A DNA stretch of 64,000 bases, from assembly GCA_963827275.1 (NCBI GenBank), contig CAWHAA010000006.1, positions 92,409-156,408 of the forward strand. The letters run 5' to 3'. Under the pieces are notes generated by a model, which saw only the letters and a program-made list of their open reading frames with translations, made no database searches and was not told where the DNA came from. Both the position numbers and the translations under genes were made by a program. The DNA comes from an uncultured Spirochaetota bacterium (lineage in GTDB: Bacteria; Spirochaetota; UBA4802; UBA5550). Of this stretch, positions 1 through 64,000 are shown one piece after another. How positions within the stretch are numbered: position 1 is the first letter of the stretch; the number at the start of each line of letters is the position of its first letter.

Positions 1-431
1 ATCAGTATGTTCGCCGGCTTCAGGTCGCGGTGGATCAGGTTGCCCGCGTGCAGGGCCTCCAGCCCCCTGCATATCTGGATGACGATGTCGACCGTCTGGC
101 GCACTGAAAGGTATTTCTCGTTGATGATGTCCTGCAGGCTGGTGCCGGGGAAGTATTCCGTGGCCACGTAGAGCAGCTCGATGAATTCCCCCACCTCGAC
201 GATCTTGATGATGTTCGGGTGGTCGATCTCGGAAACGGCGTTCGCCTCGATCCTGAAGCGGATGATGTCCTCTATCCGCTTGGATATGACGCTGTTCTTG
301 AGAAATTTGAATATGTACCGCTGCTTCCCCTGTGTCAGGTCATGGGCAAGGTGCATGTGGCTGATGGCGTCCTCGCCAATGAGCCCTTCGATCTGGTACC
401 TGTTATGGACTATTTTGCCGTTTATTTCCAT
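1..431 (-). CDS. Ser/Thr protein kinase, N-terminal part (gene runs off the 5' edge of the window)
   Basis: Reverse-complement translation from the ATG at 431..429 gives MEINGKIVHNRYQIEGLIGEDAISHMHLAHDLTQGKQRYIFKFLKN...LIHRDLKPANIL. This has the Hanks kinase ATP-binding lysine context and the HRDLKPxN catalytic loop. The ORF track did not list it because it has no stop inside the window. Confidence 0.75.
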   Translation of the reverse strand, partial: MEINGKIVHNRYQIEGLIGEDAISHMHLAHDLTQGKQRYIFKFLKNSVISKRIEDIIRFRIEANAVSEIDHPNIIKIVEVGEFIELLYVATEYFPGTSLQDIINEKYLSVRQTVDIVIQICRGLEALHAGNLIHRDLKPANIL

Positions 432-665
432 CTGCGCTGTTTGTCGTCCTGGATAACTGGCGGTGCCGCTTCCCCTGTGCGCCAATAGTATATATATACC
501 ATGCAAAATCGGTCAATCAGATTATCTGCGTAAATAATTTTTCGTTCTGGCGCCGTGTCAAGTTCGCGGGCGCGGGCGGTTACCGGGGACGGCCGGGGGA
601 TATCGTGATCTTGATCCTGAGCCGCCTCAGGTTGAAGGTGGTAAGCTTGTCGGGCCTGATCTTTA

Positions 666-1274
666 TCAAATCGACATCGATATAGGTGGAGTCATCGACG
701 TGGGGGGGATCCGCACCTCGAGCTGGGACGTGGTATGGATCCGGCCTATCCCGCGGCACACGTAGCATTTTTCCTCCTCCTTCGGACGGCTGCCCCTGCA
801 GAGCGGGCAGATCATGCGGGCCGGCAGCTCGATGTAGGCCACAGCGCCCCTGGCGGCCTCGACCGGGGTGATCATGATCTCGATGTCCTGGCCGAAATTA
901 TTGATGATGTCATGCCGCTTCATCCCCTTCGGCGCGAGGTTCGCCTTCAGCATGCCGCCGAGTGTGGCGGAATACCGTATCCTCTTTTTCGATATGATGG
1001 CGCACCCGCTGGGATCAATCGTGCGTGAATTGAAAAGGACGCGGTCGTATTCGAGGCGCATGTCATCGTCGGTGAGGATGCGGTAGCCCCGTATGATCAG
1101 GTCGAGCTTTTCCGTGAGGTTTTTAGAGCCGGCCGCCGCCGTGTCGGGGTGGTAGCGCTTGATCAGGTCGCGGAAGGCGGATCTGATCTCGTCAGCACGG
1201 GCCGTACGCGGGAGGTTGAAGATCGTGTAGAAGTCTATCACCACGCCGTTCTTGTCATAGCATGACAGGATCAT
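666..1274 (-). CDS. J-domain (DnaJ-like) protein with a C-terminal CxxC...CxxC motif
   Basis: 202-aa ORF. The N-terminal segment DFYTIFNLPRTARADEIRSAFRDLIKRYHPD carries the HPD tripeptide diagnostic of J domains. The C-terminus has CPLCRG...CYVCRG zinc-finger-like pairs. Confidence 0.6.
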   Translation of the reverse strand: MILSCYDKNGVVIDFYTIFNLPRTARADEIRSAFRDLIKRYHPDTAAAGSKNLTEKLDLIIRGYRILTDDDMRLEYDRVLFNSRTIDPSGCAIISKKRIRYSATLGGMLKANLAPKGMKRHDIINNFGQDIEIMITPVEAARGAVAYIELPARMICPLCRGSRPKEEEKCYVCRGIGRIHTTSQLEVRIPPTSMTPPISMSI

Positions 1275-1295
1275 TGACCGCTCCTCCGCCCCGCG

Positions 1296-2978
1296 TCAAC
1301 CGCAGCCGCCCTGCGGCGCCGCGGTCTCCTGGAGCGCCGCCCCGTAGGTGGCATAGCCGCCGCTCAGGTTGTACACGTCATCGTATCCGTTCTGCGACAG
1401 GGTCCGCGCCGCGACATAGCCGCGCAGGCCCACGGCGCAGAAGATGACGATGGTTTTCTCTCTGGGCAGTGACGCGAGGCTGCTGCGAAGCTCGTCAACC
1501 GGGATGTTGACCGATCCCGGGATGGTGCCGGCCCTGTGTTCGCCGGGGGTCCTCACGTCGAGAAGGACGGTCCGGGCCATATCGAGCCGGGCGATATCAT
1601 GCCAGTGAAGGACCTTCACCAGGCCGCTCAGGATGTTGTCGGCGACAAAACCGGCCATGTTCACCGGGTCCTTCGCCGAGGAGTACGGCGGCGCGTATGC
1701 GTGATCGAATTCGGTCAGGTCGCCCACCGTACCCTTCATGCCGATGTGCGACGCAAGCACGTCTATCCGCTTGTCGACCCCGTCGTACCCGACTACCTGG
1801 GCGCCCAGGAGGGCGCCTTTGTCCGGGGAAAAGAGGAGCTTTACCGACATCTGGCGTGCTCCCGGGTAATAGGTGGCGTGTGAAGCGCTGTGGGTGATGG
1901 AGGCCAGGTAGGGGACGTTGTTCGCCGCGAGCAGCTTCTCCGGGGCCCCGGTCGATGCGACCGTGAGGTCGAAGACCCGGGCCACGGCGGTCGCGATGCT
2001 CCCCGCGTATTTTTTTTCGTTTCCCGAGATGATGTTGTCCGCCGCCAGGCGGCCCTGCTTGTTCGCCGGGCCCGCCAGGTACGTGATCACCGGGGCGTGC
2101 GTTACCGGGTGGGCGAATTCGATCGCGTCGCCCACGGCATATATCGCCGGGTCGGAGGTCTGCAGAAAGTCGTTCACGGCGATGCCGCCGCGCGGGCCCA
2201 GCGCAAGACCGGCGGCCTTCGCGAGGGACGTGTCGGGCCGCACGCCGATCGAGAGGATAACGAGGCCCGATGGGACCTCCCTGCCGCTGGCAAGGCGGGT
2301 GACGATGCTGCCTCCCTTCTTTTCGAAGGATTGCACGCCGTCTTTAAGGAGCAGGTTGACGCACTTTGCCCTGACGTGGTGGTGCACGATGGCCGCCATC
2401 TCGAAGTCGAGGTTCGCCATGATCTGGTCGGCCATTTCGATCACGGTCACTGCCATGCCGAGACCGTGAAGGTTCTCCGCCATCTCGATGCCGATGAAGC
2501 CGCCGCCCACGACCGTGACGCTCTTCGGTCTTTTGTCCCGGATGTAGCTCCATATCCGGTCGGTGTCGTCCACGTTGCGGAGGGTGAAGATTCCCTCCGT
2601 GTCTATGCCGGGTATGGGGGGCCGTACCGGCTCCGCGCCGGGGGAGAGCACCAGCCGGTCGTAGCCCTCCCGGTATGTGTTCCCCGTGGCCAGGTCCTTT
2701 ACCTCGACCTGCGATGCCGCGCGGTCTATGCGGAGCACCTCTGAATTGACGCGCACATCGATGTTGAACCTGTTCCGGAAGCCCTGCGGCGTCTGCACGA
2801 AGAGCCTGCTGCGTTCGGGGATCACGCCGCCGAGGTAGTAGGGGAGCCCGCAGTTGGCGTAAGAAACGTATCCGCCCCGCTCGAAGATAATGATTTCCGC
2901 GTGCTCGTCCAGGCGCCGCAGGCGCGCCGCCGCTGTCGCGCCCCCGGCCACGCCCCCGATTACGAGATATCGTGCCAT
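1296..2978 (-). CDS. CoA-disulfide reductase / NADH oxidase family flavoprotein fused to a C-terminal rhodanese domain
   Basis: 560 aa. N-terminal VIGGVAGGATAAARL FAD-binding fold and the redox-active Cys motif SYANCGLPYY. Second dinucleotide fold VVGGGFIGIEMAE. C-terminal about 100 aa with the rhodanese active-site loop FCAVGLRG. Confidence 0.85.
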   Translation of the reverse strand: MARYLVIGGVAGGATAAARLRRLDEHAEIIIFERGGYVSYANCGLPYYLGGVIPERSRLFVQTPQGFRNRFNIDVRVNSEVLRIDRAASQVEVKDLATGNTYREGYDRLVLSPGAEPVRPPIPGIDTEGIFTLRNVDDTDRIWSYIRDKRPKSVTVVGGGFIGIEMAENLHGLGMAVTVIEMADQIMANLDFEMAAIVHHHVRAKCVNLLLKDGVQSFEKKGGSIVTRLASGREVPSGLVILSIGVRPDTSLAKAAGLALGPRGGIAVNDFLQTSDPAIYAVGDAIEFAHPVTHAPVITYLAGPANKQGRLAADNIISGNEKKYAGSIATAVARVFDLTVASTGAPEKLLAANNVPYLASITHSASHATYYPGARQMSVKLLFSPDKGALLGAQVVGYDGVDKRIDVLASHIGMKGTVGDLTEFDHAYAPPYSSAKDPVNMAGFVADNILSGLVKVLHWHDIARLDMARTVLLDVRTPGEHRAGTIPGSVNIPVDELRSSLASLPREKTIVIFCAVGLRGYVAARTLSQNGYDDVYNLSGGYATYGAALQETAAPQGGCG

Positions 2979-3154
2979 TGCATGCTCCAGTGAAATGAAA
3001 GTGTCCTGCCGTGTACCGGCCCCGGGACAGGACCGGGCAGATAGCGGACTGGTACTTACTTCAGTAATACCGCATACGACTGCTGCCTGTCAACGATTTA
3101 TATGATGGAAAAGAATGCCTGGTCTGACGGGGAATCAGAAGCGTGTGGTACTGG

Positions 3155-4021
3155 CTATGACCCGAAAAATTCCGATAAAAGGTCCGTGATTTCCACCGGA
3201 CGTTCCTGCGGGATAAGGTGTCCCGCGGTTTGTATCAGGCGGTGGGAGCCGTTCGGGAGAAGGGACGCGACCTTCGGAAGGTCGATATAGGAGCGGTTTT
3301 CGCTCGCCTCGCCTTCGACGATCATCACCGGGCACGTGATGCTCGCAAGAACAGGCCACGGGTCGAACTGGAGGCCGCCCATGAACAACGCGGCCTCGCG
3401 CCGTGGATGGCATGCCAGCACCAGGCCGCCCCCGTCGCCGGAAATCATGCCGTATTTCACGTAGAGGTCCATCATCCCCGCGTCCCATTTCTCGAACATC
3501 TTTTTTGACGAGAGATAGCTCCTGGCGTCCGCCTCGCTGTCCCAGCCGTTGCGGCGCTTTATCGACCTCGAAGCCAGCGGGTGTTGTTCCACGGCGAGTC
3601 CGGTCCGGTAGATCGCCTCGGGGAGAAAGATCGGCTCGATCAGCACCATCTTCTCCGCGGCAAGGCCTTCCGTGGCGCTGGCGATCGCCGTGACCGTCGC
3701 GCCCATGCTGTGACCGGCCATGTAGGGCCTCTCGAGGCCGAGCCCGCGGCACAGGGCGGCCAGGTCTGAAGCGAGGAGCTTCCAGCTCAGGCCGCCCTCC
3801 TCGGGCTCTGCGGACCGATGATCGCAGAAGTAGGGGGCGATGATGCGGAAGCGCGGCCAGAGGGCCTGCGCGATCGGGTGCCAGAGCCAGGGGAGGAACC
3901 CCGTGGCGTGAAGGAGCACGAGGGCCGGTCCTTCCGACGGATAATGGAGGTACTGTATCTCGATGCCGCCGATGTCCTGGCGCAGTATTTCAGGCTCAAT
4001 GCGGACCGACATGACGCTCAA
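3155..4021 (-). CDS. alpha/beta-fold hydrolase
   Basis: 288 aa. Nucleophile elbow GHSMGA, an HGF-like oxyanion motif LLHATGF and a C-terminal His region. 4-nt overlap (ATGA) with the next gene. Confidence 0.7.
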   Translation of the reverse strand: MSVMSVRIEPEILRQDIGGIEIQYLHYPSEGPALVLLHATGFLPWLWHPIAQALWPRFRIIAPYFCDHRSAEPEEGGLSWKLLASDLAALCRGLGLERPYMAGHSMGATVTAIASATEGLAAEKMVLIEPIFLPEAIYRTGLAVEQHPLASRSIKRRNGWDSEADARSYLSSKKMFEKWDAGMMDLYVKYGMISGDGGGLVLACHPRREAALFMGGLQFDPWPVLASITCPVMIVEGEASENRSYIDLPKVASLLPNGSHRLIQTAGHLIPQERPVEITDLLSEFFGS

Positions 4022-4404
4022 ACCTTTCTGGCGTCGCCCGACAGGGGACGGATGCCGATGATCTTGAAGTAGACGAGGAACCGGTCTTTCCCTCCCTCGT
4101 CATCCGAGTCGGCCCGCTTTTTTCTCCGCAGCTCTTCTATGAGCGGGCTGTTCCTCTCTTCGCCGCATTTTTCTATATAGAGGCGCGTCCCGTGGAAGCC
4201 GTCGTCTTCCTTGAAGAGGTAGACCGCCTTCGGGTTTGACTGGAGGTTCTTGTGGCTCCGCTTGTCCGCCATGATGAACGCGATGGTCTCAAAATCGATG
4301 CAGTGGGGCCGTGAATAGAGAGCGGCGTCGACATTGCCGTCGGAATCGGCGGTTGAGAGGATGCCAAAACCGCGCGCGGTCTCAAAATATTCTTTCATTT
4401 CCAT
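4018..4404 (-). CDS. pyridoxamine 5'-phosphate oxidase-like FMN-binding split-barrel protein
   Basis: 128 aa. The pattern GFGILSTADSDGNVDAALYSRP...AVYLFKEDDGFHGTRLY resembles the PNPOx-like split-barrel fold. Family assignment is by motif recall only. Confidence 0.5.
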   Translation of the reverse strand: MEMKEYFETARGFGILSTADSDGNVDAALYSRPHCIDFETIAFIMADKRSHKNLQSNPKAVYLFKEDDGFHGTRLYIEKCGEERNSPLIEELRRKKRADSDDEGGKDRFLVYFKIIGIRPLSGDARKV

Positions 4405-4476
4405 AGATGCTTCCCTTAATTATAAAAAGAGGCCATGGTCATTGTCCTGTCAAGATTAAATTCGACGGGACGCGCA

Positions 4477-5484
4477 TCAGGACTGCTTCGTGTCGGTGCA
4501 GACGGGATCCAGCATTCCCTGGGACCGGAACCATTCCAGGGTGTCGCGGACGGTCTCCTCGATCGGACGGGTACGGTAGCCCAGCTCGCGCGCGGCCTTC
4601 TCGTGGGAGATGGAGCGGTGGCTCTCAAGGGTCTTGAGGGCGATGGGAGTGAATTTCGTTGTCAGCTTGAGCGATTTCGCCACCGCGGTCACACAGTACG
4701 CGGGCATCCGGCAGAGCCACAGGGGCGTCGCAAACTGCGGGGTCTTTCGGCAGAAGGCCTCTGAAACTATCCGGGCGATTTCGCACACGTGGTGCCAGCC
4801 CCCGCTCGCCAGGTAGCATTCCCCGGGCCGTCCCTTCTCCGCCGCCGCGAGCGCGCAGGCCGCCACGTCCCGCGCGTCGACCCAGTCGTACCCGCCGTCT
4901 ATGAGGACAGGATAGCGGTTATGGTATATGCTGAGGAGCACCTCGCCCATGCGCGACGGCTTGAAATCCATGGGCCCGAGCACTGCGGTGGGATTGACCA
5001 CCACCGCGTTGAGCCCGCGGTCGACCGATTTCATCACTTCGAGCTGGCTCAGCGCCTTGGAGCGGTCATAAGGAAACGCGTTTTTACCAAGGGCGAGCGC
5101 CCGTGTTTCATCTATGGTCTCGCTTTCGGGGTATGACGAAAAAGCGTGGATCGAGCTGAAATGGACCAGCCTCCGTACGCGGTTTTTAATGCACGCCTCG
5201 ATCACGTTGCGGGTGCCCCCGATATTGATCCTGTCGACCATGCCCCCCTCGTCGCCGATGATGGAGATCATCGCCGCCGCGTGGAACACCGTGTCGGCGC
5301 CGTCGCATAATTTCATGAGCGAGTCGGTATCCAGCACGTCCCCGGTGACGATCTCCACGTCAAGCCCCTGGATGGCCCTGAGGTCTTTGCGCGCGAGCAC
5401 GCGCACGGCACTTCCCCCGTCAAGGAGGGCGCGCACAAGGTTGGCCCCCACATGGCCGGTGGCGCCGGTTACTGCAACTGTCAT
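4477..5484 (-). CDS. NAD(P)-dependent epimerase/dehydratase (extended SDR) family protein
   Basis: 335 aa. N-terminal Rossmann motif VTGATGHVGANLVRALL. YxxxK catalytic region (PYDRSK). Length and order are typical of extended SDRs. Confidence 0.8.
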   Translation of the reverse strand: MTVAVTGATGHVGANLVRALLDGGSAVRVLARKDLRAIQGLDVEIVTGDVLDTDSLMKLCDGADTVFHAAAMISIIGDEGGMVDRINIGGTRNVIEACIKNRVRRLVHFSSIHAFSSYPESETIDETRALALGKNAFPYDRSKALSQLEVMKSVDRGLNAVVVNPTAVLGPMDFKPSRMGEVLLSIYHNRYPVLIDGGYDWVDARDVAACALAAAEKGRPGECYLASGGWHHVCEIARIVSEAFCRKTPQFATPLWLCRMPAYCVTAVAKSLKLTTKFTPIALKTLESHRSISHEKAARELGYRTRPIEETVRDTLEWFRSQGMLDPVCTDTKQS

Positions 5485-5786
5485 GGCACGGTACCTCTCG
5501 TAGCCCCGCGCCGGGTGATATCTCGAAAACAGTGCGGCGCGGCAGGCGTAAAAATTATTCCCTATTGTAGTCCGGAGCCTCAGAAATCAAGTTAAAAATG
5601 ATTCCGGCGCCAATCATTGCCGTGAATGCGCGCTTCCTGAAGCTACGGGGTCGCCGGCCGAACAATAAAAATGGCATGCCGGATAAAAAATACTTGCAAA
5701 ACCGGGCGTTCGAATTTGTACATTAAGAAGTTTTTTTACATGGAGGGACCGCTACGAGCGTACTTGATGCGATTGGAAACACTCCC

Positions 5787-6671
5787 ATGGTCGGCATTAA
5801 CCGGATCTGGGATGAAAGTGAAACCGGGGTGCGCATCCTTGCCAAACTCGAAGGGGCGAACCCGGGCGGCTCGGTAAAAGACCGGCCGGCGTATTACATG
5901 ATCAAGAAGGCCATAGAGTCGGGAGAGCTCACCAGGGACAAGGTGATACTGGAGCCGACGTCCGGCAACACGGGAATCGGCATGGCGATGATTGCATCGG
6001 CCATGGGCTACAGGATAAAGCTGACCATGCCCTCGTGCGTGAGCGAAGAGCGCCGCTCGATTCTTATCGCCATGGGGGCGGAGCTTGAGCTCACCCCGGG
6101 CTGCGACAAGACTGACGGCGCCATCACGCGGGCGCACCATATAGTGGACCACTTCCACGAAAAGTACTACATGCCCAACCAGTTCGGGAACCCGGCCAAC
6201 TGGATGGCCCATTATGAGACCACCGCGCCTGAAATAGTGCGGGACACGAAGGGGGAGGTGGACTTCTTCGTCGCCGGCATGGGCACCACCGGGACGCTGA
6301 TGGGCTGTTCCCGCTACTTCAGGGAGCACAATCCGAGGACGAAGGCCGTGGGCATTGAGCCGGTGCTGAACCACCGGATACAGGGATTGAAGAACATGAA
6401 CGAGTCAATCGTGCCCGCCATCTATGACCCGGCATTGCTTGACCGCAAAATCGTATGCACGGACGATGATGCGTTTGACACGACACGCAACCTGGCCCTC
6501 ATGGAGGGGCTCTTCTGCGGGATGTCGAGCGGCGCCGCAATGTGGGGCGCCATGGCCGTGGCGAGGGACCTGCCGCGCGGCGCCACCGTGGTCGTCCTTT
6601 TCCCGGACCGCGGCGACCGGTATCTGTCGACCGAGGTCTTCAGGTCCGTGTGCGCCATCTGCCCGCCCTGA
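5787..6671 (+). CDS. cysK: cysteine synthase (O-acetylserine sulfhydrylase), PLP-dependent. The true start probably lies upstream; see the finding on a 5' frame anomaly.
   Basis: 294 aa from the listed ATG. PLP-lysine motif NPGGSVKDR, glycine loop SGNTGIGMA and the TGGT-type loop GMGTTGT. The conserved N-terminal SVLDAIGNTP is encoded in-frame immediately upstream of the listed ATG. Confidence 0.85.
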   Translation: MVGINRIWDESETGVRILAKLEGANPGGSVKDRPAYYMIKKAIESGELTRDKVILEPTSGNTGIGMAMIASAMGYRIKLTMPSCVSEERRSILIAMGAELELTPGCDKTDGAITRAHHIVDHFHEKYYMPNQFGNPANWMAHYETTAPEIVRDTKGEVDFFVAGMGTTGTLMGCSRYFREHNPRTKAVGIEPVLNHRIQGLKNMNESIVPAIYDPALLDRKIVCTDDDAFDTTRNLALMEGLFCGMSSGAAMWGAMAVARDLPRGATVVVLFPDRGDRYLSTEVFRSVCAICPP

Positions 6672-6736
6672 TGAGGAATTGAACCGTTCGCATCGGCGTT
6701 GTGCGTCACATCATACGACAGATACAGGAGGCGCAT

Positions 6737-7693
6737 ATGAAATGCGGCATCAACAGCAACGAAGGCGACCGCCTGTCGGAAGAAGACATCAACGCCATAG
6801 TGCGCGAGCTCTGCGCGCCGGAGTCCTACCGCGCGGTGTACCACCGCACCTACCATGACTTCCCCATGCCGTCCGTGGATGCGCTCAGGGAGACGGTGGA
6901 CCTTGTCAAGTCCGTCCTCTTCCCCGGCTATTTCATCAATTCAGACGTCAGGCCGGAGACGATGAAATACCATATCGGATCAACGCTTGAACGGATTTAT
7001 CTTCACCTCGCGGAGCAGATCAAGCGGGGGTACTGCTTTTCGTGCGCGGACGCGGGTGATACTGACCATGAATGCGAAGACTGCGAGCGCCGTTCAAAGG
7101 AAGTCGCTTCGAAGTTCCTCCAGTCGCTCACCCGGCTCAGGCGATTGCTCACCCTGGATGCGCAGGCTGCGTACAGCGGCGACCCGGCGGCAAAGGGGGT
7201 CGGAGAGACCATCTTCTGCTATCCAAGCATCACGGCGCTCGCCAACCACCGCATCGCCCATGAGCTCTACTGCCTGGAGGTGCCGCTCATCCCCCGGATC
7301 ATATCGGAGATGGCCCATTCTGAGACCGGCATCGATATCCATCCCGGGGCGAAGATCGGCGAGTCCTTCTTCATTGACCACGGCACCGGCACGGTCATCG
7401 GAGAGACCGCCGTCATCGGCAGCAATGTAAGGATCTACCAGGGGGTGACCCTGGGAGCGAAGAGCTTTCCCCTTGACCCGTCGGGGAACCCGATCAAGGG
7501 GGTGCCGCGGCATCCCATCGTCGAGGACGACGTCATCATCTATTCCGGCGCGACCATCCTCGGCCGCGTGACGATCGGGAAGGGCGCGGAGGTGGGGGGC
7601 AATGTATGGCTTACCCGCGACGTGCCGGCAGGCGCCCGCATAGTGCAGGGGAGGCCGGAGGAGAGCCTTTTCAGGGACGGGCTGGGAATCTGA
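6737..7693 (+). CDS. cysE: serine O-acetyltransferase (left-handed beta-helix hexapeptide acyltransferase) with extended N-terminal domain
   Basis: Hexapeptide repeats GAKIGESFFIDHGTGTVIGETAVIGSNVRIYQGVTLG, typical of CysE. AGGAGG lies 6 nt upstream of the ATG at 6737, which is in-frame with the listed 6701 start. The gene is immediately downstream of cysK. Confidence 0.8.
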   Translation: MKCGINSNEGDRLSEEDINAIVRELCAPESYRAVYHRTYHDFPMPSVDALRETVDLVKSVLFPGYFINSDVRPETMKYHIGSTLERIYLHLAEQIKRGYCFSCADAGDTDHECEDCERRSKEVASKFLQSLTRLRRLLTLDAQAAYSGDPAAKGVGETIFCYPSITALANHRIAHELYCLEVPLIPRIISEMAHSETGIDIHPGAKIGESFFIDHGTGTVIGETAVIGSNVRIYQGVTLGAKSFPLDPSGNPIKGVPRHPIVEDDVIIYSGATILGRVTIGKGAEVGGNVWLTRDVPAGARIVQGRPEESLFRDGLGI

Positions 7694-7694
7694 C

Positions 7695-9044
7695 TTACTT
7701 TGCGCGGAGCATCTTCTGCGCGGCGGCGTTTACCGGGTCCCATACCGGGGAGAAGGGGGGCGCGTAGCCGAGGTCAAGATACGCGACGTTTTCCACTTTC
7801 ATCTTTGCCGCTACTGCCGCTGCGACCGTGTTGATGCGCAGCGCGGCGCCGTCAGTGCCGGCGATCTCGCCGCCGATAAGCTCCCGCGAGTGCGAGTTGA
7901 TGGTAAGGGACACGCTGATCCTGCCTGACGCGGGGTAGTATCCCGCCTTCGACCGCCACAGTACCGAGGACGATTCGGAAGGGATGCCGGCGCGCCACGC
8001 GTCAGCCTCGTTCAGCCCTGTTTTCCCCACCTCGAGGTCGAACACCTTCACCATCTGCGAGCCTACGATCCCGGGAAAGGCCTCGTCTTCCACCCCGGCC
8101 GCCTGGAGCCCCGCGACGCGTCCCTGCTTGTTCGCCGTGGTGCCCAGCGGCATGTAGGCGTTTTCACCGGTCACGAGGTGCTTCACCGTTGCGCAGTCGC
8201 CTGCGGCGTAGACATCCGGCCGGCTGGTGCGCGATTTCTCATCGACGATGATCGCGCCCCGGTCGTTCATCTGTATGCCGGCCCCCTTGAGGAACGCGGT
8301 GTTAGGCGCGATACCAGTGGAGACGATGACGAGGTTGGCCTCGTAGCGCTCCCCGCTCGCGCTAACGGCGAGGCCCGCCGCCGAATGCGTTATCCCTGAT
8401 ATGTCGGCGCCGGTCACCACGGCGACATCATTGACGCGGAGCGTCTCGGATATGATGCTCCGGATCACCGGGGAGAGGGGCATGGCCACAGACTCGAATT
8501 TCTCAAGTATGACCGTTTCAATTGAGCGCTTCCTGAATGCCTCGGCCATTTCGAGACCGATGAAGCCGCCGCCGATGATGATGCCTCTCCGGGGGGAGCG
8601 TTCGTCGATGTATTTTTTTATCGCGATCCCGTCTGACAGGGCCCGCAGGAAAAATATATTCGGTGAATCGATACCGTCGATGGGGGGGGCTACCGGGCGG
8701 GCGCCGGTCGCGATGACAAGCTTCCGGTACGCGAGGGTCTCGGTTCCTGCCGCGGAGGCTACCGAGACAGTCCGGGCGTCGCAATCGACGGCGGTCGCTT
8801 CTGTATTCAGGCGTATCTCTATATTACGGTCGTTAATATATTCGTCGATATCGATCGCGATAAGGTTTTCCGGCGTTTTGACATCATCGCCGATATAGTA
8901 GGGCATACCGCAGGCGGCGTATGAAACGTGCGCGCTTTTTTCGAGCACGGCGATTGACAGGGCTTCGGAGGTCCTGCGCGCCTGTGATGCCGCGCTCATC
9001 CCCGCAGCATCACCGCCGATGACGAGAATATCATATTTCTTCAT
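7695..9044 (-). CDS. FAD-dependent pyridine nucleotide-disulfide oxidoreductase (NADH oxidase / CoA-disulfide reductase family, no rhodanese domain)
   Basis: 449 aa. ILVIGGDAAGMSAA FAD fold, redox Cys motif SYAACGMPYY, second fold IIGGGFIGLEMAE. It is a paralog of the 1296..2978 protein. Confidence 0.85.
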   Translation of the reverse strand: MKKYDILVIGGDAAGMSAASQARRTSEALSIAVLEKSAHVSYAACGMPYYIGDDVKTPENLIAIDIDEYINDRNIEIRLNTEATAVDCDARTVSVASAAGTETLAYRKLVIATGARPVAPPIDGIDSPNIFFLRALSDGIAIKKYIDERSPRRGIIIGGGFIGLEMAEAFRKRSIETVILEKFESVAMPLSPVIRSIISETLRVNDVAVVTGADISGITHSAAGLAVSASGERYEANLVIVSTGIAPNTAFLKGAGIQMNDRGAIIVDEKSRTSRPDVYAAGDCATVKHLVTGENAYMPLGTTANKQGRVAGLQAAGVEDEAFPGIVGSQMVKVFDLEVGKTGLNEADAWRAGIPSESSSVLWRSKAGYYPASGRISVSLTINSHSRELIGGEIAGTDGAALRINTVAAAVAAKMKVENVAYLDLGYAPPFSPVWDPVNAAAQKMLRAK

Positions 9045-9166
9045 AGTGGGCCTCCGGCAATGAACACGTTGGTTGTCATGGATCGCATAATCGTGTCAAA
9101 AGTCGCAAAAAACGATGAATAAGTCAATAAAAATTAAAGAAAAATCTAAAATACTTAATGCCTTGC

Positions 9167-9195
9167 TTGACGGAGTACCTATTGTTAAGTATATT
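9167..9195 (+). promoter_or_regulatory. candidate sigma70 promoter of the HesB-like selenoprotein gene (TTGACG, 17-nt spacer, TATATT)
   Basis: Hexamers and spacing read directly from the sequence. 30 nt upstream of the ATG at 9225. The spacer contains the ATTGTTAAG half-site discussed under the findings. Confidence 0.35.
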
Positions 9196-9224
9196 CTAAA
9201 TAAATAATATACCGTCAGGAGGAG

Positions 9225-9530
9225 ATGGTGAAAATAGAAATTACGAAAACAGCCCAGGACAAGCTGGGGAAAGTCTTTGCCGAGTCAAAATTGAAACTCC
9301 CGGCCCTCAGGGTTACGTTTGCTGGATTTGGTTGAGGAGGGCCCCGTCTGGGACTGGCTCTGGATGAGCTGGAAGAGACCACAGATACCATCGTTGAAAC
9401 CGGCGGGTTCAAGGTGCTCGTAGACGAGAAGGTAAAGCACCATCTCGAGAGCATCCCGGAAACCACCGTGGATTATATCGAGTCGCGGTATGGTGCGGGC
9501 TTTGTCATACAGGGAGGTTCTACCTGTTAA
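9225..9530 (+). CDS. HesB/IscA-like protein with an in-frame TGA (candidate selenocysteine) at 9333..9335. This CDS does not appear in the ORF track as a plus-strand ORF because of that TGA.
   Basis: Reading ATG 9225 in frame gives MVKIEITKTAQDKLGKVFAESKLKLPALRVTFAGFG-TGA-GGPRLGLALDELEETTDTIVETGGFKVLVDEKVKHHLESIPETTVDYIESRYGAGFVIQGGSTC-TAA. Homology to IscA ([23 protein letters not shown]...GVKVVVD...LDF) continues across the TGA. The TGA aligns with the conserved cluster-ligand Cys. There is no start codon or RBS for an independent downstream ORF. AGGAGG precedes the ATG, and a candidate sigma70 promoter lies at 9167..9195. Confidence 0.55.
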
Positions 9531-9622
9531 GGCCCGCAATTCTTCAATGATAACGCATAAAAATATAAAAAAGGGGCTGTCAATCGACAGCCCCTTTTGA
9601 TTTTCACAACGCGGTCGCTGCA

Positions 9623-10198
9623 TTAAAAATTATCATCCAGAAGCTCAAAGTACGGCTGCGCATGCAGGCAGGCCGGACAGGCGTCCGGTGCGCTTTCGCC
9701 GTCATGGACATACCCGCAGTTCCTGCATTTCCACTTCGTCTTCTCTTTTTTCTTGAAAACGGTGCCGTCCTTGATGTTTTTCAGCAGCGCAAGATAACGC
9801 TGCTCATGGTGCTTCTCGACCTCTGCAATCCTCCGCCAGCAGATGGCGATGTCCTTGAACCCCTCCTGCTCGGCGATGTCCGCGAAGGCCGGATAGAGCT
9901 TGGTATGCTCCTCGTTTTCACCCATGGCCGCCGCCTTGAGGTTGTCTGCCGTGGAGCCGATGACCCCTGCGGGATAGGCGGCCGTTATCTCCACGTCCCC
10001 GCCCTCGAGGAACTTGAAGAAGCGTTTCGCGTGCTCCTTCTCATTGTCAGCCGTCTCGAGGAATATCGCCGCTATCTGCTCGTACCCGTCCTTTTTCGCC
10101 TGCGAAGCGAAATAGGTATATCGGGTCCGCGCCTGTGATTCACCGGCGAACGAGGCCAGCAGGTTTTTTTCAGTCTTGGTGCCTTTGATGCTCTTCAT
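9623..10198 (-). CDS. rbr: rubrerythrin (diiron ferritin-like domain plus C-terminal rubredoxin-like CxxC..CxxC domain)
   Basis: 191 aa. ExxH diiron motifs ([16 protein letters not shown]) and the C-terminal [22 protein letters not shown]. Confidence 0.9.
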
Positions 10199-10230
10199 TA
10201 AAATCTCCTTGTAATGATATTCTTGTTATA

Positions 10231-10752
10231 CTATACGGCAAGCCCGGTATAGAGGGCCATGTTCAGCGCGCGCTGGGCGAGCTCACGGTCCTTCATAAGC
10301 ATGCCGTTGCCGTCGTCTTTTATAAGCTTGAGCTCGTCCAGGATCTCCAGCGCCGATGCCTCTTCCTCGACCTGCTCTGCCACGAACCACTGGAGCATCT
10401 GGTTGGATGCGTGGTCCTTCTCGGCGATGGACAGATCGACCAGGCCGTTTATCAGGCCCGTGACCTTCTGCTCGTGCCTGTAAACCTCTTCGAATACATG
10501 TTCCGGCGACTTCCAGTCGGTCGGCGGCCCGTCGATGGGTTTCAGCATCACTTTGCCGCCCCTGTCGAACAGGTACTGGTAGAATTTCCTCGAGTGGGCG
10601 AATTCCTCGGCGGCCTGCACCTCCATCCAGTGCGCGAAGCCCTTGAGCCCCTTGTTCTGGAAGTAGGACATCATCGACAGGTACAGGTAGCCGGAATACT
10701 GTTCGGCGTTGATCTGGCTGTTTATTGCCTCTTCGACTTTCTTGTTTATCAT
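10231..10752 (-). CDS. ftn: non-haem bacterial ferritin
   Basis: 173 aa. Ferroxidase-centre residues in EQYSGYLYLSMMSYF...EEFAHSRKF...HEQ, with length and pattern typical of ferritin. Confidence 0.85.
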   Translation of the reverse strand: MINKKVEEAINSQINAEQYSGYLYLSMMSYFQNKGLKGFAHWMEVQAAEEFAHSRKFYQYLFDRGGKVMLKPIDGPPTDWKSPEHVFEEVYRHEQKVTGLINGLVDLSIAEKDHASNQMLQWFVAEQVEEEASALEILDELKLIKDDGNGMLMKDRELAQRALNMALYTGLAV

Positions 10753-10769
10753 GCGTCACTCTCCCGTGC

Positions 10770-11147
10770 TCACTTTTTCCATAATCCGTGGATGTTGCAG
10801 TATTCCCGTACCGTGGCCTTTTCATCGACGCAGCAGAACTCGGCTTCCGGCGCCTGTCCGGGCTTCAGGAACTTCCGGTTTGACGTCCCGTCGGCGGCGA
10901 TCACCTGGATCCACTCGATGTAGTGCTTCTCTTCCATGGGGTGGGCTACAGACCCGATTTTAGCCAGGATACCGTTGCCAGACTTGCTTACATCCGGCAC
11001 GTGCTTCTCCTTGGCTGCGTCAACGGTGTTTTCTGTTATAAGGGTCATGTCCTGGCCGCAGCAGACCAGCGTGCCGGCGCCCTCATGCAGCACCTCGACG
11101 ATGTTCCCGCATACCTGGCATTTGTACACTTGCAGTCTTGTTGTCAT
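10770..11147 (-). CDS. dfx: desulfoferrodoxin (2Fe superoxide reductase)
   Basis: 125 aa. N-terminal desulforedoxin Cys4 (CQVCGN...CCGQ) and the C-terminal neelaredoxin His/Cys centre ([12 protein letters not shown]...FCCVDE...CNIHG). RBS GGAGGAATC. Confidence 0.9.
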
Positions 11148-11208
11148 GTTGATTCCTCCATTGATTGTGTTTATTGCGGGGCTGTCCCGGAGGGCAGGCC
11201 CGCTGCAT

Positions 11209-12207
11209 CTACAGCTTCACTCTCCCCCTGAAGATGCGATAGGAATATATGGTATATCCGACCACGACCGGCATCCCGATAAGGGCAATGATGAGCATGA
11301 CGGTCAGGGTCAGCTGGCTTGACGATGAATTGTATATTGTTATACCCAGTTCCGTCCCCTGGGTTGCGCGGACCAGGGCGGGAAACTGGAGCGATCCGGC
11401 AATGCCCCAGAGCGAGGCAAAAAACAGGGATGACGCGGCAAAGGTCCTTCCGTCGCTATCGCGCCCGATCAGCGCCCTGTACGCGATGAGTGAGACAATC
11501 GCTACCGCTGCGCAGGCCCAGGCAATGGCGTTTTCCATGCTGCCCGGCAGGTAGACGGCCGAGAGGATGAGTGTGACCGGGAAGATCACGGCGGCGAAAA
11601 GCCATGCCTTTTTGGCGACGCTCTTTGCCCTCTCCTTCAGCGCGTCCCCGGTCTTGAGCGCCGCGTAGGCGCACCCCTGGAGAAGGATCGCCGACAGGCC
11701 GAGAAGGCCGATGGCGACCGGGAAGGGGCGCAGCAGGGTGAAGAAGCTGCCGGTGAACTCCATACCTTCGTCCAGCGGAATGCCGAGGATAACATTGCCC
11801 AGGGCCACGCCGAAGAGGAGCGAGGGGAGGGCGCTGCCGGCGGTGAAGGTCCATTTCCAGAGCCCGCGGCGTTTTTCGTCGAGGGACCAGAATTCAAGCG
11901 ATACCGCCCGCAGTATGAGCGCGAAGAGAACGAGCATCAGGGCGAGGTAAAACCCGCTGAAGACCGTGGCGTAGGCGTGGGGAAAGGCCGCGAAGAGGGC
12001 GCCGCCCCCCGTCAGGAGCCAGACCTCGTTGCCGTCCCATACCGGGCCGATCGCGGTGAACAGTGACGCCAGATCCTTCCTGTCGCGGGCCAGGACGGGG
12101 AGGAGAGTCCCGATACCGAGGTCAAAGCCGTCCAGGAGGGAATAGCCGATGAAAAGTACGCCGATGAGAAAAAACCAGGTGATCTGTAGCATCTGTAATG
12201 TTTCCAT
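11209..12207 (-). CDS. cydB: cytochrome bd ubiquinol oxidase subunit II
   Basis: Translation from [33 protein letters not shown] matches the CydB N-terminus. The listed 426-aa ORF is an upstream read-through into cydA. The ATG at 12207 follows a GGGGGA RBS and overlaps the cydA stop. Confidence 0.85.
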
Positions 12208-12209
12208 GC

Positions 12210-13541
12210 TCATTCCCCCACATATCCGATGGTGACGTTCCCGGGCCCCTTGCCCACAATTTTCGCCAGGAGCTTTAAAAATACGATGAAGAGCAGGAGA
12301 TAGATGATGCTGAACATGATGATCGACAATAGTATCTGCCAGGCCGGGACCGACACGGACGCGGCATCCGAGGTCCTGAGGACGCCGTACACGGCCCATG
12401 GCTGCCTGCCGATCTCCGCCGCCATCCATCCCAGTTCGTTTGAAATGAAGGGGAGCGGAACAGCAACAATCAGGGCCCACAGATACCACCGCGACCCGTA
12501 CAGTCGCCCGGTGATCAGCAACATTGCGCCGATGGCCGCGATAAGCGCGAAAAGGGCGCCAAGCCCGATCATGCCATGGTAGGTGAGGTAGACCGGGATG
12601 ATAGGCGGCTGGTCTTCTTCCTTGAATTCATTGAGGCCGATGACCTTTGAATTAGGGTCGAAGTCAATCAGCAGGCTGAGCAGTTTCGGCACCGCGATCT
12701 CAAGGTGGGTCTTTTTCGCGGCAGGGTCGGGAAGGCCGACAAGGGACATCGGCGCGCCCTCCATGGTCTCCCAGAGCGCTTCAAAGGCCGCCATCTTGGC
12801 GGGCTGGGTCTTCGCGACCTGTACCGCATGGATGTGGCCGGAGCCGAATTGCAGCAGCGATACGGCGATGAATATGCTGAGGGAGATCGAGAGCAGCAGC
12901 CGGGCGGCGGGAAGTTCGCGGTTCTTTAAAATATACCAGGCCCCGATCCCGGCGGTAAAGAGCGTGCCGGTGATCCAGCCCCCGATGACGGTATGAAGGT
13001 AGCGCACGAGGGTGGACGGATTGAACGTGGCGGCGTATACGTCCTTCAGCACGGCCCTCCCGCCCTCAATGGCGAATCCGGCCGGTGTCTGCATCCACGA
13101 GTTGGCGATGATGATCCAGAACCCTGACAGGTGCGACGCAAAAAAAACGAGGAACGCCGAGAGGAGGTATACCTTCCCCGAGACGCGCTCCCTTCCGAAG
13201 AGGAGGATGCCGAGGAAGACCGATTCCATGAAAAAGGCCAGGATCCCCTCCGCGGCAAGCGGCGCTCCGAAGATATCGCCCACCATCCGCGAGTAATTTG
13301 ACCAGTTCGTCCCGAATGAAAATTCCAGCACGATGCCGGTCGCGACCCCCATCACGAACACGAGGCCGAGGATTTTAATCATGAACGTCGATACTTTTTT
13401 TACGAGCTCGTCCCCGTTCCTCGCATGCATGATCAGCAGGATGAGCACGACCAGGGTAAGTCCGAGGGTGAGGGGCGGGAAAATGAAATGGAATCCCGCT
13501 GTCAGACCGAATTGAATCCTTGAAAGAAGTACGGCATCCAT
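12210..13541 (-). CDS. cydA: cytochrome bd ubiquinol oxidase subunit I (short Q-loop type)
   Basis: 443 aa. N-terminal QFGLTAGFHFIFPPLTLGL and haem-ligand region HxxxxG, a multi-TM profile, and translational coupling to cydB. Confidence 0.9.
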   Translation of the reverse strand: MDAVLLSRIQFGLTAGFHFIFPPLTLGLTLVVLILLIMHARNGDELVKKVSTFMIKILGLVFVMGVATGIVLEFSFGTNWSNYSRMVGDIFGAPLAAEGILAFFMESVFLGILLFGRERVSGKVYLLSAFLVFFASHLSGFWIIIANSWMQTPAGFAIEGGRAVLKDVYAATFNPSTLVRYLHTVIGGWITGTLFTAGIGAWYILKNRELPAARLLLSISLSIFIAVSLLQFGSGHIHAVQVAKTQPAKMAAFEALWETMEGAPMSLVGLPDPAAKKTHLEIAVPKLLSLLIDFDPNSKVIGLNEFKEEDQPPIIPVYLTYHGMIGLGALFALIAAIGAMLLITGRLYGSRWYLWALIVAVPLPFISNELGWMAAEIGRQPWAVYGVLRTSDAASVSVPAWQILLSIIMFSIIYLLLFIVFLKLLAKIVGKGPGNVTIGYVGE

Positions 13542-13592
13542 ACTAACGACCTCCCGTGCTGATGATGATGACGGTATCTGCCGTCATGTTCC

Positions 13593-13757
13593 TCAGTCTT
13601 CGTAGGGCTCGAACTGGTCCTTGGCAACGCCGCACTGGGGACAGACCCAGTCAGCCGGAAGTTTTTCGAACGGCGTGCCCGGCTTGATGCCCGAATCGGG
13701 ATCGCCGACTTCAGGATCGTATACGTAGCCGCATACCGAACATACATATTTTTTCAT
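13593..13757 (-). CDS. rubredoxin
   Basis: [15 protein letters not shown]...[13 protein letters not shown] has two CxxCG knuckles. GGAGGA RBS lies 7 nt upstream of the ATG at 13757. The listed ORF start at 13796 is an in-frame extension without an RBS. Confidence 0.9.
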
Positions 13758-13796
13758 GTCTGATTCCTCCACTATCTGGTTTGTATAATCTAACAA

Positions 13797-13811
13797 TTGT
13801 AATAGTTACAA
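13797..13811 (-). promoter_or_regulatory. PerR/Fur-box-like 7-1-7 palindrome TTGTAAT-A-GTTACAA between perR and the rubredoxin gene
   Basis: The arms TTGTAAT / GTTACAA are reverse complements at 6 of 7 positions, and the 6-bp core TTGTAA/TTACAA is perfect. It lies about 40 nt upstream of the rubredoxin ATG, overlapping a TATAAT-like hexamer (13784..13789). The architecture matches the B. subtilis Per box TTATAATnATTATAA. Confidence 0.45.
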
Positions 13812-13906
13812 ATTAATATACGGTTGATTATTTTGCAATAAGAAAAATATTTTTTATGATGCTGTGCTGAAAAACCGACGCACGCCGGTCAGTGATGGCG
13901 CGCGGT

Positions 13907-14326
13907 CTAATGCTGGCATTTTTTACAGATGCCTTTGTAATAGACCTGTTTCTCCGTGACAAGGTGCCCTTCTATTTTTTTTCCGGGACCGGTTTTTTTC
14001 TCAATCACTATATGCTCGGGATCGATGTCATACAGGATGCCGCATACGGTGCACTTGAAGTGGCCATGGAAAGATATCTCGGCGTCGTACCGGACCTCGT
14101 TGTCTTCAATGGTAATGTTCGAGACAAGGCCCTTTTCTCCGAATGTCTTCAGGGTGTTGTAGATCGTCGTTTTCGAGAGCGTGGGGATCTGCTTGATAAT
14201 AGCGTTGTAAATATCGTCCGCGGTCGGGTGGGTCTTGTTGCCCCACAGGTATTCATAGATCTTCAGCCGGTGGTATGAAGGGCTGATGCCGTTCTTGATA
14301 AGCATCTCTTTGAGGTTGTTGTCCAT
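13907..14326 (-). CDS. perR: Fur-family metalloregulator, PerR-like (peroxide-stress repressor). The subclass call is inferred from context.
   Basis: DNA-binding helix TADDIYNAIIKQIPTLSKTTIYNTLKTFGEKGLV, regulatory HxH site (ISFHGHF) and two CxxC pairs (CTVCG, CKKC). It is embedded among ROS-defence genes. A PerR-box-like palindrome lies 40 nt downstream, in front of the rubredoxin gene. Confidence 0.75.
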   Translation of the reverse strand: MDNNLKEMLIKNGISPSYHRLKIYEYLWGNKTHPTADDIYNAIIKQIPTLSKTTIYNTLKTFGEKGLVSNITIEDNEVRYDAEISFHGHFKCTVCGILYDIDPEHIVIEKKTGPGKKIEGHLVTEKQVYYKGICKKCQH

Positions 14327-14380
14327 GGTTATACGTCCATTTCGAGATGTGCGCATGCCGTTACGGCAGATCTGGCACGG

Positions 14381-15545
14381 TCACTGAATCTCCTTTTCCA
14401 GCTTTGCGGTTATGCTGTTTAATAATTCGTCATCCGGAATGTATTTGGCGCGTATGCTTTCGAGCATGGTAAAGCCGCAGCCCGCGAGAATCTCTTCAAC
14501 CTGCTTTATGCTCTGGCCGCCCCAGCCGTATGAGCCGAACGCGAGCCCGGTCCTTGTTTTTGGCGCAAGGCCGCGGAGATAGGTAAGGAAGGCCGAAACG
14601 GTCGGCAGCATGTTGTTGTTCAGCGTGGGCGACCCGACGCAGATATACCTGGCGTCGATCACCTCGGTCATGATGTCGGAAATGTGGTTCGTCTGGAGGC
14701 TCATCATGTGTGCGCGGCAGCCGCGGTTTTCGAACGCCGCGGCGACATGCAAACGCGATCTTTTTCGTCGAGTTCCACATGGTGTCGTAGATGATAAGGG
14801 CCTTGTCCGCGGTCTCGTTGGCCGACCACGCGGTGTAGGCCTTGATGATCGACGGGATGTTCTTCCTCCATATGATGCCGTGGCTGGGCGCTATGACGTC
14901 TATGGCCAGGGGGGCGGCCGCGGCCAGGGCTTTCTTGACCTGGTCGGAATAGGGGAGGACGATATTGGCGTAATACTTGCGCGCCTCCTCCATGATTATA
15001 TCGAGCGAGAACTCGTCGTCGAAGCGCTCGGGGGTGGCCAGGTGCTGGCCGAATGCGTCATTGGAGAAAAGGATGCGCTCTTCAGGGAGATAGGTAATCA
15101 TGTTATCGGGCCAGTGGACCATTGGCGTGAGCACGAAGGTGAAGTTGTATTTGCCGGTGCTGATGGTTTCGGCATTGTTCACCGCTTTCAGGTTCAGGCC
15201 GGATTTGTAATGCTCGTTGAGGCCCTTCATCCCGTTCGGCGAGGTGTAGATTGTCGCCCGGGGGGCGATCTTCGCTATCATCGGGAGGGACCCCGAATGG
15301 TCCATCTCGACATGGTTGGATATGATGCAGTCGATTTTCGACGGGTCAACCACGGAGCTGATGCGCTCAAGCATCTCGTCGCAGAGATAATGTTTCACGG
15401 TATCGATGAGGGTTATCTTTTCATCGATCACCAGGTAGGCATTATAGGTGGAACCGCGCTGGGTAAGGTAGCCGTGGAAATTTCTCAGGTCCCAGTCGAT
15501 GCCGCCGACCCAGTAGATGTTGTCTTTTATTTTTATCGCTTTCAT
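14381..15545 (-). pseudogene. flavodiiron protein (rubredoxin:oxygen oxidoreductase / FprA type) interrupted by a +1 frameshift between the metallo-beta-lactamase-like and flavodoxin-like domains
   Basis: ORF 14496..15545 has an intact diiron domain (HxExDH: HVEMDHSG) up to ...YDTMWNSTKKIA, then becomes junk. ORF 14381..14752 (TTG-initiated in the track) reads HVAAAFENRGC...VGSPTLNNNMLP...GSYGWGG, which is the flavodoxin domain. The two frames join only if one nucleotide is removed near ..gcg ttt g|cat.. (about 14750..14756). Confidence 0.75.
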
Positions 15546-15858
15546 GTCTGCGCTCCATCGTGATTGCTGTAATCTGTCGGATAAACATAAACGGCAACCG
15601 GAGCTTCACCTTCCATATAACGCACGCCCCTGTCCATTTATCCGATACTGTATTATATTTTGTCAATTAAACTTTTATATTTGTTTTAAAATTTAAACCG
15701 GAGAGGGACAAAATAATTGCCAATTATACTTTGGTGTTGACAGCATGAGCCAAAATGTAACAATACTGTAACAGCGTCGACAATGCGTTACGGCTGCCCA
15801 TGGAGCGCGCGTCCACGTCGATAAGGTAAAAAAACAATACCAACCGAGGTTCCGGCAT

Positions 15859-17178
15859 ATGAAAACCGCAAAAATAATGTGCACGATTATAGCAGCGGCC
15901 TCTCTCATGCTCTGCGTATCATGCAGGAAAACGCAGCACTGGGAATTGTCCCGCTTCGTCTCGCCGGAAACCTGCGGCGGGTGTCACGACGCGATCTATG
16001 AACAGTGGAAGGGGTCGATGCACAGCCTGTCGCACGTTGACCCGATCTACCGCGAGGTGGCGCTCCACGACCTGAAGGGGCTTACCGACCCGGATGAGAT
16101 AAAGGAAGCGGAGCACTGCGTGCCCTGCCACACTCCGGTCGGCTTTGTGTCCGGCATGCCGCTGAAGACATCGGACCATACAAAGACGATACCTGAAATC
16201 GCCGCAAAGGGCATCCAGTGCGACTACTGCCATTCCGCGACGCGGGTACGCGAGGTATTCAATGCACAGATCGACATAGAGCCGGGGAACGGCGAGAGCG
16301 ACCCGGGGACAAAGCGCGGCCCGAGGAAAGACGCGGAACCTGATTTTCACAAGGCGGCATATTCTGAAATGCATACGCGTTCCGAATTCTGCGGTTCCTG
16401 TCATGACGTGCGGCATGTCGTTTTCGGGACGAAGCTTGAGACGCCGTACGAGGAATGGAAGAGAGGCCCCTACGCGGCGCAGGGCATACAGTGCCAGGGG
16501 TGCCATATGTACCAGCGGCCGGGCGTCCCTGCGACCGGCTCGACGGAACGGCCCGGCAACCCGGGGGCGTCGGCTTCGGGCGCAAAGGAGCGCCCCCATG
16601 TCTTTACCCATTATTTCACGGGGGGGAATTCCCTGGTCCCGTCCATGTTCAAAAACAAGGACCAGTCGAAGCTCGCTGAAGAGCGGCTTAAAAACGCCGC
16701 CACGGTCTCTATTGATGCAGCGCTCGCTGACGGCGCCCTGCGCGTCAAGGTGACCAACAGCGGTGCGGGCCACAGCATCCCGACCGGACTGAGCCACGTG
16801 CGACAGATGTGGCTTGAGGTGACGGTCACCGGCGCGGGAGGGAGGATGATATACAAGAGCGGTGCCCTGGACCGGGAGGGCAAAATACCGACCGGCGCGG
16901 TTCTCTATAACCTGGTGCTCGGCGACGGCAGGGGCGTCCCGGTAATGAATGTCGCAAAGGCGCGGGAAATCATCAGGGACAGGAGGATCGATCCGATGAA
17001 GAGCGCGGTGGAGACATACCGGCTGACCGGGATAGAGGAAAAAACCGTAACCGCCGAAGCGAAATTATGGTACCGCATCGCGCCGCAGGAGGTGGTCGAT
17101 GCCGTGCTCGGGAAAGGTGCGCTGGCGATACCTGCCGTCCTCATGGCATCTGACCGCAAAACGGTGACGGTCCGGTAG
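15859..17178 (+). CDS. secreted/lipo multihaem cytochrome c (five CxxCH motifs)
   Basis: 439 aa. N-terminal signal peptide. CGGCH, CVPCH, CDYCH, CGSCH and CQGCH. Diverges from the flavodiiron gene. Confidence 0.8.
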   Translation: MKTAKIMCTIIAAASLMLCVSCRKTQHWELSRFVSPETCGGCHDAIYEQWKGSMHSLSHVDPIYREVALHDLKGLTDPDEIKEAEHCVPCHTPVGFVSGMPLKTSDHTKTIPEIAAKGIQCDYCHSATRVREVFNAQIDIEPGNGESDPGTKRGPRKDAEPDFHKAAYSEMHTRSEFCGSCHDVRHVVFGTKLETPYEEWKRGPYAAQGIQCQGCHMYQRPGVPATGSTERPGNPGASASGAKERPHVFTHYFTGGNSLVPSMFKNKDQSKLAEERLKNAATVSIDAALADGALRVKVTNSGAGHSIPTGLSHVRQMWLEVTVTGAGGRMIYKSGALDREGKIPTGAVLYNLVLGDGRGVPVMNVAKAREIIRDRRIDPMKSAVETYRLTGIEEKTVTAEAKLWYRIAPQEVVDAVLGKGALAIPAVLMASDRKTVTVR

Positions 17179-17199
17179 CGGACGTTTTTAGAAACGCCG

Positions 17200-17682
17200 C
17201 TATCGGCCCCGGGCATCTTTCAGGGCGTTCAGGACCTCCTCGGCGTGCCCGTTTACGCGCACCTTCTCCCAGATGCGCTGTATGACGCCCGCGGGGTCTA
17301 TGAGGAACGTCGAGCGAACAACGCCGTATGACTCCTTCCCGTATAATTTTTTTATCTGCCACACGCCGTAGCGTTTGATGACCGCACGCCCGGCATCGCT
17401 GAGAAGGGTGATCCCCGTGCCGAGCTTCGCCATGAACCTGCCGTGGCTGGCCGGAGAATCGGGGCTGATGCCGATGACCCTGGCTTTCAGCCTGCCGAAA
17501 TCCCCGGCGCGGGCGGTGAATTCCGCCGCCTCGGTCGTGCACCCCGGCGTGTTGTCGCGCGGATAGAAATAGAGCACCACCCATGAGCCGCGCAGCCCTT
17601 CCAGTGAAACTTCCTTCCCGGCTGAATCCGGCAGGGTAAAGTCGGGGGCTTTAACGCCTTCCTGCAATTTTTTCGTTGCCAT
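17200..17682 (-). CDS. bcp: peroxiredoxin, Bcp/PrxQ type (thiol peroxidase)
   Basis: From MATKKLQEGVKAPDFTLPD. The peroxidatic Cys sits in the TPGCT motif (YFYPRDNTPGCTTEA). Length about 160 aa. Confidence 0.85.
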   Translation of the reverse strand: MATKKLQEGVKAPDFTLPDSAGKEVSLEGLRGSWVVLYFYPRDNTPGCTTEAAEFTARAGDFGRLKARVIGISPDSPASHGRFMAKLGTGITLLSDAGRAVIKRYGVWQIKKLYGKESYGVVRSTFLIDPAGVIQRIWEKVRVNGHAEEVLNALKDARGR

Positions 17683-17753
17683 GCGTGCGCTCCTCCTTAG
17701 TGTGGCGATCAAAACCTGTCAGCGATGACAGCAGTATGGCGTGTAACCGGGCA

Positions 17754-18413
17754 ATGTCAACAACTCCTGAAAATAAATATGACGCGTCCCTGAGGCGTAT
17801 CCACCGGGAGATCGGGGGGCGGGTCGGCCTCCGGCTCAGTGAATTCAGGGAGATCTGGGAAACGGCGGATGACACGAAACTCTTCGTGGAGCTTGTATTC
17901 TGCCTCCTTACCCCGCAATCGGGGGCGCGGCGCTGCTGGCAGGCGGTCGAAAATCTGCTGCGCGGCGGCATTCTGTTCTACGGTGGGCCCGATGAAATAT
18001 GCCGCGAGCTGAACATCGTCCGCTTCAAGAACCACAAGACCTCCTACCTCCTGGAAGCGCGGGAGGCGTTGTACGGGCCGGGAAAATCCCTGCGGCGGAC
18101 GCTGTGCGCGTGCGGGGATGCCGCGGGGATGCGGGAGTGGATATTCCGGAACGTGAAGGGACTCGGGTACAAGGAGGCGAGCCATTTCCTCAGGAATATC
18201 GGGCTCGGCGAGGGACTCGCGATACTCGACCGGCACGTGCTGCGGATCATGCATGAGCGGGGGCTGATCGGCGGCATTCCGGCGTCCATATCGCCGCACC
18301 GGTATTGTGAAATGGAGCGCATACTGGGCGATTACGCCCGCAGGATCAGAGTGCCGATGGGGCACCTGGATTTTGTCATGTGGTACAGGGCGACAGGAGA
18401 TATTTTCAAGTGA
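17754..18413 (+). CDS. HhH-GPD superfamily N-glycosylase/DNA lyase, 8-oxoguanine DNA glycosylase (archaeal-type Ogg) -like
   Basis: Helix-hairpin-helix LRNIGLGEGLAILDRHV with a catalytic Asp after the Gly-rich turn. LFVELVFCLLTPQS is typical of Ogg2-like proteins. The start is placed at an internal ATG (MSTTPENKY) because the listed 17676 start would overlap the divergent bcp. Confidence 0.65.
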   Translation: MSTTPENKYDASLRRIHREIGGRVGLRLSEFREIWETADDTKLFVELVFCLLTPQSGARRCWQAVENLLRGGILFYGGPDEICRELNIVRFKNHKTSYLLEAREALYGPGKSLRRTLCACGDAAGMREWIFRNVKGLGYKEASHFLRNIGLGEGLAILDRHVLRIMHERGLIGGIPASISPHRYCEMERILGDYARRIRVPMGHLDFVMWYRATGDIFK

Positions 18414-18440
18414 CGTGGCGGTCTTCCGGCGCGACCGGCA

Positions 18441-18920
18441 TCACATCAGCCTCAGCTTTTCCGACAGGTCAGCCAGTGTAATGACGTGGGCCCGTTCCTC
18501 GGATATGATCCTGTCGAGCAGGGCGGACGACTCCGTGCCGGCCGGATACAGCCCTTTCATGCCGTAATAGAACAGTATGGAGTCCTTTTCCGCTATCAGG
18601 GCCAGCCGCACCGCGTCTATCGGAAGCCGTAGCGTTTCCATGACGTGTTCCGGGTCCTTGCCCGGCGTCCCGAATACCCGTGAGCCGCCGATGGCAGCGA
18701 GATAGGCATAGTATTCCTCGGTAAAGTTGCCCGGTGCGGCGTCATTGCCGTGGAACGACTGGAATAATTTTTTATGCGCCAGCTCTTCCTTCGCGAGGAA
18801 CTCGAAGGCGTCACGCATGGCGGGCTCCTTGAATTTTTCTGCGCAGCGGGCGTAGAACTCGTTCCCTGTCTCCTCGATGCCGACGGCGATATCGATGATC
18901 TCCTTCATGGTATACGACAT
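18441..18920 (-). CDS. rubrerythrin-like ferritin-fold diiron protein (no rubredoxin domain)
   Basis: 159 aa. Two E...ExxH half-sites (EETGNEF...EELAHKKLF and AEKDS...EERAHVITL). Confidence 0.6.
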   Translation of the reverse strand: MSYTMKEIIDIAVGIEETGNEFYARCAEKFKEPAMRDAFEFLAKEELAHKKLFQSFHGNDAAPGNFTEEYYAYLAAIGGSRVFGTPGKDPEHVMETLRLPIDAVRLALIAEKDSILFYYGMKGLYPAGTESSALLDRIISEERAHVITLADLSEKLRLM

Positions 18921-18975
18921 TGTAAATTTCCCCCTTGACGGATATACGGGCGCTGGTCATTGCCGGCCCGCGGGT

Positions 18976-20505
18976 CTATTGCTTCCAGTTGATGAACGCC
19001 TCGACAAGGAGGCGTACGCCGAACCCGGTGGCCTCCTTGGGCCGGTAGCCGCGCTGCTTCGTGGCGCGCGCCGTGCTCGCGATGTCAAGGTGCGCCCATT
19101 TGCCGCCGCCGGCGAAGTTCTTCAGGAAGATGCCGCCCATGATGGTGCCGGCGTTGCGTTCCGATGACATGTTGCACAGGTCCGCGATGTCGGACTTCAT
19201 GTTGTCCTCGTAGTCTTTGACGAACGGGAGGCGCCAGATCATTTCGCCGGTCGCCGCGCCGGCCTCCTCGAGGAGCTTCCCGAGCCCGTCATCGGTGGCC
19301 AGATACCCCGCGACGGATTCGCCGAAGGTGGCGAGGCAGGCGCCGGTGAGCGTGGCGATGTCGACGATGACCGCCGGCTTGAGCTCCTTCACGGTATAGG
19401 AGAGCGCGTCGGCAAGGATCAGGCGGCCCTCCGCGTCGGTGTTGCCGATTTCGACCGTGGTGCCGTTGTGGGCGGTGAACACGTCTCCCGGCCTGAACGA
19501 TTCGTTTGATATCATGTTGTCGGTAATCGGAAGGACCGCGTACAGGTTGATGGGCAGCCTGAGCTCGGCGGCCGTCTTGAGCGCGTAGAGCGCCGCCGCG
19601 GCGCCAGCCATGTCGGTCCGCATGTCTTCAATGTGGCCTGACGGCTTGAGGTTCATGCCGCCCGAATCGAAGGTGATGCCCTTGCCGACAACGGCGAAAT
19701 GCTTCGCTCCGGGTTTGCCGCCCCGGTATTCAAGCACCACCAGCATGGGGGGCTTTGAGCTGCCCTTGTTCACGGCGAGGAGAAGCCCCATCTTCATTTT
19801 TTCGATCTCTTTTTTCCCATACACGGTGCATTTCACGCCGGGGATCCGCGCCAGCGCCTTTGCTTCCCGGGCCATGCCACGCGAGTCGCATTTTTCACTG
19901 ATCTCGTTGATGAGGTCGCGGCAGAGGAGCGTGTTGCGGCATATGGTCGAGGTCTTTTTTATAATCGAAGCCGCGTTTTGCGCGGCGGTATAAAATATAG
20001 CCGATTCAATCAGGGACTTTCCGTTGCCATTTTTCTTCGTCTTGTACCGGTCAAAGCTGTAGTTCGAGAGGCAGAGCCCTTCGGCGAGCGATTGGAGCAC
20101 CAAGGCGTTCTCGATGCCCCGGACCTCCGGGACCACCACGTGGACTTTGGGTATGGATTTTTCCCTGCACAGGCTGACCGCGCCGGTGACGCAGCGCCGC
20201 AGTGACTCGGGGTCCGTGTCCGCGTGCTTGCCGGTACCGCACAGTATCACGGTCGGCTTGTCCGCAAACGGCGCGAATATCACTTCCGCCTGCTTGCCCT
20301 TGAAATAGGAAAGGTCGAGACGTTCGCCGATGTAGGAAAATCCCGCCGGAAGCGCGGAAGGCTTTTTCGACCCCTCCCGTTCCGGCGTAAAGAGGATCAC
20401 CGTATCATCTTTCCTGAATGGCGCCCCGGGCTTTTTAGCTTCGATCTTCATCTGTCCACCTCGTATAAATAATGCATTTTTTATCAGGACAGGGATTTCA
20501 TTCAA
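18976..20505 (-). CDS. pepA: leucyl aminopeptidase (M17 family)
   Basis: 509 aa. M17 signature NTDAEGRL, metal ligands in VGKGITFDSGG...DMAGAA, and an N-terminal non-catalytic domain. Confidence 0.9.
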   Translation of the reverse strand: MNEIPVLIKNALFIRGGQMKIEAKKPGAPFRKDDTVILFTPEREGSKKPSALPAGFSYIGERLDLSYFKGKQAEVIFAPFADKPTVILCGTGKHADTDPESLRRCVTGAVSLCREKSIPKVHVVVPEVRGIENALVLQSLAEGLCLSNYSFDRYKTKKNGNGKSLIESAIFYTAAQNAASIIKKTSTICRNTLLCRDLINEISEKCDSRGMAREAKALARIPGVKCTVYGKKEIEKMKMGLLLAVNKGSSKPPMLVVLEYRGGKPGAKHFAVVGKGITFDSGGMNLKPSGHIEDMRTDMAGAAAALYALKTAAELRLPINLYAVLPITDNMISNESFRPGDVFTAHNGTTVEIGNTDAEGRLILADALSYTVKELKPAVIVDIATLTGACLATFGESVAGYLATDDGLGKLLEEAGAATGEMIWRLPFVKDYEDNMKSDIADLCNMSSERNAGTIMGGIFLKNFAGGGKWAHLDIASTARATKQRGYRPKEATGFGVRLLVEAFINWKQ

Positions 20506-20740
20506 GAAATATTTTTATCAGTGATCATATACTTGAAATAGAATAAATTGAAAATAAGAGTGGGTCGGGTGCCATGCCGCGAGAAGGCGACACGGAGGGC
20601 ATGCCTTTTCGCGACATCCTGTCGCGGCATGCAGGCATCCTGCCATCTATCGCCGGTCTTGCCGAGTCAATCCCGATTCATTAAAAGAAAAGATGAGATC
20701 GGGATTATACGAGGCGGACGAGCGGGATGGCCTCGACCCA

Positions 20741-21124
20741 TTATGATCGTGTCTTTTTGGCCGTCCTGCTGCGGATATAGCGGAAACTGAAAGCTTCCTT
20801 TGATTTCAAAATATGAAACGTGCCGGCGAAGATACCACCGATGACGTTAAGAACGATGACGGGGTCGCCCCACATCTCGATGCCGAAGGAGCCGGCATCG
20901 TAGACGCTGACCGTGCCGCTGTCGCACGGAACCGGCCGGTCCAGCGGGGTGCCGCTCTTTTCATCGGCCCTGACAAGCTCCGCCGATACCTCGGTGCCGT
21001 CCTTGAGGGCCATCATGTCGAATTGTGCGATGCGAAAGGCGACCAGGATGTCCCCGCGGTCAAGGATGATGTCATAGTACGCCGGCGGCTCCGGCTGGTG
21101 GTGTATGATGTACCGCCCCCCCAT
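20741..21124 (-). CDS. hypothetical protein (127 aa) directly downstream of rnr
   Basis: Its ATG lies 2 nt after the rnr stop (TAGCCATG). Third-position GC bias is consistent with coding. No recognisable motif. Confidence 0.4.
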   Translation of the reverse strand: MGGRYIIHHQPEPPAYYDIILDRGDILVAFRIAQFDMMALKDGTEVSAELVRADEKSGTPLDRPVPCDSGTVSVYDAGSFGIEMWGDPVIVLNVIGGIFAGTFHILKSKEAFSFRYIRSRTAKKTRS

Positions 21125-21126
21125 GG

Positions 21127-23217
21127 CTATACCGGCTCGAAATCTATGATCATCCTGTCGATCTCCACCACGGTCAGCCTGACCCTGACACGGTCGCCCA
21201 TCCTGAACCTCCTGCCGTGGCGCCTGCCGATGACCGTGTGCTCGTCCTCCTTGACGAGGTAGAAGTCGTCGGTAAGGGCCCAGAGGGGCACCATGCCGTC
21301 GATGGGCATCTCGGTCAGGGTGACGTAGAAGCCGTACTTGCTGACGCCGCTCACGACGCCGTTGAAGACCTCTCCCACGCGGTCCATCATCAGCCGGCAG
21401 GTCTTGAGCTTTCTGAAGTCGCGCTCCGCGCTCTGGGCGACCCGCTCCATTTCGGAGCTCCGGTCGCCGATGGTGATGATCTCCTCGGTAGAATAGGGCT
21501 GCTTCGCGCGGTCGAGAATGCTTTTTAAGCAGCGGTGGACGATAAGGTCGGGGTACCGCCGGATAGGCGAGGTGAAGTGCGTATAGTCCTTGAATCCGAG
21601 GCCGAAATGCCCGTCAGGAAGCGCCCCGTAATAGGCCTGCATCATCGATTTCAGGATGACCAGGTTCACCACGTGCTCGATCTCCCTGCCCGCGACCTGG
21701 GCGAGCACCTTCTGGACGTTCGCGGCGGTGTTGCCGGTCGTCTTGAACTGGATGCCGAGCAGCTTCAGGAAATCCTTCAGCTCCGCGAGGGATTCGGGGT
21801 CTATCTCCTCATGGTTGCGGTAGAGCGACGGGATGCCGCTTTCCCGGATGAAGCGCGACACGGTCACATTCGCGCAGAGCATGAATTCCTCCACCAGCAG
21901 GTGGCTCTTGAGCCGCTCTATATACTGTATGTCGGTGACGACGTTGTTCTCGTAAATAAGCGACTGGTCGGTGAGGTTGAGCTCCAGGCTCCCCTGCTCG
22001 ATGCGGCGCCGGTGCAGGAGCATGGCCAGTTCGTACATCATTTTCACCGACGTGCCAAGAGGGCCGGTATCGGCGCCGGCAAGGATGTCGTCAGTTCCGT
22101 TATAGGTGAGCCTCCGGTCGACGCGTATAGTGCCGCGCGATATGCGATGGCTCTTTACCGCCCCGTTGCGGTCGATGTCCATCTCCACCGACATCGTGAG
22201 CCGGTCAACGCCCTCCCGCAGCGAGCAGAGGTCGTTGGAAAGGGCCTCCGGGAGCATGGGGATAACGCTGTTGCCCAGGTAGTAGCTCGTGCCCCGCTTC
22301 AGCGCCTCGCGGTCGAGCTCGGAGTTCTTGCGCACGTAGGATGACACGTCCGCTATATGGACATAGACGGTGTAGCGGTCGCCTTTTTTTTCTATGGATA
22401 TGGCGTCATCAAAGTCCTTGGCACTTTCGCTGTCGATGGTGACGGTGAAGAGCCCGGTGTAGTCCTTTCTCTTGCCCGCGTCGGGCGTGATGCCGCACGA
22501 GCCGGAAAGCTCGGGGTAGTCGCCGTGCGGGGAGGGGAGGGAGTGCTTGACGATGATCCTGTTGAGGTCCTGGGCTTCGTCGTCGGGGGGGAACGTGGCG
22601 ATGACCGCGCACCGCTGGCGTTTTTGATGCAACCCCTCTTCGAGACGGACAAAGGCCATGTCTCCCTTTTCCACATCGGCGGCGGTCCGCGGCGCGGACA
22701 CCTCCATCCCGCCCGGCACGTCCAGGAGATTGTAGATGACCGCGTCGCGGGTCACGTGCACCGCCCTGGCGTAGTAATCGCTCTTTTCACGGCGGATGAT
22801 CTTTTCGACCGCGCCGAAAATACTGCCTTCCCTGACATCGATGATTTTGACAGTGACCAGGTCGTTGTCATGCGCGCCGACCGTATCGTCCTTTTTAACC
22901 ATTATTTCAAGGTCGACCGCTTTGAGCGCGGCATTGCCCGTTTTGTTGACGCGAATATTCCCCTCGACGGTCAGTGAGTGTACCCTTACGTAGTGGTCCC
23001 TTTTTTTCCGGGCCAGGCCGGTGGCAACGAGGGCGCCAAGGGTCTCGTCGATAACCGCTATGTCGCGTTCCTGGCCCGGGCCGCCCCCGCGTTTTCCCTT
23101 TCGTTTCCTGTTTTTTTCGCCGTGCGGACTTGTCAGCGCGTCGACGATGTCTTTTCTGGTAAAATCCGCGGCCCGTGCGTTGATGTATGCGATGATTCTT
23201 TTAGAGGTGACGGCCAT
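21127..23217 (-). CDS. rnr: ribonuclease R (RNB-family 3'-5' exoribonuclease with S1 domain)
   Basis: 696 aa. N-terminal HTH/cold-shock-like region, a large RNB domain and a C-terminal S1-like domain (GVVSGVSKYGFYVTL). The length is typical of RNase R. Confidence 0.9.
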   Translation of the reverse strand: MAVTSKRIIAYINARAADFTRKDIVDALTSPHGEKNRKRKGKRGGGPGQERDIAVIDETLGALVATGLARKKRDHYVRVHSLTVEGNIRVNKTGNAALKAVDLEIMVKKDDTVGAHDNDLVTVKIIDVREGSIFGAVEKIIRREKSDYYARAVHVTRDAVIYNLLDVPGGMEVSAPRTAADVEKGDMAFVRLEEGLHQKRQRCAVIATFPPDDEAQDLNRIIVKHSLPSPHGDYPELSGSCGITPDAGKRKDYTGLFTVTIDSESAKDFDDAISIEKKGDRYTVYVHIADVSSYVRKNSELDREALKRGTSYYLGNSVIPMLPEALSNDLCSLREGVDRLTMSVEMDIDRNGAVKSHRISRGTIRVDRRLTYNGTDDILAGADTGPLGTSVKMMYELAMLLHRRRIEQGSLELNLTDQSLIYENNVVTDIQYIERLKSHLLVEEFMLCANVTVSRFIRESGIPSLYRNHEEIDPESLAELKDFLKLLGIQFKTTGNTAANVQKVLAQVAGREIEHVVNLVILKSMMQAYYGALPDGHFGLGFKDYTHFTSPIRRYPDLIVHRCLKSILDRAKQPYSTEEIITIGDRSSEMERVAQSAERDFRKLKTCRLMMDRVGEVFNGVVSGVSKYGFYVTLTEMPIDGMVPLWALTDDFYLVKEDEHTVIGRRHGRRFRMGDRVRVRLTVVEIDRMIIDFEPV

Positions 23218-23219
23218 AA

Positions 23220-23570
23220 TTACTGGGCGCCGCTGTCAGGTTTTTTTTCAGATTTCATATCCATCTTTGCTTTCGACTCTTCCTTCACTTTTTCTATCTC
23301 CGCTCTCTTTTCTTCAACCTTGCTCTTCAATGTCATTACCTTGTCATGGAGCTCCTTTACCCTGGGGTCAGTGAGCTCAAGCGACGGCGCGCCGCTTTCA
23401 ATTTTCGATATGACGTACCTGCCGAGGTCTTTTTCCGCGACTCCCTGGTCTATCTGGAAACGCTTGATCTCGACATTCAGTTTTCCAAGCCTGGCGAACT
23501 CCTCGGTCTTGTTGACAAGGATCTCGCCGAACTTGATTATGGTTTCACCTGTATCTTTGAGTATGCCCAT
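23220..23570 (-). CDS. hypothetical protein (116 aa, Lys/Glu-rich C-terminus), upstream partner of rnr
   Basis: Its stop lies 2 nt before the rnr ATG. Coding-like codon usage. No recognisable domain. Confidence 0.45.
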   Translation of the reverse strand: MGILKDTGETIIKFGEILVNKTEEFARLGKLNVEIKRFQIDQGVAEKDLGRYVISKIESGAPSLELTDPRVKELHDKVMTLKSKVEEKRAEIEKVKEESKAKMDMKSEKKPDSGAQ

Positions 23571-23846
23571 GTTTATTTACCTCCTTATTCTATGGTTGGC
23601 CGTTATATATACTTGCATTGGGAGGAGCGAAGCGAAAGCAGCCTGCTTGCTCTCCGATAGCGTATGGATATATCCCTCATATCTTTCATGCTTTTAGTCT
23701 GCGCCATCGATGTCACTGGTCACCACGCAGTGCTCGGGATGGCCGCGAATATGCAATAACAATCATGAACTCATGTAATTTCATAATAATACATACACTG
23801 TCAGGGAAAGTCAATCAAAATACGGGACTGGTTCGGGTTGATTGAT

Positions 23847-23882
23847 GTTCCCGGCACCCGCGCGTGACGGTGTGCCGGGAAC
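23847..23882 (-). terminator. GC-rich 11-bp perfect inverted repeat (GTTCCCGGCAC / GTGCCGGGAAC) just downstream of the FabK-like gene stop. Candidate terminator or RNA-stability hairpin.
   Basis: Perfect 11-bp arms and a 14-nt loop, placed 20 nt after the stop codon. The downstream tail is AUCAAUCAA, which is not a clean U-tract. Confidence 0.35.
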
Positions 23883-23901
23883 ATTTCACTGTTGAAGGGG
23901 A

Positions 23902-24936
23902 TTACATCTTTGATGTCAGGACCTTCTGGGCTTCCTTCGCTTCTTTGGCGATGCGCTCGATGATCTGTTTTACCGTCGGGGTATCATGGATGATCCCGGT
24001 AATCTGGCCGATGGGGAGGACGCCCTTGACGTTGTCGCCGTCAATCGTCCCGACCTTGAACGCCTCGAAACCGATCGCCATGCGCGCCATCTGGAACGAT
24101 TTCTTGAAGCCCATCAACAGTATTCCGATAAAGAGCTTGAGCCACGGGAATCCCAGGAGCTTGGCTATCTTCCGCGACATGAACAGCGCCGTGAAGGGGT
24201 TCATTTTTTTGTTCATAAGCCGCTCCGATCCTTTGGTCCTCATGAACCGGGCGGGGAGACCGTCGACCTTGTTGGTGTAGATCGTATTGTAGGGATCGCA
24301 CTCGCTGCTCTTTGCTTTTTGTCCGGCATGGACCGGGCTTTCAACCGAGTTCATGAAGCGGGTGCCCATGGAGATGCCGTCCGCGCCGAGGACGAGTGCG
24401 GCCGCCAGGCCGCGGCCGTCGGCGAAACCGCCGGCTGCTATGACGGGGATCTTCACCTCGTCGACAATGCTGGGGATCAGCACCATCGAGGTGACCGCCC
24501 CGCCGTGGCCGGCGGCTTCGTGGCCGGTCACTATGAGCGCGTCAGCGCCGTCTTTCTGCGCGGCGAGGGCGTGCTTCAGGGTGGTGACCGTCGCGATCAC
24601 CTTGCCGCCGTAGGCATGCACCTCCCTGCAGATCCAGTCGCCTTTCCCGAGGGCGTAGTTGACCACAGGGACTTTCTCGTCGATGATGACCTTCGCGTTC
24701 TTGTCCGATCCCGGAAAATAGAGGGTGACGTTTGCCGCGAAAGGGTTCTTTGTCAGCTTTTTAGTGCGTTGAATATATTCGCGGGTCTCTTCCGCTTTCA
24801 GGATGCCCGTGGCCAGGATGCCCAGGCCGCCCGCGTTGGCGACCGCGGCGACCAGCTCGGGCGTGCTGATCCAGCTCATGCCCGACAGGACGATGGGATA
24901 CTTTATCCCGAACAGCTGTGTTATTTTTGTTTTCAT
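23902..24936 (-). CDS. nitronate monooxygenase / FabK-like FMN-dependent oxidoreductase (NMO family TIM barrel)
   Basis: From MKTKITQLFGIKYPIVLSGMSWISTPELVAAVANAGGLGIL. Glycine-rich FMN/phosphate-binding motifs GGFADGRGLAAALVLGADGISMGTRF. The listed N-terminal extension has no support. Confidence 0.75.
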   Translation of the reverse strand: MKTKITQLFGIKYPIVLSGMSWISTPELVAAVANAGGLGILATGILKAEETREYIQRTKKLTKNPFAANVTLYFPGSDKNAKVIIDEKVPVVNYALGKGDWICREVHAYGGKVIATVTTLKHALAAQKDGADALIVTGHEAAGHGGAVTSMVLIPSIVDEVKIPVIAAGGFADGRGLAAALVLGADGISMGTRFMNSVESPVHAGQKAKSSECDPYNTIYTNKVDGLPARFMRTKGSERLMNKKMNPFTALFMSRKIAKLLGFPWLKLFIGILLMGFKKSFQMARMAIGFEAFKVGTIDGDNVKGVLPIGQITGIIHDTPTVKQIIERIAKEAKEAQKVLTSKM

Positions 24937-25155
24937 GAGTGACCTCGTAAGGGTAAAATAAAAATGCCGCAGAGGCGCGGAAACAGTGAAGTTATTCATG
25001 AATAACGCGGTGCCGTTATTCTGTCAATCCACTATTTATTATGCGAATAATAAACAGCGGCATGCTTCCATGTTTCCGGTCATCTGCGGCATTCCGTTGC
25101 TGCCGAGGAGAATGCTGCTGCCGGTTACTCTCCCCGGATGCTCCCGGGCTGACTC

Positions 25156-26310
25156 CTAGTATTCCTTCAGAACGCTGCTTGCTATGACAAGCCGCTGAAT
25201 TTCAGACGTCCCCTCGTAAATTTCGGTGATGCGGGAGTCGCGGTAATGACGCTCGACCGGGTAGTCCTTCACGTATCCGTATCCGCCGAAGATCTGTATG
25301 GCCTTGTGCGTCACGCGGTGCGACATTTCGGACGCGTACAGTTTGGCCATGGCCGCGTACTTGGAATAGCGCTGGCGGTCGCCGGTGCCGATCAGGGTGG
25401 CTGCCTGGTATACGAGAAGGCGCGCCGCCTCGATTTCGGTCGCCATATCGGCGATCATCCACTGGATGGCCTGGAAGTCGGAGATGGACTTTCCGAACTG
25501 TTTCCGGTCCTTGGCGTACACGACCGCTGCGTCGAGGGCCGCCTGGGCGATACCCACCGCCTGCGCCGCGATGCCGACCCGCCCGCCGTCAAGGGTGTGC
25601 ATCGCTATCTTGAAGCCCTCGCCGCGCTTGCCGACCATGTTGCCTTCGGGTATCGCGCAGTTGTCGAACACCAGCTCCGTCGTGGAGGAGGCGCATATCC
25701 CGAGCTTGTCCTCGGTCTTGCCAACGCTGAAGCCCGGGGTGCCTTTCTCGATCAGGAAGAAGCTCAGTCCCTTGTGCCCGATCCCCTTGTCGGTGACCGC
25801 GGTAACGACCGCGACCTGCGCCGGGCCGCCGTTGGTGATGAAGTTCTTTGATCCGTTAAGTATCCATGTGCCGTTTTTAAGCTCGGCCGTTGTCTTTGTG
25901 CCCGAGGCGTCAGAACCGGCTTCCGGCTCGGTGATGCCGAAGCAGCCGATATATTCGCCGGTGGTGAGCCTGGTGAGGTACTTTTGCTTCAGCTCCTCGG
26001 AGGCGAAATAATTTATGGGAGAGAGGCAGAGCGAATTGTGGGCGGAAACGATGACGCCCGCGGACGCGTCGCCCCGCGAGACCTCTTCGACCGCGATGGC
26101 ATAGCTCACATAGTCCATGCCGGCCCCGTTGTATTTTTCCGGGTAGACGACGCCCATGATCCCCATCTCGCCGAGCTTCTTGACATGCTCCATGGGAAAT
26201 TCGTGCGTCCGGTCGTAGTGTTCCGCTTTCGGCTTCAATTCCTTCTCGGCAAATTGACGCAGCATATCCTTGAGCATCTGTTGCTCTTCGGTCAGTTTAA
26301 AATCCATCAT
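25156..26310 (-). CDS. acyl-CoA dehydrogenase (short/medium-chain type)
   Basis: 384 aa. N-terminal FTEEQQMLKD. Catalytic-base region YEGTSEIQRLVI near the C-terminus and FAD-binding segments. Canonical ACAD length. Confidence 0.9.
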   Translation of the reverse strand: MMDFKLTEEQQMLKDMLRQFAEKELKPKAEHYDRTHEFPMEHVKKLGEMGIMGVVYPEKYNGAGMDYVSYAIAVEEVSRGDASAGVIVSAHNSLCLSPINYFASEELKQKYLTRLTTGEYIGCFGITEPEAGSDASGTKTTAELKNGTWILNGSKNFITNGGPAQVAVVTAVTDKGIGHKGLSFFLIEKGTPGFSVGKTEDKLGICASSTTELVFDNCAIPEGNMVGKRGEGFKIAMHTLDGGRVGIAAQAVGIAQAALDAAVVYAKDRKQFGKSISDFQAIQWMIADMATEIEAARLLVYQAATLIGTGDRQRYSKYAAMAKLYASEMSHRVTHKAIQIFGGYGYVKDYPVERHYRDSRITEIYEGTSEIQRLVIASSVLKEY

Positions 26311-26629
26311 GCACCTCTCATTCTGATAATATGATAGTTCAATTCATCCCCCGCATACATTCATCCGCGGCCGATATGCCCCGTCCGGGCTTCCCACCGG
26401 CCTTCTGGTGTGATGCGAGCCGGGAAATAGCTCTCACTGTTGTTAATCCGGGCGCACCGCCCGCCGCAGCACTCTGGCGTGGGAATATGCGCACCCACGT
26501 TTATACAGTAGGATTGAATTAACATTTTTTCAGGCATGGTTTTTTGTCAAGGCGAATAACGGGCGGGGGAAAGCGTGCCCGGATTTTATGGCCATATGCG
26601 AATTTTAATAAACAACCGTTAAAATTCTC

Positions 26630-26658
26630 TTGAAAATAAATATGCGGTTGATTCTAAT
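26630..26658 (+). promoter_or_regulatory. candidate sigma70-type promoter for the 26751 lipoprotein gene (TTGAAA, 17-nt spacer, TCTAAT)
   Basis: Hexamers read directly from the sequence within the AT-rich 440-bp divergent intergenic region between acd and the lipoprotein gene. Confidence 0.3.
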
Positions 26659-26750
26659 CGTTTTATGCAGGAGAGCGGGGCCATGGCGCGAGGATGTGCC
26701 CGTCGCGGCGCGGCGCGCTCCGGCAGAGCGTCAATTGATGAAGAGGCGAT

Positions 26751-27824
26751 ATGAAGAGGATCCTATCGGTCCTGATGGTAACGGCCGTCACCCTTGTTGG
26801 CTGTTCCTTCTGGAAATCAACCACACTCGGTTCAAAGAGGTTTGCTTTCATACCGAACGGCTCCGGGATCGGGCAGGCGGTGGTCACCACCGACGAGTAC
26901 GGTCTTGAGAACCTGTCGATCGGGGTCAGCGTTCTCAGCGGCCTGATCTGCGTAACGGACGATGAACTGCGGCGCGTACAGGTCATGAAACCGAACGGCG
27001 ATGTGAAGCTGATCATCGGGCCGGTCAAGAAGATGAAAACCGGGGACATCCCGGCGGAGAATTTCAACTTCGGCAGCCTGGGGTTCGTCGCGATGGATGA
27101 TGACGACAACCTGTATATACAGAATAAATTCTCCCGGATACGGGACAACGAAAAGGACAGGTCGGGCGGCGGGAACAGCATCGATTTCGCGCCATCCTAT
27201 ATCGTCGTATTCAACAAGGACGGCGAATTGCAATATACGCTCGGTCAGAAGGGAGCGACGGACACGCCGTTTTCGCATATCGAGCGCATCTATATCGATT
27301 CAAGCGACAGGCTGTTCGTCATATCGCGGTCGACCGATTCATGGAGCATCTTCCGCTTCAAGGGCAAAACGCGGGAGCGCCTGATAACCCTGAACACGCT
27401 GGAATTCAAGGAACGGGACGAGGAGAATGTTTTTGAAGGGAAAATCGACAATATCAGGGCGTTCTCCGACGGAGAGCGCCTCCTCATATCGGTTTCATTT
27501 TACCAGGGTCTGCGTCTCAAATATATCAAGATATTCGAATATTCGATCGATCAGGGCAAGGTCGATAAAACCATTATGGAGATTCCTGACCCCAAGAACG
27601 TCCTGCTCGATATAATGGACGATAAATACATCTACCTGTGGAACGTGAGCGACGGGAACGTCAAGTTCGAAGTGGCCAACCTTGACGGGACGGTGGTCAA
27701 CAACGTGTACCTGGAGATGGAGCGCAAGCGCGACTATTACGCGAAGATCATCCTTGACAATTCGGGGAAGATCTATTCCTACCATATTATGAAAGGCGGC
27801 GTCGAAATTCTAAAATGGGAGTAG
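26751..27824 (+). CDS. hypothetical lipoprotein
   Basis: Signal peptide with lipobox LVGC (MKRILSVLMVTAVTLVGCS). 357 aa. No recognised catalytic motif. Confidence 0.55.
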   Translation: MKRILSVLMVTAVTLVGCSFWKSTTLGSKRFAFIPNGSGIGQAVVTTDEYGLENLSIGVSVLSGLICVTDDELRRVQVMKPNGDVKLIIGPVKKMKTGDIPAENFNFGSLGFVAMDDDDNLYIQNKFSRIRDNEKDRSGGGNSIDFAPSYIVVFNKDGELQYTLGQKGATDTPFSHIERIYIDSSDRLFVISRSTDSWSIFRFKGKTRERLITLNTLEFKERDEENVFEGKIDNIRAFSDGERLLISVSFYQGLRLKYIKIFEYSIDQGKVDKTIMEIPDPKNVLLDIMDDKYIYLWNVSDGNVKFEVANLDGTVVNNVYLEMERKRDYYAKIILDNSGKIYSYHIMKGGVEILKWE

Positions 27825-27828
27825 GCGC

Positions 27829-29382
27829 ATGAAGGCCGTAACCGCACTCGAGATGCAGGAGATTGACCGTATCGCAATCCGGGAGCGGGGGATGCCCGCC
27901 GCGGTGCTCATGGGGCTCGCGGGAAAGGCGGTCGCCGACCGTATCGTTGAACGGTGCCCGTGGGCCGGGAGCGCAGCGGTATTCGCCGGCACGGGCAACA
28001 ACGGCGGCGACGGCTTCGTCGCCGCGTATTATCTCGCCAACGCAGGCATCCGGGCCGACGTCTTTCTCGCGGGGACCGCGGATAAAATCAGTGAAACAGC
28101 GCGCACGTACCATGACCTCTGTAAAAATTCCGGCATCACCATAACCGGCATGGCGGACGCCGGCGATATTGACCTCGACCGGTACGACTGCGTCGTGGAC
28201 GCGCTCCTGGGAACGGGCTCCTCCGGTCAGGCGCGCGGAGCGGCGGCCGGTGCGATACGGCTGATCAATGATTCAGACGCCTATGTCGTTTCCGTGGATA
28301 TCCCCAGCGGCCTCGGCTCCGACGGCGCCGCGCCCGAGGGGGAGGCGGTGGTGGCAGACATGACGGTGACCATCGGCCTGCCGAAACTCTCGCTCGTGAC
28401 CTACCCCGGCAAGGAATTTGCCGGCGACCTGCATGTCGCGGATATCGGCTTCCCCCGGGCCCTGACGGAATCCGCGTCGCTCGCCAACGAGCTCATCGAT
28501 GATGACTTCTTCGCGTGGCATTCGATCAGGGAGATCGAGTCTGACTACCGGTCGCGCCCGGACACCCATAAGGGGGAGCGGGGACATCTTCTCATCATAG
28601 GCGGCTTTGACGGTATGGAAGGGGCGGCGCTCCTTGCGGCCGGCGCCGCGTTTGAAACCGGCGTCGGGCTGGCGACGCTCATGACGACGGACAGCGCGCG
28701 GGCGGTTGTCGCGGGTAAAATTCCGGAATTAATGACCCTCTCCCTGCCATGGACGGATGGAACGGGTAAGGACGGGCCCGCAGACGCGCTGGACGCACTG
28801 CTGGGATCAGGCAACTACGACGCCCTCGTGATCGGGCCGGGGATGGGGCGCACCGTGCCGGCCCGTGCAGTGTTTGAGGCGGCGATCACTTCGGCCGGCA
28901 GACATGGAATCAGGCGGGTCCTGATAGACGGCGACGGGCTCTTTCATCTTGCCGCATGCCTTGAAGGAGGCGGCGCAGTAACCGGTGCCGATATGGTTGT
29001 GACCCCGCATTTCATGGAGGCCTCGCGGCTTCTGGGTGTCCCGGTGGACGAGATCAGGAAAAACCGCCTCCACGCTGCGGGAAGCCTGGCCGGGCGGCTT
29101 GGCTGCGCGGCGCTGCTGAAAGGGCCCGCAACCATCGTCTCGGACGCAGCGCGCAGTTTCATCAATACGACCGGGAGCGCTTCGCTGGCCGCCGCGGGGT
29201 CCGGGGACGTGCTCTCGGGGATCATCGGGGCCCTGCTGCTCCGGCGCTTCACACCGCTTGTCGCGGCATCATACGGCGCGCATATTCACGGGAGGGCGGC
29301 AGACCTCTGCCGCGCAGAGCGCGACACAGACCTTCTCAGGTCATCGGACCTGCTCCCGTACATTAGCCGGGCAATGCAATAA
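27829..29382 (+). CDS. nnr: bifunctional NAD(P)H-hydrate repair enzyme (N-terminal NAD(P)HX epimerase YjeF_N, C-terminal ADP-dependent dehydratase)
   Basis: 517 aa. YjeF_N motif GTGNNGGDGFVAAYYL and C-terminal carbohydrate-kinase-like motifs (GPGMGR, GSGDVLSGIIGALL). Confidence 0.9.
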   Translation: MKAVTALEMQEIDRIAIRERGMPAAVLMGLAGKAVADRIVERCPWAGSAAVFAGTGNNGGDGFVAAYYLANAGIRADVFLAGTADKISETARTYHDLCKNSGITITGMADAGDIDLDRYDCVVDALLGTGSSGQARGAAAGAIRLINDSDAYVVSVDIPSGLGSDGAAPEGEAVVADMTVTIGLPKLSLVTYPGKEFAGDLHVADIGFPRALTESASLANELIDDDFFAWHSIREIESDYRSRPDTHKGERGHLLIIGGFDGMEGAALLAAGAAFETGVGLATLMTTDSARAVVAGKIPELMTLSLPWTDGTGKDGPADALDALLGSGNYDALVIGPGMGRTVPARAVFEAAITSAGRHGIRRVLIDGDGLFHLAACLEGGGAVTGADMVVTPHFMEASRLLGVPVDEIRKNRLHAAGSLAGRLGCAALLKGPATIVSDAARSFINTTGSASLAAAGSGDVLSGIIGALLLRRFTPLVAASYGAHIHGRAADLCRAERDTDLLRSSDLLPYISRAMQ

Positions 29383-29481
29383 AGAGCCGCGCGCACGGAT
29401 TTTAAAAAAAATAAGTGGACATCGAAATATCAGGTTGTATTCCTTGTCAGGTTTCCTGATTCACAAGGACGAGAGTGTACC

Positions 29482-29877
29482 ATGAAAAAACCTGAAACAT
29501 CATTCCTGCCGCCCTGTGCCGACTGCGGCGGAAGCTGCTGCCGCTATGTCGCCATCGAGATCGACAGGCCCACAACGAAGACCGATTACGACAATATCAG
29601 GTGGTGGCTGCTCCATAAAGACGTGCACGTGTTCGTTGACCACGACAGGAAATGGCATGTCGAGTTCAGGGGCGTATGCGAAAACCTCGGCCCGAAAAAC
29701 GAATGCCTGATGTACCACCACCGCCCCGAGATATGCCGCAATCACGGCAACATCGAGGAGGAGTGCGAATATTTTGATTCTCCCTATCTGCTCTATTTTT
29801 CATCGCTGAAGGAATTCGAGAAGTACCTCAACACGAAAAAGATCGACTGGCGATTCAAACACCACGTGAAGAAGTGA
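29482..29877 (+). CDS. YkgJ/UPF0153-type CxxCxxCC zinc/iron-sulfur cluster-binding protein
   Basis: 131 aa. N-terminal CADCGGSCCRY (CxxCxxxCC) and later Cys/His-rich segments (CENLGPKNEC, HRPEICRNHG). Confidence 0.55.
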   Translation: MKKPETSFLPPCADCGGSCCRYVAIEIDRPTTKTDYDNIRWWLLHKDVHVFVDHDRKWHVEFRGVCENLGPKNECLMYHHRPEICRNHGNIEEECEYFDSPYLLYFSSLKEFEKYLNTKKIDWRFKHHVKK

Positions 29878-30053
29878 CGCAGCAGGGAGACGTCCCGTTC
29901 CGTTAATCCAATTTTTTGCTTGCAATTTACCTCGTGACATGCAATGGATAAATCATGATGCCCCCGTCCTCTCGCGGGGGCAGGTATGGCTCCGTGGTTC
30001 AAGCCGGCGCGTGCTTGTCATCGCCCGGTATCCGGCATAGTGGGGGACAATGT

Positions 30054-31400
30054 ATGAAACGTTTAGCGCTGTCGATTATCATCATGGTCTTTGCATCGCC
30101 CTTCGGTTCATCCGCATTCGCTGACCCGTTCTCGCCTGACGGGGATTATCGCACCCCGAAAGAACAAAAGCAGGAGTACAACCACGTACTCGCCATCGGC
30201 ATCGACAATCCGTTCAGCAAGGGCACCAACGAATGGTCGCCGCTGTTCGCCTATTACTGGTTCGGCGATAATTTCAAGAACCCGGACCTGTACGCGCATG
30301 TAAGCGTCACCACCACCAGGATTACGGCCATCTTCGGGGCGAAGACCGACAGGATCTATGCCGGGATCAAACCGATTATCGAACACTCCACCTACTCATC
30401 ATGGCGGTCCTATAACCGCGGGTATGAAGACGTCCGCCGCGCCATCGGCGGGAACAATGTCGGCGTGGGCGCGTTCTTCCAGTATAACTTTCTCCGCATA
30501 TTGTCGGCCAGGGTGTTTTTCCATCCCTCCTATCACTTTTACCATTTCCCGATGCTGACCGAGAACCTCCACAAGTACGTGAATGTGCCGAAAAGGCACT
30601 GGCAGCTGAAACCGGGCATTGAAATCATACTTTCCGACCTCCAGGAGAAGGACCTGAACCGCGTGAGGCACGGGTACCTGTTCCGCGCGGAATACAACTA
30701 CGCGCGGAGAGTGGGGTACGGGACCTGGTACGATTATGACCGGGTCTTCTTCCGGGAGAAGTATAACAATATCTGGCTGCCACCCATTGAGCCCCATACC
30801 ACGCAGGGCGTCTGGTACCGGTCGAGGGTCAAGGACACCCACCGGGTCTATTTCAACGCGGGGCTCTATTACAACTTCAAGGGCGATTACAATCTCCAGT
30901 TCGATTTTTACGGCGGCTATTTCAAGAACGTCGACCGGAACAACGCGGAGCATATCGGCTACCTGCAGCAGGACCACGCGGTCATGCCGGGTTATTTCGA
31001 CACGGAATTCTATCACAATCTCTACCTGATCGGCCGCCTCCAGCTCGGCATCCCGATCCCCTTCTGGGGCATGAGGATACAGCCGGGGTTCAACCTTCTC
31101 TACATGCCGAAAAAGAACGAGGTCATCGGCCAGCGCGAGGGCGTGATCGCGTTCGGTACCGGCGCTCTTATAGGCTACCAGAGGCTGGGATACCGGGGGT
31201 ATCCGCGGACGCTCTATTCCAGCGTTTCGTGCGGGTTCTCGCTCCTTGTCGGCAACCTGTTGCCGCTTTTCATCGACTATGCCTACGGCATAGACGCGCT
31301 TCGTACGGGGTCGTCTCATAACGTGTATTTAAACCGGACCACCCGGGGCAGCCATGAGCTCCAGGTGCTCGTCGTTGCCGCGTTCGACAAGAACGAATAG
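30054..31400 (+). CDS. putative outer-membrane or secreted protein, Tyr/Phe/Trp/Asn-rich (beta-barrel-like composition)
   Basis: From MKRLALSIIIMVFASPFGSSAFADPF, a signal peptide with an AFA cleavage site. The listed 29955 start adds 33 aa with no signal-peptide logic and spans a GC hairpin. The aromatic/Gly/Asn-rich alternating pattern is only suggestive. Confidence 0.45.
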   Translation: MKRLALSIIIMVFASPFGSSAFADPFSPDGDYRTPKEQKQEYNHVLAIGIDNPFSKGTNEWSPLFAYYWFGDNFKNPDLYAHVSVTTTRITAIFGAKTDRIYAGIKPIIEHSTYSSWRSYNRGYEDVRRAIGGNNVGVGAFFQYNFLRILSARVFFHPSYHFYHFPMLTENLHKYVNVPKRHWQLKPGIEIILSDLQEKDLNRVRHGYLFRAEYNYARRVGYGTWYDYDRVFFREKYNNIWLPPIEPHTTQGVWYRSRVKDTHRVYFNAGLYYNFKGDYNLQFDFYGGYFKNVDRNNAEHIGYLQQDHAVMPGYFDTEFYHNLYLIGRLQLGIPIPFWGMRIQPGFNLLYMPKKNEVIGQREGVIAFGTGALIGYQRLGYRGYPRTLYSSVSCGFSLLVGNLLPLFIDYAYGIDALRTGSSHNVYLNRTTRGSHELQVLVVAAFDKNE

Positions 31401-31479
31401 ACCGCGGAATGCCGCCTGTTTCAGGCAATTCCGGCGTATAAATGTAAAGATAATCGACTGAAATACCGATTTCTTTACT

Positions 31480-32583
31480 ATGAAAAAGTATATCCTTATC
31501 GCCGCTATTGTTCTGCTCTGCGCGGCAGGGTCGGTTTTTCTTTACGACGTTTTTGCATCATCTGCGGATGAAAACGACCCTGTCAGGCTTGAGGACGCGA
31601 TCATAATACACGGGATAGAGATGGACTCGGATGTCCCGCCGTCTGACAGCGATGAAGATGAAGAAGAGGCGGCAGACGATGAAGTCACGGGAAAGATCAT
31701 ATACAATGACGCCTTTGACGACGCCGTTATCGAGTATGGGAAAAGAGGGCAGAGCGCGGGCGGCGAACGGGTCTCTGGCCTCGGTAACGGGGGCTTTGAG
31801 CGCCTCAAGCAGAAAGACCGGCGGTGGCACCTGAACCGGTACCGAATAAAGAAGAACGACAACCTCTGGAAGATAGCAAAGCGTTTTAACGTCCATCCCC
31901 ACATTATAATAGGCATCAATGAACTTAACGACCCCGATATGCTGAAGCCGGGGCGGACGATACAGGTGCCGACACGAAAAGGGATTTTCTACGAGGTCAA
32001 AAAAGGCGACAATGTTTCAAAGATCGCCAAACGATACAACATGAAGGGAAGGATCATTATCTCTCACAACCGACTCACACGCGGGGTTATACGGCCGGGG
32101 CAGAGGATATTCCTGCCGGACGCGAAGGAGCCGGCCGTGCAACGGCAGGTCGCATCCGTTAAGAAGGGTGGCCGGCAGGGAATGATCGCCTCGCTGAAGG
32201 GATTCATCTGGCCGCTTCGCGGAAGAATTACGTCGGGATTCGGCACCCGTAAAGACCCGCTGAACGGAAAGCGTCAGTTCCATTGCGGCATAGATATCAG
32301 CGCAAATGTCGGCATGAAGGTGCGCGCCGCCGCTGACGGCAGGGTGATATTCAGCGGGTGGAAGACCGGGTACGGGAATGTCGTCATCGTGCGTCATGAC
32401 GGCGGATACATAACGGTGTACGCGCACAACAGCAAGAACCTCGTTTCCGGGGATACCCGCGTCAAGCGCGGGGAGGATATCGCGCGATCGGGCATGACCG
32501 GCGCGGTGACCGGCGCGCACCTGCATTTTGAGATACGCAAATATGTCACTCCCCTTAACCCGCTGAGGTTGTTATCGAAATGA
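31480..32583 (+). CDS. LysM-domain M23 (lysostaphin-type) metallopeptidase, peptidoglycan hydrolase
   Basis: Signal/TM N-terminus. Two LysM-like segments (YRIKKNDNLWKIAKRFNV; YEVKKGDNVSKIAKRYNM). M23 motifs HCGIDI...D and GAHLHFEIR (HxH). Confidence 0.85.
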   Translation: MKKYILIAAIVLLCAAGSVFLYDVFASSADENDPVRLEDAIIIHGIEMDSDVPPSDSDEDEEEAADDEVTGKIIYNDAFDDAVIEYGKRGQSAGGERVSGLGNGGFERLKQKDRRWHLNRYRIKKNDNLWKIAKRFNVHPHIIIGINELNDPDMLKPGRTIQVPTRKGIFYEVKKGDNVSKIAKRYNMKGRIIISHNRLTRGVIRPGQRIFLPDAKEPAVQRQVASVKKGGRQGMIASLKGFIWPLRGRITSGFGTRKDPLNGKRQFHCGIDISANVGMKVRAAADGRVIFSGWKTGYGNVVIVRHDGGYITVYAHNSKNLVSGDTRVKRGEDIARSGMTGAVTGAHLHFEIRKYVTPLNPLRLLSK

Positions 32584-33638
32584 AACAGTCACTGGTTGCC
32601 ATCGGCCTGCTCTGCGTCCTCTGCGCCCCCGCGCGCGCCAATATGATAATGGAAAAGGGCGCGGAGAAAATGAAGGTCTTCTATACCATGACCGACCGCG
32701 AGGGGTGGTACGCTGTGCTGAAAGGAAAGATCATATCATATTCCTCGAAGGACGAATTTGATGCCACGGACCTTTTCGGGAGGGCGCAGGACAAGAGCAA
32801 GGCGACGGTCCGCCTCTACAGCGCCGAGGGAATCCACGAGGGCGACACCCTGTACGTAATCAATGATAAAAACCTGATCGTCGCGAAGATGAAGGTCCGC
32901 ACGATATTCAAAAGCGCTTCTTTCGGGGATGTCCTGGTAGGGTATGGCAATTTCAGGCTCAGCTCGGTGGGCGACCGCGTGATCCGCAGGGCGGAAGAGG
33001 AGGATGCCAGATATTCCTATATCTTCAAGGCCCGTGGCGATTACTATGACAGCACCGGGCGCCAGGGTGAGGCGATCCGGGAATACAAAACATCGCTGAA
33101 GATGGACAAGAACAACCCCGCAGCGCACCTCGCGCTGGGGATGGTATACATGAAGCAGGGCCTTGAGCAGTTTGCCCTGCGGGAGCTGCAGGAGGGGTAC
33201 CGTGACATTAATTTCCTTTATGACAACGAGGACAAATTCCTGCTGCTCAGGAGCATCGCCGAGATCCGCTACAGGGAGGTATATGAATCCTTCGTGCCCG
33301 TGAAGATGAGGGACCAGTACCGCCGCGAGGGGATCCGGGTATGCAAAGAGGCCCTCGCCATCTACCCGAAATCAGAGCTGATGAACTACTATCTCGGGGT
33401 CTTTCACTACAGGGCCGCTGATCCCGACGATACGGCCGCTCGGGACTATCTCCTCAAGGTGCTGGACATCAACCCGCAGCATCCCGGCGCCTGCGTGGCG
33501 CTCGCGGAATTGTATTACCGGCATGAAAACATGGCGAAAGCGCGGAGCTACGCGGAGCGGGCCCTCGATGCCGACCGTTCAAACCGCCGCGCCCGTGATA
33601 TCATAAAGTATATCGAATCAAAAACCAGGGTCGATTGA
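32580..33638 (+). CDS. tetratricopeptide-repeat protein with signal peptide
   Basis: 352 aa. N-terminal signal (LLCVLCAPARA). Multiple TPR-like 34-aa units (AHLALGMVYMKQG..., YYLGVFHYRAADPD..., ACVALAELYYRHENMAKARSYAERAL). 4-nt overlap with the preceding gene. Confidence 0.7.
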   Translation: MKQSLVAIGLLCVLCAPARANMIMEKGAEKMKVFYTMTDREGWYAVLKGKIISYSSKDEFDATDLFGRAQDKSKATVRLYSAEGIHEGDTLYVINDKNLIVAKMKVRTIFKSASFGDVLVGYGNFRLSSVGDRVIRRAEEEDARYSYIFKARGDYYDSTGRQGEAIREYKTSLKMDKNNPAAHLALGMVYMKQGLEQFALRELQEGYRDINFLYDNEDKFLLLRSIAEIRYREVYESFVPVKMRDQYRREGIRVCKEALAIYPKSELMNYYLGVFHYRAADPDDTAARDYLLKVLDINPQHPGACVALAELYYRHENMAKARSYAERALDADRSNRRARDIIKYIESKTRVD

Positions 33639-33674
33639 ACCCTTCCGGTACCGAATAAGGATTGCAACAGACTG

Positions 33675-33698
33675 ATGGCGCCCTGCGGCGCCATTTTC
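33675..33698 (+). terminator. intrinsic terminator downstream of the TPR gene (ATGGCGCC-CTGC-GGCGCCAT followed by TTTT)
   Basis: Perfect 8-bp GC-rich stem, 4-nt loop and a T4 tract, 37 nt after the stop at 33638. Confidence 0.6.
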
Positions 33699-33782
33699 AT
33701 GCTCCCGGCGCACCATCCGTGCTTAATCTTCTTGACATTTCCAGGCAGTGGTTTTAAATATTTTTCGGGGTATCCTTTTTCT

Positions 33783-34241
33783 ATGTTAATTTACACCTTA
33801 TTTTTCTGCCTGCTGACGTCTTTCACGCTCCATGCCGTCATCATTGCCCTTTTTATCAAGAACAAGAAGCCATTATACTTTTTCTGGTTTATCGCCACGG
33901 TGTTCCTCAATATGGGGATCGCACTTGCGCTGATCACGATATCGCTGACGCGGCCTGACCTGGTCCGGCAGCTGAATCTGAAATTCTTCTTCTGGCTGCT
34001 GTCGGGATTTATCACGCTGCTGCTGCTGTGCGTAAAAATCTTCATATTCAGAAGCATATATAAGCGGAGCAGGGACCCGAAATGGTATCATTTCAACCAC
34101 TTCGGCAAAAAGGTATTTGAAAAGGGGATCGTCAGGCAGAGCGAATTCATAGGGATTTTCGGATCGCTGCCGTTTTTTCTTTTTATCGGCGCTTATTTTG
34201 TATCGCGCCTGCTCAATATGATGCTCTATGGCCGCATGTGA
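33783..34241 (+). CDS. hypothetical integral membrane protein
   Basis: Four or five hydrophobic helices (LIYTLFFCLLTSF..., WFIATVFLNMGIALALITISL, FFFWLLSGFITLLLLCV, IGIFGSLPFFLFIGAYFV). The listed start at 33675 lies inside the terminator hairpin, so I use the internal ATG. The start is uncertain. Confidence 0.4.
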   Translation: MLIYTLFFCLLTSFTLHAVIIALFIKNKKPLYFFWFIATVFLNMGIALALITISLTRPDLVRQLNLKFFFWLLSGFITLLLLCVKIFIFRSIYKRSRDPKWYHFNHFGKKVFEKGIVRQSEFIGIFGSLPFFLFIGAYFVSRLLNMMLYGRM

Positions 34242-34319
34242 CCGGGCGCGTGCCGGTCAGCATGCTCGGGGCGCCGTCGTGACGGGGCGCAACAAGATTG
34301 TAATACGGGGAGTGAGGCA

Positions 34320-34733
34320 GTGAAGGTACGGATTGAAGACATCATCGTTAACTACCGGATACGCAACGAGATCGGCGATATTGCTGACCTCATGGAATCC
34401 ATCAGCAAATACGGACTGCTGAATCCTATCACTATTACTGAATCCAGGGAGCTTCTTGCCGGGTTCAGGAGGCTCGAGGCCTGCAAGGCGCTCGGCATGT
34501 CGGAGGTGGAATGCCGCGTCGTCCCGGCACTTACCGACATCGATAAATTGCTCATCGAGGCGGACGAGAACCTGACCCGGAAGGAGCTCACCGTGACGGA
34601 GGTCGGCCGCTATGAAAATGAGAAGCGCTACCTCCAGGCGCACGGGCTTGAAAAAGCGCGGCTCTGGGTCATCCGGCTGTTCAGGAGGATCGCCGAATGG
34701 TTCAGGAAGTACGTTCTCCGGCGCCCTGTCTGA
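34320..34733 (+). CDS. small ParB/Srx-fold (ParB N-terminal nuclease-like) domain protein
   Basis: 137 aa. IRIEDIIVNYRIRNEIGDIADLMESISKYGLLNPITI...RRLEACKALG resembles the ParB N-terminal domain core (GLLxPI then R..A). There is no HTH or C-terminal dimerisation domain. Confidence 0.5.
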   Translation: MKVRIEDIIVNYRIRNEIGDIADLMESISKYGLLNPITITESRELLAGFRRLEACKALGMSEVECRVVPALTDIDKLLIEADENLTRKELTVTEVGRYENEKRYLQAHGLEKARLWVIRLFRRIAEWFRKYVLRRPV

Positions 34734-35880
34734 CCTGCCGCCGGGCGAACCGCGATATGACTTCGATATGGTGGGTGCAGGGAAACATGTCGATCAGGGA
34801 CATCCTGTCAAGCCGGTAGCCTCCCATAATGAAATCCTTCGCATCGCGGGCAAAGGTGGACGGATTGCAGGAGACGTACACAATCGCGTCCGGTTCCATG
34901 GCCAGGATCGTGCTTCGCGTTTTCCTGTCGATGCCGGCCCGGGGAGGGTCGATCACGACCAGACCGGGCCGCATGCGGCCCGGATGGATGCGTGCGGAAG
35001 GCATCGCCTGGAACCGCACATTTTCAATACTATTATCAATCGCGTTCTGCCGTGCCCACCTGATGCTCTCGCTGTTGATGTCGATCCCGAAGCCGTTCCC
35101 TGATGTTCCGGCCAGCGCGAGGGTGAAAAATCCCACGCCGCACCCGATGTCAATGAATGACCCGGCCCGGTCGATGCCGGCGTACTCCTTTACGATCTCC
35201 ATCATCCGTCCGCGGAGGATCCGGTTGGCCTGGAAGAACTGCTGTATCCCCCGCATGAACGTGAGCCCCCCGGCGGTGTCCCTCACCACCGGCCCGGGTT
35301 CCCGCGAGCTGATGACGCGTCCGGTCGAATCAGCCGCAATCCGGAATCCGCCGGGGGCCTGCTGATTGTCGTCAATCCACCTGTTCAATTCAGGGGCCAG
35401 GAGGAGGCAGCCGTGGCCGTGAAGCGGGATCAGCTCGTTCGATCCTTTCCGGTAAAAGCCCTGGCCGTCGCTGCCGGCCTTCAGCGTGGCATGGCTCCGG
35501 TAATTGAACCGGTCGCCGGCGGCAATGGCGATCTCCGGCAGTTCAGCCGCATCCATCCCGGCCATTCTCGCCATGCAGTCAAGAAGTATGATTTTCTTGA
35601 ATTGAAGCTCGCAATCGTATGAGAGGTGCTGGTAACAGCAGCCGCCGCATTGCTCATGGAAAGGGCACGCGGGCTCGATACGGGAACCGGACCGGCTGAC
35701 GATGGTCTCAACCGCGCCGAGGGAATAATCTTTTTTGTCTTCGGTTATGCGCACCAGGACTTCTTCGCCGGGAGCGGTATAGGGGACCAGGACGGCCTTG
35801 CCGTCAAGGCGGCCCAGGGAATACCCGCCGTAGAGGGGCTTTTCAATGAGGAGGGAAATGGTTCGTGCTCGTTGGGACAT
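34702..35880 (-). CDS. 23S rRNA (uracil-C5)-methyltransferase RlmD/RumA-like (TRAM domain, 4Fe-4S Cys cluster, class I SAM methyltransferase)
   Basis: 392 aa. N-terminal TRAM-like barrel. Cys cluster CPFHEQCGGCCYQHL. SAM motif IDIGCGVGFFTLALA. C-terminal nucleophile region MFPCTHHIE. Confidence 0.8.
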   Translation of the reverse strand: MSQRARTISLLIEKPLYGGYSLGRLDGKAVLVPYTAPGEEVLVRITEDKKDYSLGAVETIVSRSGSRIEPACPFHEQCGGCCYQHLSYDCELQFKKIILLDCMARMAGMDAAELPEIAIAAGDRFNYRSHATLKAGSDGQGFYRKGSNELIPLHGHGCLLLAPELNRWIDDNQQAPGGFRIAADSTGRVISSREPGPVVRDTAGGLTFMRGIQQFFQANRILRGRMMEIVKEYAGIDRAGSFIDIGCGVGFFTLALAGTSGNGFGIDINSESIRWARQNAIDNSIENVRFQAMPSARIHPGRMRPGLVVIDPPRAGIDRKTRSTILAMEPDAIVYVSCNPSTFARDAKDFIMGGYRLDRMSLIDMFPCTHHIEVISRFARRQVRQGAGERTS

Positions 35881-36033
35881 ATTTCAATCGATCCGCATAA
35901 ATTCTGTTTGACAATCGACCGTCACCGGCGTATCAGATTTGTGTTATGCAGGGATGTAACAATATCAGTCAATCCATTTCCGATATTACAGATAAAATGG
36001 AGTGATTCTATCATTTCGCTTCCGGGCAATCAA

Positions 36034-37593
36034 ATGAAGAATATCGTGATCGTACTGCTCTTTTTCGCGCACCTCGCGGTGATACCCTCCTGCAAGAGCA
36101 GAGGTGTCATGGAGAAGGAACCGAATAATTCATTCTCCACTGCGGGCGCGGTTACGGTGGACGCGTCGCATCTCGGGTACATGGGCGGGCCCGGCGACCG
36201 TGATTTTTACATCTACTCTTCAGAGGGCAGGGGGGCCATCGACATCCAGGTCTCGGGTGTCAAGGGGATCAACCTGGCCTTCAAAATCTGGCGCGGGGAA
36301 GAGGAGCCGCGGCTCCTGAAATATGTCGATGATAACCGGAAATCCTCACCGGAACGGCTGGCAAACCTTTCCGTGGCGCCGGGCACCTATTACATCGAGA
36401 TTCTGCAGAGCGACCGCGATGCCAAAAAACCGAACAGGGAGATCCCCTATGAATTAACGCTGAAGATGAGGGATGCTGTCTCGGAAGAATCGGAACCGAA
36501 CGACTCGAGGGACGATGCGGACACCCTGAGCGCGGATGGCGGGATTACCGGCTATTATTCACCCGCCTACAACAGGCTCAATGAGGAAGGGGACACCCTC
36601 CACCGCGAAGAGGACTGGTTCGTGCTGGATATCTCGCTGAAGCAGGATGAGACCCGGCTCCTGGACCTGTCGCTTTCAGGGGTGATCGGCATAAATTCGG
36701 TCATGGCCCTCTATGATTCAGGGGGAAACCTCCTGGCGGAAACCGATAACGGAGGTCCTGACGAGCCTGAATCGATATCAGGGGCGGGGATTAAAAAATC
36801 AGGGAGCTATTATGTCCTCGTGTGGTCAAAAGGATATACCGCCAGCCATGAAGAGCCCTATCGACTGGCCGCCACCCTCAGAGAGCACGATGCAGGGGTT
36901 GAGATCGAGCCAAACGGGGACCCCGAAAGGTGCAATGTAATTCAAAACAATATTATAACGGGACGGATCAATACAAAGGACGACATTGATATGTTTCTGT
37001 ACGAGGGAATGGACGGTCCCTCCTTTTTCAGGATTGAGCTGAAGCCTCCCGAGGACATGGACGTCATGCTGGCGATCCAGGGGAATGACCGGGAAAAGAT
37101 CACGGAATGCAATAGTGGCGGCAGGGGCAAGAAGGAAGTGTACCCGAATTATTTTGCAGCAGGAAGCTTCTATATAACAATAACGGCAAAGACAGGGGAG
37201 AAGCTCCCCGATGGCGAGTATGTGCTGACCGTTGCCCCGCTCGGCGACAGGGAGGGCCATGAGCGGGAGCCGAACAATGAAATTGCGCAGGCGGGGCAGA
37301 TCAAAGGAGCCTCCGTCACCGGTTATACCTCGTCGAGGGGCGACAAGGACTATTTCAGGATCAGCCATGATGTGCGGGTGAAGGAGCGGTTCGAGATTCG
37401 CGGACCGAAGGGCGGCGCGATCAGGGTGTCGATTACCGATCCGCTCGGTTATATCATAAAAACCATTGACGCGGTGGGCGATCGGGCCATGACGTTCAGC
37501 GAGATGATTGACAAGAAAGGCTATATTATCGTAGAGTCCATAAAAGAAGATTACGATGCTCCGTATATCATATACTTCAGAGGTGCACAATGA
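36034..37593 (+). CDS. lipoprotein with four pre-peptidase C-terminal (PPC)-like repeats
   Basis: From MKNIVIVLLFFAHLAVIPSCKS (lipobox IPSC). The PPC-type E-P-N-[ND]-S/T entry motif recurs four times (KEPNNSFSTAGA, ESEPNDSRDDADTL, IEPNGDPERCN, EREPNNEIAQAGQI), about 120 aa apart. The listed 35626 start is antisense overlap with rlmD. Confidence 0.6.
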   Translation: MKNIVIVLLFFAHLAVIPSCKSRGVMEKEPNNSFSTAGAVTVDASHLGYMGGPGDRDFYIYSSEGRGAIDIQVSGVKGINLAFKIWRGEEEPRLLKYVDDNRKSSPERLANLSVAPGTYYIEILQSDRDAKKPNREIPYELTLKMRDAVSEESEPNDSRDDADTLSADGGITGYYSPAYNRLNEEGDTLHREEDWFVLDISLKQDETRLLDLSLSGVIGINSVMALYDSGGNLLAETDNGGPDEPESISGAGIKKSGSYYVLVWSKGYTASHEEPYRLAATLREHDAGVEIEPNGDPERCNVIQNNIITGRINTKDDIDMFLYEGMDGPSFFRIELKPPEDMDVMLAIQGNDREKITECNSGGRGKKEVYPNYFAAGSFYITITAKTGEKLPDGEYVLTVAPLGDREGHEREPNNEIAQAGQIKGASVTGYTSSRGDKDYFRISHDVRVKERFEIRGPKGGAIRVSITDPLGYIIKTIDAVGDRAMTFSEMIDKKGYIIVESIKEDYDAPYIIYFRGAQ

Positions 37594-38057
37594 AAAAGGC
37601 CGTGTCCCGGCTCTCGGTACTGTTATTAATATCCCTCATCGCGGGATGCGCAACAACCCCTGACGGAGGAGTTGACGCCGGCGACCCCTACAAGCGGCCT
37701 GAAAAGTATAATTTCCGCTTCGTCGGGGCCGATGCGGAGATAGACAATCCTGAAAATGACCGCCATTCCTACTACAAGGTTTTTATCGACAAGGCCGAGG
37801 AGGGAAGGACCACAACCGGGCTTGAATCACAGGCCAAGTCATACGAGGCCACGCTGCAGCCAAACCGGCACCTGATCACGGTGGAAAAGTGGGTGCTTGA
37901 CCGGAAAACGTCGAGCTATGTCAAGCTGAACAACATCGAGCAGCCGAAGCCGAATTTTTTCTATTTCGACCTGCCGGAAAACAGGGTCGTGACCATCGAC
38001 ATGAAGACAATGAAGGACGGACAGGCCGAATACAGTGTCGATTTTGAGAGGAAGTAA
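37590..38057 (+). CDS. small hypothetical lipoprotein, translationally coupled (ATGA) to the PPC-repeat gene
   Basis: MKKAVSRLSVLLLISLIAGCATTP has a lipobox LIAGC. 155 aa. Confidence 0.55.
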   Translation: MKKAVSRLSVLLLISLIAGCATTPDGGVDAGDPYKRPEKYNFRFVGADAEIDNPENDRHSYYKVFIDKAEEGRTTTGLESQAKSYEATLQPNRHLITVEKWVLDRKTSSYVKLNNIEQPKPNFFYFDLPENRVVTIDMKTMKDGQAEYSVDFERK

Positions 38058-38064
38058 CCCGCGA

Positions 38065-38083
38065 GGCGGGGCAATGCCCCGCC
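38065..38083. terminator. GC hairpin (GGCGGGGC-AAT-GCCCCGCC) between convergent genes. Candidate bidirectional terminator.
   Basis: Perfect 8-bp stem with a 3-nt loop, in the 36-bp gap between the 37590..38057(+) and 38094..39128(-) stops. The flanking U-tracts are weak. Confidence 0.45.
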
Positions 38084-38093
38084 CCCGGTTCCG

Positions 38094-39128
38094 TCAGTCG
38101 AGTATGCTGCTGTCCGGTTTTTCCTTCCGGGATACCCTGTTCTGGTAATAGCTCTTTGCGACGGCAAGGGGGAGCTCGTAATCCTGCCGCGCGTTCCACA
38201 TGATATACCCCTTGATCCCCGCGTCGTGGGCGGCCTTTACCTGGTCGTGGACATATTTTTCATAGGGGATGCCCGACATCTTCATCTTGAACGCCTGTAT
38301 GTAGGTGACGATCATGGCGTTTTTGCTTCTCTCCTTCGCCCGTACGGAGGTTTCATGCACCGTGTAGTAGGGGTCGGTATAGAACTTCTTGCTCCAGGTG
38401 TAATGTGACGGATAGGCCATGGGACAGATGATATCGGCGACCTTGTCGAGGCTCTCCATCTTCTGCCCGATGATATCGTCCCTGTTGAGGGGGATCCGTC
38501 CGAACACGTCGGCTGCGATGAGCACGTTGTATTTTTTTATCCGGGCGCGCGCCTTCAGTATGAAATCCTCTATGTATTTGTAGCGCTCGGCGTAGGTGAG
38601 GTGACGGGTGCTTCCCGAATCATTGAAGCGTATGTAGTCGAACTGTATCTCCTTGAACCCGTTTTTACAGGCGTCTTCGGCTATCGTGATCCTGTCCTCG
38701 ATGTGGCTGTCGGAGGCGGGATAGTGCCTGAGGCCGTCCGGGAACACGACGATACGGGCGATCGGATGTATTCCGTTGTCCTTGCAGTACTGGACGTTGA
38801 CGGCGGGGACCATGCACTTGACGAATTTGGCGCTCTGGACGTCAAGCACCATGGTGTTCATCCCCGCGGATTTCGCCTTTGCGACCAGCTCCTTGAGCCT
38901 GGTGATATTGTTGGCGGAGGACACGGTAAGGTAAATCCCGCGGTAAAACTCGGGATAGCGGTAGTTGCTGTCTTCTGATGGGCTCCCGCTGTTTTGGGAG
39001 CTGAAAAATTGGGCGACGACGATATTGCCCTGCTGCGCTTCGTTCAATGACGTGAATATCCTGCCCGGCAGGTTGGTGACGATCAGGAAACCGGCGGTGA
39101 GCAGCAGCAACAGACAAAATTTTTTCAT
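38094..39128 (-). CDS. secreted putative glycoside-hydrolase-like TIM-barrel protein (DUF4015-like)
   Basis: 344 aa. Signal peptide. The pattern GMNTMVLDVQ...GFKEIQFDYIRF...ICPMAYPSHY resembles the GH-like family often annotated as putative glycosyl hydrolase. Assignment is by motif recall only. Confidence 0.5.
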   Translation of the reverse strand: MKKFCLLLLLTAGFLIVTNLPGRIFTSLNEAQQGNIVVAQFFSSQNSGSPSEDSNYRYPEFYRGIYLTVSSANNITRLKELVAKAKSAGMNTMVLDVQSAKFVKCMVPAVNVQYCKDNGIHPIARIVVFPDGLRHYPASDSHIEDRITIAEDACKNGFKEIQFDYIRFNDSGSTRHLTYAERYKYIEDFILKARARIKKYNVLIAADVFGRIPLNRDDIIGQKMESLDKVADIICPMAYPSHYTWSKKFYTDPYYTVHETSVRAKERSKNAMIVTYIQAFKMKMSGIPYEKYVHDQVKAAHDAGIKGYIMWNARQDYELPLAVAKSYYQNRVSRKEKPDSSILD

Positions 39129-39594
39129 AAGGACCTCGGAATAGTAAATTTGAAGGATAGAAAAGCTTCTGCAGTGAAATAATAAAAGTATTATTTTACA
39201 TCAAACATGGTTTTTTCATTTTAAATGATACTATTCACACCACTGGCGTTCCGGTGATGAACACAGGTTTTCCATCCTATGGTTAATATCGACATTGAGA
39301 TCGGAATATATTTATAATTATACCAATTTCGCTAATTTTTTATAAACAATTTTTAATATAAATAATAATTATTTATTTTCTGCTATTGACATGGGTATCG
39401 TTTTTTATTATCTATATTAATAATAAACAAAGTACGCAAATTGTCCGCATCACGCTGTCAAAAGGATACCTCAACGCGGATTTCAATGTACAAGTGATCC
39501 TGAACGTCAATCGGTCCAGGCTCGTTATTGATTGTATGCGACGTGCCATGAGTTTTCTTTTGTAAAAGCTAAAATTTTATTGTCACGGTGTTAC

Positions 39595-41364
39595 ATGTAT
39601 ATTCCGCCTGAAACGTTAGACCTGATCAGGGGCAAGGTTGTCATTGAGGATGTTATCAAGCGATATGTTCCCTCATTGAAAAAAAGGGGGAAAAATTACA
39701 CCGGACTGTGCCCCTTTCACAAGGAAAAGACGCCTTCATTTTCGGTCTCACCTGACAAGCAGATATTCTATTGTTTCGGCTGCCACACCGGCGGCAACAT
39801 TTTCAATTTTATATCCAGGATTGAGCGCCTCGAGTTCCCGGAGAGCGTCAGGTTCGTGGCTGACATGGTCGGGGTCGAGATCGCGCCGGAAAACCGGGCG
39901 GAATCGGACGCCCTGGAAGCGCTCCACCGCCTGAACCGAGGCGCGATGGAGCTGTACCATGCGCATATAAAGAGCCCCGCTGGCAGGAAGGGGCTTGCAT
40001 ACATTACGGGACGGGGAGTTACCATAGAGAGCATAAATGACTTCAAGATAGGATATGCTCCCGATTCCTGGGATTTCCTTGTCCGCGGCCTGGTCAAATC
40101 GGCACGGGACCGGGAGCAGGCGGAACGCATGGGGCTTATCAAGCTGAGCCAGAAACGCGCGAACAGCTATTACGACGTCTTCCGGGACAGGGTCATGTTT
40201 CCCATCATGGACCTGGGCGGCAACGTAGTCGGTTTCGGCGGCAGGACCATAGGCGATGACCCCCGCAAGTATCTCAATTCGTCGGAATCGGAGGTCTTTA
40301 AAAAGCGGAACATCCTGTACGGCCTCAACCGCGCGAGGGACTCGATACGGGAGCTCGACCGCGCCATTGTGGTGGAAGGCTACCTTGACGTCATCGGGTG
40401 CCATCAGGCGGGGATCACGAATGTCATCGCGCCGCTGGGCACCGCCATGACAACCGACCAGATTAAAATGCTCGGCCATTTCTGCACCGAGATCATATTC
40501 CTGTTCGACGCCGATTCAGCCGGCCTGAAGGCCGCCGTTCGGTCGCTGGACCTGTCCGAGGAGACGAACCTGAATATCAGGATCGGCATGCTGCCGAAGG
40601 GGGACCCGTTCGATTTTATACTGGCGAAGGGGCCCCGGGAGTTCATGGCGGTCGTGGATACCTCGATGCGGCCGACCGATTTCAGGATCGCGCGGATCAT
40701 GGACAATATAGGCACGCTCGGCCGGGCCGGCGCTCTGATGCAGATATTCGGGGTGATTCGGGACATGCGTCTTGAAACCGAGCGGAGTGAGTATCTCAAG
40801 AAGACAAGCGCGTTGCTCAATGTCGATGAAAATTCAGTGCGGGCTGACTTCAGGAGCTACCTGAAGAACCAGCAGCCGGCGATGGTAAAAAATGAACAGT
40901 CTAAGATAAACGACCAGGTAGATGTCATGGCGAGGGGCTTCAGGGACCTGGTCCGGTTGATATGTAATTATCCGGAGCTGCTAAAAAAAGCGGTCATCGA
41001 TTTCCCGGCAAGCGAGATACCGGACCAGCTCGCGAGAAATATATTGCAAAAAATGTACGAATTGCACCAGGAAAACAGTGAATTTTTAATAGATAAAATA
41101 TTTGACTTTTTCAATCATGGCCCGGAAATGGATTTTTTGAATCAGGCCATAAACGGCGAGTTTACGGTGGAGAATCCGGGATCGGCCTACACTGAAATTT
41201 ATCTTAAGATGAAAGTGTACGCGATTGACGATAAAATTAATAAATATGACGCATTATTGAAATCAACACCCGGCGTTAATTCCAACATCTATTTGACCGA
41301 GATCGAGGTCTTGAGAAGAGAAAAGGAGAAGCTGTTGCATTTTGTGTACAACAAGGTGTCCTGA
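39595..41364 (+). CDS. dnaG: DNA primase
   Basis: CHC2 zinc finger CPFHKEKTPSFSVSPDKQIFYCFGCHTGG. TOPRIM motifs (EGYLDV..., DADSAG). It lies upstream of rpoD, the conserved macromolecular-synthesis arrangement. The start is chosen at MYIPPETLDLIRGKV. Confidence 0.9.
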   Translation: MYIPPETLDLIRGKVVIEDVIKRYVPSLKKRGKNYTGLCPFHKEKTPSFSVSPDKQIFYCFGCHTGGNIFNFISRIERLEFPESVRFVADMVGVEIAPENRAESDALEALHRLNRGAMELYHAHIKSPAGRKGLAYITGRGVTIESINDFKIGYAPDSWDFLVRGLVKSARDREQAERMGLIKLSQKRANSYYDVFRDRVMFPIMDLGGNVVGFGGRTIGDDPRKYLNSSESEVFKKRNILYGLNRARDSIRELDRAIVVEGYLDVIGCHQAGITNVIAPLGTAMTTDQIKMLGHFCTEIIFLFDADSAGLKAAVRSLDLSEETNLNIRIGMLPKGDPFDFILAKGPREFMAVVDTSMRPTDFRIARIMDNIGTLGRAGALMQIFGVIRDMRLETERSEYLKKTSALLNVDENSVRADFRSYLKNQQPAMVKNEQSKINDQVDVMARGFRDLVRLICNYPELLKKAVIDFPASEIPDQLARNILQKMYELHQENSEFLIDKIFDFFNHGPEMDFLNQAINGEFTVENPGSAYTEIYLKMKVYAIDDKINKYDALLKSTPGVNSNIYLTEIEVLRREKEKLLHFVYNKVS

Positions 41365-41448
41365 CCACGGTCCGGGCGTGCAACGGCGGGAATTCCCGGG
41401 AAGCGAATATCTATACATTACAAACATTATAAAGGATAGGTCCGCAGC

Positions 41449-43218
41449 ATGAGCAAGAAAGAGATGACACTGGATGCCGTCCCCGAAGTGAAGAAACTGA
41501 TCGAGATCGGGAAGCTGAACGGCGAGGTGACGTATGACGAGATCAACGACATTCTTCCGGACAAGCTGCTAAACTCCGAAAAGATCGACGACGTGTTTAT
41601 CCTTCTGAACCAGATGGGCATCGAGGTCGTGGAGGAATCCACCAGGAAGGACCAGTCGCTGCCCGGCGTCAGAAAGAAGAGCGGGACTGCCGCGAAGAAA
41701 AGCCTTTCCACGCAGACAGAAACATCCCATGTCGACGACCCCATCCGCCTCTACCTGAAGGAGATCGGCAAGGTGTCGCTTCTCTCGGGAGACCAGGAGG
41801 TCGATCTCGCCAAGCGTATTGAGGACGGTGAGATCTTAATAGAGGAAACGGTCTACAACTCAACACTTCTTGTCAATGACCTCATCAAAAACTACTCGAA
41901 GATAAAGAGCGGCAAGATAAAGCTGACCGACGTGCTCAAGGTGAACAGGCTCTATTATTTTTCATCGGTCGACCTTGACAAGCTCGAGAAAAAGTTCCAC
42001 GAGACCATGAAGGTCATCATAGAAGATGACAACAAGATGATCCAGTTCGGGAACAAGCTCAAGAAGGTGGACCCGGAATCCAAGAAGGCGGAGGAATTCA
42101 AGGAGAAGATCGACGCGTCCAGGACGAACATCCGCAAGACGATACGGAACCTGGACATCAACGACAACGAGATCAACAAGCTCTCCGCGAAGATCAAGTC
42201 CATGGTGGCGCGCATACAGGAGACCTACGAGTTCTTCGAGGAAATCGAGAAGGACTTCCACCGCGACCTTAAAGAGCTGAAACACCTTGCGCGCAAGCTT
42301 GAAAAGGGCGAAAGCATCACGAAGATATGCAAGGAACTGGGCATCAAGAACAAGGACGGCCTTCTTGAGGTCATTAAGAACGTTCGCAACAACGAGCGGA
42401 AGATACGGCGGATAGAGCAGGAGGCGGGGGCGACCGCCGACGATATAATGGACTGGGGCAAGCAGATAAACACCGGCCAGAAGAAGATTTCGATGGCCAA
42501 GAAAGAGCTTATCAACGCGAACCTACGCCTTGTCGTGTCCATCGCCAAGAAGTACGCGAACCGCGGTATGCACTTCTTCGACCTGATACAGGAAGGCAAC
42601 ATCGGCCTCATCAAGGCGGTCGACAAGTTCGAATACAAGAAGGGGTATAAATTCTCGACCTACGCGACCTGGTGGATACGCCAGGCCATCACACGCGCCA
42701 TCTCCGACCAGGCGCGGACCATACGGGTCCCGGTGCACATGATCGAGCAGATCAACAAGGTGATGCGAGAGACGCGCCTCTTCCAGCAGGAGTTCGGCCG
42801 CGAGCCGTCGCCCGAGGAGCTCTCCGACCGGCTCGGGTGGGTCGTCGGCAAGGTCAAGGCGGTCAAAAACGTGGCGCGGGAGCCGATCTCCCTTGAAACG
42901 CCGGTCGGCGAGGAGGAGGATTCGCTCCTCGGCGACTTCATCGAGGACAAGGAGGTTGATTCACCGGCCAACACCGCCGCCTACCGCCTTCTCTCAGAGC
43001 AGATCAACGCTGTCCTGTCGACCCTTCCCGCGCGGGAGCAAAAGGTCATCAGGATGCGCTTCGGCCTTGACGACGGGTACTCGCACACCCTCGAGGAGGT
43101 GGGCTACGTGTTCAAGGTCACCAGGGAGCGCATCCGGCAGATCGAGGCAAAGGCCCTGCGGCGCCTGCGCCATCCGACCCGCGCGCGCAAATTAAAGGAC
43201 TACCTCGACCACGTATAG
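41449..43218 (+). CDS. rpoD: RNA polymerase sigma factor sigma-70 (RpoD)
   Basis: 589 aa. Region 1.1, region 2 ([38 protein letters not shown]..., [14 protein letters not shown]), region 3 and region 4 ([30 protein letters not shown]). Confidence 0.95.
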
Positions 43219-43276
43219 GCCGGCACGGTACCGGGACGGCTGCACGTGACGGCACACTCCATAGCACGGTGACGAA

Positions 43277-45580
43277 ATGCGCCAGATAAAGAGAGTTTCG
43301 ATTATCGGTGCGGGTTCGTGGGGCACCGCTGTTGCCAAATCGATCGCGGAATCAAAGCCGCACCTTGCCGTTGTCATGTGGGCCTATGAGCGCCCCGTGG
43401 CCGCTTCAATCAATTCATCTCATGAGAACGCCGAGTTCCTTCCCGGGACGCAGCTTCCCGCGTCAATAACCGCAACGAACGACCTCGAGGAGGCGGTCAA
43501 AGGAACGGATGTCGTCATCCTTGCTACGCCCTCGAAGGCGGCGTACGATGTATGCCGTAAAATGGCGAAGCACGTAACGGGCGAGATGTACGTCGGCTTC
43601 CTGACCAAGGGCTTCTGCAAGATAGACGGGCAGGTGCTGACAATATCACAGGCGATGGAGAGGGCCATGCCCCGGACCGCGGGGAGGATCGTCGCCATCT
43701 CGGGACCGAGCCACGCCGAAGAGGTGTGCCGGCGGTTCCATACCTGCCTGAACGCCGGGAGCGAATCGGAGGAGGCCAGGACCGTCATCGCGGGGCTCCT
43801 TACATCGGAATGGGTCCAGTGCCGGACCACCGCGGACATACGCGCCGTGGAGGTGGGCGGGACGCTGAAAAACCCCGCGGCCATCGCGGCCGGCATGATC
43901 AGCGCACTGCCGCGGTGCGGCGACAACCTGGCGGGCGCCCTCATCTCGGAGGCGCTCAAGGAGATGGTGCGGCTCGGCAGGGTGTTCGGCATCAGCGAGG
44001 ACGGCATGATCGACATCTCGGGTCTCGGCGACCTTGTCGCAACGGCCCTGAGCCAGCACAGCAGGAACCGCAGGTTCGGCAGGGACATCGCCGGCCAGAT
44101 CATGACAAAGGGGAACGCACTCAATCTCTGGGACCGGATTGTGCTGCGGGTCAGGCCGTACAGCGTGATCGAGCGGATGGGCGGGAAATTCCACTACCTC
44201 GCCGAAGGCGCCTATGCGATCGAGCCGCTGATCGAGCTGGCTGAAAAAGAAAAAATATCAATACCGGTCTACCGCGCACTCTACGAGGTGCTGTTGAACA
44301 AGAAGGACCCATCGCTCCTCATCGAGACCATAAAGAACCCGGAGCGGTTCAACGAGCTGTTTTTCAGCACGAAGATACAGATTGCCGGCAGGAAGAGGGG
44401 CCTTGAGACGATCAAGGGCAAAGCGTTCAGGGAGCACATCATCGCCATGACGATGGAGCGCTTCGTCGCGAAAAAGAATGACGGATTGCTGCCATACGGC
44501 ACGGGCGACGTGATACACGCCCTCGCTGATTCCCTCCGGAAGCAGGGGATCACCGGCGCGGAGGCGGCGATTATCCGCGGCATGAACAGCGATAACTACG
44601 GTGATTCAATCAGCCGGCTTGCGGGCATGTATATCGATGATATCGCCGACAGCTACAGCACCTGGTTCAAGTGGCTCTGCCTCATCGGGTTTGCGTTTTC
44701 CCGCATCGGCTCACTGTTCATGAAAAGAACGAACGGGCTCGTCGTTTCGGGTCCGCTGGATGAAATACGCAGGGTCGGCAGACAGGTTACCATCCTGTAC
44801 GCTGCGCCGTTCCAGGACCGGCGCGATGCTATGTTCGCCGCTATGTCAATCGCGCGCTCGCGGCTGCCGTTTCCGCGCTTTCAGGTTGACGCAGGGCTCG
44901 GGGCGCGTGAACGGTTGCTGCTGAAGAGGTGCGGGGGGTTCACCATCGACAGGAATAAGCTCGACAACATGGTATACCGTGAAACGCTGGTGCAGTACCT
45001 TTCCACCATGGCGGGACACGGTGTCCCGGTGCTTTCCATGCTCCCCATCGGGACGGAAGCCACGGCGCAGGGCGAACGCAATGTCCTTGTCTCTGCCATA
45101 ACCGAATGCATGTACCGGCATGCTGCCGAACTGGCCCTGGTCCCGTTCGGCGTATCCTATCTCGGCAGGCCGGGAGACGGTGGCGCCGCTCCCTCGTTCA
45201 GGGACCTCCTGTCCGCTACCGCATGGGTCAATTTCTCAAAACCGATCCGGCTTTCCGAATACACGAAACAACCGCATATGATGGTAGGTCTTCCCGGGAT
45301 CGTCGCCGGCATCTGGGAGAAGGAGAGAAAAATCCTGCCGCATTACCTCCTCTGCAAGGCGCTCGCGGAACATGGATTTTCCGTAAAACAGGCGGATGCT
45401 ATCGTGTTCGTGAAGAAGTACATGCGGCGTGCCGGCAGGCGATTCGATCACAACCCGACACGGACCGTCCGCAAGGGATTGGCATATCTCGAGGAGAGCG
45501 GGGTTGCCACGTCCGATGGTGTAACTATAGAGGCGGCAGACAGGGAGATGGTCAGCTACTACGCCGGCCTTGTCCCATGA
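43277..45580 (+). CDS. gpsA: NAD(P)H-dependent glycerol-3-phosphate dehydrogenase (GpsA, about 345 aa) fused to a C-terminal domain of about 420 aa of uncertain function, possibly a degenerate PlsB-like glycerol-3-phosphate acyltransferase
   Basis: N-terminus is IIGAGSWGTAVA...ATPSKA...KGF (the GpsA fold), through ...ISIPVYRALYEVL. A continuous ORF then adds 420 aa with no internal stop. The C-terminal part shows weak GPAT-like spacing (APFQDRRD / GGFTIDRN / LPIGTEATAQGER) but no HxxxxD. Confidence 0.7.
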   Translation: MRQIKRVSIIGAGSWGTAVAKSIAESKPHLAVVMWAYERPVAASINSSHENAEFLPGTQLPASITATNDLEEAVKGTDVVILATPSKAAYDVCRKMAKHVTGEMYVGFLTKGFCKIDGQVLTISQAMERAMPRTAGRIVAISGPSHAEEVCRRFHTCLNAGSESEEARTVIAGLLTSEWVQCRTTADIRAVEVGGTLKNPAAIAAGMISALPRCGDNLAGALISEALKEMVRLGRVFGISEDGMIDISGLGDLVATALSQHSRNRRFGRDIAGQIMTKGNALNLWDRIVLRVRPYSVIERMGGKFHYLAEGAYAIEPLIELAEKEKISIPVYRALYEVLLNKKDPSLLIETIKNPERFNELFFSTKIQIAGRKRGLETIKGKAFREHIIAMTMERFVAKKNDGLLPYGTGDVIHALADSLRKQGITGAEAAIIRGMNSDNYGDSISRLAGMYIDDIADSYSTWFKWLCLIGFAFSRIGSLFMKRTNGLVVSGPLDEIRRVGRQVTILYAAPFQDRRDAMFAAMSIARSRLPFPRFQVDAGLGARERLLLKRCGGFTIDRNKLDNMVYRETLVQYLSTMAGHGVPVLSMLPIGTEATAQGERNVLVSAITECMYRHAAELALVPFGVSYLGRPGDGGAAPSFRDLLSATAWVNFSKPIRLSEYTKQPHMMVGLPGIVAGIWEKERKILPHYLLCKALAEHGFSVKQADAIVFVKKYMRRAGRRFDHNPTRTVRKGLAYLEESGVATSDGVTIEAADREMVSYYAGLVP

Positions 45581-45586
45581 CGCCTG

Positions 45587-46996
45587 CTAAACGCGGAACA
45601 GGTGCTCAAAGGTCCCGTACAGCACCTGTACAAGCTGTGACCGTCCGTCAAGGGAGCCGGACATCCCGTACAGTGCGCCGCTCCGCGCGCTGGTGCCTTC
45701 CTTCGATTTCGCGTATTTGACCCCCTCTCTCAGGTCGCCCACGAGCTCATCGGCAATGCCCGGAACCATTGTCTGCGGCATGGTGACGCAAAAATGCACC
45801 GCTGGCGGGTTCTGCAGACCGTTGAACCTCCATCCGCGCGATATCATGTAGTCATTGACGTGAAAGATGTCAACGTCCCCGGACCTGAAGCTGATAAGGA
45901 ATGTCGGGTCTCCGATGACCTGCAGCTCCGGTATCCCTTTCACCCCCTCCTTGATCCGTTCGGCGACCTTCATTATCGCGGACGCGGCCTGCAGGTAGCC
46001 CTCCTCGCCGAGGTACACCATTGTCGCCCAGGTGGACGCGGTCAGCCCCCCGGAGCGGCTTCCGGTCATTGAGGGCGACGCGTATATGCCACCGGGCCAG
46101 TGGGCCATCTGGAAAAACTGGTACCGCCGGAGCTTCAGGTTGCGGTACAGGACCACGGAATTTCCCTTGAGGCCGAAGCCGAACTTGTGAGTGTCGGCAG
46201 ACATGGACGTGAGGCCCGGCAGGCGGAAATCGAATACCGGCACCCGGTAACCGAGACGCTCGATCCATGGAAGGATGAATCCGCCGAGGCACCCGTCGAT
46301 ATGGAACCCGATGTCGTGCTCCAGCGCGATGCCGGAGAGCTCCTCCATCGGGTCAATAAGCCCGTAGGGGTAGTTGCCGGCGCTCCCGACGATCGCCACT
46401 GTATTGGCGTTGATGAGTTTCTTCACTTCGGCGGGGATCACGCGGAAATCAGCATCATTCACGGGCGCCAGGACCATCTTGATCCCGAAATACTCACCCG
46501 CCTTGTGAAACGCGGGATGCGCCGTTATCGGGAGGATTACTTCCGGGGCGGCGATATTTTTTTCAATGCGGCCCCTGTCGCGGTACACCTTCATGGGCAG
46601 CATGATGCTTTCGCTGCCGCCGAAGGTGACGGTGCCGCAGATTTCGTCTGCCGGATTGACGGCGCGCACCGCGTCCCCGTTAAGCATCCGGGCGGTCATG
46701 GACACTATCTCGCTTTCGAACTTGGACATGCTGGGGCAGAGGTCCACCTGGAGAACGTTGACGTGGGAAAAGAATGAAAAGGCCCTGTTCAGAAACTCTC
46801 GGTGCTCATCGCCGGCATGGTAGAATGTTCCCGAGACCCTGCCGTCTTTCCATTTCGCATTTTCTTCAGCGGACATGGTTGACAGCTCTTGTAAAATGTC
46901 ATCCCGTTCCCGCCCTTTTTCCGGAATACGTTCGTAACTCCTGAACCGTCCACGGTAGGGCTTGAACGGGTCAGCAAAGGGTTTCTGTTCTTGCAT
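45587..46996 (-). CDS. PLP-dependent fold-type I enzyme, group II decarboxylase / sphingosine-1-phosphate-lyase-like
   Basis: 469 aa. The central region SMSADTHKFGFGLKGNSVVLY contains a PLP-lysine in the HKFG context typical of group II decarboxylases. Confidence 0.6.
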   Translation of the reverse strand: MQEQKPFADPFKPYRGRFRSYERIPEKGRERDDILQELSTMSAEENAKWKDGRVSGTFYHAGDEHREFLNRAFSFFSHVNVLQVDLCPSMSKFESEIVSMTARMLNGDAVRAVNPADEICGTVTFGGSESIMLPMKVYRDRGRIEKNIAAPEVILPITAHPAFHKAGEYFGIKMVLAPVNDADFRVIPAEVKKLINANTVAIVGSAGNYPYGLIDPMEELSGIALEHDIGFHIDGCLGGFILPWIERLGYRVPVFDFRLPGLTSMSADTHKFGFGLKGNSVVLYRNLKLRRYQFFQMAHWPGGIYASPSMTGSRSGGLTASTWATMVYLGEEGYLQAASAIMKVAERIKEGVKGIPELQVIGDPTFLISFRSGDVDIFHVNDYMISRGWRFNGLQNPPAVHFCVTMPQTMVPGIADELVGDLREGVKYAKSKEGTSARSGALYGMSGSLDGRSQLVQVLYGTFEHLFRV

Positions 46997-47029
46997 GGCG
47001 CTCTCCTTTCGGTAATGGCTCCGTTGACG

Positions 47030-48640
47030 CTATCGCGCGTTCAACGCGTTGAATATCGGTTTGTTTCGCCTGAATAATTCCCTGTACTGCCGGTACATCC
47101 TGTCATAGACGGCCCGGCTGGCGGGGTCGGGACGGAAGACCTTTTTGATCGTGATAAGCGAGGAGATCTCCCTGACGGAACGGTGCCCGAGCCGGTTAAA
47201 GGCGAGCATGGCGGCGCCGCGGAGGGTGGTGCGGGCAGGGTCCTCGACCTGGTGGATCGGGACGCCGAGGACGTCCGCATGGATCTGCGCCCATATATCG
47301 GAGAGGGCGCCCCCGCCGGCGAACCGGAACCGGTGAAAGGCGCGGCCGGTAAATTTTTCAGCGACCTCGCGCGTCCACCGGTTGTTGTACGCGAGGCTCT
47401 CAAGCACGGCACGCGTCATGTGCGCGCGGGTCGATCCCAGGGAAAGGTTGAAGAAACCTCCCCGCACGTCCCCGTTCTCCTCGGGGGTTATGGTGCCGTT
47501 CAGCCATGGCATGAAAATGACGCCTCCGCTGCCCGGCGGCACGCTCGCGGCGAGGCGGTTTACCCTGTGGTAAACGTCCTCGGGCGGCGCCGCGGTCCCG
47601 AACTCGTCGCGGGCATACACGATCGCATTGAGGAAATATTCGAGCGCCTTGCCGCCGGTCCCCTGCTCCCCGAAGAGGAGGTAGCGATTCATCAGCGGGC
47701 TCGGCATCGTGGTCATGGCGTGAAAGATGTCGGTTTTTTTATAAGGAACATGGCAGGTCAGGACGAGCGACGTCCCGATATAGATTACTCCATCATAATC
47801 GTCGACCGCTCCGGAGCCGATGGCCGACGCGTTCGTGTCGTTTGTTCCGGCAATGACGCGCGCGGACGGGGGGAGGCCGAGCTCCTGCGCGACAGCGGGA
47901 AGGACCGTGCCGATGAATTCTTTGTTGGGCACAAGGTCGGGAAGCTTGTCCCGCGGCAGCCCGGCAAGGGAGAGCAGGGACCTGCTGTATTCGGTGGTGC
48001 CCCAGGTGCGGTTGTCCACGACCGCGAAGGGGAACATGGTCTCCTGTGAAGCGGTGCATTTCCCGGAAAGCCGCAGGTTAATGTAATCCATAGGCTCGAG
48101 AAATTTCCATGTTTTATTGAAAATGTCCGGCCGTTCGTTTTTTAAAAAATGTATGTGCCCGATTGAATCGATCCCTGACTTGCTCGGCGCGATACCCGTC
48201 AGCCGTATCCACCTGGCCAGCTTTGTGCAGCCATACCCCTCGATGTTTATGATGCCGCGGATGATGCGCCTGTTGTAGGGGGCCCCGCGGGAATCGAGCC
48301 AGTGGATGGCGTTCATCAGCGGCTCGCCGGCGGTATCGACCGGGACGACGACAAAGAACTGGGAGTCGCAGCTGACGGCATCGATCATGGAGCGGGGGAC
48401 GCCTGAAGAGGCGATCGCCTTTTTCGCCGCGCTTTTAACGCCGGACCACCAGGCGGACGGGTCCTGTTCGGCCCCGCCGGAAGGCAGCAGCTCTACCGGG
48501 ACTTTTACTGATGCGCTTGACATCACGCGGCCGGAGTCGGAAATGATCCCTGCCTTGGGGCCGCCGCTCCCGAGGTCGATTGCAAGCACGTACCTGGTCC
48601 CGTTCTTTTCGGGGGATGACTTTTTCTTCCCGTCAGGCAT
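47030..48640 (-). CDS. FGGY-family carbohydrate kinase (xylulokinase / glycerol kinase-like)
   Basis: N-terminal actin-fold motif YVLAIDLGSGGPKAG, central and C-terminal FGGY motifs (GTSLVL..., FRFAGGGALSD). The start is moved to an internal ATG (MPDGKK) to limit overlap with the upstream gene. Confidence 0.8.
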   Translation of the reverse strand: MPDGKKKSSPEKNGTRYVLAIDLGSGGPKAGIISDSGRVMSSASVKVPVELLPSGGAEQDPSAWWSGVKSAAKKAIASSGVPRSMIDAVSCDSQFFVVVPVDTAGEPLMNAIHWLDSRGAPYNRRIIRGIINIEGYGCTKLARWIRLTGIAPSKSGIDSIGHIHFLKNERPDIFNKTWKFLEPMDYINLRLSGKCTASQETMFPFAVVDNRTWGTTEYSRSLLSLAGLPRDKLPDLVPNKEFIGTVLPAVAQELGLPPSARVIAGTNDTNASAIGSGAVDDYDGVIYIGTSLVLTCHVPYKKTDIFHAMTTMPSPLMNRYLLFGEQGTGGKALEYFLNAIVYARDEFGTAAPPEDVYHRVNRLAASVPPGSGGVIFMPWLNGTITPEENGDVRGGFFNLSLGSTRAHMTRAVLESLAYNNRWTREVAEKFTGRAFHRFRFAGGGALSDIWAQIHADVLGVPIHQVEDPARTTLRGAAMLAFNRLGHRSVREISSLITIKKVFRPDPASRAVYDRMYRQYRELFRRNKPIFNALNAR

Positions 48641-49022
48641 CCTGAGTGCCTTCCCGCATCGTTTTTGAATATTCTTCGAGCTTCGCGATGACAAAGTCCC
48701 TCACTGACGGGTCGATGTTTTCAGACCGCTCCCTGAATTTTCCGATTATCTCTTCAAAAGGGAATATGCCGTCATCGACAAGGAGGGGCGATGCCGGGTG
48801 CTTGTAGTGTGACCGTGTATCGTCGATCGCATGGTGGCTGAACCCTGAGGCCCTGTGCCACATGAAGGCATGCTCGTCCGCCTTTTTGTCGTAACAGAGC
48901 TGGATGCCGGTTATCGACCTGTCGGCCGTATCGTACCATATGATGAGATCGAAGTAATCATCGTCGAACCATCTGCGAAAAATATCCGGCTCCTTCTGGC
49001 TGGCGAACGACTCTTTAAGCAT
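48633..49022 (-). CDS. hypothetical protein (129 aa)
   Basis: Coding-like codon bias. 8-nt overlap with both neighbours. No recognisable motif. Confidence 0.4.
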   Translation of the reverse strand: MLKESFASQKEPDIFRRWFDDDYFDLIIWYDTADRSITGIQLCYDKKADEHAFMWHRASGFSHHAIDDTRSHYKHPASPLLVDDGIFPFEEIIGKFRERSENIDPSVRDFVIAKLEEYSKTMREGTQDA

Positions 49023-49524
49023 GACGGTCCTCCCCGAGGCATTCTTCTATCATGCGGCACGCCTCGTTGTGGTCGCGCGCGATATATACGGGCCCGCCAT
49101 CGTTGTTTTTGCGGGACCAGTCGGCGAAATCACCGCTCCATCCCCCGGCGAAGGCGCAGCAGACCAGGGGCTTTCCGTAGGTGCGGCAATAGGCGATCTC
49201 TGAAAGGGTGCCGAAACTCCCGCCGATGGCGACGACGACGTCAGCGGCGAGGACGTTGACGGCATTGCGCGCATAGCCGAGGCCGGTAGGGATCACGATG
49301 CCGCAATAGGGATTGGCGCCGCCGTGCTCATCGCCCGGCAATATCCCGACCACCGTCCCGCCGCGTTCGGCGGCGCCGCGGGACGCGGCCTCCATGATGC
49401 CGCCGCGGCCTCCGCTGATCAGGGCGTATCCCCTGCCGGCGATGAACGCGCCGATGGCCCGTGCCTCTTCATAGAACCGGGTCTCGTCGGACGACCCGAT
49501 GACGACAACCTGTTTTTTCCTCAT
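49015..49524 (-). CDS. LOG/TIGR00725-like Rossmann-fold protein (lysine-decarboxylase-like / SLOG family)
   Basis: 169 aa. VVIGSSDE...ISGGRGGIMEAASRGA...PTGLGYARN...VVAIGGSFGTLSEIA matches the GGxGxMEA and PGGxGTxxE signature of LOG-family proteins. Confidence 0.65.
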   Translation of the reverse strand: MRKKQVVVIGSSDETRFYEEARAIGAFIAGRGYALISGGRGGIMEAASRGAAERGGTVVGILPGDEHGGANPYCGIVIPTGLGYARNAVNVLAADVVVAIGGSFGTLSEIAYCRTYGKPLVCCAFAGGWSGDFADWSRKNNDGGPVYIARDHNEACRMIEECLGEDRHA

Positions 49525-49552
49525 GAGTACGACCCCTTGTGACCGGGACGGG

Positions 49553-50467
49553 TCAGAGCTTTTCGAGAAAGAGATAGAGATCCTGCGGCGTGGCGATAGC
49601 CGTAGCGATCACCTTGTACGGGATATTGTTGCCGTGGTACAGGAAGTCCAGTTTGTTGCGCTTGATATCGAGGCTCTGCTTCGTCTGCTCATCGTAAAGG
49701 ACAACATAGTTCGAGAGGGAGAGGGCGAAGATGGTCACTCTCGGGGGATAGGTTTCTTTCAGCCTGTTGACGATGAAATTGGAAAAATCGACGATATTGA
49801 ACACCCCCTCCCTGGAGAAGGCGCCGGTGGATTTGAACAGGATGAATTGATCGGCGTAAACCGCCCCGCTTTTGCCGGCGTTGAATATCCGTGAGATTTC
49901 GGCTGATATGTCGCTCATGTAGTTGAGCATCACGGGCGAAAAGAGCTCGCGGTTCCTGAGGTACACGGTCTTCAAAAGCTCGGAAAGAAATTCAAAATCG
50001 GCAACATTGAAGAGCGGGGACGAGGTGACCGCAGCGGTGAAGATGGTATCCCTGTCAGCGGAGATCTTTTTAAAGACGAGTGAGAAGGACTGGCCTTTCT
50101 GGCTCCCGAGGCGGACCCTGACGGGCTTTTCGCCCTCCGCGGCAGCGCATTCACGCGCAATCAGCTCCGGGAGCGCGTTCAGGAGCACCATGTCGCCTAC
50201 CGCCGCGATGGGCACGGGGGAGCCGTTACGCTCGGTGAATATCGCGGTCAGGCCGGTGTAGTTTGCGACATTATGATGATGCAGGGCGCCCTTTAAAAAA
50301 CCGCTCCCCTGTTCGGAGATGTATCGTGCCTCGAATTTCTTATAGTGGGAAAGGAGTACCCGGTAGGCGTTTCTCGCCTTCTCGGGGGACAGGGCCCCGC
50401 CGGAATACCCCTTGATGGTCTCCTTTATCTGGTCGATGAGGATGTCGATGTTGGCGGTTTCAGTCAT
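49553..50467 (-). CDS. hypothetical protein (304 aa)
   Basis: Long ORF with coding-like composition, co-directional with its neighbours. No motif recognised. Confidence 0.4.
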   Translation of the reverse strand: MTETANIDILIDQIKETIKGYSGGALSPEKARNAYRVLLSHYKKFEARYISEQGSGFLKGALHHHNVANYTGLTAIFTERNGSPVPIAAVGDMVLLNALPELIARECAAAEGEKPVRVRLGSQKGQSFSLVFKKISADRDTIFTAAVTSSPLFNVADFEFLSELLKTVYLRNRELFSPVMLNYMSDISAEISRIFNAGKSGAVYADQFILFKSTGAFSREGVFNIVDFSNFIVNRLKETYPPRVTIFALSLSNYVVLYDEQTKQSLDIKRNKLDFLYHGNNIPYKVIATAIATPQDLYLFLEKL

Positions 50468-50521
50468 CTGTAACGTGATAGCCCGAATTTATGTTTATAG
50501 TATGCGAGGGCATGGTGAATT

Positions 50522-51823
50522 TCAAGTACATTTTAACGGATGCCGGCCTGCATAGTTCAGGGCGGCGCCGTAGAGCCTGAATGAGCCGGTGAAAAAAATG
50601 AGCGATTCAGCGCCAATGCGCGCGTCAAGTGCCGCAGCAAGCCTCGCTTCATCTGCGTGGATAATTTCGTGGAGTACACGGGAATGTGACCCCGGTGCGG
50701 GACGGTAACACCGTGGATCATCGAGCGAAAAGTAGATCGCGGCCATCCCGAACTCCTCCAGGACGGCGATAATCCCCTCGATGTCCTTGTCTTTCATGAG
50801 GGTCAGTACCGTTGTGATGCTGCGGCCGGGATGCAGCGCGGCGACCAGGGCCGCCATCTCCCTCATGGCGGCGACGTTATGGGCCGGGTCGAATATGATC
50901 AGCGGATCGCGGCAAAGCTTCTGGAATCGGCCCGGGGCGGAAAATCGCTTCAGCGCGGCTCGGATCGGCGCATCAGTGAGGAGCGGAAACCGGCCGCGGA
51001 CGAGCAGGCAGGCGGTGATCGCGCACGAGCTGTTGGCCGCCTGCTTCCCGAGCGGATGGTTCACCTCGACACCCTTCATGTCGTGGCGCTGGCCGGACAA
51101 AAAGGAATAATCGAACCTGATGCTTTGGTCAAACCGGGTAATATTCCCGGCTGAAAAGTCGCGTGAGAGACGCAGGAGGGGCGCGTTTTTCGATATAGCT
51201 TCTTCATCGAGCACGGTGATAACGTCCGGGTCGAGGTTTGATGTCACGGCGGGGACGCCGGTTTTTATGATGCCCGCCTTTTCGCGGGCAATCGCCGGAA
51301 GCGTGCCGCCCAGTATGTGCGCATGGTCCATCGATATATCGGTGATCACGGAACAGAGCGGGACCACGACGTTGGTCGAGTCGAGCCGTCCCCCGAGCCC
51401 GGTTTCTATGATGGCGATGTCGACTCCGCGCTGATGAAAATAACGGAACGCGCAGGCCGTCAGGAGGTCGAAATAGGTCGGAGAGTTGGAAGGATCGGAA
51501 CCGGCGAAATCGACGATAGCGTCGATGAGCGCGGAAAGATCGCTGTCGGAAATGGGAACGCCACGGACCATGATCCGTTCGTTGACGGTGCGCAGGTGGG
51601 GCGACGTGTACAGTCCCGCGGTATAGCCGGCTTCCGTGAATATGCCGTTCAGCATGTGCGCGACGGAGCCTTTTCCGTTTGTCCCCGCGACATGGATGCA
51701 GGGCACGGCCAGGTGGGGGTCGCCAAAATGCGCGAGGATGCGGCCGATAGGGGCGGGGCTGTACTGCCTGAAGTCCTGCACGCGTTCATTATTGATGAAC
51801 CTGTCGAGCCTGTCGGTGATCAT
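50522..51823 (-). CDS. folC: bifunctional folylpolyglutamate synthase / dihydrofolate synthase (Mur-ligase family)
   Basis: P-loop HVAGTNGKGSVAHML and Mur-ligase middle and C-terminal motifs. The ATG at 51823 (MITDRLDRFINN) overlaps the aroE stop as ATGA. The listed 51958 start would overlap aroE by 45 codons. Confidence 0.85.
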   Translation of the reverse strand: MITDRLDRFINNERVQDFRQYSPAPIGRILAHFGDPHLAVPCIHVAGTNGKGSVAHMLNGIFTEAGYTAGLYTSPHLRTVNERIMVRGVPISDSDLSALIDAIVDFAGSDPSNSPTYFDLLTACAFRYFHQRGVDIAIIETGLGGRLDSTNVVVPLCSVITDISMDHAHILGGTLPAIAREKAGIIKTGVPAVTSNLDPDVITVLDEEAISKNAPLLRLSRDFSAGNITRFDQSIRFDYSFLSGQRHDMKGVEVNHPLGKQAANSSCAITACLLVRGRFPLLTDAPIRAALKRFSAPGRFQKLCRDPLIIFDPAHNVAAMREMAALVAALHPGRSITTVLTLMKDKDIEGIIAVLEEFGMAAIYFSLDDPRCYRPAPGSHSRVLHEIIHADEARLAAALDARIGAESLIFFTGSFRLYGAALNYAGRHPLKCT

Positions 51824-52683
51824 TCTGTCCGCTGGAGATGATGGTGTAGGGCGCCGCGCATTGTCTCCACCGGCGCCTGCTGCCCGGTCCAGAGCTCGAA
51901 CTGCCGGGCACCCTGGTAGAGGAGCATGTCTATGCCGTGCACCGCTGTCGCGCCGCACCGGCGCGCCGCCTGGAGGAGGCGCGTCTCGTGGGGGGCGTAC
52001 ACGATATCGAATACCGCGTGCCGCGGCGACAGCAGGCCGGTGTCCAGCGGCGTTGCGTCGACAGCCGGGTGCATGCCGACCGGGGTCGAGTTGATGATGA
52101 TATCGACCGCCTCCATGAACTGCCGGTCGAGCTCAGCCAGGAGAACGGACCGGGAAGAATGGCCTGAAGAGCGGAGGTCTTCGGCAAGCCGGCCGATGCG
52201 GGAGCTGTCCCTGCCGGCGATAGTGACGGCCGCACCTTCCGCGGCGAGGGTAAAGGCGATCGCGCGGGCCGAACCGCCGTTGCCGATGAGGAGGCACCGG
52301 CGGCCCCTGACCGGGATGCCGGACTGCCCGAGCGCGCGCAGGGCGCCGTACCCGTCAGTGTTGAAGCCGGTGATGACACCGTCGCGGTTCACGAGCGTGT
52401 TGACAGACCCGATTTCGGCGGCGAGAGGGTCGACGCGGTCGCAATGCCGGAGGGTGTCTATCTTGAAGGGGATGGTCACGCTGGCCCCGCGAATCGCGAG
52501 GGCCTTCATGCATGAGATGGCTTCCCCCATTGATGGCGGCTCGAAGGCGAGGTACACCGCGTTGATGCCGGTCTCAGAGAAGGCGGCGTTGTGCATCGCC
52601 GGTGAGATGGAATGACGAACGGGACTTCCGAAGACGCAGTAGAGTTCCGTCGTCGCGTTGATCCGGGCAGTATTCATGGACAT
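51820..52683 (-). CDS. aroE: shikimate 5-dehydrogenase
   Basis: 287 aa. N-terminal substrate motif FGSPVRHSISPAMHNAAF and NADP fold GNGGSARAIAFTLA. Confidence 0.9.
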   Translation of the reverse strand: MSMNTARINATTELYCVFGSPVRHSISPAMHNAAFSETGINAVYLAFEPPSMGEAISCMKALAIRGASVTIPFKIDTLRHCDRVDPLAAEIGSVNTLVNRDGVITGFNTDGYGALRALGQSGIPVRGRRCLLIGNGGSARAIAFTLAAEGAAVTIAGRDSSRIGRLAEDLRSSGHSSRSVLLAELDRQFMEAVDIIINSTPVGMHPAVDATPLDTGLLSPRHAVFDIVYAPHETRLLQAARRCGATAVHGIDMLLYQGARQFELWTGQQAPVETMRGALHHHLQRTE

Positions 52684-52732
52684 GATATAGACGTCCCGAT
52701 CTGATTTTTGTCAATAGTTTTATCGGGATGGC

Positions 52733-54454
52733 TCAGATGAGCATGATCGCCGTACAGAGGACCATGAGAAACGCAAGGTTGGCATCGACCAGGACTTCGT
52801 ATTTCAACGCGATAAGATAATTGAGCCGGTTTATCAGGATAATCAGCGCCTCGTAATATATGAGTGTCACCGCGAGGGGCAGAAAGCGCCATTCGCTGAA
52901 CACGACGGTCAGCGCGGCATAGACCGCGACGCCGGCAGCGGAGACAATCGCGGTCAGCAGCCTCATTGCGCGGGTGCCCACCATGATCGGGAGCGTCTCC
53001 CTGCCGAGTATCAGGTCGCCCTGGAACGCGATCATGTCCATCAGTGCGGTCCTGAGAAAGACCAGCGCGAACACAAGGACGGAGAGGGCGGCAAGCGGGG
53101 CAGGCGCCAGTCCGGCAGCGGACATCGGCGTGAGCACGGTGATGATGATCCAGCCAAAACAGGCGACTATTTTCGAATTGTAGATTTTCCGCATGAACCG
53201 CGGGTGGATCCTGGAAACAGTGCTTTTAACCGGCCGGGTTGAATAGATAAAGCCAAGGAGGTATGACCCGGCGACAAGCGCGACCGTCGCTGCGGTAAAA
53301 CGCCCGGCGAGAAAGACCGACAGGAGCATTGCGGCGATCGAGGCCAGGAGAAAGGGCATGCCGTACCTGCCGTAGACGGCATATTTATACGGGTTGCTCA
53401 GCTTCAGCAGGTCTCTTTCGAAGTAATTGTTGATTGAGTACATTGAAAAGATATATAGGAACGAGATGACCGGCAGCTCGTAGCTGACCGGCGTATCCGT
53501 ATATTCAAAGGTGATCATGGTGAGGAAAAAAGCCGCGGCTGCGGCAAGCAGGTTTGTCCGCACGATCATCTCAACGAAGGACACTGCCGCCTTGATGAAA
53601 ATATTGCTCTTTTTGAAATTGATCGTGTACAGCCGCTCCAGGACGTTGTTGATGATCCAGCCGGGGGTTGACGTTCCCGCCGTGACCAGGACGCTCCGGG
53701 AATCCCTGAAGTCCCTTTCGTCCAGCTCCGCTTCTGTTTCCACGTGGAAGGTTTTGACGGCATTGTCCCTGCCGATCTGGGCCAGCCGTTTTGTGTTCGC
53801 GGAATTCTTTCCGCCGACCACCACGAGCGTGTCCGTGCCGCTGGATATGCCGAGGAATACGTCCTCCTGCCGGTAGCGGGTGGAGTCGCAGATCGTATCG
53901 AAGACCGTGACGTCGGCGAATTTTTCCTTTATGCGGGAGACGATCATGGTGAAAAGCTTGCGGTCGAAGGTGGTCTGTGAAACGACCAGGTAGGAGGCGG
54001 CAGGCGGGACATCATCCACTTCCCGGATGTCCGATATGACGGAGACGCCGCCCGACGCGTAGCTCATCAGGCCGGTGACCTCGGCATGGTCGCGGTCACC
54101 GGTGATGATGGTGTGCTTGTTCATGGCGGAATATTTTTTTATGATCGACTGCACGCGGGCGACCCGCGGGCAGGTCAGGTTGATGACGGCGCTGGCGCAT
54201 TTGTTCAGCGTGCGGTTGTCTTCAACCGGGACGCCGTGGGTGCGTATGACGACGCGCTTGTTCCCGATCTCCTCTATCGAGGAAATGGTGCGCATCCCCC
54301 TGCGATGGAGCACGTCGATGGTCTGCGGGTTGTGTATCAGCGGGCCGTATACCAGGAGCTCTTCATCGGAGGCGTTTATCTCGCGGACGATACGGAGGAT
54401 GGCGTTTCTCACGCCCATGCAGAATCCCGAGTGGCGCGCCAGGGTGATCTTCAT
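52733..54454 (-). CDS. ispH: 4-hydroxy-3-methylbut-2-enyl diphosphate reductase (IspH/LytB, N-terminal 290 aa) fused in one ORF to a C-terminal UbiA-superfamily membrane prenyltransferase-like domain (280 aa, about 8 TM)
   Basis: N-terminus is MKITLARHSGFCMGVRNAI...GPLIHNPQ...NSANTKRLAQI, the IspH fold with its Cys ligand context. After ...GWIINNVLERL there is a continuous hydrophobic domain carrying UbiA-type motifs NNYFERDLLKLSNPYK (NDxxDRxxD..NxPxR-like) and FQGDLILGRETLPIMVG (the DxxGDxxxGxxTLP motif). Confidence 0.7.
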   Translation of the reverse strand: MKITLARHSGFCMGVRNAILRIVREINASDEELLVYGPLIHNPQTIDVLHRRGMRTISSIEEIGNKRVVIRTHGVPVEDNRTLNKCASAVINLTCPRVARVQSIIKKYSAMNKHTIITGDRDHAEVTGLMSYASGGVSVISDIREVDDVPPAASYLVVSQTTFDRKLFTMIVSRIKEKFADVTVFDTICDSTRYRQEDVFLGISSGTDTLVVVGGKNSANTKRLAQIGRDNAVKTFHVETEAELDERDFRDSRSVLVTAGTSTPGWIINNVLERLYTINFKKSNIFIKAAVSFVEMIVRTNLLAAAAAFFLTMITFEYTDTPVSYELPVISFLYIFSMYSINNYFERDLLKLSNPYKYAVYGRYGMPFLLASIAAMLLSVFLAGRFTAATVALVAGSYLLGFIYSTRPVKSTVSRIHPRFMRKIYNSKIVACFGWIIITVLTPMSAAGLAPAPLAALSVLVFALVFLRTALMDMIAFQGDLILGRETLPIMVGTRAMRLLTAIVSAAGVAVYAALTVVFSEWRFLPLAVTLIYYEALIILINRLNYLIALKYEVLVDANLAFLMVLCTAIMLI

Positions 54455-54468
54455 AGGCAGGGGCCCGC

Positions 54469-55401
54469 CTACTGCACCGGGATGATTTTGTCTATCGGGT
54501 GCTCCGTGGCCCCCGGCTGCTGGCCGCCTCCCTGTGACATTTCAAACCGCGGCATCATGAGCGAGCCGCGGAGCTGGAACGCCACCTGGTTGCGGTCATT
54601 GATGGATTTTTCGAGAAAATTGCGGTAATTTTCGAGCAGCGGCGAATCAGCATTAAGGAGCAGACTGAGATCGAGGCCCGAATTCATCATGTTTTTCTGA
54701 AGCGAGACGGATCCGGTCACGGACCCGTTCAGGTCCTTGCCGAAGATGCGGCAGTTCCGTATCATTATCTTGCCGCCGGTGATGTCGGCCTCGATCTTTA
54801 TCGAGCTGATCCTTGTCGGTGGGATCGAAAGCGGGAGCCCTCCCATCGAGTCGGGAAGCTCAATCTGGGAAAACTTCATCATCGCATTGTCGATGATAAT
54901 GGTGATGCTGCCGCTTTGCGGCAGGCCGTCAAAGGTCTTGTAATCGAGAAAAACATTGCCGTTCAGGTTCATGCTTATCTGGGAGGTGCCGGAATCGTAT
55001 TTAAAGCCGGCAAGCTGTACCGTGCCTTTTACGTCCTTGGCGATCAGCAGCCTGAGCAAGGAGATGTCGATGTCGGCCGTGCGGACGTTGATTTCGCTCC
55101 CGCTCCGTAAAACGGCGTACAGGCCTTTCGTCTCGATGATGTCGATCAGGCTGAAGTTCAACTCATTTATGGATATGGTCTTGAGGGCCCCTTTCTCGAG
55201 CTGCTTGAGCCTGGCGCGGATAAGCATGTCATAGGGGAAGGTCAGCACCAGGAAGACCATGACCATGAAAAGCGCGAAGGCGATGTAGGTCTTCGCGTAC
55301 GGGAGCGTTAATGCCTCTTTCGCCCTGCTCCAGAGCGTCGAAAAATTGAAATAGGATTTGAGTACGGGCAGAACTGAATTTTTTATGCTGGCAACGTCCA
55401 T
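54469..55401 (-). CDS. gspN: type II secretion system protein N-like (GspN) or other distal T2SS/T4P assembly protein
   Basis: 310 aa. Single N-terminal TM (YIAFALFMVMVFLVLTF) then a periplasmic domain. Placed immediately after gspM at the distal end of the gsp cluster. Assignment is mainly by position. Confidence 0.45.
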   Translation of the reverse strand: MDVASIKNSVLPVLKSYFNFSTLWSRAKEALTLPYAKTYIAFALFMVMVFLVLTFPYDMLIRARLKQLEKGALKTISINELNFSLIDIIETKGLYAVLRSGSEINVRTADIDISLLRLLIAKDVKGTVQLAGFKYDSGTSQISMNLNGNVFLDYKTFDGLPQSGSITIIIDNAMMKFSQIELPDSMGGLPLSIPPTRISSIKIEADITGGKIMIRNCRIFGKDLNGSVTGSVSLQKNMMNSGLDLSLLLNADSPLLENYRNFLEKSINDRNQVAFQLRGSLMMPRFEMSQGGGQQPGATEHPIDKIIPVQ

Positions 55402-55417
55402 CTGTTCCTCGCGCCGG

Positions 55418-55942
55418 TTACTGTGTTGTTATGCTGTTGAATGTAATCGTTACGTCGTACGTGTTGCGGCCCTTGATCGTCTGGTTGATCCGGAGATAGC
55501 TGATTTTTGTCAGCAGGCCGGAATTTTCCATCTTGTATATGAAATTGAGGATGGAGTTTATATCAACCCCTTCGAACCGCACATCCGCAGACACTTTCTT
55601 GAACTTTCCCTGCGTTATCGTGGGCCGGTCCCTGGTGTAGGTCTTGTTCTTTATGATGTTGAGGCTCTGGGCGTTTTCCTCTATGATCGACGTGAGCCCC
55701 CGCGTGCTGCCGGTCTGCGCGTTGAACTGGGACATCTTGTCGCGGATTTCACGGTACTGTTCGTGGATCTTGTCGAGCTGGTTCAGCTTCGACATGTTCG
55801 ACTCGAATTCAGTATTGATGCTGTTCCTGAGGCTCAGGATGGGCGATATGACGAGGAAATAGAGCACCAGCACCCCCGCAACGGCGGCCAGTATCTGGAG
55901 GAGAAGTTTTTCACGCTTGTTGAGTTCTATCATGCCGGCCAC
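55418..55942 (-). CDS. gspM: type II secretion system protein M (PilO-like)
   Basis: 174 aa. N-terminal TM (LLLQILAAVAGVLVLYFLVISPI), a coiled-coil and a periplasmic ferredoxin-like domain. Follows gspL directly. Confidence 0.6.
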   Translation of the reverse strand: MAGMIELNKREKLLLQILAAVAGVLVLYFLVISPILSLRNSINTEFESNMSKLNQLDKIHEQYREIRDKMSQFNAQTGSTRGLTSIIEENAQSLNIIKNKTYTRDRPTITQGKFKKVSADVRFEGVDINSILNFIYKMENSGLLTKISYLRINQTIKGRNTYDVTITFNSITTQ

Positions 55943-55943
55943 C

Positions 55944-57560
55944 TTATTCTTTTTTCGATACGGGCGCGGTCTTGTACTTGATTGTCATCGAGAACCTCAC
56001 CTCGTTCTGCCGCGAGTATTTAATGTTAAGGGTGACCGAATCGAATTTTTTGGTCTTGAGCAGGCTTTCCTTGAACGTGTCGATCGAGGAGCTGGCGCCG
56101 GCCGTGCCCTCGAACATAAGTATGGTCTCATTGTAAACGAGGTTGGTCAGCACAAAGTTGCTGTCATCGGGGAAGCTGGCGGTGACGTCCTTCAGGATGT
56201 CGAGGAACGAGGTGTTTTCAGGGACCAGCTTCGCTATCGTGTCGTATTCTTTTTTCTCTTTTTTGAGCAGCGCGCGCGCCTCCTCGATGGGATCACCGGC
56301 GGGCATGGCGCGGAAATAGCGGTTGTACTGCTCGGCAAGGACCTTGTTGTACTGGCTGTTCGAGCGCGCCGTCAGCAGGGCGGTCAGGATGAAGTATATC
56401 ACGAGCACCACCACGGAGAGCGCGGCGAAGCCGCCGGAGAGATAGTATATCTTGTTCGATTCTCCCGCAACGTCGGGGATAAATTCACCCTTGAGGAAAT
56501 TGATAGAGGAGCGGCGCCGCTTGATGTACGCGAGCATCGTGCCGAACGCGATCGGGAACTGCGTGCGGATGCTGCGCTCGGTATATTCGTCGAGGAAGGG
56601 AAGGGCGTCGACGGGAATATCGAGCTCCCGCGAGAGCAGCGAGCCGATGCCGGCAAGGCTGGAGCCGCCGCCGGAGATCAGCGCCCGGTTGAACACGATA
56701 TCGCCGCACTCGATCCGCATCGCCTTCATGGTGAGGATGACCTGCTCGGCCAGGGCGCCGGCGGTGTCCTGCGCGGCGTTGTATATTTTTTTAAGCTGCT
56801 GGCGCGAGAGACCGAGGGACTTGTAATGGTCACGCTGTACGTTGTTGTCGAAGGAGGTAAGGTCGATGTTCAGGTTCACGAACAGGCGCGCGGCCTCGGA
56901 TAATGGCAGCTTCGCGGTGCCGGCGATCGCTTTGATTATCGAGTCCATTCCGACGGAAATGGCGCGTGTATAGAGGAGGTGGTTGTCGGATATGAAGTTC
57001 AGGACCGTCTTGCTGTTGCCGATGTCAAGCTGGACGACCGCCTCGTTTTCAATCTTGTTGAAGTAGCGGTAGCATTCGAACAGCGCGTTGGATTCCATGC
57101 CCATCCTGACCGGCTTGATGGCGGCATCGTTCAGGACCGCGAGGAATTTTATGATGTTGCTCTTGAGGGCCGCCGCGAGAAGTATCCGGCCTTCTCCTTC
57201 ACGGTTGCTCCTCAATGACTGAAAATCGAGTTGGAGGTCGTCGAGCTTGAAGGGGATGTTCTCTTCCGCTTCGTACGGGATGGCATCGGCGATCTTTTCG
57301 ACGTCGCTGAAGGGGAAGGAAATCGTGCGGATGATCCCCGACTCCAGGGGGAGGTTGGTGATGACCCGGTAGCCGTCCAGGTCCTCCTCCGCGAGTATCT
57401 TGCGGATGGTTTCGGCGACGGCGGCCGGGCGATCCGGGTTGTCCGGATCGATCTCCTCGAAGTTGAACGATTTGAGCTGGAAATCGCGGAACCCCGTTTT
57501 CACGGTAACGAGTTTTATCGACGAGGACCCGATATCTATGGCGGCTATGTTCTCGAACAA
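55944..57560 (-). CDS. gspL: type II secretion system protein L (cytoplasmic actin-like PilM-type domain, TM, then periplasmic PilN-like domain)
   Basis: N-terminal actin-like phosphate motif AAIDIGSSSIKLV and second motif LISGGGSSLAGI. A TM segment LSGGFAALSVVVLVIYFILTALL is followed by a PilN-like C-terminus. Confidence 0.7.
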   Translation of the reverse strand: MFENIAAIDIGSSSIKLVTVKTGFRDFQLKSFNFEEIDPDNPDRPAAVAETIRKILAEEDLDGYRVITNLPLESGIIRTISFPFSDVEKIADAIPYEAEENIPFKLDDLQLDFQSLRSNREGEGRILLAAALKSNIIKFLAVLNDAAIKPVRMGMESNALFECYRYFNKIENEAVVQLDIGNSKTVLNFISDNHLLYTRAISVGMDSIIKAIAGTAKLPLSEAARLFVNLNIDLTSFDNNVQRDHYKSLGLSRQQLKKIYNAAQDTAGALAEQVILTMKAMRIECGDIVFNRALISGGGSSLAGIGSLLSRELDIPVDALPFLDEYTERSIRTQFPIAFGTMLAYIKRRRSSINFLKGEFIPDVAGESNKIYYLSGGFAALSVVVLVIYFILTALLTARSNSQYNKVLAEQYNRYFRAMPAGDPIEEARALLKKEKKEYDTIAKLVPENTSFLDILKDVTASFPDDSNFVLTNLVYNETILMFEGTAGASSSIDTFKESLLKTKKFDSVTLNIKYSRQNEVRFSMTIKYKTAPVSKKE

Positions 57561-57578
57561 AGTAGTCTCCCCGGAACG

Positions 57579-58793
57579 TTATTCTTCACACCAGTAGTAC
57601 ATTGCCCGCATGCCGCGGTTATAGACCGCGGTTATTTTTACACGAACATCCTCAACGGTGGCGGTCGCTACGATCCTGAACACGGAGGATTTCACCGACA
57701 GCCGGTCGAGTATGGTCTGGTCGGCGACAAGGTCCTTGATTTCTTCAACGGATTTATAGGGCTGCGCCTGCCTTCGGCGGATGATCTCAGTCACAATATC
57801 AGGTGTCATTTTATCTGTCAACGCAGATAATACCCTGTAGGAAGCCGTATTTATGTTTATCTTGTTCAGGTCGCTGGTATAATCGTTGCGGTCGCCGTAC
57901 ACGGTGAAATAGTCTGACAGCCGACGGCTCTTTTCCTTTCCGATCGTGGTACCTTCCCGTTCTGCCTCCGTCTTCGACGCCTTTTTAGCCGCTGCATCGC
58001 CGGCGAGCTCCTTGATCTTGTCAAGGTCAAGGTCGATGTTGCCCTTGTTGTGGTCCACGAGGTTCTGCTCGTTTTTTTCAGGCTCGCTATTCCCGCCTGC
58101 GAGGCCGTAATAGATGTCGGGGGTTATGTCCTTGATCAGCAGGAGCTCGTCGACGCTGTCCATCATGCTGTTTTTTGATGCGTAGGGCGGGGTCAGGGTC
58201 TGGTAGTAATCGGGCCCGTCGGCGCCATAGGGCATCCGCTGGTCGTCTATGTCCACCCAGTCATGGATAGCGTCGGCCAGGTCGAGGGGGAGGCCCATGT
58301 TCATGAAAAAGTTCTGCGTGAAGTAGTAAAATTTTGTGCGTTCGGTGAATTCGTTGGCGAGCACGCTCAGGTTTATTTTTGAGTTTTCGTCGATGATCTC
58401 GAGCTTCAGCGAACCGTCTTCCATCGGCAGTTGGGGCACGTTGATCGCCCAGATGTCGTTATAGGAATCGGTCTCCTTGTCTGTCGGCTTCCCGGTTATC
58501 ATTTCAGCGCCGAGGCCCTTGAGGTCTGCGTAGAGAATGAACTGGCAGAGCTGTATGCCCGATTTCGCGAGGTAGCCGGCCCGCAGCCTGTTTTTCAGCT
58601 GCTGGCCGTACCCGATGTTGGTGCGTGCGACGACGATAAAATCGCCGGCTATCGATATCAGCAGAGTGGTGATAATGAGCACGATGATGAGGACGTAGCC
58701 GGAGGAGCCGCGCAGGTATCCGAAGAGGCCATGCTCTTCAAGGAGGGCCCTCCTTTTTTCATAATTACTGATGAACGAGTCCAGCAGCGCCAT
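57579..58793 (-). CDS. gspK: type II secretion minor pseudopilin K
   Basis: 404 aa. N-terminal hydrophobic helix GYVLIIVLIITTLLISIAG. A large periplasmic domain with helix-hairpin-helix-like ININTASYRVL typical of GspK. Confidence 0.7.
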   Translation of the reverse strand: MALLDSFISNYEKRRALLEEHGLFGYLRGSSGYVLIIVLIITTLLISIAGDFIVVARTNIGYGQQLKNRLRAGYLAKSGIQLCQFILYADLKGLGAEMITGKPTDKETDSYNDIWAINVPQLPMEDGSLKLEIIDENSKINLSVLANEFTERTKFYYFTQNFFMNMGLPLDLADAIHDWVDIDDQRMPYGADGPDYYQTLTPPYASKNSMMDSVDELLLIKDITPDIYYGLAGGNSEPEKNEQNLVDHNKGNIDLDLDKIKELAGDAAAKKASKTEAEREGTTIGKEKSRRLSDYFTVYGDRNDYTSDLNKININTASYRVLSALTDKMTPDIVTEIIRRRQAQPYKSVEEIKDLVADQTILDRLSVKSSVFRIVATATVEDVRVKITAVYNRGMRAMYYWCEE

Positions 58794-58794
58794 G

Positions 58795-59496
58795 TTACCG
58801 GTATTCCTTGATGTTCATCAGTGTCGTGAATATGAATTTTTCCTCTTCGGCCTGGTAGTTTTTGACCACTAACGTGGTTTTAACCGATTTGGGAAAGAGA
58901 TTGTTCTGGCGCGAGTCCCAGCTGTCCTCCCAGTCGTTGCCCTTCTGGAACTCGAACCTGAGGCTCACCACGTTCGGAAGTAGCATGCTCTCCTCTCCGC
59001 TGGTGGTCGGGTCCTCCTCCCAGTAGTTGAATTTTTCGCTCTTGATCAGGTGGAAGAGGCCCTGGGTGTTTTTCGCCTCGCGGAGGTAATAGCCGATGCC
59101 CCGGATGTCGCTCATGCGGACCGGCGTGCTGCTCGACCCGGAGAGGATCATGTCATTGTGCATCACGGCGGTGAAATCGAGCCTGCTGTTTCCCCGGTCG
59201 CTTTCGCAGACAAAGTTGATCTTTTTGTTCGCCTTCGTATAGTAGGTGTTGGAAAGGTCCTGGTCTATCTTCATGATCGCCAGGTTTACGTTTTCGTAGA
59301 ATTCCGCGCGGCCGATGGAGCGCTTGATGGAATCGAAGATCGAGCGGTATGACGCGTACGCCATGAGGAGTATGATGGACGCGATCGACGTCGCGACAAG
59401 GATCTCGATCAGGGTGAAGCCCTCATTGTCCGTATGCGGCCTGCGGGCCCTTCCTGCGGTTTGTATGGCTCTGTAAAGTAACGCACTCATTATCAT
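58795..59496 (-). CDS. gspJ: type II secretion minor pseudopilin J
   Basis: Prepilin N-methylation motif GFTLIEILVATSIASIILL. The start is set at MIMSALL immediately after the gspI stop, because the listed 59610 start overlaps gspI. The leader before G-FTLIE is 24 aa. Confidence 0.6.
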   Translation of the reverse strand: MIMSALLYRAIQTAGRARRPHTDNEGFTLIEILVATSIASIILLMAYASYRSIFDSIKRSIGRAEFYENVNLAIMKIDQDLSNTYYTKANKKINFVCESDRGNSRLDFTAVMHNDMILSGSSSTPVRMSDIRGIGYYLREAKNTQGLFHLIKSEKFNYWEEDPTTSGEESMLLPNVVSLRFEFQKGNDWEDSWDSRQNNLFPKSVKTTLVVKNYQAEEEKFIFTTLMNIKEYR

Positions 59497-59900
59497 TGCG
59501 CCTGGTAAATGTATGATATCTTGTAGGAGCGATTTTTGCCCCGTTCCTTCCATGTGACGATGATACTGGTACTGTTGGCGGGCAGCGGGCCCAGGAGGGG
59601 GTGCTCCCATCGCTTTGTTTCCCTTGTAACGGAAAATCCGGGAAGGCCCTTGACCGCCTCGTCCTTGAGGTCGGTGCCCCGGTAGTTTTTTAGGATAAAC
59701 TCGTTCATCCTGGTCCGGGCGACCAGCATCGCCTGGGTGTAGTTCTTCATACCGGATATGACATAGACGCTCGACGACACGCCCGAGATGACGCTCAGGA
59801 GCACCGTCGAAAGAATGGCAAGCGCTATCAGGATCTCGACAAGGACAAATCCTTTCATGCCGGCGGAGTGTCTGTTATTCTTCATTATCGAACGTCTCAT
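59493..59900 (-). CDS. gspI: type II secretion minor pseudopilin I
   Basis: 135 aa. KGFVLVEILIALAILSTVLLSVI prepilin-type N-terminal domain. Typical GspI size. Confidence 0.7.
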   Translation of the reverse strand: MRRSIMKNNRHSAGMKGFVLVEILIALAILSTVLLSVISGVSSSVYVISGMKNYTQAMLVARTRMNEFILKNYRGTDLKDEAVKGLPGFSVTRETKRWEHPLLGPLPANSTSIIVTWKERGKNRSYKISYIYQAQ

Positions 59901-60489
59901 ACCCCCGTATGACCTTCGGCTCCTTGATGTGCTTGTTTATCTTTATCGACCATTTCTGGTCACCGTTCACCGTGACATGGATGATGCAATTGCTCGAGTA
60001 TCCCCCGGGGTAGAAGGATATGTATGCGCGGCCATCGGTCACTTTTTCCCCGGTCGACCAGAGGACGTCATCTATCAAAAACGAATCGCCGAATTCTTTG
60101 AACTGGAGGGACTTGCGCGTGCTGTCAACGAATTCGCCATCGACATAGTTGAGGACCGCGACGCCGTTTTTGCGGTTGAACACGTCCTTCACCGGCCCCG
60201 TGTCCCCGGCATCGGCACCGGGACTGCTCAGGTACACGGTGAAAAAGTCAGTCCGGTGCCTTAAAAAGGCGTCATCGAAGGTCATGGCGAGCATCCCGGT
60301 GACTATGGCGAACTTGTCCTGCTGGGTGCCGATCACGCGCCCGACCCGTGGGATGGCGATCATGAAGAGAAGAGATATGACCGATATGGCGACGATCAGC
60401 TCGATGAGGGTGAAGCCGCGGTCATCATGCCGGATCGCCCTGACTAACGCGGCGGGGAGCCCGGCGGCGCTGCGCGGTCTATTTTTCAT
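59875..60489 (-). CDS. gspH: type II secretion minor pseudopilin H
   Basis: 204 aa. RGFTLIELIVAISVISLLF prepilin motif. Position between gspG and gspI. Confidence 0.6.
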   Translation of the reverse strand: MKNRPRSAAGLPAALVRAIRHDDRGFTLIELIVAISVISLLFMIAIPRVGRVIGTQQDKFAIVTGMLAMTFDDAFLRHRTDFFTVYLSSPGADAGDTGPVKDVFNRKNGVAVLNYVDGEFVDSTRKSLQFKEFGDSFLIDDVLWSTGEKVTDGRAYISFYPGGYSSNCIIHVTVNGDQKWSIKINKHIKEPKVIRGYETFDNEE

Positions 60490-60925
60490 CCCAGCTTTTT
60501 ATGTCGGCGTTGAACCCTTCGCCGCCCTCTTGCTTGTCAGCGCCCATGCTCCAGATCTCGTACGAGTCGGGGTCGGATTCGCCGGGGAAGCGGTACTGGA
60601 ACGGAGAGCCCCAGGGGTCAGCCGGGAGCTTTTTCAGGTAGCCCTCGGTCACCAGCGCGTTCAGTCCTTCGTCCGAAGAGGGGTAGGAGCCCTTGTCGTT
60701 GTTGTATTCCATGAGCGGGATCTCGAAGCTCTTGATCCCCACCTTCGCCGCTTCGACCCTCGATTTGTTCCAGGACCTCATCAGGTTCGGCGCGATGACG
60801 AGCCCCGTCAGGAGGGCCATGATGCTCACGACGATCATGATCTCAATAAGGGTGAAGCCGGCGTTCGCGGCGAGCCGTGAGATGACCTGATCTATTCTCT
60901 CGCGTATTGATTTTCGGGCATTCAT
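60479..60925 (-). CDS. gspG: type II secretion major pseudopilin G
   Basis: 148 aa. GFTLIEIMIVVSIMALLTGLV plus the GspG-specific C-terminal core (KSFEIPLMEYNNDKGSYPSSDEGLNALV...ADPWGSPFQYR). Confidence 0.85.
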   Translation of the reverse strand: MNARKSIRERIDQVISRLAANAGFTLIEIMIVVSIMALLTGLVIAPNLMRSWNKSRVEAAKVGIKSFEIPLMEYNNDKGSYPSSDEGLNALVTEGYLKKLPADPWGSPFQYRFPGESDPDSYEIWSMGADKQEGGEGFNADIKSWDEK

Positions 60926-60988
60926 TTTTTTCTCCTTTACTCTACGGAATATATTCTCTGCATGTGTTACGCCGCCAGCGGCATTATT

Positions 60989-62239
60989 TCACTGCAGCAG
61001 CATGTTCATCTGCGTGATCGGCAGGATGACTGCCATTACGATCAGGCCTATGATGAGGCCCATCAGGATGATGATGATCGGCTCGAGCAGGCTGGTAAGG
61101 CTCGTCACGGTGAGGTCAAGCTCGGTCTCGTACACGGTGCCGATGTTGACGAGCATGCTGTCGAGGTTGTCGCTCGCTTCACCGGCGGATATCATTCCCA
61201 GCACGAGCTTGGGAAGAAATTCCGACTTGGCGAGCGCATTTGAAACCGTGGCGCCCTCCTTTATCCTGGCGGAAGCCTCCTCTATGCTCTTCTCGATAAT
61301 CACGTTCCCCACGATCTTTTTTACTATCTCGAATGATTTTATAATGTCCACCTTGTTGCTGAGGAGTATGCCCAGGTTCTGCGTGAAACGGTACACGATA
61401 AGACGCCGGTACAGGTTGCTGACGAGTGGCAGCTTCAGCTTTAATTCGTCGATTTTGCGCCTCCCCTCGGCCGATTTCGAGTACCTGCCGTACAGGTACA
61501 CGAGCAGGGCGAAGAGCAGGAGCGGGACGTACCAGAAATGCGAAAGGAAGTTGCTGACCGCCAGGACCGCGGTGGTGACGAACGGAAGGTCCTGTTTCTG
61601 TTCCTCGAACATGTTCGCCATGGCCGGTATGACACTGGTCATGAGGAACATCATCACCGCCATGGCGAAGAGCATCATGAACGCCGGGTACCAGAGCGCG
61701 GAGCGTATCTTGCTCGTCAGGATGTTCTGCTTCTCCTCGAGCTCGGCGAGCCGCGCGATGACCTGGTCGAGCGATCCGAGGTTTTCGCCGACACGCACCA
61801 TGCTGATGTACATCTCGGGGAAAATGCTCCTGTGCTGGGATAGCGCGTTGGAAAAGGACGAGCCCTGCTCGATCTTCTCCTTGACGTCGGCGATGACGTT
61901 CCTGAAATGCTTGTTGTCGATCTGCTCGACGATATCGGCGATGGCCACCGGGAGGGGCAGGCCCGCCCTGAGCAGGGTGGCGAGCTGGCGCGAAAAGATT
62001 CCGATCTGCTTGGTGCTGAGCTTGAGGCTTATTACGTCTGAAAGGCGCTGGAAGAGGGCCTTCATCGAGGTCTTGGCGGCATCGGCGGTTTCGGTGGTGG
62101 AGATCTCCTGCTTCTTGATCTTCGTCAGGTACATCCCCTGGCCGCGGATCTTCTGCCGCGCGCTCATCTCCGATGGGGCGTCAAGGTAGTCCGTGACGGT
62201 TTTCCCGGTCCTGTCAAGGGCCTGGTACTGAAAAATCAT
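60989..62239 (-). CDS. gspF: type II secretion inner-membrane platform protein F
   Basis: 416 aa. N-terminal MIFQYQALDRTGKTVTDYLDA cytoplasmic domain. Duplicated GspF/PilC domain with three TM helices. Confidence 0.9.
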   Translation of the reverse strand: MIFQYQALDRTGKTVTDYLDAPSEMSARQKIRGQGMYLTKIKKQEISTTETADAAKTSMKALFQRLSDVISLKLSTKQIGIFSRQLATLLRAGLPLPVAIADIVEQIDNKHFRNVIADVKEKIEQGSSFSNALSQHRSIFPEMYISMVRVGENLGSLDQVIARLAELEEKQNILTSKIRSALWYPAFMMLFAMAVMMFLMTSVIPAMANMFEEQKQDLPFVTTAVLAVSNFLSHFWYVPLLLFALLVYLYGRYSKSAEGRRKIDELKLKLPLVSNLYRRLIVYRFTQNLGILLSNKVDIIKSFEIVKKIVGNVIIEKSIEEASARIKEGATVSNALAKSEFLPKLVLGMISAGEASDNLDSMLVNIGTVYETELDLTVTSLTSLLEPIIIILMGLIIGLIVMAVILPITQMNMLLQ

Positions 62240-62261
62240 GAGGTGGCTCCCCGCCCTGGCG

Positions 62262-63962
62262 TCAGCATACCCGAAGGACTTCCTCTATTGTAGTCATCCC
62301 TTCAATTGATTTATCGATGCCGTCCTGAAGGAGGGTCTTCATTCCCTCCCTGATCGCGAATTCCTTGATAAGCTGGGCCTCGGCGTGCTCCATGATCATC
62401 TTGCGTACGCCGCTTGTCAGTACCAGGAGCTCAAATATGCCGTACCTGCCGGCATACCCGGTGTTCAGGCACTTTTCGCATCCCTTTCCCCGGAACAGCT
62501 TTCCCCCCTTCAGCTGTGACGGTTTTATCCCGAGGTCCGCCAGCACCTTGGGGGAGGGCTTGTACGGCTCCCTGCATGACGGGCATATCTTCCGGACAAG
62601 CCGCTGCGCCAGGTAGGCGTTCACCGACGAGGTTATCAGGAAGGGCTCGATGCCCATGTCGATGAGGCGCGTGATCCCGCTCGCGGCGTCGTTGGTGTGG
62701 AGCGTGGAGAAGACCCGGTGCCCGGTCAGGGCCGCCTGTACCGCTATCTCCGCCGTTTCATGGTCGCGGATTTCACCCACCATGACAATGTCGGGGTCCT
62801 GGCGAAGGATCGAGCGGAGCCCGCTCGCAAAGGTAAGGTTGATGGACGGTTTCACCTGCATCTGCCCTATGCCGGATATCTGGTATTCGATCGGGTCTTC
62901 AACCGTGAGGATGTTGACGTCGTCGCTGTTCAGCTTTGTCAGGACGCTGTAGAGCGTGGTCGACTTGCCGCTCCCGGTCGGGCCGGTGACCAGCACAATG
63001 CCGTAGGTCTTTTTAATTAATTTATCGAACTCGGCAAGGGTGTGCTCGTCAAAGCCGATGGCGGCGAGGTCGAAGCTCATGTCGGACTTGTTCAGTATCC
63101 GGAGGACAATCCGCTCCCCGTAGTAGGTCGGGAAGGTCGAGACGCGGATGTCGATGTCTTTGCCGGCGATCTTGAGCTGGATCCGGCCATCTTGAGGGAG
63201 GCGGTTCTCGGCGATGTTCAGGTTTGCCATGATCTTGATCCGGGATATGATCGCGCCCTGGTACCTTTTCGGGGGTGTGTACATGTTATAGAGTATGCCG
63301 TCTATCCTGAAGCGCACGGTAAGCTCCTTTTCAAAGGGCTCAACGTGTATGTCGCTCGCGCGGTCGGTCACCGCCTGCTTGATGAAGGTGTTTACGAGGC
63401 GGATAATGGGGGCCTCGTTGGCCATGTCCATGATGTCTTCGGTCTCGGATATCGAGGAGGTGAGGATCTCGAAATCGGATTCCTCGAGGTCTTCTATGAC
63501 ATCGTCGGTGGATTCGGTCTTCAGCACGTTGTAATGGAGGCTGATGATGCGCTGCACCTCGTCATCCGTGGTCAGCACCGCGACAAAATCGTATTCAGGG
63601 AAGAGCATCTTCAGGTCGTCAAGGGGCTGTATGTTCAGGACGTCGACGATGCCCACCTGGATGGTGCTTCCCTTTTTCCTGAAGGGGACCATCTTGTTCT
63701 TTCTCAGGAAGTGCACCGGGATGTTCGCGAAGAGGTTCTCAGTGTCGATGAAGTCGATGTGCGGCATGAAGGTCATGTCGTATTGCTCGGCAAGGCAGGC
63801 CAGGACGTCCTCTTCAGCGGCGGCCCCTTTCTTTATCAGCAGCTGCCCCAGGCGGAGCGGGGTGCTCTTCTGCGCCAGGAGCGCCTCCTGGAGCTCTTCC
63901 TGGGTGATGCATTTCCGGTCAACGAGGATCTCGCCGATGTATTTTGCCTTGATCTTCGGCAT
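62262..63962 (-). CDS. gspE: type II secretion ATPase E
   Basis: 566 aa. N1 domain. Walker A GPTGSGKSTTLYS. Asp and His boxes. Tetracysteine CPSC...CEKC zinc motif. 22 nt upstream of gspF. Confidence 0.9.
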   Translation of the reverse strand: MPKIKAKYIGEILVDRKCITQEELQEALLAQKSTPLRLGQLLIKKGAAAEEDVLACLAEQYDMTFMPHIDFIDTENLFANIPVHFLRKNKMVPFRKKGSTIQVGIVDVLNIQPLDDLKMLFPEYDFVAVLTTDDEVQRIISLHYNVLKTESTDDVIEDLEESDFEILTSSISETEDIMDMANEAPIIRLVNTFIKQAVTDRASDIHVEPFEKELTVRFRIDGILYNMYTPPKRYQGAIISRIKIMANLNIAENRLPQDGRIQLKIAGKDIDIRVSTFPTYYGERIVLRILNKSDMSFDLAAIGFDEHTLAEFDKLIKKTYGIVLVTGPTGSGKSTTLYSVLTKLNSDDVNILTVEDPIEYQISGIGQMQVKPSINLTFASGLRSILRQDPDIVMVGEIRDHETAEIAVQAALTGHRVFSTLHTNDAASGITRLIDMGIEPFLITSSVNAYLAQRLVRKICPSCREPYKPSPKVLADLGIKPSQLKGGKLFRGKGCEKCLNTGYAGRYGIFELLVLTSGVRKMIMEHAEAQLIKEFAIREGMKTLLQDGIDKSIEGMTTIEEVLRVC

Positions 63963-64000
63963 GCCTATTTTTTCCTGAGCCTTCTCATGGTTTCCATCTT

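Follow-up and report, generated by a model that had tools for sequence, protein, structure and literature searches.

A native oxygen- and peroxide-defence gene cluster with its own PerR-type regulator in uncultured spirochaete-like bacteria

Introduction

Genes for defence against oxygen and reactive oxygen species (ROS) lie close together at one locus of the window, the whole 64-kb stretch of DNA analysed here, and this raises the question whether such crowding reflects an inherited arrangement, a recently acquired island or an assembly artefact, and how these genes would be transcribed and controlled. The 9.7-kb stretch is a dense, native O2/peroxide-detoxification cluster that is made up of well-known genes and encodes its own PerR-type sensor. 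On the evidence given below, it is probable that this O2/ROS-defence supercluster is chromosomally native and vertically inherited in an uncultured lineage, with the transcription units and the PerR mechanism that are proposed here.

Gene content of the cluster

Profile searches recovered all 14 genes that the initial annotation had named at 9225-18920, at or near the positions first assigned to them and with correct identities (Table 1). The eight genes from fdp to rbr are all on the minus strand, as had been proposed. The general picture of short gaps also held, but the exact figures (17 to 115 nt, plus one gap of 146 nt) differ slightly from those found here, which are 32, 17 and 61 nt, a 4-nt overlap, then 51, 149 and 24-54 nt.

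Table 1. Positions of genes and other sequence features in the window
Feature	Position	Strand	Profile match or remark
CoADR/Nox-family flavoprotein, C-terminal rhodanese	1296-2978	-	Pfam Pyr_redox_2, Pyr_redox_dim, Rhodanese
cysK, cysteine synthesis	5787-6671	+	Pfam PALP
cysE, cysteine synthesis	6701-7693	+	Pfam Hexapep
nox, CoADR/Nox/Npx-family flavoprotein	7695-9044	-	Pfam Pyr_redox_2, Pyr_redox_dim
hesB, HesB/IscA-like selenoprotein	9225-9530	+	In-frame TGA at 9333-9335, GFG*GGPR
Strong bidirectional intrinsic terminator	9569-9598	.	13-bp stem, flanking T and A runs
rbr, rubrerythrin, H2O2 reductase	9623-10198	-	NF045767 314 bits, cut-off 200; Pfam Rubrerythrin, RUBY_RBDX
ftn, non-haem ferritin, iron sequestration	10231-10752	-	Pfam Ferritin 1.2e-39
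dfx, desulfoferrodoxin, 2Fe superoxide reductase	10770-11147	-	TIGR00320 198.9 bits, cut-off 146.9
cydB	11209-12213	-	Pfam 303 bits
cydA	12210-13541	-	Pfam 510 bits
rub, rubredoxin	13593-13757	-	Pfam Rubredoxin 5.6e-26
Candidate PerR operator, 7-1-7 palindrome TTGTAACTATTACAA	13797-13811	.	Upstream of rub
perR, PerR-type Fur-family regulator	13907-14356	-	Top PDB match 2FE3, E = 3e-19; next 5NL9, 4I7H
fdp, class A flavodiiron protein, rubredoxin:O2/NO oxidoreductase type	14381-15545	-	Pfam ODP/Lactamase_B, N-terminal part
Perfect 15-bp palindrome ATAATTG-C-CAATTAT	15713-15727	.	Between divergent fdp and cytc
cytc, pentahaem c-type cytochrome, c552/PHC family	15859-17178	+	Exactly five CXXCH motifs
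bcp, Bcp/PrxQ thioredoxin-dependent peroxiredoxin	17200-17712	-	Pfam AhpC-TSA 3.8e-38
ogg, Ogg-type 8-oxoguanine DNA glycosylase/lyase	17676-18413	+	Pfam Ogg-HhH 3.9e-51; NF002305 204.7 bits, cut-off 183
rbr2-like, ferritin-like diiron-carboxylate protein, TM1526 type	18441-18920	-	Pfam Rubrerythrin, partial, 1.3e-7

The long operon is likely to begin with rub, whose product is likely to be its electron hub. The cydAB genes encode a cytochrome bd quinol oxidase of the short Q-loop type, and alignment to E. coli CydA (6RKO) places equivalents of H19, H186, M393, E99, E107 and E445 in the predicted protein. Invariant columns of desulfoferrodoxin comprise C10, C13, C29, C30, H49, H69, H75, C117 and H120, presumably the ligand set of centres I and II. 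The NCBIfam non-haem ferritin match of ftn falls below its cut-off. The long operon would end with rbr.

The flavodiiron gene had been described as frameshifted, and this is real in the window sequence, where one extra T at 14747 (GCA[T]GTC) splits it into two frames; in a 99%-identical assembly (L081) fdp is intact and encodes 387 aa with ODP and Flavodoxin_1 domains. The 1-nt insertion reflects a loss specific to this strain or else an error of assembly. That it is a sequencing or assembly error, the gene being functional in the organism, has about an even chance: the intact copy in L081 and the single reading frame in all relatives (L001, L002, L083-L085) speak for an error, as does the absence of a truncated 349-aa product from the public gene index, whereas the extra T lies outside a homopolymer, only two indel events occur in the 17.9 kb compared, which indicates that the assembly is not indel-prone, and a nearby SNP points to real strain divergence at this spot.

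Among the genes around the minus-strand block, hesB has its in-frame TGA at the same position as a 35%-identical homologue in L002, and the hairpin predicted to follow the UGA does not stand out statistically; the HesB-like selenoprotein family is already known (PMC1794560). The NCBIfam PrxQ/Bcp matches of bcp are below cut-off, and the likely starts of bcp and ogg are at 17682 and 17736, respectively. The rbr2-like protein, encoded 55 nt downstream of pepA, matches PDB 1VJX over its full length (E = 2.3e-9) and is without a rubredoxin domain. The nox gene is divergent from hesB; its product, with a single active-site Cys motif (SYAACGMPYY) and a best NCBIfam match to CoA-disulfide reductase of 410 bits, below the cut-off of 458, is a candidate for an NAD(P)H-dependent reductase that would feed the system. 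A dedicated NADH:rubredoxin oxidoreductase was not found. The more distant rhodanese-containing flavoprotein is predicted to serve peripheral thiol/persulfide redox, and cysK and cysE flank the cluster and are collinear in L083, L084 and L085.

Conservation and origin

The same gene order recurs in L001, L083 and L084 and in part in L002, L003, L085 and L090, and the clustering is therefore not due to chance. Partial or reduced versions of the cluster are present in L001, L002, L003, L085 and L090, while L083 and L084 show 17-19 collinear matches from pepA/ogg to cysK/epimerase at 57-91% identity. The synteny comparison that had been suggested thus finds the cluster conserved, flanks included, in relatives at 57-91% protein identity. 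Sulfate reducers had served as the frame of comparison, but this does not suit the locus: CydA and the flanking RNase R and PepA have their nearest relatives in metagenome-assembled genomes (MAGs) labelled Leptospirales, Spirochaetota or Spirochaetes, the lineage assignment being that of the submitters of these MAGs. As judged from these comparisons, a group of uncultured spirochaete-like bacteria shares the cluster by inheritance.

An island that was recently assembled, as had been suggested, or gained horizontally, or an assembly chimera, would be a very different explanation. It could draw on a GC dip to 0.52-0.56 at about 9-16 kb against 0.60-0.62 just outside, and on the next-nearest relatives of CydA beyond the spirochaete MAGs, which are MAGs and one genome with the labels Aminicenantes, Eubacteriales, Desulforadius and Clostridiales. 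Compared per gene with the 36 other genes of the window, however, the cluster shows no significant anomaly in either GC (0.567 vs 0.582, p = 0.42) or GC3 (0.74 vs 0.77, p = 0.086). Integrase, transposase and tRNA genes were looked for in the window and none is present; the cluster is surrounded by core-chromosome genes (dnaG-rpoD, ispH, T2SS, aroE), and collinearity of block and flanks extends to relatives of as little as about 55-65% identity. Two independent assemblies match the cluster region collinearly at ~99% identity, and the contig is not chimeric here. The island or chimera explanation is largely refuted by these data and highly improbable.

The native cluster had also been called unusually complete, which is an overstatement. 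When metagenomic dfx loci with enough flank were examined, 17 of 24 had three or more of the same families within 6 kb; metagenomic loci as a rule group three to five of these families around dfx, and in unrelated lineages, too, cydAB adjoins or sits near dfx. The spirochaete lineage described here, with eight to nine other families within 6 kb of dfx, is the largest case seen, but consolidation as such is common and the difference is one of degree, not kind. The cluster is at the upper end of the known range and no new kind; though large, it shows the ordinary way in which anaerobes arrange their oxygen-defence genes.

Transcription units and regulation

A division into fdp-perR and rub-cydAB-dfx-ftn-rbr, close to the operons first suggested, is plausible because of the short gaps, the promoter-operator module in the 149-nt perR-rub spacer and the terminator after rbr. 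The latter, common to the convergent rbr and hesB genes, is the only strong one (MFE -29 kcal/mol, z = -5.8; none of 200 shuffles folds as well). The hairpin after perR is statistically unremarkable (z = -0.88), so there may be read-through from fdp-perR into rub. From these sequence features, the units are likely to be repressed by PerR, and the divergent cytc, bcp, ogg, (pepA-)rbr2-like, hesB(Sec) and nox are proposed to form separate neighbouring units.

The regulator, likely to start at M11 (14326), retains equivalents of H37, D85, H91, H93 and D104, and its two CxxC pairs make up a Cys4 zinc site. In NCBIfam it matches PerR best, with a score (103.9 bits; cut-off 180) that stays below every PerR equivalog cut-off; the Irr and Fur models also match. 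These profile results, the Fur-family fold, the ferritin and many Fe proteins encoded in the operon, and a 7-1-7 box architecture common to Fur, Zur and PerR would suit an iron (Fur) or other metal sensor that places the operon under iron-status control. This alternative is considered improbable: the PerR-diagnostic Asp104 equivalent is present together with the rest of the H/D/H/H/D site, a peroxide/oxygen-defence neighbourhood is found in every relative, and the four best solved-structure matches include the depositor-labelled PerRs 2FE3 and 4I7H. The other two, 5NL9 and 6DK4, were deposited under Fur-family names, and we take them to be PerRs as well.

The conserved promoter upstream of rub (TTGCAA-N17-TAATTT) has its putative -10 next to or partly within the candidate operator of this PerR-type regulator, TTGTAACTATTACAA, whose core TGTAAYNRTTACA has one intergenic match in 64 kb against 0.14 expected. 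Box, putative -35 and -10 are conserved in the otherwise diverged perR-rub spacer of L001. Similar boxes are found upstream of rub in L084 and L085, of fdp in L001, L083 and L084, and of perR in L003 and L020, in the last two directly downstream of perR promoters. In L083-L085 and L090 (about 70 kb), all four box matches at two mismatches or fewer lie upstream of fdp or rub. The fdp upstream region of the window is without the box seen in relatives; the palindrome at 15713-15727, a different one, occupies its site, and the -10 is poorly matched. Autoregulation of fdp-perR is therefore uncertain in the window.

Proposed mechanism

Established knowledge of these families suggests the following steps. 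In reduced cells, metallated PerR would occupy the 7-1-7 box (TTGTAAY-N-ATTACAA) at the putative rub -10 and repress transcription; upon exposure to H2O2 or O2 the metal-site histidines would be oxidised, PerR would leave the DNA and the operon would be expressed. NAD(P)H would supply electrons to rubredoxin by way of a flavoprotein reductase, for which the neighbouring CoADR/Nox enzyme is a possible candidate. Rubredoxin would pass them on to the flavodiiron protein, which reduces O2 to H2O, to desulfoferrodoxin, which reduces superoxide to H2O2, and to rubrerythrin, which reduces H2O2 to H2O. The flavodiiron arm would be interrupted in the window sequence by the 1-nt insertion. Cytochrome bd would remove O2 at the membrane with menaquinol, ferritin would limit Fenton chemistry by taking up Fe2+, Bcp would reduce hydroperoxides and Ogg would excise 8-oxoguanine.

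The same operon could instead be mainly a microaerobic respiratory module, in which bd would use low O2 for energy conservation and the co-expressed ROS enzymes would deal with by-products; this would make the organism microaerophilic or facultative, and not a strict anaerobe with bd as a mere scavenger. In CydA, all residues that serve catalysis and haem ligation in proton-motive bd oxidases are present, cydAB lies mid-operon, and the window holds no sign of strict anaerobiosis. Nevertheless, the partners (SOR, rubrerythrin, rubredoxin and FDP) are the typical anaerobe set and not SOD plus catalase (PMC545781), and control through a PerR-type box suggests a stress response over respiratory regulation. 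We consider a mainly respiratory role unlikely, but respiration and stress defence need not exclude each other.

Comparison with known systems

Among solved structures, B. subtilis PerR (2FE3/3F8N) and 5NL9, presumably L. interrogans PerR, are the best matches to the regulator, and share with it the five regulatory-site ligands, the Cys4 Zn site and the 7-1-7 operator architecture. The operator differs (TTGTAAT-N-ATTACAA here, TTATAAT-N-ATTATAA for B. subtilis/Leptospira PerR). The putative targets are SOR, Rbr, FDP and bd here, and catalase, AhpC and CCP there (PMC10294975).

The modules that lie at separate loci in Desulfovibrio form one contiguous stretch here, together with ferritin, Bcp, Ogg, the pentahaem cytochrome and cydAB; Desulfovibrio cydAB, too, presumably has a locus of its own. 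The precedents D. vulgaris perR-rbr-rdl and Rbo/Rub/Roo and Geobacter perR-rbr-roo (PMC545781, in which cydAB is not mentioned) have the same families (FDP/Roo, Dfx/Rbo, Rub, Rbr and PerR), and in them perR lies together with its targets. A GTAAT-N-(A/G)TTAC core is common to the box described here and the one predicted for D. vulgaris PerR, AtCAGTAATtGTTACTGgT (PMC545781).

In the C. difficile rbr-perR-rbo-gltD operon, a further precedent, and the C. acetobutylicum PerR regulon, as here, a PerR-type repressor lies inside an operon with rubrerythrin, desulfoferrodoxin and a rubredoxin-type carrier, and superoxide and H2O2 are completely reduced to water (10.1101/2024.09.17.613384), an ability that is here read from the genes. 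Unlike in these Clostridia, perR follows fdp, the main operon adds cydAB and ferritin, rubredoxin is a free-standing protein and not a domain, and the organism is spirochaete-like and not a Firmicute.

The pentahaem cytochrome, which has an N-terminal signal or lipoprotein-like sequence and weak ExtKL and c554 profile matches, resembles a Thermochromatium tepidum chain annotated as cytochrome c552 (5ZE8) in length (439 aa here, 435 aa there), in its five CXXCH motifs and by homology across three segments, but only at about E = 2e-10 (2.3e-10). The PHC/ExtKL family has no assigned function (PMC11976967). No published description was found of a PHC/ExtKL gene divergent from fdp in an oxidative-stress context; here cytc is conserved in this divergent position in such a context, and it lies next to fdp also in L001, L002, L083 and L084.

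Gene content and organization of the cluster

All genes named in the initial annotation of the oxygen- and ROS-defence region were recovered by ORF listing and profile searches, and upstream of these genes lie two CoADR/Nox flavoproteins and cysK-cysE. The eight genes from the flavodiiron gene (fdp) to that of rubrerythrin (rbr) are indeed all transcribed in one direction, and the distances between them, counted from rbr towards fdp, amount to 32, 17 and 61 nt, a 4-nt overlap, and 51, 149 and 24-54 nt. The operon layout that had been proposed for this stretch is likely to be right, the operons being predicted units.

Genes of the oxygen- and ROS-defence cluster, with window coordinates and supporting features
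Product	Position	Strand	Support or feature
HesB-like	9225-9530	+	in-frame TGA at 9333-9335
Rubrerythrin	9623-10198	-	NF045767, 314 bits (cut-off 200)
Ferritin	10231-10752	-	Pfam Ferritin
Desulfoferrodoxin	10770-11147	-	TIGR00320, 198.9 bits (cut-off 146.9)
CydB	11209-12213	-	Pfam Cyt_bd_oxida_II, 303 bits
CydA	12210-13541	-	Pfam Cyt_bd_oxida_I, 510 bits
Rubredoxin	13593-13757	-	Pfam Rubredoxin
Fur-family regulator	13907-14356	-	Pfam FUR, 7.3e-22
Flavodiiron protein	14381-15545	-	split over two frames
Cytochrome c	15859-17178	+	exactly five CXXCH
Bcp/PrxQ	17200-17712	-	Pfam AhpC-TSA
Ogg	17676-18413	+	NF002305, above cut-off
Ferritin-like diiron protein, TM1526 type	18441-18920	-	PDB 1VJX, E = 2e-9

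The rubrerythrin combines a diiron four-helix bundle with a C-terminal rubredoxin-like domain (Pfam Rubrerythrin and RUBY_RBDX). Desulfoferrodoxin (Dfx), a 2Fe superoxide reductase (SOR) scoring above the equivalog cut-off, has an N-terminal Dx-like FeCys4 domain and a C-terminal His4Cys centre, and C10, C13, C29, C30, H49, H69, H75, C117 and H120 are invariant in its alignment. Alignment of CydA to 6RKO revealed that the haem ligands H19, H186 and M393 are kept, as are E99, E107 and E445; every haem and proton-channel residue is present in this cytochrome bd, which has a short Q-loop. A scan of the entire window at Rfam gathering thresholds gave no match.

Lineage and conservation of the locus

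A CydA search covering one genome per species found the best matches in three related MAGs labelled Leptospirales (L001, 76%), Spirochaetota (L002, 64%) and Spirochaetes (L003, 63%), and no sulfate reducer was close. The flanking genes, for RNase R (72%) and PepA (70%), are shared with L001 as well and keep their order, so that the resemblance reaches beyond a transferred oxidase. The labels of the nearest relatives and the synteny of the flanks led to the rejection of an origin in sulfate reducers, against which the initial annotation had mistakenly set the locus.

The notion of a horizontally acquired island was likewise rejected. Per-gene GC was 0.567 in the cluster and 0.582 elsewhere in the window (p = 0.42), and the corresponding GC3 values were 0.74 and 0.77 (p = 0.086; 14 cluster genes versus 36 other window genes), so that the suggested check of GC and codon skew did not separate the cluster from its surroundings. 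The remainder of the window consists of core chromosome, including dnaG-rpoD, ispH, aroE, a Mur ligase and a type II secretion (T2SS) operon. The window contains no mobility genes, and a tRNA scan of it detected no tRNA, and hence neither tRNA-Sec nor an island border. In addition, block and flanks are syntenic in relatives. Of the metagenomic contigs found with the Dfx alignment as query, L083 and L084 carry the whole block, with 17-19 collinear matches from pepA/ogg to cysK/epimerase at 57-91% identity; L085 has a reduced block that lacks ogg, ferritin, the cytochrome and the rbr-like gene, and L090 contains rub-cydAB-dfx (rub, rubredoxin). Because of these collinear and reduced blocks, the cluster is best read from sequence comparison as ancestral to a clade and stably linked, and the possibility of a recent assembly, which had been raised earlier, was wrong.

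Sister assemblies and the flavodiiron frameshift

Two independent public assemblies contain the same locus at ~99% nucleotide identity, fully collinear with the window: L081 (17.9 kb; Logan assembly of SRR30024182) and L082 (11.7 kb; from GCA_964430645.1), which disposes of the concern that the contig might be chimeric. Base-by-base comparison with L081, which over 17.9 kb revealed two indel events in all, confirmed the frameshift reported for fdp as one extra T at window position 14747 (GCA[T]GTC). The continuous ORF of a class A flavodiiron protein (Roo/FprA), in which a metallo-beta-lactamase-like diiron domain precedes a flavodoxin domain, is thereby lacking in the window; in L081 fdp is uninterrupted and encodes 387 aa with ODP and Flavodoxin_1 domains. 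Programmed frameshifting was dismissed, since L081 and all more distant relatives encode the protein in a single frame. In a look-up for other assemblies with the same frameshift, the truncated 349-aa product was not on record. The extra T is either a strain-level mutation or an error.

Within 7695-9530, SNP density between the window and L081 was 3.3% in nox (the adjacent CoADR/Nox gene, 7695-9044) and 2.9% in hesB. Most of the genes around them had 0-0.9%, and the cytochrome c gene, cysK and a 128-aa ORF had no SNPs. This unevenness points to a tract of local recombination, or else to selection that is relaxed or diversifying.

The PerR-type regulator and its candidate operator

The fold of the regulator is that of the Fur family, and a structural Cys4 Zn site is present (CTVC at 102 and CKKC at 144). 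Its best match among solved structures was B. subtilis PerR (2FE3, E = 3e-19), followed by 5NL9, 6DK4 and 4I7H, which are taken here as the PerRs of Leptospira, Campylobacter and Streptococcus, respectively. In the alignment to 2FE3, H43, D91, H97, H99 and D110 are equivalent to B. subtilis H37, D85, H91, H93 and D104, the last of which is the PerR-diagnostic residue. Since the protein remains below the NCBIfam PerR equivalog cut-offs, with a best score of 103.9 bits versus 180 for NF052545 (clostridial PerR) and lower scores for the other PerR models, it is on sequence grounds a PerR-like protein of an uncurated branch.

The 149-nt perR-rub spacer contains a 7-1-7 palindrome, TTGTAACTATTACAA (13797-13811). 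It lies where the rub promoter has its putative -10, and is a candidate operator of the PerR-like regulator. The box core TGTAAYNRTTACA has one intergenic match in the window versus 0.14 expected; a second core match, at 55442, falls within coding sequence of the T2SS operon and was put down to chance. The core is similar to the PerR box predicted for D. vulgaris (PMC545781, Table 7). In the window and L001 the spacer has retained TTGCAA/TTGCCA, 16-17 nt, TAATTT/TATTTT and then the box, and has otherwise diverged. Boxes with at most two mismatches were found upstream of rub in L001, L084 and L085, and upstream of fdp in L001, L083 and L084, and all four box matches in L083-L085 and L090 sit upstream of one of these two genes. 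In L003 and in L020, an unclassified MAG, boxes lie just downstream of the perR promoters. The perR-rub spacer of L003 (7741-7989) apparently encodes a small heavy-metal-associated-domain-like protein (…NISCAHCKAKIENELRQIEGITEVNV…; sequence read by eye), which is absent from the window.

Upstream of fdp, where the relatives carry the box, the window and L081 have a different perfect palindrome, ATAATTGNCAATTAT (ATAATTG-C-CAATTAT, 15713-15727), which has no further copies in the window and therefore cannot be assigned to a regulon. On the minus strand of the same upstream region (15546-15700) a conserved -35 element, TTGACAAA, is followed at 16 nt by a good -10 in L001, L083 and L084 (TACTAT, TAATGT and TATTGT), and at equal spacing by the poor match CGGATA in the window and L081. 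The poor -10 and the replaced palindrome hint at a changed fdp-perR promoter architecture in the window species.

Only one terminator is statistically strong, a bidirectional hairpin that follows both rbr and hesB (z = -5.8). When the window is compared with L081, a 3-nt indel (9566-9568) and several SNPs affect the T-run/loop flank of this terminator, and the stem is preserved. A perR 3' terminator and hairpins between rub and cydA and between cydB and dfx (z of -0.9 to -1.5) were rejected as operon boundaries. The latter two spacers (13542-13592 and 11148-11208, minus strand) each contain a GC-rich hairpin that lacks a T-tract and is no better than shuffles; these hairpins could be processing or stability elements that tune protein ratios within the operon.

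Degree of consolidation

Among 80 diverse cydA loci, genes for SOR, rubrerythrin, ferritin or flavodiiron protein (FDP) were found beside cydAB only in the three spirochaete MAGs and in L020, of which the gene order is perR-rbr-dfx-ftn-cydAB-fdp-rub (ftn, ferritin). Around dfx, clustering is usual: 24 metagenomic dfx loci were flanked on each side by 4 kb or more, and within 6 kb at least two other families of the set were present in 21 of them, at least three in 17 and at least five in 8. The maximum family count was 5 outside the clade versus 8-9 within it. Moreover, cydAB adjoins or lies near dfx in four unrelated contigs (L130, L142, L144 and L145; CydA identity 39-42%), and a PerR-linked operon of such enzymes has been described in C. 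difficile (rbr-perR-rbo-gltD; 10.1101/2024.09.17.613384). The description of the island as unusually complete was overstated in view of the common clustering around dfx; given the latter and the PerR-linked operons in literature, the locus is the large end of a known continuum. A literature search combining spirochaetes, rubrerythrin and cytochrome bd found no papers.

Two unrelated contigs, L146 and L149, have homologues (40-44% identity) of the 128-aa ORF next to dfx. This ORF (4018-4404, minus strand), which is conserved, identical between strains and without a Pfam match, may be an unrecognised accessory of ROS-defence clusters.

The pentahaem cytochrome and the predicted HesB-like selenoprotein

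Its five CXXCH motifs and homology to 5ZE8 (E = 2.3e-10), a chain annotated as cytochrome c552 and presumably the T. tepidum protein, place the cytochrome c in the c552/PHC family. Its conserved position opposite fdp is the least understood feature of the cluster, and the family itself has no assigned function (PMC11976967).

The HesB-like gene is a member of an established selenoprotein family (PMC1794560). An in-frame UGA occupies its conserved redox Cys/Sec position, and the surrounding sequence is GFG*GGPR both in L002 and in the window. A hairpin predicted ~12-20 nt after the UGA, as a SECIS fold, is no better than shuffles (z = 0.39), and the 64-kb window contains no tRNA-Sec or sel genes. 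Presumably owing to the in-frame TGA, the gene is missed by public gene calls, which list an antisense, probably spurious, 111-aa hypothetical ORF instead (window 9285-9623, minus strand; L081, 11067-11402; L082, 4284-4619).

Proposed function of the cluster

On the basis of established family functions, PerR would repress rub-cydAB-dfx-ftn-rbr, and in relatives also fdp-perR, until peroxide oxidises its metal site. Rubredoxin would then donate electrons to FDP (O2 to H2O), SOR (superoxide to H2O2) and rubrerythrin (H2O2 to H2O), with the adjacent CoADR/Nox enzyme as the candidate reductase feeding rubredoxin. Cytochrome bd would consume O2 at the membrane, ferritin would limit Fenton chemistry, and Bcp and Ogg would deal with hydroperoxides and 8-oxoG, respectively. 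Neither the components nor PerR-linked clustering as a principle is new, and the locus is no new kind of system.

A further reading, which we consider rather unlikely, joins two proposals: that cytochrome bd has been recruited into the PerR regulon as a peroxide-inducible O2 scavenger, cydAB being co-transcribed behind rubredoxin with SOR, ferritin and rubrerythrin, and that the conserved pentahaem c552-family lipoprotein, encoded divergently, is a previously unrecognised periplasmic arm of the defence, for example as a peroxidase or electron conduit. If true, the pentahaem c552 family would gain its first physiological role.

In this apparently anaerobic, uncultured spirochaete-like lineage, nearly the whole O2/ROS response is packed in one PerR-linked region that spans cytoplasmic and membrane O2 reduction, superoxide and peroxide reduction, iron sequestration and oxidised-base repair. 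The locus yields a testable candidate operator, TTGTAAY-N-ATTACAA, and its conserved context could help to assign function to the pentahaem c552 family and the predicted HesB-like selenoprotein.

Elsewhere in the window, the gpsA ORF (43277-45580, plus strand; 767 aa) and the ispH/LytB ORF (52733-54454, minus strand; 573 aa) extend ~300-400 aa beyond Pfam domain coverage, and may be fusions or carriers of unannotated extra domains.

Follow-up and report, generated by a model that had tools for sequence, protein, structure and literature searches.

A single open reading frame in the DNA analysed here, a 64,000-nucleotide stretch from an uncultured Spirochaetota bacterium that we call the window, encodes a glycerol-3-phosphate dehydrogenase (GpsA) permanently fused to an acyltransferase fold of the PlsB/mitochondrial GPAT1 type, which has lost its catalytic residues and is followed by a winged-helix subdomain. 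The fusion is distributed clade-wide and evolves under purifying selection. From the motif losses, acyl transfer to glycerol-3-phosphate (G3P) by the extension is predicted to be absent, and because the catalytic residues are lost yet selection has been kept in more than 70 species, the dead domain probably tethers or regulates instead of catalysing. The reading that we favor, and hold to be somewhat probable, is that it docks on the membrane or binds lipid and thereby tethers or tunes GpsA. The matching of the glycerol backbone to fatty acid supply is known mainly in E. coli, through G3P feedback on GpsA and control at PlsB. Here a whole clade offers a natural experiment, with the enzyme that makes the backbone joined to a copy of the enzyme that uses it, a copy devoid of its chemistry but still under selection. 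Should the dead domain act as a lipid sensor or as a membrane tether of GpsA, it would be a compact and testable case of a pseudoenzyme that regulates its upstream partner. Neither a GpsA-GPAT fusion nor a GPAT pseudoenzyme of this type was found described in the literature searched.

The features of the gene, in window coordinates, are the following:

43277..45580, +, whole fusion ORF, from the ORF list; about 69 of 73 related genomes likewise carry a single ORF of this architecture
43295..43774, +, GpsA N-terminal Rossmann domain (aa 7-166); PF01210 NAD_Gly3P_dh_N, E 1.9e-39
43835..44323, +, GpsA C-terminal substrate domain (aa 187-349); PF07479 NAD_Gly3P_dh_C, E 9.6e-32
44102..44194, +, family-specific insertion of ~25-30 aa in the GpsA C-domain (aa ~276-306, LWDRIVLRVRPYSVIERM...); low model confidence
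44315..44341, +, junction motif LLIETIKNP (aa 347-355), where the GpsA fold ends; L347, L348, E350, T351, I352 and K353 invariant in the A1 alignment
44342..44656, +, helical linker (aa 356-460); helices predicted in models, aa 442-460 already aligning to PlsB
44660..44719, +, hydrophobic helix TWFKWLCLIGFAFSRIGSLF (aa 462-481); in PlsB the aligned helix immediately precedes the catalytic core
44732..45256, +, catalytically degenerate core with an acyltransferase fold of PlsB/GPAT1 type (aa 486-660)
44798..44833, +, degenerate motif I, YAAPFQDRRDAM (aa 508-519); F512 at the PlsB-invariant catalytic His, D517 kept
44930..44956, +, motif II remnant, CGGFTIDRN (aa 552-560); G553 in 70/70
45032..45070, +, lost motif III, LSMLPIGTEATAQ (aa 586-598), in place of F-x-E-G-x-R-S-R-x-G
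45134..45160, +, motif IV equivalent, ALVPFGVSY (aa 620-628); P623 in 70/70, aligned to a PlsB-invariant Pro
45338..45577, +, winged-helix tail (aa ~688-767)

One reading frame, kept across related genomes

The first-pass annotation had proposed a GpsA frame that continues without a stop, and the gene is indeed one ORF, 767 aa plus a stop codon, with an ATG start and no internal stop; it begins 58 bp past the rpoD stop and converges with a minus-strand gene ending at 45587. The strings quoted in that annotation are all present in the translation: ISIPVYRALYEVLLNK at aa 327-342, WFKWLCLIGFAFSRIGSLF at aa 463-481, LYAAPFQDRRDAMF at aa 507-520, GGFTIDRNK at aa 553-561 and LPIGTEATAQGERN at aa 589-602. 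An ordinary GpsA has about 330-345 aa, and the unusual length of the window protein, together with a split ORF at 2 of the 73 loci (L066, L071), might suggest two genes, gpsA and a downstream neighbor, run together by a frameshift that arose in sequencing or assembly. This explanation is already refuted: a frameshift near 44300..44350, raised as a concern beforehand, is excluded because the junction motif LLIETIKNP, which was also the pattern by which the 73 loci were found, with an alignment beginning at the GpsA/extension junction, is nearly invariant, and because about 69 of the 73 independent assemblies, from many studies, are continuous there. Moreover, dN/dS is below 0.2 on either side of the junction, at ~0.11 for linker plus core versus 0.065 for the GpsA half (17 pairs with unsaturated dS).

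Related genomes had been named as the place to look for the architecture, and it is present in 73 species-level genomes, with the gene order dnaG-rpoD-fusion kept in 64-71 of 74. Closed or near-closed genomes with the gene include OW818666.1, OY760686.1, CAVSFD010000002.1, CAXXHB010000003.1 and CALOBT010000025.1. Besides dnaG and rpoD, the conserved neighbors are an unknown 303-aa protein, a SLOG/LOG-like protein, a FolC-like Mur ligase, an IspH fusion and secretion-like genes. A lipid operon is ruled out, the conserved neighbors being housekeeping genes that are not lipid-related; a diacylglycerol-kinase-like gene occurs at only 27 loci, where Pfam gave no confirmation, and neither PlsX, PlsY or PlsC nor a second gpsA lies within the 64-kb window.

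A canonical GpsA half

The N-terminal half is predicted to be an NAD(P)H-dependent glycerol-3-phosphate dehydrogenase capable of catalysis. Apart from the two Pfam domains, its Rossmann-domain motifs, the G-loop IGAGSWGT (aa 10-17) and TKGF (aa 110-113), are conserved across 70 relatives, the former being the majority form of the GxGxxG loop (49 of 70 family members). The substrate domain carries GGTLKNP, GLGDLVATA and SRNRRFG, of which the last is found in all 70 sequences and the TLKNP core of the first in at least 68, and K198, N199, D252, T256, R263, N264 and R265 are invariant in the A1 alignment; the catalytic role of the TLKN, GDL and SRNRR signature residues is established for GPD1 and GpsA. 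The protein scores above the cutoff of NCBIfam NF000940 (208.2 versus 202) and slightly under that of NF000942 (254.9 versus 257), and its best Foldseek matches are GpsA/GPD1 crystal structures (E ~1e-20). Thus alike in domains, signature motifs and fold, the window protein differs from GpsA by its C-domain insertion of ~25 aa and by a 412-aa C-terminal extension. The insertion is apparent from the Pfam C-domain match, 163 residues long against a profile of 141 positions, and from pLDDT values under 50 at aa 279-306; GpsA-acyltransferase fusions of Leptospiraceae (group B, discussed below) have a homologous one.

An extension homologous to PlsB and GPAT1

Pfam and NCBIfam scans gave no domain in aa 346-767, a PDB sequence scan of the extension alone gave no match, and the window protein fails to match the acyltransferase model PF01553 even at E up to 10, a model that does match 8 of 12 close relatives (best E 7.7e-7). 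Homology became visible only once a family profile was built: hhalign against 20 PlsB sequences, the kind of profile search proposed for this region, returned 99.65% (E 3.8e-25), hmmsearch against the PDB returned GPAT chains at 9e-5 and 0.003, and a representative search had a PlsB tail of matches, verified as PlsB, at E 1e-15 to 1e-10. The extension has the alpha/beta fold of acyltransferases. The earlier suggestion of a possibly degenerate acyltransferase is thus borne out, with PlsB/GPAT1-type homology and lost motifs, and so is that of a G3P-producing enzyme joined to a domain of G3P-acylating or G3P-binding type, the domain being PlsB-type and predicted to be catalytically dead. The acyltransferase-like domain of the window branch escapes standard domain libraries, so that proteins of this branch are annotated as ordinary GpsA or as GpsA of odd length.

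The linker contains the block K-x-G-L-E-x-x-K-G-x-x-F (aa 373-384), whose G375, E377, G381 and F384 are 94-97% conserved, and D458, invariant in all 70 sequences; R534, G553, Y574 and P623 are invariant as well, and positions 550 and 561 are Arg or Lys in 94-99%. The hydrophobic helix reaches a 19-aa Kyte-Doolittle maximum of 1.37 in the window protein and of 1.6-2.25 in close relatives; across the family the median is 1.1, with values of at least 1.6 in 16 of 70, so that transmembrane anchoring by this stretch is unsupported as a family feature. The winged-helix tail, absent from 17 of the 70 members, aligns to the start of the PlsB C-terminal domain. The full-length model has a pTM of 0.48, its interdomain geometry being uncertain.

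Compared with PlsB/GPAT1, the window protein has GpsA in place of the N-terminal domain, lacks most of the dimerising C-terminal domain, has lost the AAGxNL block, carries an invariant Arg at the PPH histidine, and reaches no Pfam or NCBIfam acyltransferase model; its family has also lost the membrane-anchor helix that follows motif IV. Inheritance by homology of the two membrane anchors defined in ThPlsB is ruled out, because one lies in the N-terminal domain that GpsA replaces and the other, ThPlsB helix 501-522, is deleted.

Loss of the acyltransferase motifs

The first-pass annotation had remarked on the lack of HxxxxD, and a direct reading of the translation agrees: there is no H-x4-D in aa 356-767, because none of the eight histidines there has an Asp at +5. 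Across the 70 sequences the catalytic-His column holds 14 different residues (F in 19, Y in 12, A in 6, H in 5, and others), with H/Y and H/L swaps between relatives that are 86-91% identical, while the motif I Asp (D517) is kept in 63. In motif II (G-x-x-F-x-x-R), G553 and F555 are kept and D558 and R559 stand where PlsB has its Arg-Arg pair, position 559 being Arg in just 18 of 70, the window protein included. In motif III, the positions of the PlsB-invariant E, G, R, S, R and G are occupied by P590, I591, T593, E594, A595 and A597; across the family the Glu is found in 22 of 70 and the Arg residues in none. The stretch that corresponds to motif IV is LALVPFGVSY (aa 619-628) and not VLVSAI as had been supposed. 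In ThPlsB, the H366A and D371A substitutions nearly abolished activity, and the phosphate of G3P is proposed to sit at Arg448 and Arg450 (bioRxiv 10.1101/2023.04.30.538836).

Leptospiraceae sister fusions

Group B comprises GpsA-acyltransferase fusions of Leptospiraceae (for example P0177, P0033, P0169 and P0176) and, in a rough NJ tree with PlsB as the outgroup, is the sister clade of the window family. Both share the three-part architecture, the GpsA C-domain insertion, the junction and the winged-helix tail. Group B differs in keeping the canonical PTHRSHLDSV and FPEGTRSRTG and in reaching PF01553, neither of which applies to the window protein, in a more divergent GpsA half that is eroded in some members (P0032, P0054), and in a genomic context other than after rpoD. 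A standalone acyltransferase of group-B type (P0035) has no adjacent gpsA. Assembly prefixes of the window family and of group B do not overlap, which is not counted as evidence against their co-occurrence in one genome. The fusion would accordingly seem old and common to Leptospiraceae, whose acyltransferase half still has canonical motifs. These proteins, including one from a pathogen, are candidate bifunctional DHAP-to-lysophosphatidate enzymes and have been named only as generic acyltransferases, P0177 of L. interrogans bearing the NCBI name 1-acyl-sn-glycerol-3-phosphate acyltransferase.

Proposed function and alternatives

In the window branch, the acyltransferase half would have become a pseudoenzyme. 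Its fold is retained, as are the hydrophobic helix of the groove and a cluster of conserved basic residues, but the HX4D histidine and the Arg-rich motif for the phosphate of G3P are gone. We infer that this domain may still dock onto a membrane surface or bind an anionic or acyl lipid ligand. Docking could place GpsA where a separate acyltransferase system consumes G3P; alternatively, GpsA activity could be adjusted to lipid or acyl-donor status. The domain identities, the loss of catalytic residues, the conservation with purifying selection and the clade-wide distribution are observed; ligand or membrane binding by the extension, and any effect on GpsA, are the proposed part. Points against this reading are the missing ThPlsB anchors, the moderate hydrophobicity of the helix across the family and a neighborhood of housekeeping genes. 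A bolder proposal, which we regard as tentative and rather doubtful, is that an ancient spirochaete bifunctional GpsA-GPAT split in two, one line, in Leptospiraceae, making lysophosphatidic acid from DHAP-derived G3P, and the other, that of the window, using a dead GPAT as an acyl-donor or anionic-lipid sensor or as a docking module for PlsX/PlsY/PlsC. If the sensor reading is true, G3P supply would be set allosterically by membrane-lipid status, a previously undescribed control point in bacterial phospholipid synthesis.

Among the alternatives, the dead domain might be a structural or oligomerisation scaffold for GpsA folding, stability or dimers, with no membrane or lipid link. PlsB dimerises via the C-terminal domain to whose start the tail of the window protein aligns, the co-occurrence of the GpsA C-domain insertion with the extension suggests a co-evolved interface, and the known PlsB anchors are absent; however, the tail is missing altogether in the 17 members mentioned, ordinary GpsA proteins do without such a partner, and the conserved hydrophobic helix and basic cluster (R534, R/K550, R/K561) around the old substrate groove go beyond the needs of a scaffold, which we therefore consider unlikely. 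Less probable still is a true bifunctional GpsA-GPAT, in which the extension would acylate G3P or DHAP via unconventional residues and couple the first two steps of phospholipid synthesis. Retention of D517, along with a His at position 581 in 56 of 70, makes an unconventional catalytic arrangement formally possible; the fold and hydrophobic groove are retained, R559 aligns with a PlsB Arg that contacts acyl-CoA, purifying selection is strong, and sister group B looks catalytically intact. Against this, the catalytic-His column flips between close relatives, none of the six PlsB-invariant residues of motif III survives, R559 is an Arg in so few members, H581 is replaced by Asn or Tyr in 14 sequences, and His-to-Ala exchange in motif I nearly abolishes ThPlsB activity.

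Yet another alternative would make the N-terminal half a specialised reductase, for instance of acyl-DHAP, with the dead acyltransferase domain as its lipid-substrate binding module. An acyl groove beside an active site of the DHAP/G3P type would suit a lipid-linked substrate, the GPAT family takes in DHAP acyltransferases, and the NF000942 score is slightly under its cutoff; nonetheless, the GpsA signature motifs are all canonical and very highly conserved, with SRNRRFG in 70 of 70, the GpsA half has the low dN/dS given above, NF000940 is passed, and the gene keeps a conserved housekeeping position after rpoD, all of which render this explanation highly improbable.

A fusion of comparable logic appears among the top fold matches to the GpsA half, DsGPDH of Dunaliella salina (PDB 6iuy), whose extra domain we take to be N-terminal, phosphatase-like and, as reported, active. 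Both proteins permanently join a glycerol-3-phosphate dehydrogenase to a domain from an enzyme acting next on G3P, whereas the extra domain of the window protein is C-terminal, of acyltransferase type and predicted to be inactive.

Distribution of the fused gene

The protein under study is encoded by one gene in the window:

43277..45580, + strand: fusion ORF, one 767-aa ORF whose start lies 58 bp past the rpoD stop

The first-pass annotation had described a long frame without a stop after GpsA, which is indeed what is present, and every string that it quoted was found in its place. A species-level scan (one genome per species) seeded with the conserved junction (PVYR[SA]LYEV, LIETIKNP) showed that the architecture occurs in related genomes, with 73 loci, all from uncultured Spirochaetota MAGs or SAGs, and the fusion is not rare inside its clade. 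Both halves lie in one uninterrupted ORF in about 69 of the 73 (two are split and two truncated at contig ends), which refutes the view that the long ORF is an artefact and, together with the order dnaG-rpoD-fusion kept in 64-71 of 74 loci, excludes the frameshift that had been suspected near 44300-44350. With the extension alone as query, 12 proteins were retrieved, all 12 with GpsA domains.

A canonical GpsA half

The GpsA half is fully canonical: Pfam places two GpsA domains in it (aa 7-166 and 187-349), the protein exceeds the NF000940 cutoff, and the best fold matches are GpsA/GPD1 crystal structures. The motifs IGAGSWGT, TKGF, TLKNP, GLGDLVATA and SRNRRFG are conserved in the family, the last in 70/70 members; this half looks active, and a specialised reductase is unlikely, since the GpsA motifs are canonical. 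The GpsA C-domain also carries a family-specific insertion (about 25 aa, at aa ~276-306) that accompanies the fusion.

A PlsB-type extension

Scanning the window protein with Pfam and NCBIfam yielded no domain for aa 346-767, and a PDB sequence search with the extension as query was empty. A profile of 12 extensions searched against the PDB nevertheless matched two solved glycerol-3-phosphate acyltransferases, 9vuq_E (E 9e-5) and human mitochondrial GPAT1 8e4y (E 0.003), with the acyltransferase blocks in register and no other notable match. PF01553 is matched individually by 8/12 relatives and not by the window protein itself. Searching 1.84 billion representatives exhaustively with an HMM returned about 50 fusion-family clusters and, below them, a continuous protein tail (E 1e-15 to 1e-10), sampled members of which reach curated PlsB models. 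Aligned profile to profile with 20 bona fide PlsB proteins, the extension scored 99.65% probability (E 3.8e-25, 302 columns), aa 442-754 of the window protein falling on PlsB ~244-589, that is, the middle catalytic domain and the start of the C-terminal domain. Modelled with AlphaFold (pLDDT 80.4, pTM 0.80), the extension had human GPAT1 as its sole significant Foldseek match (E 1.5e-11, TM 0.60). The HMM search proposed earlier thus finds a PlsB-type acyltransferase by family profile, not by Pfam or NCBIfam.

Loss of catalytic residues

PlsB-invariant positions were tabulated for 70 family members aligned with PlsB. The motif I His is F512 in the window protein, in a column holding F19, Y12, A6, H5 and nine other residues, while the Asp (D517) is retained in 63/70; the absence of HxxxxD noted in the first-pass annotation is borne out, none of the 8 extension histidines being followed by Asp at +5. 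The His column swaps H/Y between loci L038 and L040, 91% identical, and H/L between the close relatives L008 and L009, which shows that selection does not act on this His. The motif II Arg pair has become D558 and R559 (Arg at 559 in just 18/70), and motif III, E-G-x-R-S-R-x-G, lost family-wide, has become P590, I591, T593, E594, A595 and A597. Scaffold residues persist: G553, Y574 and P623 in 70/70, P533 and G582 in 69/70, and Y567 in 67/70. In ThPlsB, whose preprint numbering agrees with that of 9vuq_E, the H366A and D371A mutants lose almost all activity, and the phosphate site is proposed to consist of Arg448 and Arg450 (bioRxiv 10.1101/2023.04.30.538836). Judged from these residues, the acyltransferase half is catalytically degenerate, as had been surmised, and cannot acylate glycerol-3-phosphate by the canonical mechanism. 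A cryptically active acyltransferase is argued against by the variable His column and the lost motif III.

Selection and possible role

Median dN/dS (Nei-Gojobori, 17 close pairs with unsaturated dS) was 0.065 for the GpsA half and 0.11 for linker plus core; values for the winged-helix tail ranged from 0.07 to 0.34. A K-x-G-L-E-x-x-K-G-x-x-F block directly after GpsA is invariant or nearly so in the family, as are the family-specific residues D458, R534 (standing where PlsB has the PPH histidine), R/K550 and R/K561. The hydrophobic stretch reported earlier is real (helix aa 462-481, aligned with the PlsB helix lining the acyl groove); it is the top hydrophobic segment in close relatives (Kyte-Doolittle 1.6-2.25) but moderate across the family (median 1.1). 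Such constraint marks this as a working domain under selection.

The comparisons thus support the earlier interpretation of the gene and show an active-looking GpsA fused to a selected, catalytically disabled PlsB-type domain. We infer that the latter still faces lipid without catalysing: it may keep GpsA at the membrane or attached to a partner enzyme, or else modulate GpsA by binding an anionic or acyl ligand. This reading is weakened in that the family has not inherited the membrane anchors of PlsB, the gene neighbourhood holds no lipid genes, and the full-length model has a pTM of 0.48, so interdomain geometry is uncertain. A purely structural scaffold is also possible.

Leptospiraceae fusions and evolutionary history

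The representative search also revealed Leptospiraceae fusions (group B), cultured Leptospira interrogans among them, with canonical acyltransferase motifs (PTHRSHLDSV, FPEGTRSRTG, VPIxLSY) and the NCBI name 1-acyl-sn-glycerol-3-phosphate acyltransferase. They share the winged-helix tail, GpsA insertion and junction with the window's group, whereas their GpsA half is more divergent, although that of P0031 and P0053 looks intact. They come out as the sister clade of that group in a rough NJ tree with PlsB as root, and on the simplest history GpsA and GPAT would have fused once, long ago, and acyltransfer would later have been lost in the window's branch. The two domains are from well-known families, and the three-domain architecture is already in databases for Leptospira under a generic name; our literature searches turned up no description of it, and the pseudo-acyltransferase branch goes undetected by Pfam and NCBIfam.

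Other group B proteins vary. In P0032 and P0054, from the representative library, the GpsA half is eroded (G-loop LGASKDAL or LGGEQLSA; TLKN and SRNRR lost in P0032) with the acyltransferase half still canonical, a mirror image of the window protein. Compared with P0169, P0176 and P0033, P0177 (L. interrogans CP186579.1, locus L078, 10001-12298; 765 aa) is missing 44 residues across motif I (HX4D) and the PRY block but retains FPEGTRSRTG; the gap would be either an in-frame deletion peculiar to the strain or lineage or a second, independent case of lost catalysis. P0035 (locus L074, 4716-6053) is a standalone 445-aa group-B-type acyltransferase with canonical motifs, linker helices and winged-helix tail, its gene lying not beside gpsA but downstream of a gene for >1500 aa; this PlsB-like subfamily therefore also exists unfused.

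Neighbouring genes

Downstream of the fusion lie:

45587-48694, - strand: PLP-dependent decarboxylase (PF00282) and FGGY-family sugar kinase, separating the fusion from the conserved downstream block
49556-50467, - strand: 303-aa protein with no Pfam match
52736-54454, - strand: 572-aa IspH/LytB fusion (PF02401, E 6e-78, aa 3-275) with a polytopic membrane half

The decarboxylase and kinase occupy this position in just 7-9 related loci, and so look like a lineage-specific insertion. The 303-aa protein is the best-conserved downstream neighbour (63/74 loci, on the opposite strand every time). Homologues of the IspH/LytB fusion of the same length occur in 41/74 loci; its membrane half shows a weak match to UbiA prenyltransferase (PF01040, E 2e-5, 24.4 bits against a cutoff of 34.2), and the protein may join consecutive pathway steps, IPP/DMAPP synthesis and then prenyl transfer.

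Follow-up and report, generated by a model that had tools for sequence, protein, structure and literature searches.

A minus-strand gene in a 64,000-nucleotide stretch of DNA from an uncultured Spirochaetota bacterium (here called the window) raises the question of what a membrane domain does when it is joined to IspH, an essential enzyme and drug target. The gene had been described, from the letters of the window, as a single-ORF fusion of IspH with a UbiA-superfamily membrane domain, and the fold, profile, and motif alignments presented here all concur with that description.

One open frame for IspH and a membrane domain

Our own translation of the minus strand gave a single ORF at exactly 52733..54454, which begins with ATG, encodes 573 amino acids, and has its sole stop at its end, in agreement with the uninterrupted 573-codon frame claimed in the preliminary description (Table 1). 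Both protein strings quoted there, NNYFERDLLKLSNPYK (residues 342 to 357) and FQGDLILGRETLPIMVG (residues 477 to 493), were found verbatim in the protein; a look-up found the exact protein sequence to be absent from the record. It would be extremely improbable for an open frame of 573 codons that carries two homologous domains to arise by chance.

Table 1. Features of the fusion gene, with positions in the window
Feature	Residues	Position	Strand	Remarks
Entire ispH::ubiA-like ORF		52733..54454	-	573 codons, then a stop at 52733-52735
IspH/LytB domain, HMBPP reductase	1-281	53612..54454	-	Fe-S and substrate residues present
Fe-S ligand codon	C12	54419-54421	-	
Fe-S ligand codon	C95	54170-54172	-	
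Fe-S ligand codon	C189	53888-53890	-	
Junction, KSNIFIKAAVSFVEMIVRTN	282-301	53552..53611	-	Short linker plus amphipathic helix (285-299)
UbiA-fold membrane domain	302-573	52736..53551	-	9 TM helices
Degenerate first Asp-rich motif, NNYFERDLLKLSNPYK	N342..K357	53384..53431	-	HMM alignment to 6m31; residue frequencies
Central Y..K motif, YSTRPVK	Y404..K410	53225..53245	-	Cytoplasmic end of TM4
Second Asp-rich region, RTALMDMIAFQGDLILGRETLPIMVG		52976..53053	-	R468, D473, A476, D480, G484, E486-T-L-P489, G493
Family-specific KYEvLvD	E553-xxx-D557	52784..52804	-	Cytoplasmic start of TM9

Public gene calls show two separate genes on the noisy contigs L001 and L002 and on L003, as might be expected if ispH and a ubiA-like gene had been merged by mistake during sequencing or assembly of the window. 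However, the split on L001 comes from a G-run that is one base longer than in an 85%-identical relative (L013), L002 is frameshifted along its whole length, and splitting the protein at that point would cut TM1. The reading frame of the window is uninterrupted, with neither a stop nor a frameshift at the junction (53552 to 53611), which is the defect that the preliminary description had proposed looking for. The junction is in frame in independent assemblies as well: a single open frame of ≥573 amino acids spans both domains in 21 of 23 Spirochaetota/Leptospirales species loci (the contigs are cut at the other two), and the same in-frame junction occurs in >100 protein clusters from other phyla. 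In the AlphaFold model, the junction is a continuous helix-linker-helix with a pLDDT of >90, and the pTM (0.92) suggests that the domain arrangement is defined. The fusion is a genuine single gene and not an assembly artifact, and the probability that an error joined two genes is negligible.

The N-terminal half had been taken for a complete IspH/LytB, which was borne out both by the Pfam LYTB model PF02401 (residues 3 to 275 against profile positions 1 to 266 of 267; 262.2 bits; cutoff, 24.5) and by the presence of all known catalytic and Fe-S residues. TIGR00216 scored 243.1 bits (cutoff, 187.85), and the domain has the trefoil IspH fold. C12, C95, and C189 align with the [4Fe-4S] ligands C12, C96, and C197 of Escherichia coli IspH and do not vary among 143 fusions, except that C12 is absent in rows that are gapped at this position. 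The substrate-binding and proton-relay residues of the E. coli enzyme (H41, H74, H124, E126, T167, S225, N227, and S269) have as their counterparts H41, H73, H123, E125, T162, S218, N220, and S262, which are all present and invariant. Judged by these residues, the IspH half is a complete HMBPP reductase and is apparently active.

The top NCBIfam match of the IspH half was the bifunctional IspH/S1 model, which was matched only at positions 1 to 279 of 671 (268 bits versus a cutoff of 624). IspH is likewise N-terminal in the two-part IspH-RPS1 fusions; unlike them, the window fusion has no S1 repeats, and its partner is a membrane domain.

Distribution and family membership

The preliminary description considered this architecture unusual. 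However, Rao, O'Dowd, Li, Wang, and Oldfield published "IspH-UbiA Rosetta stone proteins" in 2015 (Chem Sci 6:6813; PMC4746011), and we found at least about 120 full-length fusion clusters in several phyla, among them Thermodesulfobacteriota, Deltaproteobacteria, Nitrospinota, Nitrospirota, and Auribacterota. The window gene is a member of this known IspH-UbiA fusion family, and its architecture is not new. Rao et al. ranked IspH-UbiA as the second commonest IspH fusion (47 sequences, "all in sulfate-reducing anaerobes") and described a C-terminal half with two DxxxD motifs that belongs to CDD class PT_UbiA_5; the sole published attempt to express a sulfate-reducer IspH-UbiA failed (PMC4746011). 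The window protein shares with these fusions its domain order, a C-terminal half of ~9 TM helices, a length of about 575 amino acids, and intact IspH residues; its host differs, being part of a Leptospirales-related spirochete clade. Many anaerobic and microaerophilic bacteria, including at least 23 Leptospirales-related species, carry IspH within a membrane protein, and the membrane domain has been overlooked because public annotation names such proteins plain IspH. For the window, the outcome is a corrected annotation and not a new kind of system.

Word-indexed homology searches returned only 11 and 18 matches, which made the C-terminal domain look like a near-orphan; an exhaustive profile search showed this appearance to be a sensitivity artifact of the word-indexed search. 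Since the search profile (A1) included about 100 IspH positions, IspH-only proteins such as P0160 contribute to its counts (229 at 1e-30 and 3,265 at 1e-3), and we therefore used only the best 150 matches listed. Among these, 149 extend over the membrane domain; 119 of them have lengths of 555 to 610 amino acids. Both halves of the fusion are under strong purifying selection (dN/dS of 0.08 to 0.17 for the C-terminal domain versus 0.05 to 0.10 for IspH). The identities of the two domains correlate (r = 0.72), and the IspH and membrane halves coevolve as a single unit.

The membrane half had been credited with about eight TM helices; the AlphaFold model instead has nine, plus one amphipathic helix, and shows the nine-TM UbiA fold with cytoplasmic capping loops. 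Lys and Arg residues number 15 in the inside loops versus 1 in the outside loops, and the prediction is that the N terminus, the IspH half, and the motif-bearing loops face the cytoplasm. The UbiA HMM check that had been suggested gave a divided result: the window protein scored 24.4 bits against PF01040 (25.5 bits for the domain alone), which is below the gathering score of 34.2, whereas 24 of 27 diverse proteins from the fusion subfamily matched this model at an E value of ≤0.01 (best E value, 1.3e-18), and the fold agrees. Membership in the UbiA superfamily rests on these family-level matches together with the fold. An HMM built only from fusions (106 distant fusions, each <26% identical) matched the C-terminal domain of the window protein end to end at 177.6 bits, compared with 24 to 25 bits for the Pfam UbiA model. 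Because it scores 178 bits against this profile of distant fusions, the C-terminal domain forms a subfamily of its own, to which the published fusions also belong.

Weak matches to ChlG (NF005742, 24 to 26 bits) and DGGGPS (6m31, E value of 6e-7) would be compatible with an ordinary MenA/MqnP, UbiA, CtaB/CyoE, ChlG/BchG, or DGGGPS whose pathway is fed by the fusion. However, the C-terminal domain reached no equivalog cutoff among the NCBIfam models for DGGGPS, ChlG/BchG, MenA, UbiA, and CtaB, and the shortfall was about tenfold (for the ChlG model NF005742, 25.8 bits with the C-terminal domain and 24.1 bits with the full-length protein, against a cutoff of 313). When 27 family members were compared with these models, the DGGGPS/archaeal prenyltransferase models matched most frequently (20/27), MenA models matched 12 members weakly, and neither the CtaB (haem O synthase) model nor the UbiA model was matched; the DGGGPS, MenA, and ChlG models were matched only at E values of 1e-5 to 1e-11. 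The 178-bit match to the fusion-only profile and the absence of a canonical motif 1 also argue against an ordinary subfamily member, as do the separate MenA/UbiA proteins reported in genomes with the fusion (PMC4746011). On the scores, a MenA, UbiA, CtaB, ChlG, or DGGGPS identity of the C-terminal domain was rejected. With the equivalog cutoffs widely missed, no evidence assigns the domain to the quinone, haem O, chlorophyll, or DGGGPS clade, and we consider it very unlikely that the fusion, as the preliminary description suggested, feeds the pathway of an ordinary family member.

Motifs of the membrane half and their possible function

By profile, the closest solved structure is MjDGGGPS (PDB 6M31; E value of 6e-7 with the family profile), which likewise has nine TM helices and an N-terminal amphipathic helix (PMC9385802) to which the junction helix of the fusion (residues 285 to 299) corresponds. 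N62, R77, Y125..K130, R175, D180, and D187 of MjDGGGPS correspond to N342, K357, Y404..K410, R468, D473, and D480 of the window protein. ApUbiA (4OD4/4OD5) and AfUbiA (4TQ3) are unfused and 13 to 16% identical to the fusion; they have both Asp-rich motifs in full, with two bound Mg2+ ions (PMC9385802). The top single-sequence match of the C-terminal domain was ChlG/BchG (NF005742, E value of 5e-6; PDB 9sau, E value of 0.05). ChlG and the fusion have in common a second motif of the form DxxxxxGD, with no Asp in the middle, as well as KY(E/Q) close to TM9, although ChlG, unlike the fusion, retains NDxxDxxxD, and the photosynthesis context is absent here. These comparisons suggest that the closest characterized relatives of the membrane domain are DGGGPS/ChlG-type O-prenyltransferases.

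In the first Asp-rich motif, N62, D63, D66, D70, P75, and R77 of MjDGGGPS align with N342, N343, E346, L350, P355, and K357, such that the window protein has NNxxExxxL in place of the canonical NDxxDxxxD. The preliminary description had correctly noted the ND-to-NN substitution but gave an incomplete picture of the damage, since E346, L350, and, in the second motif, A476 are replacements as well. D66 and D70 of MjDGGGPS bind Mg2+, and the D66A and D70A mutants lose most of their activity (PMC9385802). All 26 clade members have Leu at position 350, and position 346 is Glu in 15, Thr in 5, Asp in 4, and Met in 2, with the nonacidic Thr or Met found in the more distant spirochete relatives (L019 to L026). 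Whereas the published fusions have two DxxxD motifs, motif 1 of the spirochete clade reads NNxxE/T/MxxxL and lacks a conserved Asp, and its motif 2 reads DxxAxxxD; the window protein contains no DxxxD, the nearest patterns being D473-x6-D480 and E553-xxx-D557.

The second Asp-rich region is the best-conserved stretch of the membrane domain, with D473 and D480 both conserved (D480 in 142 of 143 fusions). Its middle position, D183 in MjDGGGPS, is A476 in the spirochete clade; of 117 other fusions, 80 have Asp there. The Y..K motif described for DGGGPS (PMC9385802) is present, as is a basic residue after motif 1 (Arg or Lys at the K357 position in 116/143). The ExxxD pair (E553/D557) is conserved across the fusion family, in contrast to DGGGPS (6m31), where the aligned stretch is nonacidic at these positions, and to ChlG (9sau), which has Gln at the E553 position and whose alignment stops before D557. 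The conserved polar residues of the membrane half are R468, D473, D480, E486, E553, D557, N342, K357, and Y404. Judging from the spirochete clade, the UbiA half can do without the classical form of its first Asp-rich motif and without the middle Asp of its second, while R468, D473, D480, GRETLP, Y..K, and the ExxxD on TM9 are retained. The retained residues are concrete mutational targets, and the spirochete proteins provide new orthologs after the failed expression of the sulfate-reducer protein.

The explanation that we favor, with slightly better than even confidence, is that a membrane-tethered, active IspH is joined to a noncanonical prenyltransferase that uses prenyl diphosphates. The IspH half would serve as the cell's membrane-tethered HMBPP reductase and provide IPP and DMAPP at the inner membrane face. 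The membrane domain would bind an allylic or polyprenyl diphosphate via R468, K357, D473, D480, and one Mg2+, with E553/D557 on TM9 and N342/N343/E346 standing in for the lost D66/D70-type ligands, and would then pass the prenyl group to a membrane-embedded acceptor. Counting against such a transferase are a motif 1 that is not intact, Ala476 at the position of D183, a PF01040 score below the gathering score, and gene neighborhoods that are of a housekeeping kind and vary from phylum to phylum.

A different possibility is that the membrane domain of the spirochete clade is no longer a transferase and acts as an anchor and/or a lipid-diphosphate-binding regulatory module, which would place IspH near, e.g., electron donors or polyprenyl synthesis or would tune IspH by the prenyl (di)phosphate level. 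Of the five Asp residues on which MjDGGGPS activity depends, three are replaced (E346, L350, and A476), position 346 is nonacidic in relatives L019 to L026, and membrane localization or sensing is among the options that Rao et al. list for the fusion (PMC4746011). UBIAD1, a UbiA-family binding partner of HMG-CoA reductase that is responsive to geranylgeranyl diphosphate (PMC4374513), would be a precedent by analogy, and HMGCR-UBIAD1 complexes (PDB 8DJK/8DJM) were among the structural matches. However, a plain anchor needs neither an invariant RxxxxD..QGDxxxGRETLP, a Y..K motif, and an ExxxD pair nor a dN/dS of about 0.1 over 290 residues. Asn and Glu can serve as Mg2+ ligands, which they do in the NSE/DTE motifs of terpene cyclases, and chlorophyll synthase, whose motif 2 has no middle Asp in the alignment, is active; both points speak against a loss of transferase function. 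UBIAD1 also works as an enzyme in its own right, so that a sensing role would not preclude catalysis. We regard a purely anchoring or regulatory role as somewhat unlikely.

It is quite unlikely, in our estimation, that the UbiA half of the spirochete clade is either a membrane-embedded prenyl-(di)phosphate sensor covalently wired to IspH or a one-Mg2+ enzyme with a metal site on TM9. With a sensor, the polyprenyl pool of the membrane may feed back on the MEP pathway, and the fusion, if this were true, would do in one bacterial polypeptide what the UBIAD1-HMG-CoA reductase circuit does. That circuit is noncovalent, eukaryotic, and part of the mevalonate pathway, and UBIAD1, unlike the fusion, has canonical motifs; the likeness is an analogy, with homology confined to the UbiA fold. 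With a one-Mg2+ enzyme, the metal site may have been relocated from TM2 to the ExxxD on TM9, and DMAPP, if this were true, would pass straight from IspH into an undescribed C5-prenylated membrane lipid.

Gene neighborhood

In the spirochete clade, T2SS genes are followed by the fusion and then by aroE and folC, a synteny that differs from that of the fusions of Rao et al. The window also encodes a cytochrome bd quinol oxidase, which implies that the organism has a quinone pool. This pool and the aroE gene adjoining the fusion would suit an ordinary prenyltransferase whose pathway the fusion feeds, but the aroE/folC adjacency is confined to the spirochete clade. When neighborhoods were compared for functional partners, no neighbor was conserved across phyla, and the contexts were housekeeping ones that differed by phylum; no other isoprenoid or quinone biosynthesis gene was found among the 38 ORFs scanned in the window. 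A housekeeping context that lacks isoprenoid partner genes would be in keeping with an anchor or regulatory module.

For the noncanonical transferase that we favor, true channeling would need DMAPP (C5) as the donor, because neither the fusion itself nor an adjacent gene supplies a chain-elongating synthase. With any other donor, the fusion would merely colocalize and coexpress the precursor supply with membrane prenylation. An Rfam scan of the window gave zero matches. At some Desulfobacterota-type loci, the fusion is flanked by Dus upstream and a generic GT2 downstream.

A single-frame fusion conserved among spirochaete relatives

The preliminary description had placed a single IspH-UbiA frame on this stretch, and we found one minus-strand ORF at exactly those positions, with both quoted motif strings verbatim in its translation. 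The sole stop of the frame, as judged by independent translation, is its end, and the coordinates of all sub-features were verified by re-translation. The N-terminal half was likewise borne out as a complete IspH, by Pfam LYTB (262 bits, profile positions 1-266 of 267), by TIGR00216 (243 bits, cut-off 187.85) and by the presence of all cluster and substrate residues. The closest solved structure for this half is Aquifex IspH (3dnf; E 1e-47, 33-34% identity). In alignment, the three cluster ligands of E. coli IspH are matched by C12, C95 and C189, and its substrate and proton-relay positions by H41, H73, H123, E125, T162, S218, N220 and S262; the cluster and substrate residues are invariant across 143 aligned fusions, save for alignment gaps at C12.

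The fusion proved genuine and conserved. When one genome was scanned for each GTDB species, 23 loci came up; the source MAGs bear the titles Spirochaetota/Spirochaetes, Leptospirales, Leptospiraceae or Leptospira in 22 cases, and the remaining locus is titled "uncultured bacterium." In 21 of the 23, both domains lie within a single open frame of at least 573 amino acids (aa), the other two being contigs cut short. No named cultured Leptospira species was among the matches of this species-level scan; the match titled "Leptospira biflexa" (locus L024) is a MAG. The gene order T2SS K/L/M/N, fusion, aroE, folC is common to the window and its relatives. In the window, the upstream GspN gene stops 14 nt short of the fusion ATG, and aroE and folC lie downstream.

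Three public calls in relatives resemble UbiA-like proteins standing alone, but each reflects an artefact or decay. Locus L001 (5070-6792; ENA ERZ25039527) differs from locus L013, to which it is 85% identical, by one extra G-run base exactly where the two domains meet, while L002 (4200-6750; ENA ERZ25039513) has many frameshifts affecting the whole locus. Public gene calls split both fusions into an "IspH" and a "UbiA-like" protein (P0006 and P0009), so that in databases the membrane domain takes on the appearance of a separate orphan protein. The copy in a low-GC relative (L003:5362-6816; JGI 3300005264) has two frameshifts and deletions in both halves, lacking ~50 aa of IspH, among them the third Fe-S cysteine and the GGKNSANT loop, and ~42 aa of the membrane domain in the TM5 region. 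This copy looks decayed and is either a pseudogene or a misassembly; if it is a pseudogene, the organism would have another route to IPP and DMAPP.

A UbiA fold with a putatively altered metal site

The C-terminal half (C-domain, residues 302-573) has a UbiA fold but is no canonical UbiA member. An AlphaFold model of the full-length fusion, built on an alignment of 120 fusions, reached a pLDDT of 95.7 and a pTM of 0.92, with zero residues below 70; the high pTM suggests that the two halves have a defined mutual arrangement. Residues 285-299 form an amphipathic helix that is followed by nine TM helices, the layout reported for the digeranylgeranylglyceryl phosphate synthase MjDGGGPS (PMC9385802). 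Given that the membrane-half loops carry 15 K+R inside and 1 outside, IspH and all motif-bearing loops are placed in the cytoplasm, and the active regions of both halves are predicted to lie on that side.

In MjDGGGPS, motif 1 comprises N62, D66 and D70, with Mg2+ bound by D66 and D70; the central motif is Y125..K130, and the second Asp-rich motif comprises D180, D183 and D187. Alanine mutants of D66, D70, D180, D183 and D187 keep little activity (PMC9385802). We derived residue equivalents from a profile alignment of the fusion family to MjDGGGPS and counted them in the 143-fusion alignment (26 rows of the window-related spirochaete clade and 117 other fusions).

Residue equivalents between MjDGGGPS and the window fusion, with their occurrence
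MjDGGGPS	Window	Occurrence
N62	N342	Conserved
D63	N343	N in 26/26 of clade; Asp in no fusion
D66	E346	Clade E15/T5/D4/M2; acidic in 78/117 others
D70	L350	Leu in 26/26 of clade; acidic in just 25/117 others
R77	K357	R/K in 116/143
Y125..K130	Y404..K410	Y404 in 131/143; K410 is K17/R5 of 26, in clade only; Pro in 84/117 others
R175	R468	R in 130/143
D180	D473	D in 26/26 of clade; D90, E11 of 117 others
D183	A476	A/G in clade; Asp in 80/117 others
D187	D480	142/143

Based on the counts at N343, E346 and L350, the classical first Asp-rich motif is degenerate across the fusion family and essentially gone in the spirochaete clade. The most conserved stretch of the fusion protein is the second motif region, LRTxLxDxIAxQGDLIxGRETLP. 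A further acidic pair, E553 and D557, is acidic in 26/26 of the clade and in 96/117 and 109/117 of the other fusions, respectively. DGGGPS lacks acidic residues in the stretch aligned to this pair, and in ChlG, whose alignment stops short of D557, the E553 position is Q. E553-xxx-D557 may be a metal or diphosphate ligand in place of the lost motif. Since dN/dS over seven pairs was 0.08-0.17 for the membrane domain, versus 0.05-0.10 for the IspH half, the membrane domain is not decaying.

Family membership and possible function

As regards a canonical prenyltransferase function, the preliminary description was too optimistic. Motif 1 is essentially lost in the clade, and the suggested check with Pfam UbiA gave 24.4 bits for the window sequence, under the 34.2-bit gathering score. 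The top NCBIfam match of this half was ChlG, at 24 bits versus a cut-off of 313. Among 27 diverse fusion C-domains, the archaeal "prenyltransferase" and DGGGPS models matched in 20 (best E, 3e-14 and 2e-11), MenA models in 12 and ChlG models in 11, and neither haem O synthase nor 4-hydroxybenzoate prenyltransferase models matched any. All of these matches were far under curated cut-offs, and the C-domain belongs to no characterised UbiA subfamily. The closest solved structure by profile is DGGGPS (6m31; E 6e-7), and the C-domain is most like the O-prenylating DGGGPS/ChlG group.

Rather than being a rarity, the architecture was published in 2015, when Rao et al. presented a set of 47 such proteins, "all in sulfate-reducing anaerobes," with a UbiA half of CDD class PT_UbiA_5, function unknown; their attempt at full-length expression failed (PMC4746011). 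In the literature searched, a single further paper uses the term. An exhaustive profile search matched almost entirely ~575-aa proteins; among the best 150 matches, 149 extend over the membrane domain and 119 have a length of 555-610 aa. Sources in several phyla include Spirochaetota, Thermodesulfobacteriota, Deltaproteobacteria/Syntrophobacteria, Nitrospinota, Nitrospirota and Ca. Auribacterota, and the annotation is nearly always plain IspH. Since the window C-domain scored 177.6 bits, end to end, against an HMM of 106 fusions that are each <26% identical to it, it belongs to this subfamily, and the window protein is a new spirochaete member of the published family, although its motifs are more degenerate than those of the described members. 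Identities of the two halves co-vary (r = 0.72; 10,153 pairs), as expected for one evolving unit. Fold, family HMM and in-frame loci together uphold the architecture first noted, a single polypeptide joining a competent-looking IspH to a conserved UbiA-fold domain.

Rao et al. proposed that IspH is brought to the membrane to supply IPP and DMAPP locally (PMC4746011). In our reading, the IspH half would make both at the membrane, and the membrane half, its metal site altered, would use its conserved basic and acidic residues to bind an allylic diphosphate and would prenylate a lipid-soluble acceptor. Direct channelling from IspH would occur only with DMAPP as the donor; DMAPP-using UbiA enzymes exist, such as lycopene elongase. 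With any other donor, the fusion would give co-localisation and stoichiometric co-expression. The main rival is that the membrane domain may now serve IspH as an anchor or as a ligand sensor, with a precedent in UBIAD1-HMGCR (PMC4374513), which was also among the structural matches; the missing equivalents of D66, D70 and D183 favour this rival. The active-site-like residues that remain, however, are strongly conserved, which speaks for catalysis or, at a minimum, for binding of a specific ligand.

Genomic surroundings

The window comes from a Leptospirales-like genome and is a housekeeping region, with dnaG, rpoD, gpsA and a T2SS operon; the Leptospira-specific families GspN_Lepto and LIC_12708, both over their cut-offs, place it in a Leptospirales-related lineage. 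Given the cytochrome bd quinol oxidase, the organism respires with a quinol oxidase, has a quinone pool and needs some enzyme that makes a prenylated quinone; the 38 window ORFs scanned include no isoprenoid or quinone biosynthesis genes.

Features of the window
Feature	Position	Strand	Remarks
IspH-UbiA-like fusion ORF	52733..54454	-	ATG start, 573 aa (ORF list)
KYExLVD (K551-D557) with family-specific E553-xxx-D557	52784-52804	-	Cytoplasmic start of TM9
GspN, Leptospira-type (TIGR04411 GspN_Lepto)	54469-55401	-	89 bits vs cut-off 50
LIC_12708 family	26751-27824	+	176 bits vs cut-off 150
Cytochrome bd oxidase subunit I	12210-13541	-	510 bits
Multihaem c-type cytochrome	15859-17178	+
GpsA ORF	43277-45580	+	767 aa
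ORF	29955-31400	+	481 aa
ORF	35626-37593	+	655 aa
ORF	49553-50467	-	304 aa
Pyridine-nucleotide-disulfide oxidoreductase	1296-2978	-	C-terminal rhodanese domain
Pyridine-nucleotide-disulfide oxidoreductase	7695-9044	-

Fusion neighbours in other phyla differ from those in the window. In three Desulfobacterota-type relatives (L030:6937-10714, L032:4027-6725 and L035:3997-7669), Dus (tRNA-dihydrouridine synthase) is directly upstream, with a 4-nt overlap with the fusion start, and in two of these a generic family-2 glycosyltransferase, with no specific NCBIfam assignment, lies 3' of the fusion (13-nt overlap in L030). ParAB is near the fusion in two other-phylum loci, and one locus has PlsY in convergent orientation. 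No neighbour in the window or the other-phylum loci examined points to a prenyl donor or acceptor.

GpsA (glycerol-3-phosphate dehydrogenase) models match only residues 1-356 of the GpsA ORF, whose C-terminal ~400 aa matched no family. This extra length is either genuine or the result of calling the ORF too long; the homologue in L003 has 509 aa. The 481-, 655- and 304-aa ORFs have no Pfam/NCBIfam family, bar a sub-threshold DVUA0089-family match for the 655-aa ORF. The 304-aa ORF adjoins folC, as do its counterparts in L001 and L002 (315 and 303 aa, without Pfam match). Of the two oxidoreductases, the one fused to a rhodanese domain has a CoA-disulfide/persulfide-reductase-like architecture.
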